Source: Selaginella moellendorffii (taxonomy: Eukaryota; Plantae; Lycopodiophyta). Taken from it: 64,000 nt of DNA. This document shows, piece after piece, positions 1-64,000 of the stretch. How positions within the stretch are numbered: the stretch's first letter is position 1; every line of letters begins with the position of its first letter. The notes below the pieces were generated by a model, which was not told the DNA's origin, ran no database searches, and saw nothing but the letters and a program-made list of their open reading frames with translations. The DNA is taken from positions 553,419-617,418 of the forward strand of contig NW_003314325.1 in NCBI RefSeq assembly GCF_000143415.4. Direction: 5' to 3'. A program made the position numbers and the translations under genes.

Positions 1-540
1 ATGTGTTTGATCGCATGTCTGGATGGAACTGGGTATACCACAACTCCATATGGCCATCTTTCTTCTGCCAAGAAGATCTTTGAGACAAATACCCACACAC
101 TTGTGGAACATGATCATTGCCTAATTATTATGCTTAATTGTTAACACTAAATTTGCCTTCCATACAATGCTTGATAATGGTTGGATGGCTACTGGGAGAA
201 CGGTTGTGGGTGGACAAGCTATGGATCAGTTCAACTCACTCCAGCTTGAGATAATGATCCCAATGAGATCTCAGTTTTAATCACCTTTAGTCACATCAGT
301 GAAGCTTGGGAGAAGTTCACAGAAGCTTATGATTTAACTATGGCTTGCAACCTATGAGAGAACATGCATTGTTGATAGCCTTGGGAGATCGAGATAGTTG
401 CAGAGGAATTGATAAGGAATATGATGTTTTTGCCAGATATAGCAATCTAAAACTGCTTGCTCAATGCAAAGCTGTACCATGGTGGGATCTTGTTTGGGAT
501 CTTTTAGACTCCTAGTATATCTTGTATGTGCTAGCTAATT
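1..540 (+). pseudogene. Degenerate PLS-class PPR gene fragment
   Basis: Broken-frame remnants such as AKKIFE and CIVDSLGR...AEELIRNMMFLPDIAI*NCLLNA resemble the last PPR repeats and E domain. Contains stops and frameshifts; boundaries approximate. Confidence 0.55.
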
Positions 541-2870
541 TATGTCATACAGTAATATATTGTGGATATAAATAACATCATAATTATGTGATCATATATA
601 ATGGCAAGACATTGAGGATAAGAGAGCACCATTGACAAATCACACCCTGCTAGGAGCTGGCCACAATCCACGTCGAGAAGCTCTGATCTTGCATCTGGGA
701 CGATCAATTTTACAAACAAGATTGGAAGGAGCAAGAGTAACATTGCTATGTGAAAGACAATGTACCAAAAATTGAATTTCCAACCTTGATCAAGAATAAC
801 AATGTGCTATGACAGAGAAAGAGAGTGCAATGAGGATAAAAAACGAATAGATCTGAACATAACTATAGCCAAAAAAATAAATTTGATCTAAAGTACCGAA
901 ATAAAGAACAATAGAAATGTTTTCAACTCTTTCCTCTACTAAAATTGAGTGCTATATGTGACTAAATTATTTAAGGGTTAAACCATTACTTGTATACAAG
1001 CATGCATTGATACATCCAGTGTGCATAATAAATTAGAAGCATAAGATTGAACCCATAACCTCATGATAAATTTGAGTAGATGAATTGCCTTTTTACTATA
1101 AAATATACTCACAAAGGAATAATTAGAAAATAGAATAAAATATTATATTCCTTTAGAATGTTTAGTTAGTTTTGATGGAGAATTTATATATGCTATAAAT
1201 TTTTTGTTTTTGATGTAAGAGTTTTATGTGAGAGATTTCTTACAAAATCATAAAATATGTATTTGTATACTGTACTTAAATTTTTATTTTATTTTAGTTT
1301 ATTTTATGCTGATAAACTTCTTTACAGAGAAAAATATTTACTTGTTATAAATCAAAATTTTACATTATATTATATTTGGGATACTTCGTCTAATTAATCA
1401 AAATATTCCTCATAATACTCCAATACCCATGGGACAAGGACTGTCTTTTAATCAAACTTACAATAATCCAAATCTTGGCTTTTTAGATTTTCATGTACAA
1501 ATATGGATGTTTAGTCAAGAAAGAGGGAGACATTTTAGCTGCAGACCAGATTTTGGAGAGCTTTGAAACAGTGATGATATTAGGCATGATCTTGCTGATA
1601 TAATATTACAATATTGTCCTACATTTTTTATTTTAGGATCCAGATTAATAGCATTAACAGTTATGGCATTTATTATTTTGTTAGAAATATTCCTCCTCAG
1701 AAAATATTTGAATAAGGCTCTAAAATATTCATAAAACCTTTTGGATATAATGATTGTCACATCTATCTTAATACATTAATTGATAACACTTTATATAACA
1801 AACTATCACCTAAAACATTTTTACAATCCTCAAATAAAAAGGCACATCTCTATTTAAATCATAAATGTGAATTAGTTTTATATGTTGGTAAGGTAAATGA
1901 ATGATCAATTCTAAGAAATGGTAACAATTGTTATCTTGTAGTTCAACAAGATGGCAATTTAGTTTTCTATTATGAAAATAAAGTAGCTTTATGGTCACAA
2001 AATAAGTATTGTTATTTATCAAATAATTGTATAATGAATACCTACCTTACTTTACAAGATAATTCCATTCTAGCTTTTTATAAGAATACACAGGACTCAT
2101 TTTCAAGGACTCCAAAAGTTGAATTATTTTGGAAAAGTGAAAATACCATGTGTGAGTGATTTATATCATTATAATTTTTTCCAATGGTGGACATAGTGCT
2201 ATACTTTTTAATCAAGGTAAATATTAAATAAATAAAAGTACTTAAATTGAAAATATTTAATCTGGTGTTACTAATCAATTACAAGAGATATTATTGTTTC
2301 TTTTAAAGTCTTACTTAACATTAATTTGGTTTGCAGATAGAATATTTATCTTTAGATGGTTATTAAAATAAAATCTTAAGGGCCAAGATGGATTCTATAG
2401 TGTTTATAAACTGTTTTACTCTTTAAAAAAATCTCTTTACCAAAACTTTACCATTTGCATGTTTAGATACATAACCAAGCACTTTACATTTACTTGGGAA
2501 GGAAAACACAAATCATCAAATACTTTTCTTGGTGACTTCTAGAATGTATTACATCCAGACTCTACCACAATGAACTTTTGGAAGTGATAGAATGTTAAAT
2601 GAAGTAATTGTGTGTAAGATTGGAAGAGGAAGAGAGGATCGATTATAGAGAAACATTGCTCTTTATATATCATTTTTGGGCAATTGTTGCCTCATCCAAT
2701 TTTATGGACCTTGAAAATGAAAATATCTGATATGATCCATCTTTAACATGGTATGTAGTTATTGATTCTCCCTTAGCATTTACATATTTATTATTTTAAT
2801 TAATTTACATTATAAAAACAAATTAACAATTTACATTATATTTAATAATTTATATATTTAAATATTGCTA

Positions 2871-3044
2871 TGTGAGGGCCAAGTGTACGGCTACGATGCC
2901 GTATACTAATATTAGCGTAGTGGATTTTGGTAGCCGTCGGATTGGTTTCAATCCGGACCACTCGCTCCTGTATATAAGCTAGGGTTTTTGGGTTAATTGA
3001 TATGCACATTTCTGTATTCCCTTTCCATATTCCATGCACTCACA
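2871..3044 (+). repeat. 5' LTR of element 1
   Basis: TGTGAGGGCC...CACTCACA; direct repeat of 7707-7880; contains TATATAA. Confidence 0.97.
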
Positions 3045-3045
3045 T

Positions 3046-3061
3046 TGGTGGAGGTGAGGGG
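3046..3061 (+). promoter_or_regulatory. Primer binding site, probably tRNA-Ala
   Basis: TGGTGGAGGTGAGGGG one base after the LTR, complementary to a ...CCCCNCAYCTCCACCA tRNA-Ala-type 3' end. The same sequence follows the element 2 LTR at 8110. Confidence 0.8.
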
Positions 3062-3277
3062 CACCTTTGATTGTCCCTGGGGAGTGCTTGGATTTGGGAT
3101 TTCGGTTTAGATCTAGCTTTTGCATTGTCTAGATCTAGCTTTTTCCATTTCCTTTCTTTTGTTCTTTCCTTTCAGGATTTTGGTTTAGATCTAGCTTTTT
3201 GCATTGTCTAGATCTACCATTTCTTTCTAGCTTTTTGTCATTTCTCTTCTTTTGCTCTTTCTTTCTCATTCATTTTC

Positions 3278-4210
3278 ATGGCCGATCCGCAATCTCCTCC
3301 TTTGACTCTAGAGCAGCAGTTGGTTCAATTGCTTGATGCTATGCGCCTGCAATTGAACAACCAAACTCAGTTGATGGCGGCGTTCACGGCACATGGTACA
3401 ACTCCTCTTGCTTTTGGTGCCAATCCTCGCGTTCGGCCGGAGTTCTTTCGTGGGAATCCTGGGGATGATGTGTACCATTGGTTCGATCACTTCACGGTGA
3501 TTGCCACATATCATTCTTGGGATGATGCTCGGTGTTTGCGTGAGTTCCCCACATGTCTTCAAGGGACGACATTGCAGTGGTACAATGGATTGAGCGCAGC
3601 TACTCGTGGCGATTGGAGTGTTCTTCCGGACGTCTTCAAACGCGCCTTCGGACACGCCGACGATTGTGATGATGCCTTCCAACAATTGCATCGTCTTCGC
3701 CAAGGGCCATCTGAGTCGGTGATGCAATTTGGCGTTCGTTTCCGAAGTCTTTTGCTTCGTGCGGAGCCAAATATGTCGGAGCGGATCAAGCTAGGAATGC
3801 TATGGCCAGCACTTCATCAAGATCTTGTCGGACTTGTGCATGCACTTGCTCCTGCCACTCTTGACGATGCTCTTCGCTTAGCACAACGTTATGAGACGTC
3901 GCCTCTTCCACTTCTTGCTACACGTCCTTCAGCTCCACTTCCTATGAGTGATGGTCCTGTTCCCATGGAGGTTGATGCTGCTGCTACTCGAGTCCAAGGA
4001 CAAGGGCGAGGACGTGGTCGTGGCCGTGACATTCGTTGCTGGGCGTGTGATGAAGTTGGTCATACTTATCGGCGTTGTCGGCGCTTTCCGGATTGGCGAC
4101 CTCCATTTCCTAGGTGGAGACCTTGGCGTCAGCAACGTCCCGTTGGTGCTGCTGCGGTGGAAGGTTTGGATACCGAGGTGCATTCGGGAAACGAGGAGTC
4201 GCGCGAGTAA
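3278..4210 (+). CDS. gag: Gag (retrotransposon capsid plus CCHC zinc knuckle)
   Basis: 310-aa ORF with PEFFRG...WF, LRQG..ESV..F, GPVPMEVD and the knuckle CWACDEVGHTYRRC. Confidence 0.95.
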   Translation: MADPQSPPLTLEQQLVQLLDAMRLQLNNQTQLMAAFTAHGTTPLAFGANPRVRPEFFRGNPGDDVYHWFDHFTVIATYHSWDDARCLREFPTCLQGTTLQWYNGLSAATRGDWSVLPDVFKRAFGHADDCDDAFQQLHRLRQGPSESVMQFGVRFRSLLLRAEPNMSERIKLGMLWPALHQDLVGLVHALAPATLDDALRLAQRYETSPLPLLATRPSAPLPMSDGPVPMEVDAAATRVQGQGRGRGRGRDIRCWACDEVGHTYRRCRRFPDWRPPFPRWRPWRQQRPVGAAAVEGLDTEVHSGNEESRE

Positions 4211-4249
4211 TGGAGGGACCTTGCGCGAATAAGTTAGTGACCCCTCCAT
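4186..4249 (+). promoter_or_regulatory. -1 programmed ribosomal frameshift signal (slippery heptamer plus H-type pseudoknot)
   Basis: G GGA AAC in the gag frame (4186-4192), 6-nt spacer, stem 1 4199-4207/4220-4228, stem 2 4210-4217/4242-4249. pol lies in the -1 frame. Confidence 0.88.
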
Positions 4250-7200
4250 CTTTCTTTCGGGAGTATCATCAAGGGGTTCACTCGGCACCGGTTCATCCAG
4301 TGTTTACTTTCCAAGCTCGTTTTTATAACAAGAGGTCTCCTATTCTTCTCTCCGTGTTGGTTGATACAGGTTCGAGTTTATCTTATATTGCTCGACCTGT
4401 TGCCACACGTTGTCGTCTACACTTGCGTCGTGCGGCGGATCCAGTTTTCATTCTTTATGGCAACGGCCGTACACATGCATGTGCACGAGATGAGGCGGAC
4501 CTGGTTGTGCGTGTGGGCGATCTCGAGCTTGAGTTGCAGTCGTTGCGGGTGGTGCCGAGTCAAGCTTTTGACCTCATTCTTGGTATGGATTGGTTGCAGC
4601 ACAATCATGCCAAGTGTGACTTTGAGGCTTTTCCCCCTTGTCTCATACTTCCTTATGTTTCATCCATTCCTCTCACTTCTGTACCTCTTCGTCCCTCTAC
4701 TTCTACCTTTGCTTCCATTACTTTTGTTCCCCCATTATTTCCTCTTGTGTTTCCATCTTGTTCTGCTCTTCCCTTTTCCGATCCCTCCGATGATCTTTGT
4801 GTTGCAGCTGTTGATCAGCTCATGAAGGAGTATTCTAATCTCTTTGAATTTGACCTATCGTCTGGGGCCAAGATTTCCACACGTCATCCCATTCCAACCG
4901 GGGATGCTCGTCCAATCAAGGTTCCTGTTCGTCGTCGGTCACCCAAGGAGATCAAGATTTTACGTGCAAACGTCAAGGAGATGTTGGAGAAGGGTGTTAT
5001 TCGGAAGTCGCGGAGTCCTTGGGCATGTGAACCTCATCTTGTGACGAAGCCTGATGGGAGTATTCGTTTCTGCATCGACTATCGTCCGTTAAATGAAGTG
5101 ACGATCCCGGACGTGTACCCTCTTCCTCACACTGCTGATCTCTTGGATCGTCTGGGGCGAAGTCGTTGGTTCACCAAGCTAGATCTTGCTTCTGGGTATT
5201 GGCAAGTACTGATGGCTGAAGACGATATTCCTAAGACTGCTTTTCGTACACCATTTGGTTTGTACGAGTTTTTGGTGATGCCGTTTGGTTTGAACAATGC
5301 TCCAGCAACTTTTCAGCGAATGATGGACGAGGTTCTTTGCGATATGCCAGAGGTGACGGCTGACTTCATTGATGATGTCTTGATCCACTCGGAGGGGACG
5401 TGGGAGGAGCATGTTCGTGATGTTTGTAAAGTGTTGGATCGGCTACGCGACGTTGGTTTAAAGCTGAAGCGGTCGAAGTGCGTGTTTGGGTCCAAAGACA
5501 CAACTTATCTTGGGTACCGTATTTCTCGTGAGGGTTTGCAAGTTGATCCTGACAAACTTGTGGCTGTTCTAAAGTTCCCTACTCCGAAGTGTGTGAATGA
5601 TGTGCAGCGCTTTTTGGGTAAGGTGCAGTATCTCGGTCGTTTTGTGGATCATCTTTCCGATCGCACTTTACCATTGCGAGCGTTGCTGAAGTCATCAACG
5701 TCATCTTTCATCTGGTCTCCCGATTGTGAGCGGGCGTTCGTGAATCTCAAAGAGCTATTGACGACTCCTCCGGTTTTGGCATATCCTGACTACACTCGAC
5801 CTTTTATTTTGCGCGTGGATGCTTCTGACATTGGTCTTGGAGGTGTGTTGATGCAAGAGAGCTCGAGTGTGCCTGGTCAGCGCCATCCCATTGCATACAT
5901 AAGCCGTACATTACAACCAGCGGAGATGAACTACTCCACGACGGAGAAAGAGTGTTTAGCAGCAGTCTGGGGTTTCGAGAAACTTCATGCCTATCTACAT
6001 GGTTCTCGGACGTTACTTGAAGGTGACCATGCTGCTGTTACTTCATTATTGAAGCGGAAGAACCTGGTTGGTCGTACGGCTCGATGGGCTTTGAAGCTTC
6101 AGATATATGATTTCGATGTTGTTCATCGCCCAGGGAGTTCTATGGCTGATGCTGATGCCCTTTCTCGAGCTCCTCTTCCTTCTCCATTCTCTTCTCATGT
6201 TTCTAACGAGCCTGTTGTTCTAGCCTCTGTGGATTTTCTAGACAAGGATTCTGTGCCGTCGGCGGTTGTTGTACTTGACGTTCAGTGTCCACAGGGCGTA
6301 GAGCAAGATCTACCTTCTCTGGATGAGGTTCGCGAGGCTCAAAAGATTGAGCCGTGGATTCGAAGGCTTCGAGATGGGTTTGAGAATCCTGCATCACTTG
6401 CTGATGACTTGCCTTTTCGGCATTTACATTCTCAATATCGCCTTGAAGATGGCCTTCTTTATTTTGTGGGGACGGATCCTGATGCTCATTTACGGCTGGT
6501 GGTGCCTTCGGTGTTTATTCCGCGGTTTCTCCATGCCTACCATGATTCTCCTATTCTAGGTGGGCATATGGGACACCATCGTGTCACCGAGAAGTTGCGC
6601 AGATCTTTCTGTTGGCCAGAGATGCGACGTGATATTATCCGGTATGTGCGTAGCTGCGTTTGGTGCCAAGCTCGTAATACTCCCCCTTGTGCTGCGGAAG
6701 GACGGTTGGAGTCAATTGCAGTTTCTCGTCCGTTTGAGTTGGTGGCGTTTGATCTTATGGGACCTTTTCCGCGATCGACTGCTGGCAATGAGTATGTTAT
6801 TATTGCTTCTGACTACTTGACTCGTTAGGTGGAAGTTGGTGCTCTTGCTAGTGCCTCTGCAACTGCTGTTGGATACTTCCTCCTCAATCGAGTGGTGTTC
6901 CAGCATTCTTGTCCAGAACGGATTCTTTCGGATAATGGTCCTGCATTTATGGCTGAGGTATTTCATGTTTTGACATCTCGGTTGGGGATACGCCACACTT
7001 TTACGAGTGCTTATCATCCACAATCAGACGGTCTGGTGGAACGGCTCGTTCGGACATTCAAAGGGATGATTGCGAAGTATGTGAACTTTCAACATTCGGA
7101 TTGGGATGGTTATTTGCCATCTCTTCGGTATGCTTATGTCACAGGGGTGCAGAGTTCTGTTGGTGCTTCACCATATAAACTTCTATATGGTCATGATCCA

Positions 7201-7674
7201 ATATTACCAACAGAGCTAGGTTTACCTTCGCGATTGCCACGAGCTCCTGATGCTAGGTCATGGGATCAATATTTGACAAGCATTCTTCCACTTGTCCGAG
7301 CAGAGTCTGCTGAACACTTAGGCCGCGTACAAGTGGGACAACAACGGCGCTACAATTCCCATCATCGTCCACCAGCGGAGTACAAATTGGATGATTTGGT
7401 GTTAGTCCGTTTTCCCCATCTTACGGTGCGTGGTTTATCTAAGGGGCTCCTTGCGCAGTGGAAAGGACCGTATCGGGTGTTGCGGCAAGTTGGACCACAA
7501 GTTTATGAGGTTCGGCATGACGTTCAGCAGGCTGATCCTCCGGAGATTGTGCATGTGCAGCGGTTAAAACGCTTCATACAGAGGGATCAGGAGCAGTTAA
7601 TACCGTCTACAGATCCACCGATGCCTCCTCCTGACGTTCCTCCAGATCCCGGCCCATCTACAAGAGAACCCTGA
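4186..7674 (+). CDS. pol: Pol (PR-RT-RNaseH-IN) with a single in-frame TAG at 6826-6828
   Basis: LVDTGS protease; RT with KLDLASGYWQ and FIDD; RNase H DASDIGLG; HHCC; DLMG/SDNG/GLVER integrase; GPY tail. ORFs 4114..6828 and 6829..7674 are in the same frame. Confidence 0.93.
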
Positions 7675-7691
7675 CGGCCTTCCATTATTCC

Positions 7692-7706
7692 GAGAGGAGG
7701 GGATGA
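7692..7706 (+). promoter_or_regulatory. Polypurine tract of element 1
   Basis: GAGAGGAGGGGATGA immediately before the 3' LTR. Confidence 0.9.
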
Positions 7707-7880
7707 TGTGAGGGCCAAGTGTACGGCTACGATGCCGTATACTAATATTAGCGTAGTGGATTTTGGTAGCCGTCGGATTGGTTTCAATCCGGACCACTCG
7801 CTCCTGTATATAAGCTAGGGTTTTTGGGTTAATTGATATGCACATTTCTGTATTCCCTTTCCATATTCCATGCACTCACA
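7707..7880 (+). repeat. 3' LTR of element 1
   Basis: Identical by eye to 2871-3044. Confidence 0.97.
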
Positions 7881-8343
7881 GCTATAAAATGCAGTTATCC
7901 TGTAAAGTATTTATGGTACATTCCTTTATTAGTTAAATAAAGACTGTGATGGCTACAATGCCGTATACTAATATTAGCGTAGTGGGATTTTGGTAGCCAT
8001 CGGATTGGTTTCAATCCGGACCACTCACTCTTGTATATAAACTAGGGTTTTTGGGCCAATTAATATACACATTTTCTATATTCTCTTTCCATATTCCAAG
8101 CACTCACATTGGTGGAGGTGAGGGGCACCTTTGATTGTCCCTGAGAAGTGCTTAGATTTGGGATTTTGGTTTAGATCTAGTTTTTGCATTGTCTAGATTT
8201 AGCTTTTTTTCATTTCCTTTCTTTTGTTTTTTCCTTTCAGGATTTTGGTTTAGATCTAGCTTTTTGCATTGTCTAGATCTACCATTTCCTTCTCGCTTTT
8301 TGTCATTTATTTATTTTTTGCTCTTTCTTTTTCATTCGTCTTC

Positions 8344-10067
8344 ATGGCAGATCAGCAATCTCCTCCTTTGACTCTGGAGCAGCAGTTGGTACAATTGCTT
8401 GATGCTATGCGCTTGCAATTGAACAACAAAACTTAGTTGATAGTGGCGTTCACGGCAAATGGTACAACTCCTCCTACTCTTGGTGCCAATCCTCGCGTTC
8501 GGCTGGAGTTCTTTCGCGAATCCTAAGGATGATGTGTACCATTGGTTCGATCACTTCACGGTCATTGCCACATATCATTCTTGGGATGATGCCCGACGTT
8601 TGCGTGAGTTTCCCACGTGTCTCCAAGGGACGGTGTTGCAGTGGTACAACGGTTTGGGCGCAGCCACTCGTGGGGATTGGAGTGTTCTTCCGGATGTCTT
8701 CAAGCGTGCCTTCGGACATGTCGATGACTGTGATGATGCTTTCCAACAATTGCATCGTCTTCGCCAAGGGCCATCTGAGTCAGTGATGCAGTTTGGCGTT
8801 CGTTTCTGAAGTTTTTTGCTTCGTGCGGAGCCAAATATATAAGAGTGGATCAAGCTAGGAATGTTGTGTCTAGCACTTCGTCAAGATCTTGTCGGACTTG
8901 TGCATGCACTTGCTCCTGCCACCCTTGACAATGCTCTTCGCTTGGCATAACGTTATGAGACGTTGCCTCTTCCACTTCTCGTTGCACGTCCTTCAGCTCC
9001 TCTTCCTATAGGTGATAGTCTTGTTCCAATGGAGGTTGATGCTGTTGCTGCTCGAGTCAAGGACAAGGGCGAGGACGTGGTCGTAACCGTGATGTTCGTT
9101 GCTGGGCATGTGACGAAGTTGGTCATACTTATCGGCATTGTCAGCGTTTTCCGAATTGGCAACCTCCATTTCCTGGGTGGAGACCTTGGCGTCAGCAACG
9201 TCCCATTGGTGCTGCTGCAGTGGAAGGATTGGACACCGAGATGCATCCAGGAAACGAGGAGTCACGCGAGTAACGAAGGGACCTTGCGTGAATAAGTCAG
9301 TGACCCCTCCATCTTTCTTTCGAGAGTATCATCAAGGGGTTCACTCGGCACCAGTTCATCCAGTGTTTACTTTACAAGCTCGTTTTTATAACAAGAGGTC
9401 TCCTATTATTCTCTCCGTGTTGGTAGATACAGGTTCGAGTTTATCTTCTATTGCTCGACCTGTTGCCACACATTGCCGTCTACACTTGCGTCGTGCGGTA
9501 GAACCAGTTTTCATTCTTTATGGCAACGGCCGTACACATGCATGTGCATGGGATGAGGCAGATCTGGTTGTGCGTATGGGCGATCTTGAGCTTGAGTTAC
9601 AATCATTGCGGGTGGTGTTAAGTCAAGCTTTTGACCTCATTCTTGGTATGGATTGGTTGTAGTGCAATCATGCCAAGTGTGATTTTGAGGCTTCTCCCCC
9701 TTATCACATACTTCCTTATGTTTCATCCATTCCTCTTACTTCTGTCCCTCTACTTTTACCTCTGCTTCCATTACTTTTGTTCCCCCACTATTTCCTCCTA
9801 TGTTTCCATCTTGTTCTGCTCTTCCCTTTTCCAATCCCTCCGATGATCTTTGTGTTGTAGCGGTGGACCGGCTCATGAAGGAGTATTCTAATCTCTTTGA
9901 ATTTGACCTATCGTCTGGGGCCAAGATTGCAACACGTCATCCAATTCCAACCGGGGATGCTCGTCTAATCAAGGTTCCCATTCGTTGTCGGTCACCCAAG
10001 GAGATCCGGATTTTACGTGTAAATGTCAAGGAGATGTTGGAGAAAGGTGTTATTTGGAAGTCGCGGA
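8344..10067 (+). pseudogene. Element 2 gag-PR-start of RT, disrupted
   Basis: Aligns with 3278-5013; stops and frameshifts; cut by the insertion at 10068. Confidence 0.92.
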
Positions 10068-11171
10068 TGTAAGCGACTAAATTTTCCATTCTACTTTAGT
10101 CACTTAACCACACCTCTGACCACTTGGAGGAGTCTCATTCACAACCTCCATAAATCCAATCCAGGACTTGGGACTTGCTAGCCCCGAGAATGGCATCCAT
10201 GCCACTCAACATTTGCCCTTGGTCCAAGTGCTCCATGTGTCCGATCCCATGACCGACACTCAAAGGTACCACCGACATAGCAGCCCATTACGCTAAGGCC
10301 ATGCCCAATCACCTTTGCCACACTGGTAGTCCAATACCACTTGCATCACAGTCTTGGCTCTCCAAGTCTGGGCCATCTGTCCATGAGTGGTCATCCTAGA
10401 TCCACTCCTTAGCATCCTTAGGATGCCCATAGACCGGGGGAATCGCCTTCCCCAAAGTCCCTTTGTCAGTTCCTACCAAGTCCCTTTCTGCCCCTGGCCA
10501 TGTTTGCCAACACTGCCACTGGATCGAGGCCCACAGGCCCGATCACTAAGTCCCACGGTCCTCTGGGACTTCCTCACCACACGACTGTGTCCTTGGTCAC
10601 TACCCCAGAGGACTGCTCCTCTTCCTTTCCACAGTCTAGGCCTTTGGGACAACATTTCGGAACACCGTGGCCTTACGCGAGCCACCTGGGTACTCTCCCC
10701 GCCTTTCGCCTTTAGGTGCTCTAGCCATGGGCTTAGAGCGAGGTTCCGTTGAGCCACGCCTGGTATCCAAGTAGGTAGTGCCACCCACACTTGGACTGGG
10801 AGCATCGGCCAGTCGATCTCCCGGGGGAACTAGAGCCGGCTCTTGAACACTTCACCAAGCTACCCTGCTTGTCGGTTCGTATTCACTCTAGTCTTGGACT
10901 TCCCAGTGGTCAGTTCCTCACCCAACATTGGGTCTAGCCTTCCTGGGCCAAACTGGCCTTTCCTGGCCAAACTGGCTCCACTGCAGTCCTCCCCCTTACT
11001 ATACTTTTGGAGCTCACCAAACCCCCCAGGGTCTGGGAGACGAACGCTTTGGGCTTTCACCCTCTCAGGCTCCGGACTCGGACTCGGACTCGGACTCGGA
11101 CTCGGATTCGGACTCGGACTCGGGCTCGGGCTCGGTCTCGGCCTCAGCCTCGGTCTCGGTCTCGGTCCTGA

Positions 11172-11203
<32 letters not shown>

Positions 11204-11866
11204 CCGGTCTCGGTCTCGACTTCGGACTCCATCTCGGACTCCATCTCGGACTCCATCTCGGACTCCATCTCGGGTCCATCTCGGGTCCATCTCGGACTCC
11301 ATCTCGGACTCCATCTCGGGTCCATCTCGGACTCCATCTCGGACTCTCTCTCGGGTCCATCTCGGGTCCACCTCGGACTCCATCTCGGACTCCATCTCGG
11401 ACTCCATCTCGGGTCCATCTCGGACTCCACCTCGGACTCCAACTCGGGTCCATCTCGGGTCCACCTCGGACTCCACTTCGGACTCCATCTCGGGTCCATC
11501 TCGGGTCCACCTCGGACTCCACTTCGGACTCCATCTCGGACTCCATCTCGGGTCCATCTCGGACTCCACTTCGGACTCCAACTCGGGTCCATCTCGGACT
11601 CCACTTCGGACTCCAACTCGAGTCCATCTCGGACACTCCCACGTGTCATGTGTTGGTCCTTTTGGGTCCCTTTTTGGAGCCTCGCTTTTTGCTCGCTTCG
11701 TGCTTGTTCCTCAAGCCCTTCTTTGGGAGTTCCACTCCTGCTCTTGACTTTTCAAGTCGGAGCTTTTGGTCCAAATGTGTTACGCTCGTTTGGCTCTCGC
11801 TTCAGCCACTACCACGTGGCACCCTTTCCGGCTCCACTTTGGGGCCTAGGGATTTTGTGTCTCACA
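10068..11866 (-). repeat. 3' LTR of element 3 (1799 bp)
   Basis: TGTAAG...CTCACA; near-identical to 15917-17757. Confidence 0.95.
11070..11640. repeat. Tandem array of CTCGG(A/T/G) hexamers and CTCGGACTCCAT 12-mers inside the LTR
   Basis: Directly visible; gives rise to the spurious GLGL/SDSD/RDRD ORFs. Confidence 0.95.
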
Positions 11867-13029
11867 ACTCCACCACCCATAGACGAAGTTCGATGTCCTC
11901 ATCGAACGGTAAACCCTTTCATAAAGTAACACCCACACGTATTACCATTTCCATCCTTGGCACCTAGCCAATCTTTGTCTATGGTTTGACACCAAAGGCT
12001 CACCATGCCTTGTCCATCCTTTAAGGAGCGTAGTCTCTCCAACTTAGAGACTGATTGGACCACATGTAATGGTTCTCTCCTTTTATTGGTTTAGTTCTCG
12101 CTAAACCTCTTAGAGACCCTTCTCTAAGTCAATCCCACTACTCCTTCTCGAGTAGTCTCAATTTCCATCGATATAACCTCTGCACTTTGGAACTTTGAAT
12201 TTTGACTCCTTGGAGTCAATTTCCTAGGTGTCTCCGACACCTTGCCTTGCACCTTTTGTGCAACTCCACTTCCCATCCTAGGAAGTTCTCTACTCGAGGG
12301 CACCATCATCCTCTCTTCTATTTCGTGCCAAAGTTCCAGTTATCATACTTTGTGCTAGGGCTGTTCATGGCCCTATCATTTGGCTACCTTACCGCTCCCT
12401 CCCTTGGAGCTTCCACTTTCGCCAAATCGGAGCAATTCGGAATCCATCCTTGGAAACACACTTCCTTTCCCGCAATTTGTTAGCGTCCAACACATTAGTG
12501 TTCCTCGCCTAACTTTGTCACTTGGATTCCTTCCCAGGGATTCCACGGCCCTATCTTGGCCACTCATCTTTTGCTCCTATCCGTTGATTGTTGCACCGAG
12601 CAACATCGAATCTCTACCTCCCTCCTTGAGGTATTCTTTTGATTCCATAGCAAAGGCTCTGCTTTGCCAAGACTAGGGTGTTCACCCTTAGTAAGTCTCT
12701 TTTAGCATCTTCTGCTGTGGGCTCTATCCTCAGCCCAACTTTGTGACCCTCTCATGGGTCTCTTTAGAGACTACTTTCCTTGGACACACTATGCCATCGC
12801 GATGACATAGCTCATTTCCCTAAGGTGCTTTTCCCACTTGGTCACCTTGACCAAGCCACACCATCATCAATAGTTCAAATCAACACTTTGAACTAGGAAC
12901 CTTATTCCTTAACCCAAACAAGGACCTTGTCCTTATTTAGCCACAAGATCACCTAGTGATCTCACCTCGGCACCTTAACAAGTTTGCCAATAGGTACTAG
13001 GTCTTCCAGACCTTTAACTTGTTAACTAC

Positions 13030-13393
13030 GACCCCGAGGGCATCCCCCACACTTGGCGGTGCGCCCAAGCCAGCCCTTCCGGCCAAGGGTCCATAGCAAC
13101 TGAGATTAGGTGTCCCCATCTCACTCACCATGTCCTTGGTGCCACTTGCACCAAAGCGTTCAAGTTAGATATGCCGAGCTTTCACACTAAGCAATCTAAC
13201 CGTGCATCACGACTCCGAGGCATCCCTCGCTTGGCGGTGTGCCCAAACCAGTCTCCCCACTGAGAGTCCATGACCACCGAAATATGAGTGTCCTCATATT
13301 CCAAACCATCACCACGCCCTAGTGATTTGGGACTCGAACCCAAGCACTAGAGGGTCGGGACTCGAACCCAACCTCCGTATATGCATCTACGGA
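13030..13393 (-). ncRNA. Putative structured cis-acting RNA module (two junction copies plus T-loop hairpins) in element 3
   Basis: Homologous to 50228-50433 with compensatory base changes in several stems; see findings. Confidence 0.7.
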
Positions 13394-15901
13394 CGGCATC
13401 ACACAAGATGCCTGGCGTGACTCCCCACGCCGGTGCACCAACTTATTTTTAAAGCGCGCTACAGATCACAGCTTAGGAACCTAGTTCCTCCACACTGCCA
13501 AGTCCTCTCACTTGACATGTCTGTGATCATGCATGGACTCCTCCATGCTCGGCCCCATGGCCCACCCTTTTTGAAGTTATCACCTTCAACTAGGGTATTT
13601 GTTCCCCCGATGTGCCAATTTCGCTTGGCAAGTCCTCCGACCACTGTAACATGGTTCCTGCATAAGCGTGAAAGCCCTTGACTATCAACTTTCGTTCAAA
13701 GCCCTATCTTTGAACACTCGGGAACTACTTCCCTAACCTTGATAGCCTTGCCTCATGGCAAGCTTCAAGACCACGCTTCTGCTGCGCCACTCTGATTTCG
13801 CGCGTTCTATGAACCATTTACACTTGGCCTTTCTAGGTACTAAGCTACCTAGAATCGTCTTTGGGAACCTTGAAGGAACTCTGTCCCTCAACTTGCCAAG
13901 GCCTCCCTTTTTGCAAGCCTTCAAAATGCCACATAGTCTAACATGGACAATTCCATATTTTAGACTCTCCATGGCATTACGGTTGCTAGCGGCAACACCC
14001 TCGAGCCCCCACTTGATTCTCCACTCCCAGCTGGCATAACCAACCTTGGTTATGCCCTTTGATTCCTATGATTCGGTTCTATCCCCTTACTTTTTGCTTT
14101 TTGGCTTCACACCTTTCCTTTGGTCATTCTCCTCCAGACCAGGGGGATAGCTTTGCACTTTCTATCACGCTTTAGCAAGTATTCTTAGGGATGAACCTAC
14201 CCAATAGCCTATGGAGTGGTTCCTTAATCCGGGTATGCTCACCTTATAATCCCACACACTGGGATTACATTGTTGCTTATGGGCCTTTACATGGCCATCA
14301 CTAGCCTTGCCAAAATTCTATTTTTGGCTTTGTCCAACTCGGGTAGACAGTCCTCTCCTGTCTCCGCAACCTTGGACACTTGGATAGCACCTTCTATCCA
14401 TCATTCGCTAGGGACTTAGTCCCTTGGGCTTTATCCATTGCCCTCACGACATCAAACACCACCTTCTGGTGTTCTAGAGTATCCGGGTGTCCCAATGATG
14501 GCTTTCTTGACAATGAATATTTCCTTTTATGACATTGACTTACTATATCGCAACACAAGCAACTTATCCCTCGTAAGGGTATATCCAACTTCCTTATGCT
14601 ATTAAGAAGTCTTGGGTAGCTACCTTCTACCCGTTTAACCAGTTATTTTGCACCTCTTGCTTAGTTGCCTCATAGTTGTCAAGTCTTACAACTCATTGCT
14701 TGGTGCTTTCACACCCTCATCATTATCTGGGTCACCACACTCCAACTGCATGCTCTGCAGCTTAGGCTATGCCATTCCCATTTCCATTGGGATTCCTTTG
14801 GCAAGGGGTTCTCATGAACCCACCAACATAGCCTCAAGGTATCACACCTTGGCACATATGGTGTCTCCACACCATCGGCTCCACGAGCCTACCTCTATGA
14901 CATTTCCCCTTCGTGTCTAAGTCTTTGCCAAGACCAACACCGCTGTTTCTCATGCCAACCATCCGTTAGCACTGCCCTATAGAGGTCACACACAACTTTA
15001 TGTCAAAGTTGTTTTCTTCTGGGAACACCTTTCCCATAACTTTAGCATGGCATATTTTGCCATCGATGAGATACCCTCTGTTCTCATCCTTGGATCATAT
15101 GATCCCCCCCCATCCTTTATGGGGTACAACACACCTCAGTCCAAATGCTTCCATCAGTCCTTTTAGGACCATCCGTTGACTCTACTTGAGTCATCCAGCA
15201 GTTTTGGACTTGGTTAATCCACAGACCCGTAAGGTCCTACTTGTGAGGCACTAGCTCACTGGAATACACTTCTTGCATTCCTGTCCTATTCAAAAGGACT
15301 ATTTTCACAAGTGTTACTCCGACACTTGATTTTGTTCTCTGGGGCAACCTTTGCCCCTTAGGACTACTTGTCCATATGATGAGAACACCAACTCATCCAC
15401 TTAATACACCCCCAACTCCTGGGGTTGTTCCAGCATTTATTAGAGGTAGCCCCGGCTACCATTTCAAGGACTTAAGTCCTCTTCCGTATTTGACCTTCCA
15501 CGGTCATTACCTTTGGTCTCACATTCATGAGCACTAACCTCAACTATATGAGGATAATCTTGTGACTCCTTTATTGTTTTGGAGTCTCTATCTTTCCCGT
15601 GATCCCAACTTTAGTTGTTTACCACAACAACCTTAGCCAATTTGCTGAGACAAATGCTCATCCGGATCACATCCTCAACTCAATGAGGAAAACCTTGCAC
15701 TGTTCCCAAGATCCCAAAGTCATTCCATTATTGGCCCTTTTCTATCCACCACCTCGTCTACAAGTTCACACATGAACTGTAATGGAGAGCCATGTCTTCC
15801 CGACTTGCTACTCCTCAAGGATAGGCCCACTCCTCGGACCTTCCGATGCCAACACTAGTGGTGATATACTTGAGCACCAATAACAGTCGGACTAAGGAAC
15901 A

Positions 15902-15913
15902 GCTCCGATACCA
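15902..15913 (-). promoter_or_regulatory. PBS, initiator tRNA-Met (element 3)
   Basis: Minus strand reads TGGTATCGGAGC, 3 nt inside the LTR boundary. Confidence 0.9.
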
Positions 15914-15916
15914 AAT

Positions 15917-17757
15917 TGTAAGTGACTGAATTTTCCATTCTACTTTAGTCACTTAACCACACCTCTGACCACTTGGAGGAGTCTCATTCACAACCTCCAT
16001 AAGTCCAATCCAGGACTTGGGACTTGCTAGCCCCAAGAATGGCATCCATGCCACTCAACATTTGCCCTTGGTCCAAGTGCTCCACGTGTCCGATCCCATG
16101 ACCGACACTCAAAGGTACCACCGACATAGCAGCCCATTACGCTAAGGCCATGCCCAATCACCTTTGCCACACTGGTAGTCCAATACCACTTGCATCATAG
16201 TCTTGGCTCTCCAAGTCTGGGCCATCTGTCCATGAGTGGTCATCCTAGATCCACTCCTTAGCATCCTTAGGATGCCCATAGACCGGGGGAATCGCCTTCC
16301 CCAAAGTCCCTTTGTCAGTTCCTACCAAGTCCCTTTCTGCCCCTGGCCGTGTTTGCCAACACTGCCACTGGATCGAGGCCCACAGGCCTGACCACTAAGT
16401 CCCACGGTCCTCTGGGACTTCCTCACCACACAACTGTGTCCTTGGTCACTACCCCAGAGGACTGCTCCTCTTCCCTTCCACAGTCTAGGCCTTTGGGACA
16501 ACATTTCGGAACACCGTGGCCTTACGCGAGCCACCTGGGTACTCTCCCCGCCTTTCGCCTTTAGGTGCTCTAGCCATGGGCTTAGAGCGAGGTTCCGTTG
16601 AGCCACGCCTGGTATCCAAGTAGGTAGTGCCACCCACAATTGGACTGGGAGCATCGGCCAGTCGATCTCCCGGGGGAACTAGAGCCGGCTCTTGAACACT
16701 TCACCAAGCTACCCTGCTTGTCGGTTCGTATTCACTCTAGTCTTGGACTTCCCAGTGGTCAGTTCCTCACCCAACACTGGGTCTAGCATTCCTGGGCCAA
16801 ACTGGCCTTTCCTGGCCAAACTGGCTCCACTGCAGTCCTCCCCCTTACTATACTTTTGGAGCTCACCAAACCCCCCAGGGTCTGGGAGACGAACGCTTTG
16901 GGCTTTCACCCTCTCAGGCTCCGGACTCGGACTCGGACTCGGACTCGGACTCGGACTCGGACTCGGACTCGGATTCGGACTCGGACTCGGGCTCGGGCTC
17001 GGTCTCGGCCTCAGCCTCGGTCTCGGTCTCGGTCCCGATCTCGGTCTCGGTCTTGGTCTTGGTCTCGGTCCCGGTCTCGGTCTCGACTTCGGACTCCATC
17101 TCGGACTCCATCTCGGACTCCATCTCGGACTCCATCTCGGACTCCATCTCGGACTCCATCTCGGGTCCATCTCGGGTCCATCTCAGACTCCATCTCGGAC
17201 TCCATCTCGGGTCCATCTCGGACTCCATCTCGGACTCCATTTCGGGTCCATCTCGGGTCCACCTCGGACTCCATCTCGGACTCCATCTCGGACTCCATCT
17301 CTGGTCCATCTCGGACTCCACCTCGGACTCCAACTCGGGTCCATCTCGGGTCCACCTCGGACTCCACTTCGAACTCCATCTCGGGTCCATCTCGGGTCCA
17401 CCTCGGACTCCACTTCGGACTCCATCTCGGACTCCATCTCGGGTCCATCTCGGACTCCACTTCGGACTCCAACTCGGGTCCATCTCGGACTCCACTTCGG
17501 ACTCCAACTCGAGTCCATCTCGGACACTCCCATGTGTCATGTGTTGGTCCTTTTGGGTCCCTTTTTGGAGCCTCGCTTTTTACTCGCTTCGTGCTTGTTC
17601 CTCGAGCCCTTCTTTGGGAGTTCCACTCCCGCTCTTGACTTTTCAAGTCGGAGCTTTTGGTCCAAACGTGTTACGCTCGTTTGGCTCTCGCTTCAGCCAC
17701 TACCACGTGGCACCCTTTCCGGCTCCACTTTGGGGCCTAGGGATTTTGTGTCTCACA
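15917..17757 (-). repeat. 5' LTR of element 3 (1841 bp)
   Basis: Direct repeat of 10068-11866; the extra length comes from the tandem array at about 16919-17530. Confidence 0.95.
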
Positions 17758-17762
17758 GCGGA

Positions 17763-20420
17763 GTCCTTGGGCATGTGAACCTCATCTTGTGACGAAGCTT
17801 GATGAGAGTATTCGTTTCTGCATCGACTATCGTCCGTTAAACGAAGTGACGATCCCAAATGTGTACCCTCTTCCTCACACTGCTGATCTCTTGGATCGTC
17901 TGGGGTGAAGTTGTTGGTTCACAAAGCTAGATCTTGCTTTTGGGTACTGACAAGTATCGATGGCCAAAGAAGATATTCCTAAGATTACTTTTCGTACACC
18001 ATTTGGTTTGTACGAGTTCTTGGTGATGCCGTTTGGTTTAAACAATGCTTCAGCAACTTTCTAGCGGATGATGGACGAGGTTCTTTGCGATATGCTGGAG
18101 GTGACTGCTGACTTCATTGATGATGTCTTGATTCAATCGGAGGGGACGTGGGAGGAGCACGTTTGTGATGTTTGTAAAGTGTTGGATAGGCTACGCGACG
18201 TTGGTTTAAAGCTAAAGCAGTCGAAGTGCGTGTTTGGGTCCAAGGATACAACTTGTCTTGGGTACCGTATTTCTCGTGAGGGTTTGCAAGTTGATCCTGA
18301 CAAACTTGTGGCTATTCTAAAGTTCCCTACTCCGAAGTGTGTGAATGATGTGCAGCGCTTCTTGGGCAAGGTGCAGTATCTCGGTCGTTTTGTGGATCAT
18401 CTTTCTGACCGCACTGCACCATTGCGAGCGTTGCTGAAGTCATCAACATCATCTTTCATCTGGTTTCTGGATTGTGAGCGGGCGTTCGGGGATCTCAAAG
18501 AGCTGTTGACGACTCCTCTGGTTTTGGCATATCTTGACTACACTCAACCTTTTATTTTTCGCATGGATGCTTCTGACATTGGTCTTGGAGGTGTGTTGAT
18601 GCAAGAGAGCTCGAGTGTGCTTGGTCAATGCCATCCCATTGCGTATATAAGTCGTACGTTACAACCAGCGGAAATGAACTACTTTACGACAGAGAAGGAG
18701 TGTTTAGCAGCAGTTTGGGGTTTCGAGAAACTTCATGCATATCTACATGGTTCTCGGACGTTACTTGAAGGTGATCATGCTGCTGTTACTTCATTATTGA
18801 AGCGGAAGAACTTGGTGGGTCGTACTACTCGTTGGGCTTTGAAGCTTCAGATATATAATTTTGATGTTGTTCATTGCCCAGGGAGTTCTATGGTTGATGC
18901 TGATGCCCTTTCTCGAGCTCCTCTTCCTTCTCCATTCTCTTCTCATGTTTCTAACGAGCCTGTTGTTCTAGCCTCTGTGGATTTTCTAGACAAGGATTCT
19001 GTGCCGTCGGCGGTTGTTGTACTTGACGTTCAATGTTCACAAGGCGCAGAGCAAGATCTACCTTCTCTTGATGAGGTTCGCGAGACTCAACAAATTGGGC
19101 CGTGGATTCGAAGGCTTTGAGATGGGTTTGAGAATCCTGCATCACTTGCTGATGACTTGCCTTTCTGGCATTTCCATTCTCAATATCGCCTTGAAGATGG
19201 CCTTTTTTATTTTGTAGGGACGGATCCTGATGATCATTTACGATTGGTGGTGCCTTCTATCTTTATTCCACGGTTTCTCCATGCCTACCATGATTCTCCT
19301 ATTCTAGGTGGGCATATGGGACATCGTCATGTAACCAAGAAGCTGCGCAGGTCTTTCTATTGGCCGGAGATGCGACGTGATATTATCCGGTATGTGCGTA
19401 GCTGTGTTTGGTGCCAAGCTTGTAATACTCCCCCTCGGGCTGTGGAAAGACAGTTGGAGTCAATTTCAATTTCCCGTCCATTTAAGTTGGTGGCATTTGA
19501 TCTTATGGGACCTTTTCCACGGTCAACTACTGGCAATGAGTATGTTATTGTTGCTTCTGACTACTTGACTCATTAGGTGGAAGTTGGTGCTCTCGCTAGC
19601 ACCTTTGCAACTGCTGTTGGATACTTCCTCCTCAACTGTGTGGTGTTCCAACATTCTTGTCTAGAGTGGATTCTTTCGGATAATGGTCCCGCATTTATGG
19701 CTGAGGCATTTCATGTTTTGATGTCTCGGTTGGGGATACGCCACACGTTCACGAGTGCTTATCATCCACAATTAGACGGTCTGGTGGAACGGCTCGTTCG
19801 GACATTCAAGGGGATAATTGCGAAGTATGTGAACTTTTAGCATTCAGATTGGGATAGTTATTTGCCATCTCTTCGGTATACATATGTCACAAGGGTGCAG
19901 AGTTCTGTTGGTGCTTCACCATATAAACTCCTATATGGTCATGATCCAATATTACCAATGGAGCTGGGTTTACCTTTGTGATTGCCACGAGTTGCTGATG
20001 CTAGGTCATGGAATCAGTATTTGATGAGCATCCTTCCCTTTGTCCGAGTAGAGTCTGCCGAACACTTAGGCCATGTACAAGTGGGACAACAACGATGGTA
20101 CAACTCCCATCATCGTCCACCTGTGGAGTACAAAGTGGATGATTTGGTGTTAGTCCGTTTTCCCCATCTTACGGTACGTGGTTTATCTAAGGGGCTCCTT
20201 GCGGAGTGGAAAAAACCGTATCGGGTGTTGTGGCAAGTTGGACCACAAGTTTATGAGGTTCGGCATGACGTCCAGTAGGCCGATCCTCCAGAGATTGTGC
20301 ATGTGCAGTGGTTGAAATGTTTTATATAAAGGGACCAGGAGCAGTTAATACCACTTACAAATCCGCCGATGCCTCCTCTTGACGTTCCTTCAGATCCCGG
20401 CCCATTTACAAGCCTTGATG
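17763..20420 (+). pseudogene. Element 2 RT-RH-IN, disrupted
   Basis: Resumes exactly where 10067 stopped; aligns with 5014-7674; multiple stops. Confidence 0.92.
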
Positions 20421-21303
20421 ATCTTCCATTATTCCGAGAGAAGGGGATGATGTGAGGGCCAAGTGTACAGTTACAATGCCGTATACTAATATTAGCGTAG
20501 TGGGATTTTGGTAGCCATCGGATTGGTTTCAATTTGGACCACTCGCTCCTATATATAAGGTAGGATTTTTGGGCTAATTGATATGCATATTTTCTGTATT
20601 CTCTTTCCATATTCCAAGCACTTACAAGACTAGATAATTTCATTAAAGGATTATTTATCCTAAATTCTATAAATTTTTTTAAAAAATTAATCCTATTTGT
20701 CCTTTTCATTCTTATAATTTGATGATAAATCCTTGTGCTTAACAAAAATCTTCTCTGAATTATTGCAACTACTTTGTTGAAAAATGTCATTCCTGATAAT
20801 CTATATTTTTAGATTTGAGTTTGATTATTTATTATTCCAAAAATAGTCACATTTATAGCTAACATTAAAAATCAATTTTAAAAACTGATTAAATAATATT
20901 CTATAATCTAGAAAAGTCAATTTTTAAATATAAAATAATTTAAAATGGTTAATAAAGCTAATGTTAAATATTTAGAACTATTGTTAAACTTGCACAAGAC
21001 AATCCACAAAACCTGGTTGTCAATGCGCGGAATTTGGGGCTGCTGGAGCGGCAAATCCTCATGGACAATCTCATCTAGGTCAAAATATAGCTTTTCATGT
21101 GCAAAATATCATATACCACGTGGCATTTATAGTTTGGTTCTCATAACCTTTATAAAGAGCCTGTAATGAGACCGAGTTTAGGCGGTTTTGGATCGTTTAT
21201 GAAAATTACCGTGTATAACAAAGTGAATCATGCAAAGCGACTTGCAGTGTTGTGAACTAACACGTCAGGTACTACACGCCTACGTGGCAAAAACACGTGG
21301 CAG

Positions 21304-24300
21304 TTATGGAAGTGCAAGCTCCGAGATGAGCTCTTTGAAACCTTCCTCCTCGCGAATGAATTCCACCCAGCGAGCGTTGATCCGGACTCTCTCCACGCAC
21401 TGGCTCACTGTTCGCTCGATCGCCAGCATCCCATGCTGGCGGAAAAACTCTTCAATCTCGTCGGCCTTTTCCTGGCTCGAAAACTGGGCAAAGAAAGAAG
21501 AACGAGAATTTTCACAACCAAGTTCGAGGTCACTGAGATTACCGAAGTTGTAGTGGTGACGAAGCGACTGATAAGAAATCCGCTGTCACCCCATCGACTG
21601 CGGAGAAGGCTCCAGTTTTCCTGCTTACACGGTTATGGTCTAGCAAAGCATGTAGTGTTTGTACCTTTAGCCAAGACCAGGCAGTCTCGCGGCCTTCCCT
21701 GCGAACTCCACCGAGTACGAAAAACGCATCCTGGTTACGAACCTGCGCGCAAAAATGCGAGTTTGCTTGCAAAGCGAACAATGAAAACTGGTATCCAGCT
21801 TACTTCGTCCGTAAGTATCAAGTTCAATGCTTCCCGAACGACTTCAGTATCACTTGACGCCGCAAGGCATGCTGCAACGGGAGATGTTAGTAAAACCGGA
21901 GTCGTGCCAGAGAACAACAGTACATAGAATCCGTGTTCGTTCCTGGCCCAGGTCTGTTTCCCTGTAGATCTGGAGCAATGCATCATATCCAGATTTGTCG
22001 GCAGCGGTTACGCTTCGCATTACAGCCGAGTATGCAGCCTGCAACGCAACAGAGGATTAAAAAACGCCAGTAAAAGTCGGCAACACTTACCTTTCTTATG
22101 TCTGCAGGTAGCCTCGAAGTATTTCTATCCTTCAAAAACTCGTAAAAACGCTCTTTGGCTTCGATGACGGTTGGTTCATGGCCAAAAAGCACAAGAGCCA
22201 ACATAAGATCCCCTCGGAGCATAGAGACGAGGTCACTTTCTCCGGGAACAGCGTCCCATCCAACGTTTCTGAGCAAAACAAGCACAGGTATAAAATATTA
22301 TTTTTGAAAGCGGCTCGTTACTTGGCTGGAGCGAGAAGCAGTCTTGAGAGGAAGCCTTTTGTATCTTCAGCAACAGCAGGAATAGCGTCGGCCAAAATCC
22401 ATGATACACCTCTCGACACCTGTGACGATTATTTTCAGTTCCGGACAACAAACAACGATCCCTTACTGTAATAAGGTGGCCCAGGACAGCTGGATCAGCC
22501 TCAGCGCTGTAAGCTTCCATCAAAGACAGTAAAACTCGCATTGGTTCTCGACAAGCTTTACACAAAGCGTAAATATCATCCAGAACACCTGAAAGAAAGA
22601 ATTTCAGCACACAATCCGAAGCAATAAGTAAAATTTACCAAATCTATCGTCAGGCTGGAGATATCCTCCAGATATTGCAGACCGAAGACTCGCAGCTAGA
22701 TGATCGTCATACTGGACTCTGTAGAAGCCTGTTTGGCCGACGTTGAGTTTTATCCACTTCCCTTTGGATTTTGTGTCCACTTCATGAGATATCGGGATTC
22801 GAGCGGATGTGCCTCGGACCAACGAAGTTTTGTACGAATCATATGAGTTGCAACACAAGGTGAGGGGTATGACCCACTCACCAAAGCCTGGTTGTCCGGT
22901 TGATAGAAACTGGGACTGCGCACGAAAAAGATTAATATTGGAAAGGGAGAGCTGACTTTACCTGATGAAGCTCAAGAGCATCGCCAACTAGCTTGACAGC
23001 CAAAACAGGGTAACCCTTCTGTTTTGTCCAGGAATTCATCAGCTCTTTAACCGGTTGTCCTGACTCTGATGAAAGAGAATCCCACAAATCCTCTGTTGCA
23101 GCATTCCTATAAGCAAACTTTTTGATATACGATGCAAGCCCTTTCTGAAAGAAAAATTCAGTATTTTAAGCAATCCGGTAAACCACTCTACCTGAAAAGT
23201 CTTAGCACAAAGGTAAGTTTGCAGCATACGAATGATAGATGCACCCTTTTTGTAGCTGATAGCGTCAAAAATCTCGTCGATCTCACGAACGTGACCAACT
23301 TCAACCTCAATTGGATGGGATTCAACAAGGCCGTCCAGTCTATAAGCGTCAACAGTCAGCTCGTTGAATTGAGTCCAGACTTTCCATTCCGGAAATAAGT
23401 AGTCTGCTGCCAAGTAACTAACCTGCAAAACATTTTCCATTCTAGAAGTTAAACTTATTCTCTAAGCAACCAGCTTACCCAGGTTGCAAAACCTTCATTT
23501 AGCCAAAGATGCGTCCACCATTCCATTGTAACAAGATTTCCAAACCACTGATGAGCAAGCTCGTGAGTGACAACAACAGCAACCTGAAAATGCACAACAC
23601 TCGGTAAAGACACCAAACAATGAACTAGAATGTAATACTCGTTGCTTGTTCGCGGCAGCCGAATGCTTCTCATCAAAGAGAAGAGCAGTCTCACGGTAAG
23701 TAACAAGGCCATAGTTTTCCATTGCTCCAGCTGCGAAGTCAGGAATAGCCACCATATCCATTTTAGGAAGGGGATACGGAGTCTCGAAGTATCTGAAGTA
23801 AAATCAAGATTTAGGAACATATACAATTTGTTTTGAACGTACTCCGTATAAAAAGGAAGTGTTTCCACAGCCACACCGAGCGCAAATTTCCCTAGTTCAG
23901 CTTTTCCTGGCAAAGTATAAACACGAACACTCGTGCCTGGAAGACCAAGTTAAATGCATGCTAACAACATACGAAAGGGCATACCATCTCTAGTAGTCCC
24001 TTCTAGATAGCTCAGCTCTCCAACGACAACAGCTACCAAGTACGTAGACATAATTGGAGTTACTTGAAACTCTACAACTTTAGAATCCCCCGACATTTTC
24101 TCGTTTTCCACGGGCATGTTTGACAACACCACGCGATCTGCCGGAGCTTCAATAACAATCTTGAAAGTAGCCTATGAAACAAAGACGAAAACTAAAAAAC
24201 ATAAGCACCAGAGCTGAAAAAAAATTCTACCTTGAAAGACGGCTCGTCCCAGGACGGGAAACACCTACGAGCATCAGCAGGCTCGAACTGTGTCACAGCC

Positions 24301-25004
24301 ATGTTTCTCTTCTCGTCACCAACACTGTACGAGCTGCGATAGAAACCTTTCATCTGATCGTTCAAGGTTCCTTCGAAGCTCATGGACAACGTTCCCTGTC
24401 CAACGGGTAAGGCTTCCTTGAATTTCATCACCAGGATCTCATGGTCGGTTACTAGATCAAGCGTTGCCGGTTTCAACACCTGAAAGGCAACGAGAAACCC
24501 AGTCAAAACCACGAACAAAATCGAAAAGAAAGAACCAAGGAACCAAACGATAATCATACACATCGTCGAGGTTTCAAGGTCCAAGCGATCGAAAACAAGA
24601 AGCCAGGCCAGAAGTTTATTCTTGTAAGAAATACAAGGCACAAGACAAGCCACCAGAGCTGGACGGGGGTTTAACCACCATCACAATCCTCATAGTACCT
24701 GACTGGAACCAGTTGGCCGGAACGAGACCGATCCATCGCGAACCTTCAAATCGGCAGCATTGATGATGATCTCGTCCACACCCTCCACAACTTCCACATC
24801 CACCGAGAGATCCCCATCAAAGACGCACGCCTGGAGGTCGGGCTTGAGGCGGAGATTGTAGTGACGAGGAAGAACACTCGTTGGGAGCCTGGGAGACCCC
24901 TTGACAGCACCACCACTTTCGTCGTTATCCCTCATTCTAGCGAAGAAGATCGCGGTTGCGAGCACCAGAGCAGCAAACGCAGCGGCAGCGAATCTAAATG
25001 CCAT
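21304..25004 (-). CDS. APM1: M1 family puromycin-sensitive aminopeptidase, multi-exon
   Basis: [53 protein letters not shown]...[30 protein letters not shown], stop at 21304-21306. Many ~50-nt GT-AG introns. Alternative start at 24935. Confidence 0.93.
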
Positions 25005-25384
25005 GCATACACACACTATTAGCAAGAAATCTCGAAAGTAATCGAAGGCACAGGAAGCAAAAGAACCTCAAAAGCCGCGGCGGCGTGACAAAATCGAGAT
25101 TTCCCGATCAGTGAACCAGCCTCACCGCGAAATGCAAGAACTTGACGCACAGGCAGGTACAGATAATGAAGAACATCGAGTAGAAGAGACGAAGAGACAT
25201 CGCTCGCGAGAAAGATTTCCGGAATTTCACCCAGAGACCACAAGGAAACGGCAGAGACGACGAAGAGCAAGAATCCTAGCTTACACGGCAACGGGCAAGC
25301 TCCGCACGGATCAATCCAAGCGCACAAGCCAAGACCTAGGAGAAAACCCGCAAGAACCCTAAATCCTTCGTTAGCTGTTACCCG

Positions 25385-25438
25385 TTTATATATACGCCGG
25401 CCGGTGACACGTGGAGGGCATCCACTGCTACACGTGGC
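25385..25438. promoter_or_regulatory. TATA box (minus strand) and two G-box/ABRE motifs in the divergent APM1/CNMT-like promoter
   Basis: TATATATAAA on minus strand at 25385-25394. CACGTG at 25408-25413 and 25431-25436, the second as ACGTGGC. Confidence 0.55.
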
Positions 25439-25759
25439 AGGGCCTCGTTTGTGGATAAACTCCATGGTTGTTCGAAATGCTGCCACTGGTACCTGGGAAT
25501 AGAAAGCGCGCATTTAAAGTTATCGGTTTGAGATTCCCGCGCTAACTCAAAGCTTTAGATAGAGAGAGGCAATAGATAGGGTTGAGAAAATTCTTCCATA
25601 AATCCCGAAGAACCGGGAGCGATCGATCGATCTACTGCTGCAACTGGCAGGTAAGAAAATCTCGGCAAAGATCGGTACGTTTATTAAATTCTATACCCTT
25701 TGTTTGGTAGCTGCTTGCCTTGCCGGTTTGCTTGCTCCAATCGATTGAGTAGCGCGGCT

Positions 25760-27439
25760 ATGGCGCCGAATGCTCGACCGAGCAAGGGATTTCTCTATGG
25801 ATCTGTGTTGAGGGCGGGGTTGTCCGCCATGGAGGCCAATCTCGTGCCCGACTTTGTGCTGCGCAGGGCGACGAGAATGCTGCTCGCGTCGCGCTTGCGG
25901 GAATTGCGACGGCATAGCGTAGAGGAGGAGTTAAACGAGCTCATGAAATTCGCCAAGTGTACGTAACTTTTTTTTTTTCTTTGTTTATTTTTTCGAAGTT
26001 TCAGTGCTAGCTCGGTGGTTTCTTCGCATTTTTTTTCTTTCTTGAGCTTCTAGGAGTTCTGAAAGTTTTTTTTTTTTGCAGCTCTCAAACAGATGCCAAT
26101 CGCCATCCATACCGACGCTGCGAATTCTCAGCACTATCAAGTTCCCACCGAGTTTTACAAGCTAGTGCTTGGAAAGCACCTCAAATACAGGTTGAGATTT
26201 TTGTCTTTGTTTTTTCTTTCTTCCTTGTTCTTTTCAGTCATGACAAGTTTTCTTTCGGTTTTAGCTGCGCGTACTTTTGCAAAGATTCGTACACGCTCGA
26301 TCAAGCTGAGGAGGCCATGTTGGAGCTTTACTGTGAAAGAGCACAACTTAAGGACGGGCAAGTGGTGTTGGACCTTGGATGTGGATGGGGATCGCTATCC
26401 TTGTACATAGCTGAAAAATATCCTGCCAGTCGAATCACCGGCGTTTCGAATTCTGCGACACAGAGAGAGTTCATTGAAGGAGAATGCAGGTAAGTGAAAG
26501 CAAACCTTGTGACTTTTGTATAACTCTCCCTTATCTCAAAACAGCAAGCGAGGACTGTCCAACGTGAAGGTTATCGTTTCGGATATAAACGACTTCCAGG
26601 CGCCAGAGAAATTCGACCGGATCCTCTCGATAGAAATGTTTGAGGTCTGACACTTTAACTCCTTATGCTACTTTTCTCTGACGTTTCTCCTCTGTCTGTA
26701 TGGATCAGCACATGAAGAATTATCAAAAGCTTCTCAAAAACATCGCATCATGGATGAAGCCAGATTGTCTTCTCTTCGTTCACATTTTTTGCCACAAGAA
26801 CCACGCTTACCATTTCGAGGTAGAAACACTGTTTTGTTTTGGAGGTGAATTATTTCTAACGTCATTCAAATGAAGGACACTGGAGACGACGACTGGATGG
26901 CAAGATCCTTCTTCACAGGTGGAACCATGCCCGCAGATCCATTGCTCCTTTACTTTCAGGTAAAACAAAAGCAAAAGCTCTCGTATTTGCAAAAACAGTC
27001 TCCAAAACTCATTTCTTTTGTCTTCCATGTTTTGCTACTCCAGGAGGATGTCTCGATTCTACATCATTGGCGCCTCAGCGGAACTCATTATGCTCGAACC
27101 AGGCACGGTTTTCTCGCTCTCCTTTCCTTTTGCTTTTCCTCTCCTGCGTGTTTTATGTTCTCATAGCTACCTCCAAGGAAGCTACTAACTTCGAGCTCTC
27201 ACTCATTCCAATGCAGTGAGGCCTGGCTAAAGCGAATGGACCAGAACCTGAGCTCGATTCGTCCCATCTTTGCTAAAGCCTATGGCGAAAGCGACGCCAG
27301 CACTAAGTGGCTCGCCTTCTGGAGAACATTCTTCATAGCAGTAGCGGAGCTGTTTGCCTTCGACAATGGCCAACAATGGATCGTCTCGCACTACCTTTAC
27401 AAGCTCAAGGCCAGCGACATGGACGCCAATGCTACATGA
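25760..27439 (+). CDS. (S)-coclaurine N-methyltransferase-like / CFA-synthase-family SAM methyltransferase, multi-exon
   Basis: MPIAIHTDAANSQHYQVP, LGKHLKYS, VLDLGCGWGSLSLY, SIEMFEHMKNY, FFTGGTMP, WRTFFIAVAELF across GT-AG-bounded exons. Confidence 0.92.
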
Positions 27440-28207
27440 TATCAAAGAATCACGGCAATCAGGTGCGTACCACTGCTGATCATACTAGTTTTTCTTTTTT
27501 CCTTTATTTTTTTGCGTAGATTCTCCCAAGGTGCAGGCACCAATATCTCTCTTTTTCGTGGTTTCTTTAGTTCGTCCATCGCTCAGGCTGGCTACAAGGT
27601 CCCTTTAAATTTTCTTCCATTCGGTCAGGTATCAACTCTAAAGGCAACGACCGGCTCTTTGTTTACCACTATACTAAATCTTTTTCTATTCGTTTCGTCG
27701 CAGGAGTTACGACATTGTGATGTCATTCGCGATCCAACGGTGCCCGCCCAAATAGAAAACAACAGGCAAAACATAAGCTTCCACAGCCCAAATAGAAAAC
27801 AACAAACAAAAACGTAAGCTTCCACACACGCCCGCACTGTGCATGTGAAGCTCATGGTTTTAATAAACTAATCACCACTCCATCATTGAAGGAACCATGG
27901 TCTGATATAATGGAAGGGACAATGAATACCCTTTGGGTTCTATAGTCGAATATCCAAAGATCTTCGAATTCTTCATGTTTTCTAGAACTTGGCTGTACAG
28001 AGAAACCGAGCCTGGAGATCTTCCGTACGGACGCGAGATCTTCCAGTTTTTCTTTCCTTGTTTTTCCTTTTCCGCCAGCATCATGAAACATGAATTACGG
28101 GGAAAAGGAAATCGCGCCAAGGAACGAAAGAAGTTTTCTTCCAAGAGTTTTTTTTTTTCCTCTGCTTTTCACCTGGCCGTGATGGAAGAGGTGGCGGCGA
28201 AGAAGAT

Positions 28208-30286
28208 TTACCTCGCGATTCCGATTCCTCCTCCTCGTCCTCCTACCAATCCCCAGCACTCCGAAAGCTCTCCAGACGACTGCCGATCAATCAGCAGGCC
28301 CTCATCATCTTCCAGAAGAGCATCAACCTGGAACAAAATCCGCCATACCCAAGTTTCAGTCCAACACGGAAGGAAGGCGAGGAAGCCCGTTCCTAGGAAT
28401 AAAGTTTCCAAAAGCGGGGAACAAAGATAAAACAAAAAGAAGAAAACATGAACACTTGGATTCTCTCCCTCTCAGAGCTGGGAGCTTTAGAACTTTAGAG
28501 AGGAAGAAAAAGAGAAGAAAAAGAGAGCTTGGAATGGAATTGGAATTGCTTACCTCATCTTCATATTCGCCGCCAGCTCTCATCTTACTTGTCCTGGCTG
28601 AGCCCGATGCCCCCGACGACGCGACGGATGAATCAACCACGTCTTCGTTTTTGGCAAACCGGCCGCGGACACGAGGGCGGCTGTCCGCAAGCGTCTTTCG
28701 GCACGCATACTGCCACAGTGAAGACAAACCACGTATTAAATATCGAGGCCCGGCAGCACGAAAGCGAGCGAATTATGCGTGAATGGAAACTCCACTGACC
28801 TTGATTTTCTTGTTAAAGTTCCGCTCGGATCGCTTCTGGCGGTATCTGTGAATCCGCTCCTTGCGCTCGGCGAGACTGTATCGTCCAATTTTAAAACCGC
28901 ATTCGTCCTGGCCTTCAGATTGCAAGGAGGTGTTCATTCTCTGATGCAGGAGGAAGCAGTCGCATTAGCTACCTTAGCCTATTTTAACTCGGCAAAGTAA
29001 GGACAGACGACGAAAGAAAACGAAAGAGCATACGGAAAGACGATGCAATATTATATGTCCACATAATCAGCAGAGAATCAGGCCGATAAAGACACCCATC
29101 AGACGAAAAAGAATGCGAAATGCAGCATCACAGTGCAAGGACTGTTTGAAAAAACTTTTCTAGATTGGCCTGCTAAGTTAAAATCACTCGAAAGCTGCAG
29201 CGAGCAAACAGAAAAACAAGCAACAAAAGAAGAAAAAAGAAAAACGAGAAACAAAAGCCCAAGAGACTGGTAATGAAAATTTCGTACCTGGATGTCACCG
29301 GTGCTGCAAACTCTCCTCATGCTGTTACTGCAAGGCGAGAAGCAGCCGGAGCTGGGGCTCCTCCTCATCACATCGATGTCAATTCCATCCCCTTCCTTGA
29401 CTTCGAGGAGCTGCGAAAGAGATGGAACAATGGAGCCCGAGCAAGCGTGGAGGCCTTGCATGGTCGAATCCAAAGCGGAAGTTCCATTAGTCGCTGCGCC
29501 TGGCGTCGCTGAGGAAATCTAGAACAAAGGAGAAAGAAAAAGTCTCGTGAGCAAAGGAAAGCTATATCGTGAAAGATTTTACGCTGGGAAGTTGTCCAAG
29601 AGCGTGGCTGCTATAGCTCCTTTGCATCACATAAGGCCGCCTGGAAACGTCGCCGCCATGGCCGCCAATTCCCCCATAGACGAGAGAGCCCCCCAATGGC
29701 GAGTCGTAGAGGCCGGCTTTGCCACTTCCACTGTTCCTGAGGATGCCATCCTTGGAATCCACCACCACCACCGGAGGCAATTCCTTGCCAATCTGATGCT
29801 GCTTCTTGGGCGAGGCCAGCGGCGACGAGGAGATCCTCTTGTTGGAGAGCGGCGTCGCCGCAATCAGCTGGTCCAGCGAGAGCGAATTGAGCTCCTCGGA
29901 GACGGCAGAGAAGGAAGGCTTCCGGGTGGGCGATGAGGAGGAGATTGCCTGCTTACTCTCGTCTTGGATGTGGGCGCCATTGTAATGCTGTGGCAACGCG
30001 CCCAGGATGTCGGTGCCTTGGAAATTTGTGCCCGCAATGCCGTCAAGATCGTTGTCGAGATCGTTCTCCTGCGAGCAAGCCGGCACAGAGATCGTCAAGA
30101 ACGGGGAGGAAGAAAGAGGGCATGCATGCACGAAGAAGCCTAGACTAAAAATCCGAAAGGATTTCCTACCAGGAAGACGAGATCGTCCAATTCGATCATG
30201 GAGTGATTGTTGTCTAAAAATGTGAGCGGCTCCAGCGCGTACTGGCTGCTTAGCATCGACAATTCGCTTTCGGTCATTGCAGCCAT
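28208..30286 (-). CDS. CCT-motif family protein (CMF), multi-exon
   Basis: RYRQKRSERNFNKKIK|YACRKTLADSRPRVRGRFAKN CCT domain, plus MQRSYSSH and MRRVCSTGD motifs. ATG at 30286; 3' end approximate. Confidence 0.85.
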
Positions 30287-31123
30287 GGCGCTCAATGGAA
30301 AGAACTAACAAAGAGGAGAAGGAAAAGATTCAAGGAAGGATTCTAGAGAGGAGAAAGAAAGAAGAGGCCAGAGAAAGCTTTTCAGCGATTGAATCGATTC
30401 AACAAAGACGAGCTCTTGGCGAGAATTTGCTATCCCGCTGCTCCATTCTCGTCGAATTCCGGATTCTAGCTAGGGCTGAGTGATCCATGCACAAGACCGC
30501 GCCGGCAATCCACGAAATCTGGAGCACGTCGAGAATTCCAGCGCCTAGAGGAAGGATTCGTGGAATGCAGGCGATTGGAATTCACGAAGAACCCTAAGAG
30601 CAAGAGCGCTGGCACATTGAGAGAGATATATTGTCGCTGGCTATATTGTAGGAGAGCTGGCTGTATTTGGCTAGAGGAGGTTTTGGAGGGAGTTTTAGCG
30701 GAAAGTTGCCACGTGTGCGGCTGGCCAATCTGGCGGACAGCTTGGCAAGGCTAGGTTCTCTATCTCTCTCATGCATTTGGCCAGATTACAAGGACTCTTC
30801 GTATTCTAGGGCTCTTGGGGATTTCGAAGAGCTCTATAGTGGAGGACGATCGCGCTACCGAGCTAGAGTTTGCCGAGCTAGCCGAGGTAAGAGAGCTCTA
30901 AGATCTCCTTTGCTAGAGCAATTCCCTACACAAGTTTTTCTCTGAGAAATTGCTTGGATGACAATGAAGGATGCGCGGCTTGGATCTCTAGTGGCCGCAT
31001 TTTCACGAATGAGAGGTAAATCGCTATATAATCTTCCCCTGCTGATAGATTTCTCTTGCAGGGCGTGAGTTTCTTTTGAGCAGGAACTTCGAAGGAATAC
31101 AAAAGAAGGAAAATTCTTTGCGA

Positions 31124-33125
31124 TCAACAGAGAAGCCGCCTAGTTCTCCTGGAAGACATGTCCGACCTCATCCTCTTGCAAAGCTTCTCCAGCTCCGACA
31201 CCTTGGCCTGCATCTTGTTGATATCCGACTTGAGCTCTTCGTTTTGGCGAATGATCAGTCCAAACTCGGGCGATGGCTGATCGACAGCGCTAGGAGCGGC
31301 GGAAGGATGATTCACCGCAGGTACTGGTGCTTCTTTGTATCTCGAGCTGTCACTCACTCTCAGTCCTTCCTTGAAGAAGCAGTGATCGATGGTGTCTCTG
31401 AGCTTGGCTTGCTGGAGAAGAAGAATCTGGAGTGCCAATCGTGCTGGGAACCGTGGGTTTTGCGCAGCATGCTTGCATCCCTCGAACGACAGCTTCTGGT
31501 AATTCACCACCTTGCAAAGTTCCATGGTTTCGGACTCCGAGACTGCTGGATGTGCCTGCTCCATGCGACAAACGTTCCATGGTGAGCGAGCTTTTAGTTG
31601 CAAAGTTTCTTCTTCTAACGTGAGTTTGCAACAGGAAAGAAGAACACTTACCTGCAGATACAAATCCAAAGCTCGGTAGAGCCCGTCGTGCATGAGCCTG
31701 GCCGAGTCCGGCAGTGCTTTGGCCACTGACTTAAACTTGAAAGGCTTAAGCTGTGGATCCGCTGCGATCTCCACCAGGTATTTATCAATCAGATCCGCAA
31801 CTTTTGTCAGCGAGTGCTCGAACTTTGTCAGGGCCCTACGGAAGGACGATCCTGACGGTGGCTGAGAAGCCATGATAGGACCGTTGATTGGAGTTGGGAA
31901 AGTCATCTCCGAGAAGATGTCTTGATCGCTCAGGAACCTGTCAATCAGCCTCAGGACGAGATCAACGTCGTAGAGAGAGCCACTTCCAGTCGGCCGCAGT
32001 GGAATGACGATGTCGTCCAGGGAAGCTTTGTCCAGCTGGTGGCCGATCATCTTCTCCAGCTGCTTCCGGCACGAACGTCCCGAGTTGAGAGCCGAAGTAA
32101 CTCGTAGCAATCCAAACAGAGAAGAGCAGGGAGCCGAGCCGTGATCTAAGTGTCCCAGCAGTGCGATGACCGTCTCCAGAAGCTCACGCTGGACCTTTTG
32201 CGTGTACTTCTGGAGGATGTGCTCGTCCCTGGTGGTGGAAGCGGTCGACCTCTGGTGGTGGGAATGGTAGCCGAGCGTTGGGAGCGCGGTCTGGACGTAG
32301 TGAACCAAGAACCTGGCCAGGATCCGGTTGTCCATGTTGTTGGAGATCATCGCCTTGACAATTCTCTCCATGAGATACATGGAGAGCGAGCAGACGTCGT
32401 CGAACCACCAAGTTCTCGAGAGGCGTTTGTTGTTGGCGCTGCTGCTCTGGTTTGAAGATGAATCCGGAGAGGTGGAGCTCGTCGGACTCTGGCAAGTGGA
32501 GCTGATGGTGGAGGCTTTCCAGGCCAGGGACTCGACGCACCTGTGGACGATGTGCGTCTTCTCCGCGTAAGGCAGCACGGGCTCGCAGCTCCGGAGGATG
32601 AGCAGCACCTCGTTCCAGCTCCAGAACACCAAATTCTGTAAGAAGTTCTCGGTTTCTTTGATCAGATTCCTGGGACTAAACTCCTCTGTCATTTCCATGT
32701 ACTCGGCGATGCAGCGGAGGAGAGAGACGTTGGCGGCCGTAATGTGGAAGCCTCCGCCGCGTGGAGATCCGCTCGAGTGCCAGTAGCAAAACCGAGCTGC
32801 GAGCTCGAAAGCCTGCGGGCCTCCTGGAAGATCGTGAAAGGCAACACGCAAGGCATTGACGCGACAAGCTGTGAGAATCGTTGTTCCTCGGATGATCTTG
32901 GCGAGGCGTCCACATCTATTGACCAGAGGATCCTAGAGCAAAGAGAGATCAAAGTAAGTCAAAGTTTTCTATCGCTCGTTTGTTCACGCTAGGTGTTGGA
33001 TGGATTCTATCTAACTGGTGTCTACTCACTTGTGCCAGGACGAAAGTGTGCTCTCCGTTCACTTCGACCTCCAGGAGCCTGTGCATTGGATCTTCGAGGA
33101 AGAGCTCCTGCTGCTTGTTCTTCAT
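31124..33125 (-). CDS. BTB/POZ-NPH3 family (NRL) protein
   Basis: LEVEVNGEHTF, DLPGGPQAFELAARFCY, WWFDD, LYDVDLV.R, HDGLYRALDLYLQ|AHP, KLSFEGCKHAAQNPRFP, C-terminal coiled coil; two introns. Confidence 0.92.
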
Positions 33126-33359
33126 CGTCCCCGCGTCGCCCTCTACCTCGATCGATCCATCCCAGCTCGCTGCCGTTGTTGCTAGCTTCTTAAATCTCCA
33201 GCGAGTTCCCGGAGGGAATCAAGGGGAGGGACGAGAAAACGGTGGAGCAAATCGTGTTGCGTAAAATCGATCTCCTTTGGGAAGTTTCAAACACTAGTGG
33301 GTGGGAAAAAATTTATTAAACCGAACTTAACAAAAGGTTACGTTAAGCCAGAAACTATT

Positions 33360-33431
33360 TGCTCTCAGTGAGGATCGAACTCACGACCTTTCGCTTACGA
33401 AGCGAACGCACTACCACTATGCTATGAAAGC
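33360..33431 (-). tRNA. tRNA-Thr(CGU)
   Basis: Minus strand GCTTTCATAGCATAGTGGTAGTGCGTTCGCTTCGTAAGCGAAAGGTCGTGAGTTCGATCCTCACTGAGAGCA folds into a cloverleaf with anticodon CGT; T6 run about 50 nt downstream. Confidence 0.95.
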
Positions 33432-33512
33432 ATGACAATGCGTCCTTGATATGCCAGCTAATCGAATGCTAAACCAGCTATTTGTCATCGATTTTGGGGA
33501 AGAGCTTAGCCC

Positions 33513-35056
33513 ATGGCGATGGCGATCTCTCGATGCTGCTGCTCGTACAAGCGGGCGACGGTGATCGTTTGCATCTTCAATGTGGCCGCCGCGTTCTATG
33601 TCCTGGATGTGCTCCTCAGCTCCTCGTCAAGGTCTTCGTCCGGGATTCCATGGCGAAGGCGCCACGGTAAGCTCTCGGATCGTTGCTCTAGCCCCTACAT
33701 TCTCGACTTGTCGCCCGATTCTGGCGCCTGGACCGCATAATCCTGGGTCTGGGACGATATTTCGCATTCCTGGAGCGATTTTTGCCCGAATTCCTCGCGT
33801 GATTTCGTGCCTGTCGATGCTTGATCCGTGAACCGAGAGTTTCGATTCTTTTTTTCTTTTGTTCCTCTCTTTCTTACGCGATCGCTTGTCGGCGTGGCAG
33901 TCCTGGGCTTCTCCGCGCAGGAGGCTCTTCGAATTCAAGAGGCGCACGAGATTCGCCGAAAGGTTGAGCCTCACGAGCTTATTGACAGGGTAATGTATGA
34001 GAACGACCGGTTGCTTTCCTTTCTTCCTTTCTTCGCTACCCAGATTTTAATTCCGGTCTCTCTTTATCTTTGTAAAGGTGAAAGAGATCCAGCTTGAGTC
34101 GGATCAAGAGAGCAGCGGTCCCGGCGCTATCAGAAGGAAAGCCGCCATGGACATCGTCCAAAGATTGCGAGATATACAATCAACAAACAATCAAACTGCC
34201 AGTCAAGGTGTGAAGCTCGACAAAAATAAAATAAGAAACTATGCTAGACAACTCAATCTGGATTTGGCAGCTCTAAGTGAATGGCGGCGCAAGAGACTCG
34301 AAGCGGCTCGTGCGCGAGAGGCCAAGCAGTCTGCTGGGACTAATGCTACAAGTGACATGAATCAGGAGTTGGCACAAGGTAGGCACGAATTTCTAACTTC
34401 GTGTTCTCTCATTTTCTTTTCAATTTTAGAAGAGGTGTCCAAGCTGGTGGAGCTGGGTTGGCTACACACTCACACCGAACCCCCGAGTTTACCAGTGTCC
34501 GACAGTGACACCGGCGAAATCCTTCCAACAGTCACTGGAGCCGAAGTTGGTAAGAGCAAAAACCGCAAAGCGAAGCGCCGTAGATCTCACGTTTTCTCCT
34601 CGGTTTTTTTTTGCAGAGGACGGGATCATCCCTGGAAGGATTGTTCCCCCCGAGTGTCACGCCGAGGCACACACGGATTACGATGGTGTTGCTGTCCGGT
34701 GGGGACTGACGCATCATACGGAGAGCGCCGCCGATTGCTGTCAAGCGTGTTTCAACCAGGCCAAAGCCGCAAAGCCGGGCGAGAGGAAGTGCAACATTTG
34801 GGTGTTTTGCGCTGCCGAGAACGGCTGCTACTCGCCTGATATCTATGAGCACAAACACCAGGAATGCTGGCTCAAACAGGTATCAGCTTTTCTTTTCTTT
34901 TCTTTTTTTTCTTTCAATCGATCGCTCAAACGATTATCTTGACAGGCTGATGAACCAAAGCTAAACTTCAAGGGCCACTACCACGAAGAGTACAGGCAAA
35001 CTCATCAAAACGCCCCGGTCGTAGTTCCCTGGGTCTCTGGAGTTATTCGCGAATGA
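33513..35056 (+). CDS. Conserved plant protein with N-terminal membrane anchor and Cys-rich PAN/apple-like C-terminal domain, multi-exon
   Basis: SYKRATVIVCIFNVAAAFYVL; ECHAEAHTDYDGVAVRWGLTHHTESAADCCQAC...KCNIWVFC...HQECWLKQ; ends VVVPWVSGVIRE*. Confidence 0.8.
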
Positions 35057-35290
35057 CCTCCAGGTTCTTTTATACTTTTTCTTTTTTCTATACGATCCAG
35101 TGTACAGATTTTGGTAATTCTTCGTAGTACTATTCTTTAGTACTATTCTTTAGGACAATGTAGTCATTCCAATTTGGAAAGCTCGCAAAGCTTAATGTTT
35201 TTTTTCTTGTTTTTGCAAGATATACGCAAGCACCACTTACAAATGGCTGATGATTTACTGTACATTGTGTGAGAGCCTCGCTTCTTCGAC

Positions 35291-37047
35291 TTAGCTGGCA
35301 CACGAGATCGCATCAGTCGGCTTGATCCTCGAGAACAACGCTGGCTCTGGCCCCAAGTCACGCACCGAAGAGGTCGCCTCCTCCACGGCCTTTTGGAGCT
35401 CAAACTTTCTTGAGCTTAGCTGCTGGCACAGCGAGCAAATCGCCTTCTTCTCTTGGCTCGAGACGCTCGAGACGCTCGAGACGCTCCCGGAGAGCAAGCC
35501 CCGTGGAGCAGCGCCGCCCGAGCTCTCCTCTTGGATGGATATGACGTTCTTGCTCGGGTTCTCTGGCGAGCTCTCGGCTTTGGCTTTGCTATAAACTTTG
35601 CCCGTTTTCTTCTTTTCCATCTGCCTGGGCATCACGTCAAACAGCCACTTCCCTCCGTTCCAGACGGCCACCGCGGCCTTGAAGAGCTCGAAGAGTACGT
35701 GCAAGCGGTACGACTTGAACATCGGTACCGTGAGCGCCATGGTTGCCACCGTGAACGCCGCTTGGATCGCCGCGTACATGACAACCCGGTTGCGTTCTCC
35801 CAGCAATCCACTGAGCCACCACCATATGTTGTTTGCTCTCGCGGCCTTTCGAGATAGCTCCCTGTCAAGATCATCTATATAACTTGAAAGAGATTGAAAG
35901 CTTGTGAAGTACCTGAAAGATGTCATGACTTCTGGATCTCTGAGCAGCCTTTGCTTGCGCAGAACGTTGACGATGAGGAGGTAGAGTGCTTGCCAGACGC
36001 TGTACGCGATGAGTGGGACGAAGAAGAGCCAAGTCCACAAGGCGCGGTCGTCGTGAACGAGTGGCCAAGCCGGCCAAGGCCCCGTTGCGTCCAAGGAATG
36101 GTGAGGATACGTAATTGGATCCCACCAGCGAATTATGAAGAACACGGTGCCTGCTCGTATAGTCGCAAGTTAGCTTGGTTCTGTGGAAAAAGAAGGAGAA
36201 CACTGTGAAACTTGCCGGGAAGCAAATGAATTAGAACGCTGATGATCTTGTCAATAGAGCTGAACACCAGGCTACACCTCCATACAATCAATGCCCAAGC
36301 TAGGGGCCCCTGAAAAGATCGATGCAATGAACCTTCTTTGAAAACGAGCATGAAGTGAGAGACCACTTACTTCAGAGAAAGAAAAGCAGACCATGAAGAG
36401 CTTCTCGTTGTTTGGAAAGACGAGAAGCATAGCCATGAAGATAACATTCGCGTAGTAGCAAAAGTCCTGCAAATCCATGAACGAAGTTTTGTAAACATGA
36501 TTTACTCGAGCACCAAGAAGATTTACTCTACCAGAAGATAGTAGTGCCACTTCCTCGTTCTGTAGTAAATCCATCTCAGTGGAGCGATCCCAAGGAAGAA
36601 CAAGCAGTACAGATAGGGAATCTCGTGCGGCCCTGATCCACCAATCATGCCAAAGAGTTATATACTAAACTTTTTCTCCCAAAGAATAGGAACACTCACT
36701 TGATCCCATCACGTAGCACACAGTGCCAAAGCAAAACACTCCAATACAGTAAGTCACCTAGAGGAATCAAACACGCAAACGCTTAAGTGTCGAAAATTTT
36801 ATTTCTTTCTATTTTCTTTTAAAGTAAAAAAAAAAGCCAAACACGCACCTTATTGAGGAGCTGCTCGTGTTCATCAGCCCTCCTGGAAATTATAGAGGCT
36901 CGCTCGGACAAGAATCGCGCAGCGACCTGCATTACACAAAGCCTCTTCACAATCCGCGCGATCGCAGCACCGTGAGAATGGAAAACCTACCTCGGATCGC
37001 CTCGCCGCAGCCAATTTGGGAGAGCCGGCGTCGTCGTCGGGCGCCAT
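35291..37047 (-). CDS. GPC1: Glycerophosphocholine acyltransferase 1 (DUF2838 family), multi-exon
   Basis: KWHYYLL|DFCYYAN, FSFSE|[48 protein letters not shown]. Confidence 0.88.
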
Positions 37048-37579
37048 TGCGCCGGCCGCGGCGATGAATCGAGAGCGCGCCAGCGAGCGAGCGGCGTTCT
37101 AGCTCCCAGCGAGGCGCTCAGGAGATTCTCGCAGCAGCGATGGCGCCCAAGATCCAAGAACAACAGCGCGAATGATGAAATCCAACGGCCACCAATCAAA
37201 CCTATGGTTGTCGTGTTGATACAGGGATGGCATATTCGCGAGATCTACCTGCGGATATCCCTGTTTTGTGCTCATATACCTTTTTACTTTAAATTTAAAA
37301 TTAAAGGACTCCTTTTGGCGGGGCCCTAGATATTTTGGCGGGAATGCTCTCTTTATACTTTAACCTTGTTTTTCATTTGATTAAGAGACATCGCGAAGAG
37401 TTTGCCGAGATTCTAGCACCAGACAACAGCGTTTTTATACATCTTCTCCAAGTCCTTTAGTTTAACACTTTGAAATTTAGCAGGTCTCTCCAACAATGAT
37501 GCGGCCATTGCTGAGGCTCATTCACACCCCCAAATTGAGATCAATCATAGTTATAAGGTGCTAGTTAACTTGACAATAT

Positions 37580-39526
37580 TTATGTTTTGATGCTTTGGAA
37601 CAGATGTTTGAAGCGTGCTAGCAAGGGCTCGTAGAGGTGACCACTCTTTTTTGCCACCAAGACCGGTAAGCACTTTCGTCTAAGTTCGAGAACCTCGTCA
37701 TCGCTCCCACTCTCCGCGGCCTTGCTCCACGGCAGCAAGTTCTCGTTAAGAATTTTCAGGCAGCAATACAGCAGGCTCTCCAGGTCGCTGATGATATCAT
37801 CTGCCCTCGTACCTATGAAGTACCAGTGGGAAGAAAACTCCCAGCTCGGAATCCCAGTCATCGCAGTCTTGACACCCAGAGAAGGCCATGCACTGTCAAC
37901 TGCTTCAACGAACTTTGAAAATGCCGTGCCGTATGCAAGCCCCCAGTCTATCAAGCTGTAGGTGCCATCCTTGCAGCAGATGTTCTGTAGAGAAACATCC
38001 CCGTGGTAGACACCCTTTTGAGCGCAGCATTGCAGCACTTCATAAAGCTGCTTGCTCATCTCGTAAACTTGTGGGGGAGTCATGGAGGAGGAGGACAGAA
38101 GTTTTTCCAGCGGCACCCCAGCATCCCTGACAAGCATCGCTGGCCTGTTTTGCAAGCCTTGAGCCTCCACTGTCACAGGACAAGCACCTGTGTCTCCGAG
38201 TTGAGCTCTGAAAAACATATCCCTCCGTTTGAAACCATCTCTCCCACGTCCATTCCGGCTCTAAGGTCGAGAGCCCCTCCGCCCGGCGTTGCACATCTGC
38301 CCCAACCTTGAGCCACCACACCCGGCTTCCACATGAAACTCTAAAAACCAGACTAGTCTCTGTGTATAGTGCAATTCCTGTGATGACAACCGTCACCTTC
38401 TGATCCATTCGGCTTTGCACCGGAATTTCCAAAAAGTGTTCGCCTATAGAGTAACCCTGCTGCCTTTCAGCTCGATCTTTATGCGAGAAAAAGGATCCCT
38501 GGAAACGCCAGTATTTGCCTGTCAAGCATTGCTCCTATCCATTGGACGCAGGGCAAGTCCATGTCGATAGTGAAAAGCTGGCCAGGAGAGTAGTTGCCGT
38601 TCGCCAATGGAAGCAAAGGTCCGTCTACTGTCTGAGGTAGATTCTCGTACTCGTGTGCTTGATACACACACTGCACCCTGAGTCCCGTCCCAACGAAACC
38701 ACACACCTCGCTCTTTCCATCAAGTCCGTGGTACTTGGTTCGCTCCAGATACAACGCGTTGCCTGTGACCACCAGCTGCCCGCGAGCCTCTTCCACTTTC
38801 AAAAGATATCCTGGCTCCTCAGTTTTCTGATCCACGACGTTCGATCTGGAAGTACCTATATGGAAGAAACCATCAAGCAACAGCCTCCCTACGCTTGCAG
38901 AATCCCGACTGACTTGTATGGGCACATTCCGTGCGCGTGCAATTGCCTCGGCATAGCTGACCAGAAAGTGGACCTGTCGCTTGTATGAGTCCTTTTTCAT
39001 GCTGCCCACCATCTCGTTGGTTACTCGCTGCTCCAATGCCCCGGCCGCTGTCAAATGTCTCACAAAAGCTTCCTTGTTCTCGGAAAAGAGACGAAAGAAA
39101 GGAAGACCCGGAATGCCCTGCATGCGGTCAAGTTCCTCGATGCGTTCCAGCTGCTTCCTGTCCACCCTCGTTGAGCTTACGCGGCCGAGGCTAGACTTGT
39201 TGTCCTCAGGCGGAAGCCAGATATAGAGATTCGATAGATCCAAAAGTTGCAACCCCAACTCCCGCTTCTTGCGTGCTAGTATTCGTTCGTTTCGAGCGAT
39301 TGTCTTTGTCTAGATCCTCCAGGAACTTTGGAACAGCTGGATCATCTAATGGATACACGTACCACCTGAAGAACAGCCATTTATCATCATCGGCTCTTGC
39401 AACAGTTTGTTGAGCAAGTTCCACGTCCTCAGTAGCAGTTTCGACGTTTCGCTCGATCTTGCGCTTCTCGCTCAGAGAGAATACCTATAGCTCATCCACT
39501 ACAACTTTCCAACTTATCAGCGCCAT
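37580..39526 (-). pseudogene. Frameshifted gene for a PD-(D/E)XK-like domain fused to an atypical (fungal-type-like) protein kinase; Crinkler-like
   Basis: Four overlapping ORFs joined by frameshifts. Kinase motifs HGDVSLQNI, LIDWGLA, SDLESLLY; upstream LDG...VVDQK...ARGQL...GFVGTG. In-frame TAG near the ATG at 39526. Confidence 0.65.
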
Positions 39527-39639
39527 CTAAATCTACCGGTACAACCCTAACCCAAAAGCGATTCCATTTAGGAAATTCGTACCAGCTTTTCGAAAGGGCG
39601 AAAATTCAATTTTGAGAAGACAAATGCTGCAATGGCATG

Positions 39640-39960
39640 AGGAAATTGGCAAAGCTTCTGCTCGAGCTACGTCGAAGAAGGCTATATGTTTTCTTCACCT
39701 TGTTGATCACTATGTCCATGGTCAATCTTCTGGGACGAGCTGAAAACCTATCTGGATGGAGCTTGGCATGGCATCTTGTGGGCACCAAGGCGATGTAGAG
39801 AAATGAGTGGCTGTCCAGATTACAGCCAACCTGGGGTGATATAAAGGTGCTGGTGAAGGAGCGAGATGTAAGCTTGAAAGCTAGATCCATATTGTTCTTC
39901 ACTGCTGGAGATCGAACTCATCCCCAAATGGAGGAGATATATGGAACAGGCTCTGCAGTG
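39640..39960 (+). pseudogene. PPR E/E+ domain fragment
   Basis: SMVNLLGRA and FTAGDRTHPQMEEIY remnants in broken frames. Confidence 0.6.
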
Positions 39961-40059
39961 ATCTCGGTCACCGCAGACATCTCGGACAGTGTTTTTGTTG
40001 CTTGGAGCACGTAGCTTTCCTCAAATCTATGGTTATGGTTTGTAGACCTCTGAAAAATG

Positions 40060-41145
40060 GATCCAAGGCAGAACCGGCATTCTCTCGCGCCAGGAATCTA
40101 ACATGCGATTCATGCTTTTCCGCAGCCAAGGAATCCCTGGTCTTTGGCTTTAGAAGCATTGATCATGGCCAATGTTAACCCTAGAGACATTGACTTCGTT
40201 AAGCTATGCACGAGCACTCCGATGATATTCTGTCTAGAGAAAACGAAATATTATGATAACAATGGCCATGTTTTCGGGGCTATAGGTGGCAAATCAACTG
40301 TGATGCCATAACTCGGTTGCCTCTTGACACTGTAGCAGCATGCAGCGGCTTTATGATCGGTCTAATAGAGCCATCCATGCTTATGAGAGGTGATTCTCTT
40401 ATTAGAATTGAGCACTGTTTCCACGTACACGAATGTGTGCATCTCCAGGAGGGAGATTCAAGACGGCTCTCGTAGTTGGGGCCCATGTTCTATCCAGATA
40501 TGTGGACTGGACAGATAGGAAGACGTGTATTTTGTTTGGGGATGCGACTGGAGTTGTGGTACTCAAAGTGAGCAAAGCAAAGACATCACTACTGAAGCTT
40601 GCTACAATTTTAATTTTCAGGCTAGCACCAGCAAAGACAATCTACTTGGCTATCAGATGCCAACGTATCTAGTGGAGATAAGTACGTTGCTTCGACATAT
40701 CCATTGTCACGATTGATCTTGCTTGCAAGTACTTACATCTTTCACCCAAGGAAAATGCTATTGACAAGACGGTGCAGGGGCGCAATGGCCCATAGAGCTG
40801 TTGTCCTATTCATTCCTTGACATGGAAGGGCAAGAAGTGTGTTGTTGAAACCGTGCCTGCAGCTGTCCAAGACGCTCTTGAAGATGCCGATCTTAGAATT
40901 CAGGAGATTGATTAGAGCTTCATCAAAAAGCAGAGGCAAACCAGCAAATTTTGGACAAAGTTACCAAGAAAGGTCCTAAGGAGAAAGTGTTGTCAAACCT
41001 CGGGTCCTATGGGAACACCAGTGCTGCATCCATTTCTCTTGTGTTGTATGAGCAAGTTCGAAGTGGTCGAGTCAAGCCAGGGGATGTTATAGCTACAGCA
41101 GGATTTGGAACTGGTTTTTGCAAGGGCTGTCGTCCTGAAACTTGA
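40060..41145 (+). pseudogene. 3-ketoacyl-ACP synthase III (KAS III/FabH) degenerate copy
   Basis: [62 protein letters not shown]...ATAGFG; disrupted frames and truncated ends. Confidence 0.8.
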
Positions 41146-41226
41146 CATCTCCAAAAGTTGGCGAAGCATAAAAATTATGAATATATGCTATGACATAAAC
41201 TAGTGTATTCAATCTTTTGTATCTTC

Positions 41227-42225
41227 TTAAGCCAGAGCTGGCGATGCTCGAGGGAACACCAGCAAGCCTTTGTCTCTATAACTCTCCACAGAGTCTTTCA
41301 AGCACTCCTTGAGCGGCCGGAACTTCAACCCAAGCTCTCGGCGGATCTTCTCAGTGGAGATGACAAAACGCGCCGCCCTCTCGCCGCCAGTGACCATCTT
41401 GGACGGCAACCGCGCCGCCACCTCTGGCGGCACAACCTCCCGCAGCACATCGATCAGCTCCGCCCTGTGGAGCGAGCTCTCGGCACACAAGTATCGTCCG
41501 CGAGCTCCCTGCCTCTCGAAAGCCTCAACATGAGCCAGAGCAACGTCCCTTACATCGACGTAGGCCTGGGATCGGTTCAAGTATCGCTCAAACTTCGTGT
41601 TGATCAAACGAAGGATGTGAGAGCTGCTCGCGTTTTGCCATGGCTGCAACACCGGGCCGAGAGTAACACTTGGATTTATCACCACCAAGTCCAGCTCACT
41701 CTTCATGGAGATCTGCCAAGCAGCACTCTCCGCCAGCGTCTTTCCCAGGCAGTACCACTCGCCGGTCTCTTCCATAAACTCGAGGCTGCTCCAGCACTGC
41801 TCGTCGATCGGGGCGCTATCGCCGCGGGAGGGATCCAGGTACATGGTCCCAATCGTGGAAGTGAGCACCACTCTCGTCACCCCCGCGCTGGAGCAAGCCC
41901 GCATCAGATTCACGGTGCCATCGACGATGGGCTGGACGATCTCAGCGTGGGGATCGCGGGTAAGCTTGGCCGCCATGGCGCAGGCGACGTGGAAGACCCC
42001 GTCGCAGCCCTGGACCCTGGCCTCGATGGCGCTGCTGCTGCTGAGATCGAGCTTGACGATGGTGAGGCGATCCGGAGCGCCCGGAAGCTGCTTGAGATGC
42101 GCGAGCTTGAGCTCGTCGTGGGGATCGCGCACGGCGGCTCGAACCTGGTAGCCTCGATCCAGGAGAATGCGGACGATCCAGGAGCCGATGAAGCCGCCAG
42201 CACCCGTTACCGCCACTGTCGGCAT
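41227..42225 (-). CDS. Cinnamoyl-CoA reductase-like SDR, intronless, 332 aa
   Basis: VTGAGGFIGSW, GCDGVFHVA, EWYCLGKTLAE (CCR signature NWYCYGK-like), YVDVRDVALAH, GRYLC. True start probably M72 of the listed ORF. Confidence 0.92.
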   Translation of the reverse strand: MPTVAVTGAGGFIGSWIVRILLDRGYQVRAAVRDPHDELKLAHLKQLPGAPDRLTIVKLDLSSSSAIEARVQGCDGVFHVACAMAAKLTRDPHAEIVQPIVDGTVNLMRACSSAGVTRVVLTSTIGTMYLDPSRGDSAPIDEQCWSSLEFMEETGEWYCLGKTLAESAAWQISMKSELDLVVINPSVTLGPVLQPWQNASSSHILRLINTKFERYLNRSQAYVDVRDVALAHVEAFERQGARGRYLCAESSLHRAELIDVLREVVPPEVAARLPSKMVTGGERAARFVISTEKIRRELGLKFRPLKECLKDSVESYRDKGLLVFPRASPALA

Positions 42226-42275
42226 GCTTGCTTTTCGTTTTAGGTTTTCTGTTTTGCAAAGCAAAAGGAGACACG

Positions 42276-43188
42276 ATGACCTCCGAAGCTCTGAAGATGA
42301 TCCACCTGGTAGTGACTCTTGGATTGAATTCTTGACGAGGATTATATATAGGTGCGGCATGCTGAGGCTGAACACAATGGTTTCCATTCGCCGGGCCATG
42401 TCTTCGATCCGGTTCTCAAGCCCGCTGGCTGGAAGCAAGTAAGAGAAATAGAAAATATAACAGGATTTTACAGTCGGGTTTTAGGTGGAGCAACTCCGGA
42501 AGCATATTGTAGCCACGGGCTTGATGCGTGAAGTTAAGCTAGTTGTGGTTTCTCCTTTGACGCGGTAAGCACAGGACCAGCGCTTTCAGGACATTACAAA
42601 CGGCTGTAGGTGTGTTTGGGGTGCGGCATGGCAGCGAACGAATCTCCAGTCCACCGCCTCTTGTTGCCTTGGACCTGTGCAGGGAGCTCATGGTACGTTC
42701 AGTTCATGCATCACTGAGATCTTTTGTGTTTTTGTGTTTGCCAGATTCCTTCTGGAGCCACCAAGAGGAGGTCCATTAGTGAAAGCAAGTTTCAATTTCC
42801 CGAAGTGGATTTTTCGCAGGTGGCCATTTTTTCTTTCTTTCATATTATAAATTGTGATTTACTTTTCATAGATCGAGGATGATGAAGACGTGCTGTGGAA
42901 ACCCAACCGAGAATCAAGGGAGTCCTTTGATGCACGGCGGAGATCTTTCTTGCAATGGTAAATCAAACTCTTATGACTGTTTTCAGCAGTTGCCTTTTGA
43001 GCAGGTTGACGTTTCGTGAAGAGAAGAACATCGCGGTTGTTTCCCATGGCGCCTTTCTCAAAAACCTGGTGAATAGTCGTGATGAAGATGGGTCAAGATT
43101 TTGTGGTGACCAGAAAACCTCAAACTTTTCAAATTGTGAGCTTTTCTCCATCGCTCTTCATCTCAAGCCAAGTTCGTCGCTGTGCTAA
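42276..43188 (+). CDS. Phosphoglycerate mutase-like histidine phosphatase, multi-exon
   Basis: MTSEALKMIHL|VRHAEAEHN across a 43-nt intron (42309-42351), FDPVLKPAGWKQ, LVVVSPLTR, FPEVDFSQ|IEDDEDVLW, IAVVSHGAFL, FSNCEL. Confidence 0.85.
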
Positions 43189-43646
43189 TTAGGTTCCAGA
43201 CATTTCAAGGCAATAATAATAGTATTCAATTTCCTGAAATATCGTAAGTCGTCCGTGTTAATTGAGGCGAGTGCTACGTTTTTGGTGGTAAGTTCTGCTT
43301 CTTCATTCTATAATTTCTCAGAGGAAAGCAAGTACAACCATGGAGTTTATGACGTGGACCATAGTATGTGCTGAACCTCGTTTGAAGCAAGTTTCACTTG
43401 TTTCTCCAAAAGGTAACATGTAGAGCCTCTTGGTGCACGCGAGAATTAACGGTTGAGGCGCTGTAGTTACTCTACTCAAAATTAAGAAGTCGGTAGACGG
43501 GTCTCTTTGACATTAGTGGCTGTCATGGTGAGAGCCTGCTTTCCTCTGGAACATGGCGATGTCATCTTACTAGGCATTTTCTAGTAGATAATCGATGGCA
43601 TCCGATAACCAATTAAAAAACTCGTAGCTTTTCCTCAGGGCCCTCT

Positions 43647-44458
43647 TTGATCCAGGTCCCGAACAAGAAGCAGTGGAAGCTGCTATATGGACTCTTTTCG
43701 ATCTGGTATAGCCACCTGTTAGGTTTCGAGGATGAAGGCCTACGGCAGCAGCAGCAACAACACCACAAGAAGGCTTGTGGCGGCAGCAGCAATGGACACC
43801 AAAAGAAGGCTTACGGCACTGACATCATAATAAGTTCACAAAGCAAAAGCCGAGGAGGTGGACATTTTTGCAATCGCGAACGCTGGCGAACGCATGCGAG
43901 CAAGGTAAGCAAGATTGAGTTTGATCTTTGCAAGGGGGTAAGAAAGCTCACTTATTCTGAATTTTCTAGTTTTTGTTTTCTTTTGCTAGCCTGGAGTGGA
44001 TCCTTTTGCTCATGAACAAAAGCAATGCTACCTCTGCCTAGCGAAGGGACACTATACTTATCAATGTTCAAGAAATCCCCTGCGAAATGAGCACTGGGCA
44101 GAGAGGACTTACACTGGACCAATGAAGAGAATTCGTCTTCAGGTTTGTATCACCTGTTTCTTTATATGTTTATTTGTGTACGTTTCCAGGTTCAGGGAGC
44201 AGACTTCCTGCAATACCATCCTCGTCTCTGCGTCCAACGGATTGAATACGAAAACCTCACAAAATACATCCAAACTTGGGAATCTTTATCGTGCCTGAAC
44301 CACCCACCCTTTTGCATCTCAACTTTGGGACGCTTTCCAGCATCTGGATGGACACATCAACGCAGGCCTAGGCTTCGAGCTATACAAATCCGATGAAGAA
44401 ATGCCTCCAGGGTATAACCAGTTTGCAGCTGCAGATGAAGCATTGATTGAAGAACTGA
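43647..44458 (+). CDS. Possible small multi-exon CCHC zinc-knuckle protein
   Basis: CYLCLAKGHYTYQC knuckle in a GT-AG-bounded exon; ends and intactness uncertain. Confidence 0.35.
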
Positions 44459-46279
44459 AAAAGGAAGCGAACCATCAAAAAAGCTAGCGCTTTAAGAAAG
44501 TAAAAGTGGAAAGGTGTAGTCAAAGTATACTGTATCGCTCGTGCCTCAAGAAGACAAGAACTAGTCGTCAGCCTATTGTGGTCTTGGGACGCACTAGAAA
44601 AGCTTGTAGCGAGGAAGTTAAACACACAAAATTATCAGTCCCTGAGCCATTGTGATCGAGTTTCCACGCATAATCGAGATCATTGGTTGTGAAAGGCTCG
44701 GGAATGGAAGATCCTCGCTGCTTACATCCAGCCCCTTAATGTTTTTTTCTCTCTGGAGAAAAAGAAAAGTACCAGTCCGTTCGCATTCTTTCAAACTCGC
44801 AGGTGTAAATGATTCCTGGAAAGAAAAGTGCGAAGATTTCCATGCCAATGCTAACAATCAAAGGTACTACAGGCAGAAGTGGGAAAAAACAAAGCACATA
44901 TCCTTTTGCCATAGAATGGTCTGAAGAAATCGGTCTGCTTAAAGTCGTTGCATCCTAGACAAAAGTAATTTATCAAGCATAAGCATCGCTCCAATCCTTA
45001 GTTCCTGATGAATGTCAAGACTGACAGCTCCCCAGGCTGTAGCGGCTGGATGTTAGGTTTCCATTGTTTTCACATAGTTTATGAAAGCTATATATCAATT
45101 TATCAAATATCCTGTATCATGTTATATGTGATCTTAAAGCTATAAGGGGGAGGTTTGCTGGGCATTGGATCCCTTGCATGGTCATGAGAAAAATTCTCTT
45201 GATGTTAGTTTTGGCCAATGGGATTGGAGGGCGAGAACTAAATACAATTGATGCTCTCTAGCCTTATGCTGCAATGATCTTCTTGTGTTTCTGTCCAAGA
45301 GGCCAATAGAGCTCAACACCTATATCCCATATAATATTCACTTTTTGCAGATACCATGTAAAGGTTGTCAAGTGATGAGCCCCTTGCAGCCATGTCTTAA
45401 ATGCTTTTTCCATCCATAGCATTCAGATATAGACTATATTTTCCAGAGGGAGATCACTAAGCTCCATCTCTAGTGACCATGTCTAGGCCTGAAGTTTGTG
45501 CCACCACCCAAGTTGATGTTGATTGCCAAGGTTGATAGAGTCCAAAACAACAAACTTCACGAGGTTGCCTTCATCCAGGTGTGAGTAGACATAGAACATA
45601 TTACATGGTGTTCTTCCCAACTTGGAGCTGCATTGGATACCAGATTCCATATACATAATCCTGTGAATTCTATGAGGATGTCCAATGAATCTTTTGAACT
45701 TTCCTCCAAAGATCCTTGCCCCATTCTATGGTATGGAAATCACTTTGGAGGGCATGTGATACTAATATGGTCAGTTATCTCATTGATGTACTATATAGCC
45801 AAGGTATTTGTATGCCTTAACCTCTACCACTATCTTGCCTTGATACATATTCTAAGCATTATCTCCCCCTCTGAAGGTCACAATCTATGTTTTGGTAAGA
45901 TTTATAGCTAAGCTTCTGTTTTCACAAAACATGGCAAGGACCTCTAGTTGTCTCTGAAGCAGGAGGCAAGTAGTAGTAAGTCATCTATGTATAGAAGTAA
46001 ATACAAGTACAGTCCTGCCATTTGGATCTCTGATAGATGGTGATCAACAAACAGAGCCTTAATCACATTGGTATATAAACTAAAGAGATTTGGAGAAGGT
46101 GGGCTGTTCTATGCCAATGGTGTTGGTGAGCAATTCTTGATCAGTAAAGTCAATAAAAATAACTTTATATAAAGCTGAAGAAACCTGGATTATCACTGTG
46201 GATGTTCTAAATACTTTTAGCTGATCTAATAAGCCTTATCTCAGAACTATATTGAAGGCTTTCTTGAAATTAATGAAGT

Positions 46280-46570
46280 AACATATTAAGTGCTTGACAT
46301 AAAGAAGCAATTCCTAAGTATTTATTTAGTTAAGTATATTTGGCTGGGCTTGTTAGTTCTCTTTGGTTTATCTTGCATTGGCTTAGCAAAAACCCCATGA
46401 TATTCAGTCTAGTCCCTCAATATTGTTATATAGTGGACACCTTTGTTATCATGCCTTATATATTGGTTTTAATGTTCTAAACCCTATGGTGTTGTTCTTG
46501 CTCCCTAATTTGTAAAATAACACCATTCCATATTTAATAAGTTATATTTGTCCCAAAGATTAACTCCTCT
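46280..46570 (+). mobile_element. Old diverged LTR fragment related to element 5
   Basis: Colinear matches to 57150-57530: TCCTAAGT..TTTAGT.AAG, CCC.TGATATT...GTCCCTCAATAT, TATCATGCC, TTCCATATTTA.TAAGTT...TTGTCCCA.AGA.TAACTCCT. Confidence 0.7.
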
Positions 46571-48084
46571 CCTCACTATCCAACATTTTCCACACCAAAA
46601 CAAAATGGCCTTTGACTTATGGAAGGTAGCCTGACATGTTGGAACTCCATAAACACCAAAATGAATGAGCATGGAGAAACCACAGTTGGTTAGGGACTTG
46701 AGCCTCCTCATACTCTAGTGCTAATAGTCATTATAGCCGTTCGAAAGTTTTTCCTCCTCAACACTGGCCTTTTTGGCAATGCCATTATTATTCTTCATTA
46801 CACCACCCATTTACTCTTCACTTTCTATCAAACTTTATTTTGTATTTTATCTCCTATAACTGATATAAGGACTCCTCACGATGGATAACCACCCTAAGAT
46901 TATTGCTAATCCCCTATTAATTAATCATATTTAGTCTAAAATAAAGAGAAATCCATGATCTTGACTTGTATCAGTCGTAAGCACACTCTAGCCCCTTGAT
47001 AAATCTCAATATCTAATTAGAAATTTTGACCCATTATTCTTCATTAGGGTTGATTGTAGCTATCACTAGAGTTGATGACATGGCCTCATTCAAGAGGACC
47101 CCAAGGGAGCCAATGATGATCACTTGGATCATGTGTAGTTAGTTGCAATGTTTGATAAATGTCACAAGAGCATTATTGGCCATATGCAAGGACAATCTCC
47201 TAATTTTTCATATTACAAAATTGTTGAGTTAGAGTGAGGTTGGATGTCCTTGGTCCCAACAATTGGTTGTAAATTTGATCATGCATAGATCCACTTGAAG
47301 GGCTATAGCCAATCTAGTCTTATACTTCATAAATCTCATGGGCTCTATAAGTAGTCTAGCAGCTCGGAGACATTGAGCATAGGACTTGGCTTTGAGGCTC
47401 TTGCATGTGGCAACAATGTAAAGCTATTAGTTGATTTCATTTTATCCATAAGCATTGAATTGGTGTAATGAAAGCACATTCTTTCTCCATTGGAGGAAAG
47501 CAATATAGCTCCTAAGTGATGACAGTGTGGTCTTCCTTTTGATCCATGTGGATGTATTTGTTATACTGTATTTGCTACAACAAGTAATGCCACATGAGTT
47601 GATTGTCAACGAGTGTGACAATCCTTCTGCTCTTTGTCTAGACATTGTAGTTTTGTGTTGAAACACTCTTTTATTCAAGACTATAGACAGATGCTATCCT
47701 ATCAGTGAGTGTTTGGGTTTAGACATTTATCTATCATGTTGTATCTTGCAAATTATCTAGAATCAACTAATTATTGTAAGGTTTAGCACTTTTTGAAAAG
47801 TGGCTAGCATTCATGAGAGTTATGAGCTGTGTTCACAAGATTTATAAGCTACTTTTTAGTTACCAAGAACAATAGGAAAGAGGGGGGATGGGTACCTTAA
47901 ATAGTGCCTTGAAAGCTTTTATTGGACCTTATAAACTTTGTTATTGCCGTATATAAACAACTAAAGAGAATAATGTGAGAAATAATCCATAAAGGTTCAA
48001 ATATAGAAGGAAAGGGCCTATAAACAAAAGTGCACCTTTTTTTTCAATTGATTAAAGATCTTGGGATACTTAGGATTAAGTGTT

Positions 48085-48320
48085 CTTGGGTTTGGATAAT
48101 ATTGAGTTGAGTAACTTTCTAAGAAGTCCAAAGTCAGGAATTTACACCCTAATCTATGTTCTTCCATGATAAAGAATGGAATATTCAACACTTTCCTCTC
48201 TTGGGTTTGAATAGTATTAGGTTGGGTGACATCCCAAAAAGCTCAAAATCAAGAGTTTATACCCTCGTCTTTATTCTTCCATGATAAAGAATGGGATATC
48301 TAGCACCTCCCTCTCTTACA
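48085..48320. repeat. Imperfect tandem duplication, two units of about 115 bp
   Basis: TTGGGTTTG...TACCCT...TTCTTCCATGATAAAGAATGG occurs twice. Confidence 0.6.
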
Positions 48321-49016
48321 TGGCTTTCCATACCCACTCCTCACTTTTTGTATCAAACCCAAATTAGTAATATTAAACTTTAAGTCATATTAAGCTATAC
48401 AATCAGAATAATGCTATTATAGTAGAATAAAAAATATTTTTTATTTTATAAATTTAGATACTAGAACAAATTTGAGTAATTGATAATTGACTCAAGGTGA
48501 TTTAAGAGGTGGTCTGCCTATATAAGCAATGAGGTGGCATGCAAGTATAAATTAAAAAGGGGGAAGCAGAGGCCATTAAACCCCAAAGAATGTTCTCCTT
48601 CATAGTTTTCTTAGTATCTCATCATCAAAGGAATTCACACAATAACACTATGATCTCTCATCTTATCTAAAACTTTGTGAGCATCTAACATGCTCCCACA
48701 CTTTCAATGTGTATAAATCAAGATATTCCTTGAACAAGAACACGGCCCTTTGGAGTTTAGGGCTCCTTCTCTAGGGATTTTAGTACACCACAATTATGTT
48801 TACTCACTAGAAATGAGTGAGAATCTCTAAGAAATTGTTTTAGATTTATCCAATCTATTCACATGTACTTTTTGCCCTAAGTTTGAATTTACACCAAATA
48901 GGTTATTTCATTTCATTTATCAAACATAACTTCCTCCTTAGCAAGTATCCCTTGACTTCATGATGTATTAAGAGGCATATATCATTAACTGTCTCTAGTT
49001 ATTGGCACTAGCATAA

Positions 49017-50165
49017 TGTAAGCCACAAATTTTTCCTTTCCAATTTGCCAGCTTACCTTGTTTATCCGTCCAACACTGCCTTGGCTTTTGCTAAGTTCCC
49101 TCGCCAAGGTTCTCGCCTATGGTACCAGCTCCTACTTGGTTTCAGCTACTCACTGCACGAGCAACGGAGTGTTAGCCATCCTTCCACGGATTCCCAAATC
49201 ACTCCCAATCCCCCTCCCCGGGTTAGACTGGACTTAAGGTTCGGCTACACTCCCCGCAAGCACAAGCAGCCAAGCACACCAAGCTTCCAGGTTCCTAACA
49301 TCCCTTGGTACCACAAGACTTGATCATGGGACCCTCTAAATCCCAAGTCTTGAGTGCAACACTTGCTTCGGGATGCCGGGGCGAAACACCGTGGCCTAGC
49401 GGCCCGGTATGGGTACCTCTCGCCCCCCACTTCCATCCCGAAGGAAGGCCCAAGCCCCTAGGAAGGGCGAGGACCAATGAGCCGCATGGTACTCAAGTGG
49501 GGCACCACTCCACATGAGCCGGGAGCATCGCAATCGGTTTCCCTTTCGGGAGTGGGAGCTGCTCTTGAGCACTTCCTTGGATGGCCCCTCCGGCACCAGC
49601 CAAGTCCATGCTCACTCCCACCCAAGGCCCCTCGGTCCCAGTCTCAACCTCAAGTCGGTTTGGAAGCCCAACTGGAGAGTCCCTTCAAAACTGGTTCCTG
49701 GACCTCACTATCCCTACTATACTTTTGGAACCCCCTGCAGCCCCCCCCCCCTGGGAGACGCACGCTTTGGGCTTTCACCCCTTGACCCGTATTAGTATTT
49801 GGACTTAGTCTCTGGCTCGATCTCGGACCCGATTTCGGATCCGACTTCGGATTCGGGTTCGGACTCGATCACGGACTCGATCTCGGACCTGATCTCGGAC
49901 CCGACCTTGGACTCGACCTCGGACTCGGTCTCGGACCCGATTTCGGATCTCGGACTCCGTCTCGAACTCGGTCTCGAACTCGGACTCGAACTCGGTCCCC
50001 GAGTCGGTCTCGGACTCGATTCCGGACTCTATCTCGAACTCGGTCCTAGAGTCGGTCTTGGACTCGATCCTCGACTTGGTCCCATCCGATGAACTCTTTG
50101 TCATTTCGGTCAAGCTTTTTGGGGATCCTTTAGTCTACGACATCTCGGGGAGTCGGTTCCTTACA
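49017..50165 (-). repeat. 3' LTR of element 4, with CTCGGA-type array at about 49808-50090
   Basis: Direct repeat of 55401-56549. Confidence 0.96.
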
Positions 50166-50227
50166 ACTCCACCACCCATAGAAGAAGTTCGATGCCCACA
50201 TCGAACGTCTCATTTTATCCTACGACT

Positions 50228-50433
50228 TGTTGACCATGTCTCCGGGGGCATCCCCCCACTTAGCGGTGTGCCTAAGTTAGCCTCCCCGGCCAAGAGCCCA
50301 TGACAACGGAATATAGGTGTCCCTATACTCCTCACCTCACCACGCCCTAGTATGGGGTCGGGACTTGAACCCAGCCTTGCTTTACTAGGGGGTTGGGACT
50401 CGAACCCAACCTCCGTAGAATACGTCTACGGAT
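50228..50433 (-). ncRNA. Putative structured cis-acting RNA in the 3' UTR of element 4
   Basis: Consecutive hairpins and a four-way junction, with compensatory changes relative to 13030-13393. Confidence 0.7.
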
Positions 50434-50568
50434 TCGACACCCCCGCGGGGAGTCGGGCGTAGTGCCCTATGCCTGGTCGACCTATCCAACCCATGCTAAT
50501 TAGCTTACCTTTGGCGCGCCTTCGGGTCCCAACATATGCCACTTGCTCAACTTTGCAAATTGATATTT

Positions 50569-53500
50569 TTAATTGAATTTTGCATAAGTACATAGAGTTC
50601 TGCCTTGCAGAAATTCCTCCACTAGATCTCGCGCGTTCGCTAGGTTCTCCTCCGGTTCCCATGTTGCTTCACAGTGTGGAAATCCTTTCCACTTCACATG
50701 GAACTCTCTCACCTCGCGTCCTTGTCGCTTGCTCTTGCGCGCATTGAGGATGGCCTCGACTTCGTATTCCTCTTCCCCTTGGATAACCTCAGGTAAAGGT
50801 CTCACTTGGCCCTTGCGAAGCGGATCCTCAAAGTACGGCTTGAGTAAGTTCACGTGGAACACTGGGTGCATCTTCCCCATCTCTCGAGGAAGTCGGAGTC
50901 GGTAAGCCACTTTACCGATTCGTGCCTCAATTTCATAAGGCCCCGCGAACCTGCTTAAGGAACTCAAGATCATATCATTTACAGGAATACATGCATCTTT
51001 ACCTTTGGGTCAACTTTCGGCTGATCCCACTTGGTAGCCTGAGGTTCTTGGTGTTCAGCCACACCTTCTCCCCAGCTTGGAACTCCACATCCCGACGCTT
51101 TTGGTTCGCGTACTTAGTTTGCCTTTGTTGAGCCCGTTCCAAGGAATCCCTCACTAGATTCCAAATGTTGAGTCTTTCCGCCGTGAATGCCTCCACTGCG
51201 GGTAACTCTCCATGATACTCGGCCACGCCGAGTTCCACAGGACCTTCAATAGCTCGCCCATTGATGACTTCCCATGGACTCACCCCGATGCTTGAGTGTG
51301 GTGAGTTGTTATAACACATTTCCGCAAGTCCCAAATGACTTACCCAGTCGGTCTGGTCTCCCGAGACATAGCATCGCAAATAATCCTCCAGCTGCCTATT
51401 CACCCTTTCTGTTTGTCCGTCTGTCAAGAAGTGTTAGTGCCATCAATCTTGACTTAATACCCATTACCTGTCTGTGGGTGATAGGCTGTGCTGAATTTCA
51501 ATTTGGTGCGATACTGTTCTAGGAGTGTCCTCCAGAACCTACTAGTGAAGATCTTATCTCGATCTGAGATAATCTCTTCCGGCCTTCCCCGCACTCGAAC
51601 CACTTGTTCGAAGAACAGCTTCGCCACACCTTCCACATCCACGTCCGTTGTGGTGGGTATGAAATGTGCCATCTTTGAAAATCGGTCCACCACCACGAAT
51701 ATCGCATCGAACCCCTCGCTTGGGGGTAGTCCCGTGATGAAGTCCATCGTAAGACATTTCCATGGGCGATCTGGAATTGGGATGCTTTGCAACAAGCCCC
51801 CACTAGCCTTAGTCACGGCTTTGACCTGCTGACATGTTGGACATGTCTTTACATAGTCTTGGACGTCCTTAGCCATATCTGGCCAATGGTACTTCCTCTT
51901 GAGTAAGCCCATCGTCTTGGGCACTCCGCCGTGTCCCGCAAGAGGTCCGTCATGACACTCTTCTAAGGCTACCTTCCTTAGTCCCCCTTCTGGAACATAC
52001 ACCCTCGTTTGCTTGTAATAAATGAGTCCGTTGCGTTCCGCATAGCCCGTTTTCTCTTCCGTTGGCAACTCACCTCTCTGGTGAGCTTCCCGCGCCTCCA
52101 GATTCCTCAACAACACTTCTTGTGATAGACCATCATTCTCATATGCTGTCCGCACATCGTCCCAGAAGGTTGCTGTTGTGCTGGAGATCGCCAACCTCAA
52201 GCTCGCTTTTCGACTTAGCGCATCTGCCACGATGTTGCTCTTCCCAGGCTTGTACAGAATCTCGCAATCAAACTCGGCCAAGGCATTGGCCCACCGACCT
52301 TGTTTCCCTCTCAGGTCGGGTTGTGACAAGAAGTGTTTCGTTGCCACATTGTCCGTGTAAACCTTGAAGTGTCTCCCAAGGTAGTGTCGCCACTCCTTGA
52401 GCGCCTTGACCACCGCAAACAATTCCTTCTCGTGGGCAGGCCACTTCCGTTGAGCCTTGTCCAGCTTCTTCGAGAAGAACGCTACTGGATGGTTGTCTTG
52501 CTTCAAAACTGCGCCCAACGCAAAGTCCGAAGCATCCGTGTCTACCTCAAAGTCCTTACCAAAATCTAGTGATGCCAACATCGGAGCCTTCCTCAACTTC
52601 CCTTTGAGGTGGACGAATGCCGCCTCGCATTCCGCTGTCCATACCATCTTCCCTTTTCCCGTTTGATCCGTTAAGGGCAGAGCTACTCTCGAATAGTGTC
52701 TGATAAACTTTCGATAGTAGTTGCATAGCCCCAAGAACGCCCTCAACTCATGTACATTCGATGGTCGCTCCCATTCCTGGATCGCTTGGACCTTCTCCGG
52801 GTCCACCTTGAGCCCGTCCTGGCCCACCACATGCCCGAGAAACTTTACCTCTTGCTGAGCAAAGTCACAGTTGCTCTCTTTAGCATACAGTTTATGTTCC
52901 CTTAGTTTCTCAAACACCTTCGCCAAGTGTTCGGCATGCTCCTCTAGCGTCTCGCTATAGATCAGGATGTCGTCAATATAGACGACCACGAAGTGATCCA
53001 GATAGGGTACAAAGATGTGGTTCATCAATGCCGAAAACGTTGCCGGCGCATTGCACAGCCCAAAGGGCATCACCAAAAACTCAAAGCTCCCATACCTCGT
53101 TCGACAGGTTGTCTTCTCGACATCTTCCTCGGCTACCCTGATCTGGTAGTATCCTGACCTTAGGTCAATCCTCGAGAAGTATTTTGCCTTTCCCAACCTA
53201 TCGAACAGGTCCTCAATCCTGGGCAAAGGGTACTTGTTCTTCTTTGTATACTTGTTGAGCAACCGGTAGTCTATGCACATGCGCATAGATCCATCTTTCT
53301 TTTTCACAAATAATACCGGCGCCCCATACGGCGACTTGCTCAACCTAACATACCCTTTGCCCACCAACTCCTCTAGTTGGCACTTGAGCTCCTTGAGTTC
53401 TTTTTCGTTCAAACGATAGGGGGGACGAACCACCGCCTCAGCACCCTCGACCAGCTCAATCTTATGTTCTATCGGTCGTGCGGGGGGTAACCCCGCCGGT

Positions 53501-55341
53501 AGCTCCTCCGGCATGGTATCCTGGAATTGGTCCAACACCCGCTGGATCACTAAAGGTACTTCTTTCGTTCCTGTCTTTTTGTCACTCTTCACCGAGAGTA
53601 AGCACAAAAAGGCTGCCTTAGTTCCTTTAGTGAGTTGTCCTCTCGTGGACACCAGGTTTAAGCAAGATTCTTTAGCCTTGCTTTGCCCTACCTTTAGATC
53701 CTGGGCCTCCACCCTAGATCTTCTTCCTTGGGCATTCGCCAGTACCACAAGGTTCCTACCTTGTCCATGCAGGGCTACCACAAACCGATTGAACCAATCC
53801 ATTCCGAAGATCACGTCAAATCCCGCCATGTCCAACACGGTGAAATCCATGTCTACTTTCCATGTCCCTACTTCGACTTTCGCTTGTCGAAGTACCTCAT
53901 CGGTGCTTTGGCTACCTTGAACAAACTCTATAGTCCTTGGTTCGCCTAGCCGTTGCACCGTTAGTCCGGCTTGCCGGACTATGTTTGCAGCCACAAAATT
54001 ATCCGAAGCACCCGTGTCAATAAGGATCTTAACAAAGCTACCTCCGAGCTTCCCTCGGAGGGCTAGTAGATGTCGCGAACGACTCTCTACCAAAGTTGCT
54101 CGTGTAATGAGTAACTTTGAGTTAGGGACTGGATCACATACCTCATTTTGGACTTCACCCGACTTGATGGCCATATTGACTCTGGCCTTCTTCGGGTAGG
54201 GACATTCCCTCGAAAAGTGTCCCGCTTCACCGCAGTTGTAGCATATGTTGTTTCCCACGCTGCTATACGACTTGACCTTCTTATCCGTGGGTTTGTCTCT
54301 TTTCGCTTGACTCCCCCACGTACTTGCTTGCTGGCCACCGGATTTGCCTTTCCAGAACCCCGAGGACTCATTCTTAGAGAAACTCTTCTTGAATTTCCCC
54401 CTGCTATATGTTCCCCTTGGTTTGGCCCCTTTGCTAAACGTGGATCCCGACCCCGTCGTGTTCCCCTTTCGCAGGTTATCATTGAAATGCACCTTGATGG
54501 CCGCATCCAACGCTTCCTTGTAGTTGGTCGGGTTCCAGCGCATCACCTCGCCGCGAGCCCAGGTTTGCAAACCTGATATGAAGGCATGGAACGCATCCAT
54601 ATCCCCCATGTCCGTGACAAGTATCCTCTTTGCCATGAACCCATTCACATATTCCTGGATGGTTCCAGTCTGCTTCAGCCTACTCAGTTCATCCCTCAGA
54701 TGCAGAGTGGCATTCGGAGGAACATATGTTGCGCGGATCCTCGCCTTCATCATGTCCCAAGTGACCACCGGTCCTTCGTTGGCCTCCGTTGTTCTCCACC
54801 AAGACTTGGCATTATCTGCCAAGTATGGTTTTGCACATGGGACCTTCTTCGAGCTTGGTAACCGCAACGCTCGGAAGTAGTCCTCCATATCATAAAACCA
54901 ATCCTCCACCACCTTATAGTCATTCACTCCCTTGAAGACCGGTGGGGGCTTTGGTTTGTACTTGGGAATTGCCTGAGGGACTGATTCCACTTCAGTCTGT
55001 TCGACCTTGTCTGGTTTTGCCTCAGTCCCTGCCGAAGGGTCCACACCTTCTGCGCTGCCAGCATCCGCAGTCTTTCGCCTTTTCTTCCGCTTCTCGTCAC
55101 GCTTTAGCTTGCGTACGAGAGTCTCCAGCAGGGCATTGGTCTACACCAATTGACCTTCTAGAACGTCCAATCGAGCCTTGGACGACCGAACCTCGCCACC
55201 GGACTCCTGTTTGGAAGTTTCCTCACTGGAGTCCTCCTCATGCAAGGATTCCTCATCCATAGCCTCTTGTTCAACCGGAGGCTCCAGCTCTGGCGGAGGT
55301 TCCGTCTCCACCTGGGTTCGCTTACGCCCTGCCCTTGCCAT
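50569..55341 (-). CDS. gag-pol: Gag-Pol polyprotein with chromodomain; two introns in integrase; one in-frame TAG at 55141-55143
   Basis: [61 protein letters not shown]...VKWKG...TWEPEENL. Exons 55341-51468, 51420-51003, 50950-50569. Confidence 0.92.
50951..51002 (-). other. 52-nt spliceosomal intron in integrase (intron 2)
   Basis: AG|GTAAAG...TTAAGCAG|GT; removal restores RKLTQ-R-FAGPY. Confidence 0.85.
51421..51467 (-). other. 47-nt spliceosomal intron in integrase (intron 1)
   Basis: CAG|GTAATG...CACTAAC...TTGACAG|; removal restores [14 protein letters not shown]. Confidence 0.88.
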
Positions 55342-55385
55342 CTCCCAGCAATCCGCCTCTATCCTTCGCTAGAACTAAGGAAGAG

Positions 55386-55397
55386 GCTCCGATACCA
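55386..55397 (-). promoter_or_regulatory. PBS, initiator tRNA-Met (element 4)
   Basis: TGGTATCGGAGC on the minus strand, same as element 3. Confidence 0.9.
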
Positions 55398-55400
55398 AAT

Positions 55401-56549
55401 TGTAAGCCACAAATTTTTCCTTTCCAATTTGCCAGCTTACCTCGTCTATCCGTCCAACATTGCCTTGGCTTTTGCTAAGTTCCCTCGCCAAGGTTCTCGC
55501 CTATGGTACCAGCTCCTACTTGGTTTCAGCTACTCACTGCACGAGCAACGGAGTGTTAGCCATCCTTCCACGGATTCCCAAATCACTCCCAATCCCCCTC
55601 CCCGGGTTAGACTGGACTTAAGGTTCGGCTACACTCCCCGCAAGCACAAGCAACCAAGCACACCAAGCTTCCAGGTTCCTAACATCCCTTGGTACCACAA
55701 GACTTGATCATGGGACCCTCTAAATCCCAAGTTTTGAGTGCAACACTTGCTTCGGGATGCCGGGGCGAAACACCGTGGCCTAGCGGCCCAATATGGGTAC
55801 CTCTCGCCCCCCACTTCCATCCCGAAGGAAGGCCCAAGCCCCTAGGAAGGGCGAGGACCAATGAGCCGCATGGTACTCAAGTGGGGCACCACTCCACATG
55901 AGCCGGGAGCACCACAATCGGTTTCCCTTTCGGGAGTGGGAGCTGCTCTTGAGCACTTCCTTGGATGGCCCCTCCGGCACCAGCCAAGTCCATGCTCACT
56001 CCCACCCAAGGCCCCTCGGTCCCAGTTTCAACCTCAAGTCGGTTTGGAAGCCCAACTGGAGAGTCCCTTCAAAACTGGTTCCTGGACCTCACTATCCCTA
56101 CTATACTTTTGGAACCCCCTGCAGCCCCCCCCCCCCCCCTGGGAGACGCACGCTTTGGGCTTTCACCCCTTGACCCGTATTAGTATTTGGACTTAGTCTC
56201 TGGCTCGATTTCGGACCCGATTTCGGATCCGACTTCGGATTCGGGTTCGGACTCGATCACGGACTCGATCTCGGACCCGATCTCGGACCCGACCTCGGAC
56301 TCGACCTCGGACTCGGTCTCGGACCCGATTTCGGATCTCGGACTCCGTCTCGAACTCGGTCTCGAACTCGGACTCGAACTCGGTCCCCGAGTCGGTCTCG
56401 GACTCGATTCCGGACTCTATCTCGAACTCGGTCCTAGAGTCGGTCTTGGACTCGATCCTCGACTTGGTCCCATCCGATGAACTCTTTGTCATTTCGGTCA
56501 AGCTTTTTGGGGATCCTTTAGTTTACGACATCTCGGGGAGTCGGTTACA
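55401..56549 (-). repeat. 5' LTR of element 4
   Basis: Direct repeat of 49017-50165. Confidence 0.96.
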
Positions 56550-56997
56550 CATAAGCTCATATTCATACTCATAACAACCTTAAACATGCTAATGCAGAAA
56601 CAAATCTAGGCCTTGAACATACTAATGCAGAAATTACTTAATTATGCTAATATAATGCACATATAGTCTCTCCTTTACAAGACTAATATTTTCTTAGTTG
56701 AGAATGCAGGTGAGGGCAAGGATTGGGGTTGTTTTCTAGTGAGTTTAACCTACTTTACTTGGCTTAAGATTTGAGCCTCCCTAAGAAAAAAAGTCATTTC
56801 ATTAGCACCAACCTAGATCCAAGGCAATGGTGATGTAGAGTTCTACCTTAGTCCACAAAGTTCATTACAAATAGCTATTGGTGTGTATGACATGTTGGAT
56901 GGCAGGGAATGAACCACCATTGTTGCTTTGGAATTATGGAGGGAGTATCAATTTGAGCCAATCATGTTTCATTTCATTTTTTAGAGATATAATGAAT

Positions 56998-59900
56998 TGT
57001 CGCGAATGTGACTTCAGGTATCGAAAGTTACCTGTCGGCTAGTCCTTTCGGATATTCTTTCTTACTGCCACGATGGCAGGAGGTCGGTATTGCTGGGCTT
57101 GTTATCAGTCTCCGCCTAAGCTAGTTGAGAAACTGATCATCACATGTGCACTTAAACCGGAAGGGCACTAAGGAAGGAAATCCTAAGTTGTCATTTAGTC
57201 AAGCAGACTTGACACGGTGATGAGAAACTCATGATGTGAGCTTGCACTTGCTAGTGTTGGGAACCCCCGTGATATTGAGCTTGGTCCCTCAATATCGCTA
57301 GATGATAGCTTACTGTGTCTGCCAAACACCCTCGCTATCATGCCCTTTTGTGTTAGTTTCATTTCGGTCCCAAATACTATTTATGGAAAGTGTCTAGATT
57401 TGCTCATTTGGCATATCTACGGAATGTAGAAATCGGCCTGAACACAATGGTGTTCGTCTCGTGTCCAAATTCGCATTCTAAGGATATTCCATATTTAGTA
57501 AGTTTCGAGCTTGTCCCAGAGACTAACTCCTGATACTAAGGGAGGCTTGGGGTGAAAGCCCAAAGCATGTGTTCCTAAGGGGGGGGGGGGGGGGGGGGGG
57601 GTNNNNNNNNNNNNNNNNNNNNNNNNNNNNNNNNNNNNNNNNNNNNNNNNNNNNNNNNNNNNNNNNNNNNNNNNNNNNNNNNNNNNNNNNNNNNNNNNNN
57701 NNTCCGGCTTGGGTCTAAGCCCAAGTTCCATTCCATGCTAGCTGGTGGAGTACCCATATCTTCACATTAGGCCACCGGTATGCCGAAATAGCGCCAGACT
57801 TCGTTTGGCTCTGTTTTGCATGCTGGTTCTGGCATTAGGATGCTGGTTGCTCCAGGACTGTTCCAAGTCGCTCCGGGCTCCTGTCCCTTCATTCCTTGGG
57901 CTATATGCTCAGGAGTTGCTCCGTGGTCCAGTTCCATCACTCCTTGGCGTCACGCTTGGGAGTTTGGCACCGTTCCTTCGTTCAGTGGCCTAAGGCCCTG
58001 AACCTCGGGTTCCTATGGACACGTGGCACGGACACGTGGTATGTGACATGTGGCATCTGTCATGTGGCACAAAGAGGGTTTAGGTTCGGCTTCGTGGTGT
58101 TATCCTATGGTAAATCACCATAGGATAAAGGGTCAAAACCACGTGCGCTACATTTGGTATCAGAGAATGAGTCTCAGCGAGTACTATTCAATGAGATTGG
58201 GCAACTAGTCTCGTTGCATACGCAGAGATGAAAATAATGATCCGAGTGGGTACACGTTTGGGTGCAAAGACTTCGCAATCGTTCCTTGGGTATGGATTTG
58301 GTTAGCTTTTGTACCGTATTATATGAGCTTGCTCGTGGGCTCATAAGAGGGATTGAGTTGCTCCGTTTGCACGAGTTTTCGCTTGGGCTCGTGAGTGAGG
58401 CACATTAGCAACTCAAGGTTACACTTTGAGTTGGCAGGATTAATGTAAGCCTATCGATGGTTCCAGTGGTTCCATAAGTTGTTCCTTGTACCATACATGA
58501 AAGTAAACCTTCCCTAGGTTTGCTATGAGTGGCAAATAGGCTGGTTCGTAGCTGTTTAGCACGGCACTAGTGGATCCTTCCTAGGCATGATTACAAGTGG
58601 ATCAATTAAGATTATAAGGATTAGTCTATTGGTTCAAGTAGTCATAGCCGTGCTCTCTCATAAACTTTTCTTCGATTGAACTGAAGGCAGTGCGAAAGCA
58701 AGCTTGAGGTTTGGTCAAAGATGAGACCGAAAAGAGAGTCATCGGGGACGGAGGATCAGATACGTAAATCATTTTCTCTTCTTGGAGAAATGATCTGCAA
58801 CGAGGTGTTAACTCATTGCTTGTGTTCACATCATGCAATCAAGAGTCCCTATCTTGATGCATGTTGGAGATGGTGGTCTTACAATGGTGAGTTATGGGAT
58901 GGATAGCGGTGAAGCACTAATCCATTTTGTCTAGGCTTGCTATTAGAAGATTTGGGTTGCAATGCTCAATTCTTTTCCAGGGAACCTTGCTATTGCTCCT
59001 TGAGTAGCTTGGTGTTGGATTAGTGTTGAGATTGGTCAGAAAGAAAATGGCATGAGCTTGTCTGTGTTGTGAACAAAAGTTAGTGGTGTCGGGTGTTGTA
59101 AATCTCTATCGGTGGGGTGTGGCATTTATATTGCATTTTGTCGAATCGAGTTGACACTTGATATTCACATAAACCTTTGAAGTAATGACATGGGCATTAC
59201 TCATAGTGTTGCTTGATTGATGATCAAGTCATTGTGATATTTATATCATATCCATGTGATAGTGAGCAATGTGTTTACGAAGTTGCTTGGTTAAATGATG
59301 GTCAACCCCAAAGTGGTTGATGGAGAAGCTAGTCTACTTCCACGAAGTAGCATTGTAGTAGCTTTGACTGGATTCTCGATGGTGGTCCATTATGCTAAGC
59401 TTTAGTTGGTACTTTGTTCCTTGAGTTGCCCATTAAGGTGTTAGAAAAAGGTTGTAGCATTCATTTGCTATAGCTCGTCAGTTGATCCGTTAGCACTTGG
59501 AATAGATTGTTGGATGGAGAAAATGTGTAGTTGAGACATTGACATCACTAACACTTATGTTAGTGGAAGTGGCATTGTTATTTCGAGTGATGAGGAAGTT
59601 TTCCTTAGAGCTTGATTTTCCATGTCATTTTTCTTGTTAGTGTTTTGGTTTCACATTGGATCTTGAAGGTGATTGAAGAAGAGTGTTAGTGCAATGTGGA
59701 TATCCGAAGATGTGGTCTTCGTGATCAAGCCTTGGGTGTTCACTTTGCACTTTGTGGATATCGGTGTTGGATGTTGGAAAAATGGGCAAAGATGTTCGAT
59801 GCTTAAGCATATTGCTGGATCATGAGAATTTGTGTTGAGGTGAACCTATGTGAAGTTGTTGGTAGGAGGAAGTTGGTTGAGTCTTGAAAGTTTGCAATCC

Positions 59901-62900
59901 TGGACTAAGAGTCATTCTTTCTCTAGGATGGAAATTTTCCACAAATTTTCTTAGACTTTTCCAATGGCTGATCTGTTGGTCACTTTGCTCGAAAACCATT
60001 CTGTTTTTTTTAAGCCAGTACAAACTAGTGAAGAGGTTGGAGTTGACTTTGATTGGCTTGAACCTTAGTAAATAGTTTGTATGATGCGGCCCGAAAGGGA
60101 TGCTAACTTTTGGGGCTAAGGCAATTGAGTTGGATAGAGTCTGGAGTTGGTGTAGAAAAGTGGCCGTTACACTTTTCTAAGAAGGGTGACTCTTGTGCCT
60201 TTCTTTTGTAGCATTATGCTCGGTGGCAGGTTGCACCTTGCATTTTGTTAAGACTCTATGAGAGTAGTGAGCTCTTATTGATCTTGACTTGGTCTTGGTG
60301 GCCTTGCGCCTTGGCTGAGGATGGTGATGTCCAACTTAGTTGTTTGAGGTTGAGATGTTGGTACCCGTACTATAGCTTTGTCTATGAGGAGGTTGTGTAC
60401 CGATATGAGTTCATCTCATGGTTTTCACTTTTGTTTCGGTTGAGCGTTGATCATGCATAGCTAGCCTCTTCAAGGCATGCTCAGAGCTAGTGGTAAATGT
60501 TTGAGTGAGCTTATTGCAGTTGAGTTGGATTTGAGTGGTCATTTAGTTTGTGCTTGTCTATGAACTTTTATCTTGTACCTGGGGTATCACGTTCTTGTTG
60601 GACGAGTATTTAACTTGGTGACAAGCATTGGTGTTTGGGTCTTGTGAAGGCAAGTTGAGGAGTGATTGTTAGTTGCTTTGCGACTAGTGATTACTTGTAG
60701 ACTTCATCAAGGGCTGTTGACACTTGCTTTGCTCGATGATAATTTAGCAGTGATGGGCTTGCTTTACCGGATGGTGTTGTGGAGGATCGTGTCGTTAGAC
60801 ATACATGAGTTTTCCATGTTGACATGTCGACTCTACCTCTGTCGATATCATTTGGTTACATTTAGTCTGTGGTGTTGGATTTCATTTAGTCTTGGATGTG
60901 GTGATTCACTCCTTGAGGAAGTGTTATCTGTAACTGAGTATTGTTAAAGAAATTGGTCTTGGATATTGAGTAAAATATCTCCGACTTTGGTTAGCTTGGT
61001 TGCTAGAGAGTTTTGAGTGGTGATCACTCTTGCTTTCTGCTAGCTTTGTTTTGTTGTTGATGGCATTGAAGTGATGCCTTGTCGTTGACATTATTGAGGT
61101 TGAGATTTAAAGTGAAATGAGATGTCTCTCCTTAGGATTGATATTGAGTTTCATTAATCTTAATGAAGATAGTGTTGATGATTTGGCTATGGCTTTATAT
61201 TATTGGCATTCATACATTTGCTAGTTAGCAACTATGTTGATGTTCAAATGAACTGAGTGGCAAGTTTGAGTTAGTTGTGTTCTAAACGAGATTATTTAGT
61301 AGGGGTTGAGCTTTGAGCTTTTCCTTGAAAAGTGATTTAGTCATGGACTATGCTAACTCTACAAGTGGGAGAGTTAGTGATCGATGTTGGAATATTTTGA
61401 ATCCTTATGGGATTTTAGTTGAAATATATCAATCATTGATGATTCTTCTTGTGCTTGCTATAAAGTGAATTACGTTTTCTATAGATGGATTCATGGAGGA
61501 TCGTTTGGTGATCACTTGTTGAGTATAACTTTGCTATGCTTAGCTTTTGGATTGATGCAGAAATACTCTTCATTAGCTTTGCATTATAAAGTTTGGCTTA
61601 TGGATATATTGAGGAGGATATTGTGGGTTGCACCATGATTTCTTCTTTAACATTGAAGTTGGTTCATGCAAGACTTGTGATCATTGTTAGACAAGATATG
61701 GCTATAGGCTTCTTCAAACTTTTGGTTCTTTGAGTTTTGTGCTCATTATTAGAAGTTGTTGGGGGAAGGCATTTTTGGCTCTTTAGCTTCGATGTTGAAG
61801 TTAGTATTTACATCTAGCAATCATTGGTGATGATTAACTATCATGTTGGATAGTTGATTATCCTTATCAAGAGTTTTGCTTGATTATTGTTGTTGATATA
61901 AACTGAGTTGCTGTCCTTCGGGATGGTAAATTCTTTCTTCAACGATGATTATGCATCTCTTTATTGATGGGATGATTGATGATCTTTTATGATGGTTAGT
62001 TATTCTCTTTGATGGCTTATGGTTTTTTTCGCATTACCACATGTTCTTTGTGGTTTACTCTGGATTGGTCTTGGGTTTGAGACATCAGTAGGATGTTGCT
62101 AACACTTGCTTGAGCAACTCTGGTTCCTTGGTATTGTTGACTGAGATCTATTTAGATTTGCTAGTGCAATAGTTGATATGAACAAGTGTTTGTTTGCTTT
62201 GCAACATTCATTTTGTTCTGTTGATTATTGCTCGAGTTAGTTCTCATAGATTCAAATGTTATGGCCTTCGGGTGAAACATTCGCGAGCATTGTGCTTGTT
62301 ACTCAATAATATTTTGTGTTCTTTGAGTTATCCCTAGTCCGTTGTTGGCTTACTGTCTGCTATCTTCGGTAGTTATGTTTCATCATTGCATTTACTTGAT
62401 GATATACTTGCTATTGAATTTTGTTGGATGGTGAATCATGTGTTTACCAATTATGATGATCTTAGTGGTTCCTATCTACTATAATACTAGTTTATCAGAT
62501 GATAACTTATTTGGAATACTTTTGTGTTCTAATCTAAGATATATTCACTGATAATTAATCTCTAAAATATCATTGTCTATGACTTTGATATAGTCCATAT
62601 ATTAATCTTTGAGTTTGGGCCAGTATAGGCAGACTGGCTTCGGCACTTCGTGTGCATGGTGAAATCTCTAGTCATGGGGTAGCTACTGTCGACTGGTCAC
62701 ATAACCCGCCTCTCTGTCGATGTTCCTTATTCCGTTCAAAGGGCGTGACCGTGTAAACAACTCTAATTGCCTGTTTACAGTAGTCTATCTAAACCTTACC
62801 GACGGGTTTGGTTTCTTTGCTCAGGAGGGTTAGGGCCTCTGGCTTCTCTCTCTATGTCCCTGCGGGTAGGGCATATCACACTTTTGTAGCTGAGTGACAC

Positions 62901-64000
62901 CCAGAGCAGCAAGGGTGGCTGACTCAGTTGGTCATTTCCTTGTCAGCGACGGCCGGAAGGTGTCTGAGTGGGTAGCGCATCCGCGTTAGACAAAGAGGTT
63001 ACCCCCTAACTCATTTAAGTCGGTGCATTTCTCATATAGTGTGAGTACCGTGAACTTTTTCTGGAGTTGTTTCCTTGGCGGTATTCTAGACTCGAGTATG
63101 CATCGACGAGGACGTCGATCTTCCCCAAGGGGGGGAGAGTGTCGCGAATATGACTTCAGGTATCGAAAGTTACCTGTCGGCTAGTCCTTTCGGATATTCT
63201 TTCTTACTGCCATGATGGCAGGAGGTCGGTATTGCTGGGCTCGTTATCAGTCTCCGCCTAAGCTAGTTGAGAAACTGGTCATCATATGTGCACTTAGACC
63301 GGAAGGGCACTAAGGAAGGAAATCCTAAGTTGTCATTTAGTCAAGCAGACTTGACACGGTGATGAGAAACTCATGATGTTGGCTTGCACTTGCTAGTGTT
63401 GGGAACCTCCATGATATTGAGCTTGGTCCCTCAATATCGCTAGATGATAGCTTACCGTGTCTGCCAAACACCCTCGCTATCATGCCCTTTTGTGTTAGTT
63501 TCATTTCGGTCCCAAATGCTATTTATGGAAAGTGTCTAGATTTGCTCATTTGGCATATCTACGGAATGTAGAGATCGGCCTGAACACAATGGTGTTCGTC
63601 CCGTGTCCAAATTTGCATTCTAAGGACATTCCATATTTAGTAAGTTTCGAGCTTGTCCCAGAGACTAACTCCTGATACTAAGGGAGGCTTAAGGTGAAAG
63701 CCCAAAGCGTGTGTTCCTCAAGGGGGGGGGGGGGGATGTAGGGGGTTCCAAATGTATAGTAGGGATAGTGGGTAGGTCGGGCATGGCCGACCAACTTGAG
63801 GCATAGTCTAGCTCCCGCTTGCATGCCTGTCCTTGTTCTGCGTCCGGCTTGGGTCTAAGCCCAAGTTCCATTCCATGCTAGCTGGTGGAGTACCCATTTC
63901 CTCACGTTAGGCCACCGGTATGCCGAAAGAGCGCCAAACTTCGTTTGGCTCTGTTTTGCGTGTTGGTCCTGGCATTGGGATGCTGGTGCTCCAGGACTAT
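56998..64000 (+). mobile_element. Non-autonomous (LARD-like) LTR element (element 5); 3' LTR runs off the window
   Basis: 5' LTR 56998-58152, PBS TGGTATCAGAG 58155-58165, ~5-kb interior with no ORF, PPT AAGGGGGGGAGAG 63127-63139, 3' LTR from 63140 near-identical to the 5' LTR. Confidence 0.93.
57603..57702. other. Assembly gap (100 N) after a poly-G run in the element 5 LTR
   Basis: N run; the missing sequence should correspond to about 63738-63842 of the other LTR. Confidence 0.98.

Follow-up and report, generated by a model that had tools for sequence, protein, structure and literature searches.

We will describe a stretch of 64,000 nucleotides from the lycophyte Selaginella moellendorffii (assembly GCF_000143415.4, contig NW_003314325.1, positions 553,419–617,418), which we call the window; all positions are those of the window. 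It contains a few host genes, one of them 98% identical to a known S. moellendorffii protein, and several LTR retrotransposons, three of which are discussed here as elements 3, 4 and 5. Two of them, a coding element (element 4) and a non-coding one (element 3), share a structured RNA in their 3' region, read on the minus strand. The features are collected in Table 1. Region 2870–20626 is made of gypsy elements with no chromodomain match, nested one in another, and element 3 sits inside the outer one.

Table 1. Features of the window; arms, helices and junctions are predicted
Feature	Position	Strand	Remarks
Element 3, LARD-like non-coding LTR element	10068–17757	-	LTRs of about 1.8 kb, 96.2% identity; GCGGA target duplication
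Pre-PPT hairpin and polypurine tract of element 3	11867–11908	-	
Core copy E3b	13021–13123 (with linker to 13133)	-	GACA hairpin and four-way junction; duplicated without T-arm domain
Core copy E3a	13202–13302	-	GACA hairpin and four-way junction
T-arm domain of element 3	13310–13420	-	P1 possible, not in the predicted fold
Arms of element 3	A1 13395–13412; A2 13374–13393; T-arm 1 13354–13372	-	
Arm A4 of element 3	13317–13352	-	With T-arm 2, 13327–13343
NPH3-family exon	31124–32932	-	
Host tRNA-Thr(CGT)	33359–33432	-	
Cinnamoyl-CoA-reductase-like gene	41227–42480	-	
Element 4, chromodomain Ty3/gypsy, 7.5 kb	49017–56549	-	LTRs of about 1149 bp, 55401–56549 and 49017–50165
Pre-PPT hairpin (50187–50206) and polypurine tract of element 4	50166–50206	-	Shared with element 3
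Core copy E4	50229–50331	-	GACA hairpin and four-way junction
Four-way junction of E4	50229–50307	-	Closing stem of about 14 bp; arm 2 (purine loop), arm 3 (8-base loop L3), arm 4 (GAUG loop)
GACA-tetraloop hairpin of E4	50308–50331	-	10 bp
Conserved linker with UGGUG	50332–50344	-	Candidate pseudoknot partner of L3; overlaps 3' strand of P1
T-arm domain of element 4	50338–50464	-	Predicted five-way junction, closed by helix P1
Long arm A4 of element 4	50345–50390	-	Capped by T-arm 2, 50357–50375
Arms of element 4	A1 50436–50454; A2 50412–50432; T-arm 1 50392–50410	-	
ORF, integrase C-terminal SH3 and chromodomain	50569–51009	-	The 3' untranslated region begins at its stop
Primer-binding site of element 4, tRNA-Met type	55386–55397	-	Same 12 letters as element 3
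Element 5, non-coding LTR element, tRNA-Met type PBS	56998–63998	+	5' LTR with a 100-base N gap

Element 4 has matches to Gag with a CCHC knuckle, PR, RT, RNase H, integrase, SH3 and chromodomain. Its two LTRs are 98.2% alike and it is flanked by a TTATG target duplication. Its coding sequence has in-frame stops near 55143 and 51456, and the end of the integrase is found in two further short ORFs. In a quick tree of 65 rows, from which loci with short or weak matches were omitted, it groups with liverwort and seed-plant proteins (SH-aLRT 99); no labelled Galadriel reference was included in this tree. Element 4 fits SM1-Galahad, of the Galadriel clade, a match made by description and not by sequence. 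SM1-Galahad is described as an element of 7.5 kb with LTRs over 1 kb which contain poly-G tracts, a tRNA-Met PBS, a chromodomain in a separate short ORF and hundreds of copies (PMC3350952); element 4 is like it in size, LTR length, poly-G tracts, PBS type and detached chromodomain ORF. Section 2.1 of that description mentions neither a structure in the 3' UTR nor a non-coding partner.

Element 3 is non-coding, without trace of coding sequence. No Gag-Pol is detected in its interior (11867–15916) by tblastn with 11 queries at E ≤ 1, a Pol profile has no match among 111 of its peptides (best E 3.1) and its longest stop-free frame has 110 codons. The sequence-only reading, an earlier annotation made from the letters of the window, had considered its coding sequence decayed, which these searches do not bear out. 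LARD elements have a conserved RNA structure, with which the highly folded interior of element 3 may be compared. Element 3 also has the features of the LARD definition: a length above 4 kb, two LTRs, PBS, PPT, a target duplication and no coding domains (PMC13570524). It differs from a LARD in having one defined, duplicated module which also occurs in a coding family that can be identified as its partner. Retrozymes are also non-coding, highly self-paired plant LTR elements which borrow Ty3-gypsy machinery; they are reported to have no more than the PBS and PPT boxes in common with their partners and to carry hammerheads in their LTRs (PMC4918200), whereas element 3 has no hammerhead and shares an additional RNA with its partner.

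Folding is unusually strong throughout the interior of element 3, so that folding scores within it are no evidence by themselves. The mean z-score of this interior is −2.9 for the minus strand and −3.5 for the plus strand, with 19–20 of 33 windows at −2.5 or below, compared with about 0 in host DNA and −1.1 in the coding region of element 4; the stretch 13420–13900 reaches −8.6. This stretch includes 27 bases (13770–13796, minus strand) which resemble, in the sense orientation, what we take to be the 5' part of the plant initiator tRNA. A wheat small RNA given in PMC5411081 is equal to it in 18 of 19 letters; searches of Rfam and IMG/VR did not confirm the identity. It may be a captured primer fragment.

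The core of the shared RNA is found in three copies on the minus strand, which we call E4, in element 4, and E3a and E3b, in element 3. In each copy a hairpin with a GACA tetraloop is followed by a closing stem of about 14 bp, which leads to three arms. Their loops are GGGGA, GGGGAG or GGAAG in the first arm, purine-only in all three copies, GCRCACCG in the second and GAUG in the third. A pattern made of the loops only has exactly three matches in the window and none in 100 shuffles; a covariance model built from the three copies finds no fourth one in the window (next match E=0.27). The sequence-only reading had reported these copies with their stems and loops, and all of them are where it placed them. 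It had also stated that the stems change while pairing and loops persist, and this is borne out: RNAalifold on a plain MAFFT alignment of the three copies recovers the GACA hairpin and the four-way junction, with both sides changed in 9 of 38 pairs. In this structure 96.4% of the cells pair, a value that collapses to 37–50% in controls with slid partners. The covariation score was reached by none of 500 shuffles, which is not to be taken as a probability with three related sequences.

A structure fitted by hand to these same three copies, in which the register of arm 2 is arbitrary, has 10 double changes, 5 single changes and 2 broken pairs between E4 and E3a (38 pairs). The corresponding figures are 6, 8 and 1 between E4 and E3b (39 pairs) and 13, 4 and 1 between E3a and E3b (37 pairs); an equal number of changes placed at random breaks 7–17 pairs. 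The one-sided changes are G-U wobbles, which pair on the element-sense strand only, so that the core probably acts as an element-sense RNA. Its folding z-scores are −2.8, −2.3 and −2.9 on that strand, compared with −0.9, −1.6 and 0.0 on the opposite one. Among 29 windows of element 4 none has a better folding score than the core, which shares the first place.

Some details of the fold had to be amended. Arm 2 is present as it had been quoted, but its outer pairs use bases that the closing stem and arm 3 need as well; in E4 and E3a the hand-fitted helices of the junction therefore follow one another without unpaired linkers. The closing stem is found in the copies, with a G-A mismatch in E4. 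The fold had been assigned to all three copies: in E3b all 38 hand-fitted pairs are possible, yet its minimum-energy fold is a different one (−53.2 versus −42.4 kcal/mol for the junction) and its junction arms have probabilities of only 0.01–0.11. Variants common in the family at 13037 and 13108 change wobbles of E3b into Watson-Crick pairs. We consider that the window holds a real structured RNA, modelled on three copies, with predicted helices that change and loops that persist.

The element is predicted to be larger than first reported: in our model it has about 240 bases and combines the four-way junction with two tRNA-like arms. The core is where the sequence-only reading had placed it, but a T-arm domain upstream of it had been overlooked, so that the whole element reaches to 50464 in element 4 and to about 13420 in element 3. 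The 13-base T-loop motif of tRNA has four matches in the window (0.14 expected), all in the T-arm domains. In all four the T-loop consensus is a predicted hairpin loop; the T-arms have stems of 5–7 bp, with a stem probability of 0.64–0.95, and the tRNA loop. The predicted order is A1, A2, T-arm 1, A4 with its T-arm 2 cap, and P1 which closes the domain. All four arms belong to the predicted fold of both elements, P1 to that of element 4 only (probability 0.79 versus 0.0). A comparison of elements 4 and 3 over 39 pairs gives 4 double changes, which lie in A1 and A4, 6 single ones and 3 broken pairs; random placement breaks 7–12 pairs, and a null with transitions only gives p 0.02–0.05, a weaker result than for the core. 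The topology suggests a tRNA with a long variable arm, opened at the D-loop. In the assembled reads of the element 4 family, 23 contigs with loose ends at 50384 run on into sequence that suggests a further tandem T-arm, and some members may carry three of them.

Core and T-arm domain are joined by a conserved linker. Its UGGUG and loop L3 form the sole 5-bp complementarity of a conserved loop that is found in all three copies, and L3 may dock on it as a pseudoknot. This possibility is suggested by the duplication of the linker, which accompanies the core in E3b while its P1 partner does not. Both sides are invariant, so that the pairing has no covariation support, and the candidate pseudoknot and P1 would compete with each other.

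When the interiors of elements 4 and 3 are compared by low-stringency blastn, only the PBS region, the RNA (twice in element 3) and the segment with the pre-PPT hairpin and PPT are common to both. The RNA lies in the 3' UTR of a chromovirus and is kept, with its core duplicated, in element 3, as the sequence-only reading had claimed. The longest exact matches between the two elements are within the T-arm domain, and all four runs of shared exact 14-mers are found in this domain, the linker or the PPT, of which a stretch of 17 bases is shared. The RNA is 74–77% alike between the elements; the LTRs are 64.6% alike over 728 nt. The RNA precedes the PPT by about 60 nt in element 4 and by 1.1 kb in element 3. 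The hairpin which precedes the PPT has a loop of 4 bases at 50187–50206 and 11888–11907 (minus strand) and at about 63102–63121 (plus strand, in element 5); its stem changes between families.

Both families occur in many copies: contigs from a single DNA sequencing run fall on the two regions in numbers of 6,665 and 18,704, a depth which does not represent a copy number. We classed 36 unphased variants in the motif, among 80 of the 114 listed. Those with a share of at least 5% keep pairing at 14 of 17 paired places, and one more falls on an existing mismatch; the pair-breaking ones are at 50298, 50464 and 13283. Rarer variants break pairs in 4 of 5 cases. These data give modest support to the structure, since at least half of transitions keep pairing anyway. 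A contig from a second organism spans 50117–50346 with 9 differences.

Element 5 is different. Its pre-PPT hairpin resembles that of element 4, and an 88-base motif of the LTR is common to the two (78%); the structured RNA is absent from element 5, according to the covariance model and a motif search in the window. The RNA had been called essential in the sequence-only reading, a claim which is not borne out, as another non-coding LTR element lacks it. Element 5 may depend on a different helper.

No family of Rfam 15 reaches its gathering threshold. The best match is tRNA-Sec, through A2 and T-arm 1, with 15.4 bits against a threshold of 47 (E=3.5), in agreement with the sequence-only reading, which had matched the RNA to no known family. 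A tRNA gene was discarded: a full cloverleaf is not found, and ARAGORN gives only the unrelated tRNA-Thr in the window. A viral 3' tRNA-like structure does not fit either, as the RNA is internal, upstream of PPT and LTR, and has no Rfam match of this type. The hammerhead core of retrozymes is absent in both motif regions, and element 3 has no Rfam match at E ≤ 1. The four-way junction form of the hairpin ribozyme has internal loops A and B, which the arms lack; the loop motif that we take to be typical of this ribozyme is also absent from the motif regions.

A homologue was not detected outside Selaginella-like sequencing runs, either in metagenomes, IMG/VR, phages and plasmids (the last two by blastn) or in 88 other gypsy loci. 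The core-loop pattern has 95 metagenomic loci without any homologue; judged from their sequence, those with the highest scores are dnaK-like genes in antisense, and no T-loop is found upstream in the 40 loci listed of the 95. In IMG/VR the core pattern gives 19 loci, none with the fold, and single-protein locus searches have no match. A scan for T-arm plus linker gives no match either. A double T-arm pattern gives 62 loci in IMG/VR, of which the majority are phage tRNA arrays (tRNAs are present in 28 of the 30 scanned). These arrays (L020–L081) have a peculiarity of their own: a free-standing second T-arm, a duplicated 3' half, is often found 10–30 bases past the T-arm of a tRNA, for example in L023, L024, L033 and L063 at 1501–1556.

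The alignment search gave 88 gypsy-like loci. Both covariance models find nothing significant in them (best E 3.3 and 0.075, both antisense in L254), and the core model with filters off has no match in 14 of the 88. This says little on close relatives, because none of the loci which entered the tree fell in the clade of element 4. In the SM-Tcn1 supplement, where line breaks may hide matches, the motifs are absent, with the exception of one T-loop-like 7-mer in coding sequence. Two coding gypsy elements have tRNA-like stretches in their 3' LTRs, with A- and B-box-like sequences in L183 (4830–4900) and a T-arm in L207 (3985–4010): they are Helenus-like units in autonomous elements. We also note that 79 contigs in prokaryote genome assemblies (L186–L264) encode a eukaryote-type gypsy Pol and are most likely contamination. 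Word searches of a paper collection, largely without subscription journals and without Repbase, gave no description of this RNA, nor of T-arm mimicry in the untranslated part of an LTR-retrotransposon genome. The data support a conserved cis-acting RNA without a match in Rfam. It is of a known kind, a cis signal of a retroelement, apparently undescribed, and its pairing of tRNA arms with a tight junction is unusual.

What may be its role? Since element 3 has neither a Gag-Pol match nor an ORF above 110 codons, it needs no translation signal. The islands which it shares with element 4 are the PBS, the RNA and the pre-PPT/PPT segment, the other two being known replication signals; this disfavours translation or self-cleavage and favours recognition by the machinery of the partner. 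A parasite needs its partner for export, stability, packaging, dimerisation and reverse transcription, and a dimer signal or a 3' PBS finds no consistent support here. For this reason we favour, tentatively and at somewhat less than an even chance, a recognition tag by which the Gag or Gag-Pol of the element would select its genomic RNA for packaging. The CCHC nucleocapsid would meet the purine, GACA and GAUG loops displayed by the junction, while the T-arm hairpins would offer a tRNA-like surface to Gag-Pol/RT or to a host tRNA-binding factor. Element 3 would have kept the tag in order to be packaged in trans, and might have doubled the core to compete for the Gag of its partner. The true helper may be another family, because element 4 itself is broken.

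Known systems give some precedents. Retroviral and Ty packaging signals are also branched RNAs, with an exposed purine loop to which the one predicted here may correspond, in elements with a CCHC nucleocapsid (PMC8096270, PMC4974528, PMC11381356), and a purine loop binds the Gag of MMTV (PMC8096270). Cis signals of Ty1 and Ty3 are reported near the genome ends, and the packaging of Ty3 depends on UTRs or POL (PMC4974528). In BMV, a positive-strand RNA virus, the intergenic box B of RNA3 is an internal T-loop motif in a plant RNA replicon which recruits the RNA as a template, selected by the replicon's own protein (PMC4083346); here such a link is predicted only, and two T-arms are found in a multi-arm domain with a four-way junction, in the 3' UTR of an LTR retrotransposon. 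On the other hand, mapped packaging signals are mostly 5', within the first 580 nt in Ty1 (PMC4974528), which counts against a 3' tag; they are mainly leader structures with loop palindromes, whereas the RNA here is 3', with tRNA arms and no conserved palindrome. The minimum-energy fold of E3b, the P1 helix not predicted in element 3 and the absence of the RNA from element 5 also count against it. Packaging and export are two of the four roles named in the sequence-only reading, and either may hold; retention by itself does not tell packaging apart from export, stability, transport or strand transfer.

The RNA could instead be a tRNA mimic read by host factors and not directly by Gag, which would stabilise, export or move the genomic RNA, for example towards meristem or spore-forming tissue. 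We find this doubtful, although several features agree with it: two T-arms have the stems and loop of tRNA, the succession of two arms, a T-arm and a long stem approaches the opened tRNA suggested above, of which tRNA-Sec is the nearest Rfam model, and the non-coding element would need such a signal equally. Element 3 also carries the initiator-tRNA-like piece, whose identity we assume. tRNA-like structures in 3' UTRs are reported to give mobility to plant RNAs, yet in one graft study most mRNAs which bear them were immobile (PMC8047152). Against this reading, the RNA falls below every tRNA threshold, it has neither free ends nor CCA, and the duplicated part is the junction core and not the T-arms. 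A stronger version appears rather unlikely to us: the T domain would imitate, inside the element, a circularly permuted tRNA which opens at the D-loop, has a long variable arm and bears a second acceptor/T minihelix instead of the CCA end, and together with the pseudoknotted junction it would route genomes through the host machinery for tRNA handling or RNA mobility.

The RNA might also organise reverse transcription, through dimerisation, 5'-3' cyclisation, placement of the primer on a 3' PBS as in Ty3, or the first strand transfer. Its proximity to the PPT of element 4 is in favour, as are the PBS segments described in the 3' UTR of Ty3 (PMC4974528), but in element 3 the PPT is far away. The sequence-only reading had listed dimerisation among the roles; a form of it driven by a palindrome appears weak, and a retroviral Psi/DIS self-complementary loop was rejected: a 4-base palindrome is found in one of the three copies of the window and none in E4 or E3a, and cofolding gains only about 6.5 kcal/mol in all three. 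A change in loop L3 at 13063 creates a 6-base palindrome in about half of the depth of E3b, and in E3b alone; it is also a plain CpG transition. Complementarity between motif and leader does not exceed 8–9 bases, in non-homologous places. The tRNA-like piece of element 3 pairs with the E4 motif no better than background (−13.7, compared with −16.5 for the 5% tail), a comparison that used the initiator-like piece and not the full host primer tRNA, and the motif has no complement to a T-arm. We consider such a role unlikely.

As a further alternative, the T-arm motifs may be B boxes of Pol III acting in DNA, either bound by TFIIIC or taken over with a tRNA/SINE promoter, as in Helenus; the shape of the hairpins would then be inherited from tRNA, and the junction would be just one of the many hairpins of element 3. 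The motif equals the box B core of Helenus (TRIMp3), which also has a tRNA-like sequence in an LTR retroelement, and one Helenus family is found in this same species with the same PBS letters (PMC10886601). The strong folding of the whole interior of element 3 also agrees. Helenus elements, however, are at most about 1.3 kb long, and their LTRs contain a complete tRNA-like unit, boxes A and B included, which is read as a DNA promoter (PMC10886601). Here the motif is found only in the internal 3' region of elements of 7.5–7.7 kb, with T-arms only and a structure that covaries, so that Helenus itself was rejected. By eye, Helenus-1_SMo is unlike our RNA beyond the T-arm. A near match to box A upstream of box B can be seen by eye in element 3 (13430–13440) and none in element 4. 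A DNA site would leave unexplained the double changes in the junction and in A1 and A4, the strand-specific wobbles and the presence of the core in element 4. We consider it quite unlikely.

A translation element for gag-pol, either a 3' cap-independent enhancer or an IRES-like module, is very unlikely. The GACA tetraloop and the four-way junction recall what we take to be domains of HCV-type IRESs, in which the order of domains is presumably different from the one found here. The position in the 3' UTR is that of plant virus enhancers (PMC5712577), but an element that has nothing to translate has retained the RNA and doubled it, by eye the two elements share no ORF downstream of it, and Rfam gives no IRES or CITE match. 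Finally, a self-cleaving ribozyme of a new class, which the sequence-only reading had listed, is highly improbable: the tight junction and invariant loops would suit it and plant non-autonomous LTR elements do contain ribozymes, but those of retrozymes sit in the LTRs (PMC4918200), no known core and no Rfam ribozyme at E ≤ 10 is found, and a cut here would part the PBS from the PPT and 3' repeat, severing the template of a high-copy element.

The way in which plant LTR retrotransposons select their RNA, and parasites gain access to the proteins of their partners, is poorly mapped. The basis of this dependence is stated as not known in section 4.2 of PMC10886601, and the packaging sequences of Ty elements are described as not precisely defined (PMC4974528). 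Elements 3 and 4 offer a natural deletion series: a non-coding interior of 4 kb shares only the PBS, the PPT region and this RNA with a coding partner. We infer its function from three copies; it is the retention in a non-coding parasite which singles it out. It gives a compact candidate of 240 bases, in a sequenced model lycophyte where the elements number in hundreds. If the stronger tRNA-mimic reading were true, it would be an address label in the genome of an LTR retrotransposon, directed for example to spore-forming cells or particles with RT, and parasites would compete by multiplying label modules.

Follow-up and report, generated by a model that had tools for sequence, protein, structure and literature searches.

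The window analysed here, a stretch of 64,000 nt, contains a Ty3/gypsy chromovirus of 7,533 bp on the minus strand (49017-56549), on which all the parts of the element described below also lie. The element is bounded by two LTRs of 1,149 bp with TG...CA ends. The 5' LTR (55401-56549) contains short tandem repeats and has a poly-G tract of 15 nt, that of the 3' LTR (49017-50165) being 11 nt long. It is flanked by the target-site duplication (TSD) TTATG, at 56550-56554 on the 5' side and 49012-49016 on the 3' side. Next to the 5' LTR is a 13-nt PBS (55385-55397), which we take to be of the tRNA-Met type, in agreement with the PBS type published for SM1-Galahad; a polypurine-tract-like segment (50166-50179) adjoins the 3' LTR. 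The coding region is divided into three exons. Exon 1 (51468-55341) encodes Gag with its CCHC knuckle, the protease, RT, RNase H, the integrase HHCC and the first two catalytic Asp residues. Exon 2 (51003-51420; 418 nt) encodes the catalytic Glu, the remainder of the integrase core and the start of the C-terminal domain, and the coding part of exon 3 (50569-50950) a Tf2-1-like SH3 domain and a group I chromodomain (about 50766-50608). The insertions separating the exons lie exactly where the initial annotation had placed them: intron 1 (51421-51467; 47 nt, phase 1) and intron 2 (50951-51002; 52 nt, phase 2), both with GT..AG ends.

In Pfam searches, the Gag, CCHC, protease, RT, RNase H, integrase HHCC and rve matches shared one frame and followed the order Gag-PR-RT-RH-IN of a Ty3/gypsy chromovirus between the two LTRs, and SH3 and chromodomain matches followed in a frame further downstream. 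The chromodomain (PF00385, E-value 1.8e-16) lies C-terminal to the integrase and is in frame only with both introns removed. A Ginger DNA transposon, with terminal inverted repeats and no reverse transcriptase, was ruled out by the direct LTRs, the RT and the RNase H. The LTR pair was 98.8% identical, with 14 mismatches over 1,149 bp, all transitions, and two 4-nt indels, consistent with the earlier description of near-identical LTRs and an intact TSD. The intact 5-bp TSD and the LTR divergence of 1.2% indicate a fairly recent integrase-type insertion in which the introns were already present. The substitution rate of grasses is 1.3e-8 per site per year; at this rate, which may not be that of Selaginella, the insertion would be about 0.5 million years old. 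The window copy is not fully intact: it has an in-frame stop at gag codon 67 (55143-55141, minus strand), overlooked in the initial annotation, and is therefore probably not autonomous. This stop is probably private to the window copy, because the published consensus ORF of the family is open at the same length. The 3' LTR has four extra bases relative to the 5' LTR, immediately after the first three nucleotides (50165-50152 versus 56549-56540). Rfam searches gave no match across the whole element, and the coding region has no second copy elsewhere in the window.

The two introns have a GC content of 38% (intron 1) and 35% (intron 2), compared with 51-52% in the flanking coding DNA; only 2.6% and 0.3%, respectively, of the coding-region windows of equal size were as AT-rich. 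Neither length is divisible by three, and both introns break the frame. GT-AG ends were obtained in only one of the 17 registers tried per intron, namely the one proposed. The internal region contains 159 GTR..YAG segments of 40-80 nt, five of them as AT-rich as the introns, and four of these five were the introns themselves or shorter sub-segments of them. The branch-like motif reported for intron 1 was present (CTAAC), and the pattern that matched it found no such motif in intron 2. The plant donor consensus has a G at position +5, and this G is absent from both donors. The segments cited earlier as host introns (42309-42351 and 22039-22090), which we regard as putative introns, do have GT..AG ends. 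Window-wide, neither intron resembled any other segment beyond 11 nt. RNA folding at the intron regions was ordinary by comparison with shuffled sequences (z-scores of -0.98 and +0.33), and no packaging signal was found there. Short direct repeats flank the introns (5 nt for intron 1, 51421-51472; 4 nt for intron 2, 50949-51004); these may be traces of how the introns were gained, either through target duplication or through the repair of a staggered break. The splice signals dictate part of each repeat. Ribosomal frameshifting was rejected as an explanation for the breaks, which are AT-rich inserts of 47 and 52 nt missing in homologues; one of them contains a stop, and a public contig (X1, see below) lacks both.

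From the ATG at 55341, and counting through the gag stop, the unspliced frame runs for 1,295 codons to a TAA within intron 1 (51456-51454). The removal of intron 1 extends it to 1,431 codons, the retained intron 2 ending the frame at once, before most of the SH3 domain and the whole chromodomain; the removal of both introns gives 1,557 codons. The catalytic residues occupy codons 1200 (Asp, 51744), 1260 (Asp, 51564) and 1296 (Glu, 51409). Junction 1 falls in codon 1292, so intron 1 does lie between the second Asp and the catalytic Glu of the D,D35E motif, as initially annotated, and the Glu is missing from the unspliced product. Unspliced RNA accordingly encodes Gag-PR-RT-RH and an integrase cut four codons short of its catalytic Glu.

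Excision of the introns had also been said to restore the integrase without the gain or loss of a residue, and this was borne out. The D-to-E spacing is 35 once intron 1 is removed, and, on Ty3 Gag-Pol (PDB 7Q5B), exon 1 corresponds to the sequence up to residue 1268 and exon 2 to that from residue 1269 onwards. In a first set of homologues, junction 1 was ungapped in 14 of 14 sequences and junction 2 in all 11 that reached it. Among 150 further distant homologues, 143 were ungapped at junction 1 (two gapped, five not spanning it) and 122 at junction 2 (six gapped, 22 not spanning it). These observations support the conclusion that completion of the integrase requires splicing.

Four of 23 candidate public runs (hereafter referred to as X1, X3, X20 and X21) were aligned to positions 50400-52200. 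X1 and X3 are contigs, the RNA status of which is guessed; X20 is on record as raw RNA-seq, about 12% of which was sampled; X21 had no reads in the region and has no bearing on splicing. One X1 contig of 2,500 nt lacked 52 and 47 nt with CT..AC ends, corresponding exactly to both introns, with at least 255 nt on each side of the junctions and about 1,020 nt upstream of the aligned stretch, which would reach the RT if colinear. One of the five X20 reads in the region skipped intron 1. The RNA junction sought at 51467/51421 was therefore found, exactly, in the X1 contig and one X20 read; that sought at 51002/50951 was exact in the X1 contig and occurred in no raw read.

An X3 contig (50996-51606) retained intron 1 and had seven differences from the window, indicating that another copy or allele carries this intron. 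X3 contigs also reached 7 and 13 nt into intron 2, one from either side. X1 differed from the window at 20 listed variant sites, 18 of them shared with X3. Position 51410, 11 nt from intron 1, carries a variant seen on spliced (X1, X20) and retained (X3) molecules alike, which thus share a sub-lineage separate from that of the window copy; variants 51028-51029, near intron 2, were likewise present in spliced and retained molecules. The contigs may be mosaics, and X1 may be intron-less DNA and X3 DNA or pre-mRNA. As expected of U2-type introns, the GT-AG segments were removed exactly in RNA, intron 2 in a single molecule, the X1 contig of guessed RNA status. Overall, the transcript data, in which removal is exact, support the view that both segments are real spliceosomal introns, albeit with thin coverage on the RNA side.

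The one host gene tested (31127-31600) matched a protein of Selaginella moellendorffii at 99% identity. Novikov et al. (2012, PMC3350952) described in this species the SM1-Galahad family, with hundreds of copies of 95% average similarity and, in the available text, no putative intact copy among them. They placed it in the Galadriel/Galahad clade on the basis of an RT-RH-INT phylogeny. The published consensus is 7.5 kb long, with LTRs of 1,076/1,146 bp, TG...CA ends, poly-G tracts of 11-25 nt and a 13-bp tRNA-Met PBS. Its ORF1 (3,885 bp/1,295 aa) lacks a chromodomain and is followed by ORFs of 316 and 309 bp, the latter encoding a group I chromodomain (printed as 113 aa; 309 bp is 103 codons) (PMC3350952). 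The window copy (7,533 bp, LTRs of 1,149/1,149 bp, poly-G tracts of 15 and 11 nt) fits this description, with ORFs of 3,885 bp (through the gag stop), 318 bp and 309 bp for the published 3,885, 316 and 309. Size, LTRs, PBS, ORF split and host are all alike, the match being one of lengths and features rather than alignment; the sequence criterion for the family is a nucleotide identity of over 80% to its consensus.

The two accounts differ in that the ORF breaks of the published family (PMC3350952) are read here as introns removed by splicing, and a copy that bears them can therefore be complete. The stop of ORF1 lies inside intron 1 and the short ORFs are split by intron 2, and the consensus therefore almost certainly holds both introns; given the matching consensus ORF lengths, the introns are probably family-wide. 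This and the X3 contig with intron 1 largely refute the uniqueness of the insertions to the window copy, a possibility raised initially. The terms "intron" and "splic" do not occur in the main text of PMC3350952 as available, where the split is described as separate ORFs. The introns are thus a previously unrecognised feature of a known family. The sister family SM2-Galahad has a single 4,731-bp ORF, hundreds of copies and 99.7% identical LTRs (PMC3350952). Given this single ORF and the continuity of the distant homologues, the introns were likely gained in the SM1 line. Protein searches found no close relative, the best match having 50-52% identity; none of four exact protein look-ups matched, an Atlas protein search returned generic integrase fragments only, and 11 pattern matches in viral contigs included no relative. 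The 96 metagenome matches reduced to 11 distant loci, ten of them short fragments; at one locus (L005; 40%), a single frame continues across the intron 2 site.

Of the 25 variant sites in the aligned stretch, 24 fall in codons of the spliced frame: 15 are synonymous, eight missense and one a stop. The differences from the window common to X1 and X3, a subset picked post hoc, were synonymous in 14 of 18 cases, for an expectation of 22-33% (p 1e-6 to 1e-4). Exons 2 and 3 lie downstream of the unspliced stop and are never translated from unspliced RNA. Five of the six X1/X3-shared differences in these exons were synonymous (p 0.003-0.016); taking all differences there, six of 12 were synonymous, five missense and one a stop (p 0.03-0.16). 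This small signal suggests that the integrase after the introns was under constraint while the intron-bearing lineages diverged. One copy represented among the X3 and X20 molecules has an exon 2 stop; given this stop and that in the gag of the window copy, some transcribed copies are dead.

The reverse transcription of spliced RNA erases introns precisely, and reporter assays are based on this effect (PMC12786077). Hundreds of copies with both introns therefore imply that the family has been copied mostly from unspliced RNA. As the integrase requires splicing, its source must be spliced RNA or another family. We consider it likely that intron-retaining RNA serves as the genome and that spliced RNA supplies the integrase. 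The introns would have been gained after divergence from intron-free relatives and would then have survived many rounds of reverse transcription, with unspliced RNA as the template of most successful cDNA, whether because splicing was incomplete, because packaging was preferential, or for both reasons. The unspliced RNA would provide Gag-PR-RT-RH with a truncated integrase and would act as the genome. Removal of intron 1 completes the D,D35E core, and the SH3 domain and chromodomain are added once intron 2 is removed as well. The 1,557-codon Gag-Pol would come from a minority spliced mRNA, its integrase entering the same particles via the Gag part, and the outcome would be integrase and chromodomain levels held below those of RT and RNase H. 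In the splicing-gated integrase proposed by the initial annotation, the spliced introns, their presence in other copies and the dependence of the integrase on splicing stand; selective packaging and a regulatory gate are inferred.

A more elaborate form of this scheme, which we put forward tentatively, is a two-step switch. The unspliced RNA, without active integrase, would be selectively packaged; the removal of intron 1 alone would give a chromodomain-less but catalytically complete integrase, and the removal of both introns a chromatin-targeted form. If this were true, host splicing would set the amount and location of integration independently of reverse transcription.

Several other readings were weighed against this one. 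It is unlikely that the introns are tolerated passengers, inefficiently spliced, with both RNAs packaged proportionally, intron-less daughters rare or purged, and neither sorting nor regulation; information would flow in the same way as in the preferred reading. In keeping with such neutrality, the introns have no special structure or signal, both donors lack the +5 G, X3 consists mostly of retained forms and SM2-Galahad gets by on a single ORF (PMC3350952). Precise intron loss is, however, one-way and should sweep the family in the absence of sorting or selection, yet the consensus retains both introns, with no intact single-ORF copy described among hundreds (PMC3350952), and in X1 the doubly spliced molecule was the sole form assembled.

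The provision of integrase in trans by a relative such as SM2-Galahad, making the SM1 integrase dispensable and its introns tolerable, is improbable in view of the synonymous bias (5/6) of exons 2-3 between intron-bearing lineages, the intact D,D35E spacing and chromodomain, and the exactness of splicing. In its favour are the abundance of SM2-Galahad (hundreds of copies), the 99.7% identity of its LTRs and its single ORF (PMC3350952), together with the stops in the gag of the window copy and exon 2 of the X3 copy. The X1 contig could also have come from a hidden intron-less master, missed by the assembly or carried by another accession, which would supply integrase to derived, intron-bearing copies. 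X1 does differ from the window at 20 listed sites, its RNA status is guessed, and a contig alone cannot separate spliced RNA from intron-less DNA. However, 18 of these 20 variants recur in X3, several within about 30 nt of retained introns, the reference assembly is described as lacking an intact copy (PMC3350952), and the mobility of the intron-bearing copies would in any case have required unspliced RNA, all of which makes such a master very improbable. Finally, post-insertion damage private to the window copy, which does have at least one other private lesion (the gag stop), is scarcely credible, given intron 1 in an X3 contig with seven differences from the window, the ORF lengths shared by a multi-copy consensus (PMC3350952), and the exact excision of both introns in X1.

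The preferred reading, with unspliced RNA as genome and spliced RNA as integrase source, has parallels in other elements. Ogre (Ty3/gypsy, Tat) also retains an intron, which is spliced from a subset of transcripts for production of the full polyprotein (PMC6317226, PMC12786077). Here, by contrast, there are two introns of about 50 nt in the integrase, one of them within the catalytic triad, and RT and RNase H remain on the unspliced RNA. Membership of Ogre itself was rejected: Gag to RNase H form one frame, the introns are in the integrase, and a chromodomain is present, Ogre being a non-chromovirus. The known splicing of LTR elements had initially been called different in kind, but the logic is closer to that of Ogre than claimed, because Ogre too needs splicing to translate its enzymes. 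In the Ty1/copia elements EVADE (PMC5580714) and BARE1 (PMC3735527), spliced and unspliced pools also have different jobs, and BARE provides a case of separate RNA pools for translation and packaging in a plant element (PMC3735527). The polarity is opposite, splicing in Ty1/copia producing a Gag-only mRNA and the unspliced RNA the enzymes; according to the available text of the same study, no conserved splicing of the short-Gag type was found in Arabidopsis Ty3/gypsy elements (PMC5580714). Foamy viruses resemble the element in that a spliced pol mRNA encodes the enzymes and the full-length RNA is the genome, the level of pol being apparently set by a suboptimal splice site. They differ in that the splice removes gag to give a separate Pol, with no small intron within the integrase domain in the account available (PMC7828637).

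Penelope-like elements likewise keep spliceosomal introns through retrotransposition, and an intron has been inferred in a spikemoss family of this type; unlike the element described here, they lack both LTRs and a DDE integrase. Those of their introns that have been characterised lie in the 5' leader, and the majority of Naiad/Chlamys ORFs are continuous (PMC4209133, PMC8557442). Ginger1 DNA transposons have a gypsy-like integrase with one to four mostly GT-AG introns, but have terminal inverted repeats and no RT (PMC2836005); as they move as DNA, their introns need not survive reverse transcription. In the openly accessible literature covered, no report of introns inside an LTR-retrotransposon integrase was found; Repbase, Dfam, GyDB or REXdb may already annotate those described here. 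The available texts of PMC12477816, PMC6839031, PMC13192763, PMC2864245 and bioRxiv 2024.04.02.587720 contained no integrase-intron case, and "intron" and "splic" are not mentioned in PMC3783388.

The feature is a variant on a known splicing strategy, which here would gate only the integrase and chromodomain. An RNA intermediate is classically demonstrated by the loss of introns, and two introns in an element multiplying via RNA constitute a rare arrangement. Plant LTR elements are generally intron-free, with exceptions such as Ogre and EVADE, according to a 2025 review (PMC12786077). The introns are built-in markers that allow spliced and unspliced forms to be told apart in total RNA, particle RNA, cDNA and genomic copies, making the separation of genome RNA from messenger RNA directly testable. 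The preferred reading would recast a family described in print as devoid of intact copies, and calls for caution with ORF-based annotation, which scores such intron-bearing elements as dead.

Other LTR elements are present in the window. An element at about 9900-17700 (minus strand) has LTRs about 70% alike and a similar PBS and purine tract. It shares a 3' internal segment with the chromovirus, has no match to the Gag-Pol pieces of the latter and, to judge from these sequence features, is a candidate non-autonomous partner. The 3' untranslated regions of both elements contain a motif (50360-50407 and 13330-13369) that we take to resemble a tRNA T-arm; ARAGORN called neither motif. LTR elements derived from small RNAs have reportedly been described in one published study. 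Another gypsy family (2870-7880, plus strand), about 30% alike in Pol and with one stop (6826-6828), has an intron-free integrase in which both junction motifs are uninterrupted (ORF 6829-7674), and gave no chromodomain match to exon 3. Related pieces lie at 8000-10070 and 17740-20600. A motif of about 45-70 nt beside poly-G is common to the LTRs of three elements, in both orientations (10994, 16843, 49712, 56090, 57549 and 63693). Tandem repeats of about 12 nt in the LTRs (49800-50090, 56190-56480, 11050-11650 and 16900-17550) create long low-complexity reading frames. The window also contains a tRNA-Thr(CGT) gene on the minus strand (33359-33432).
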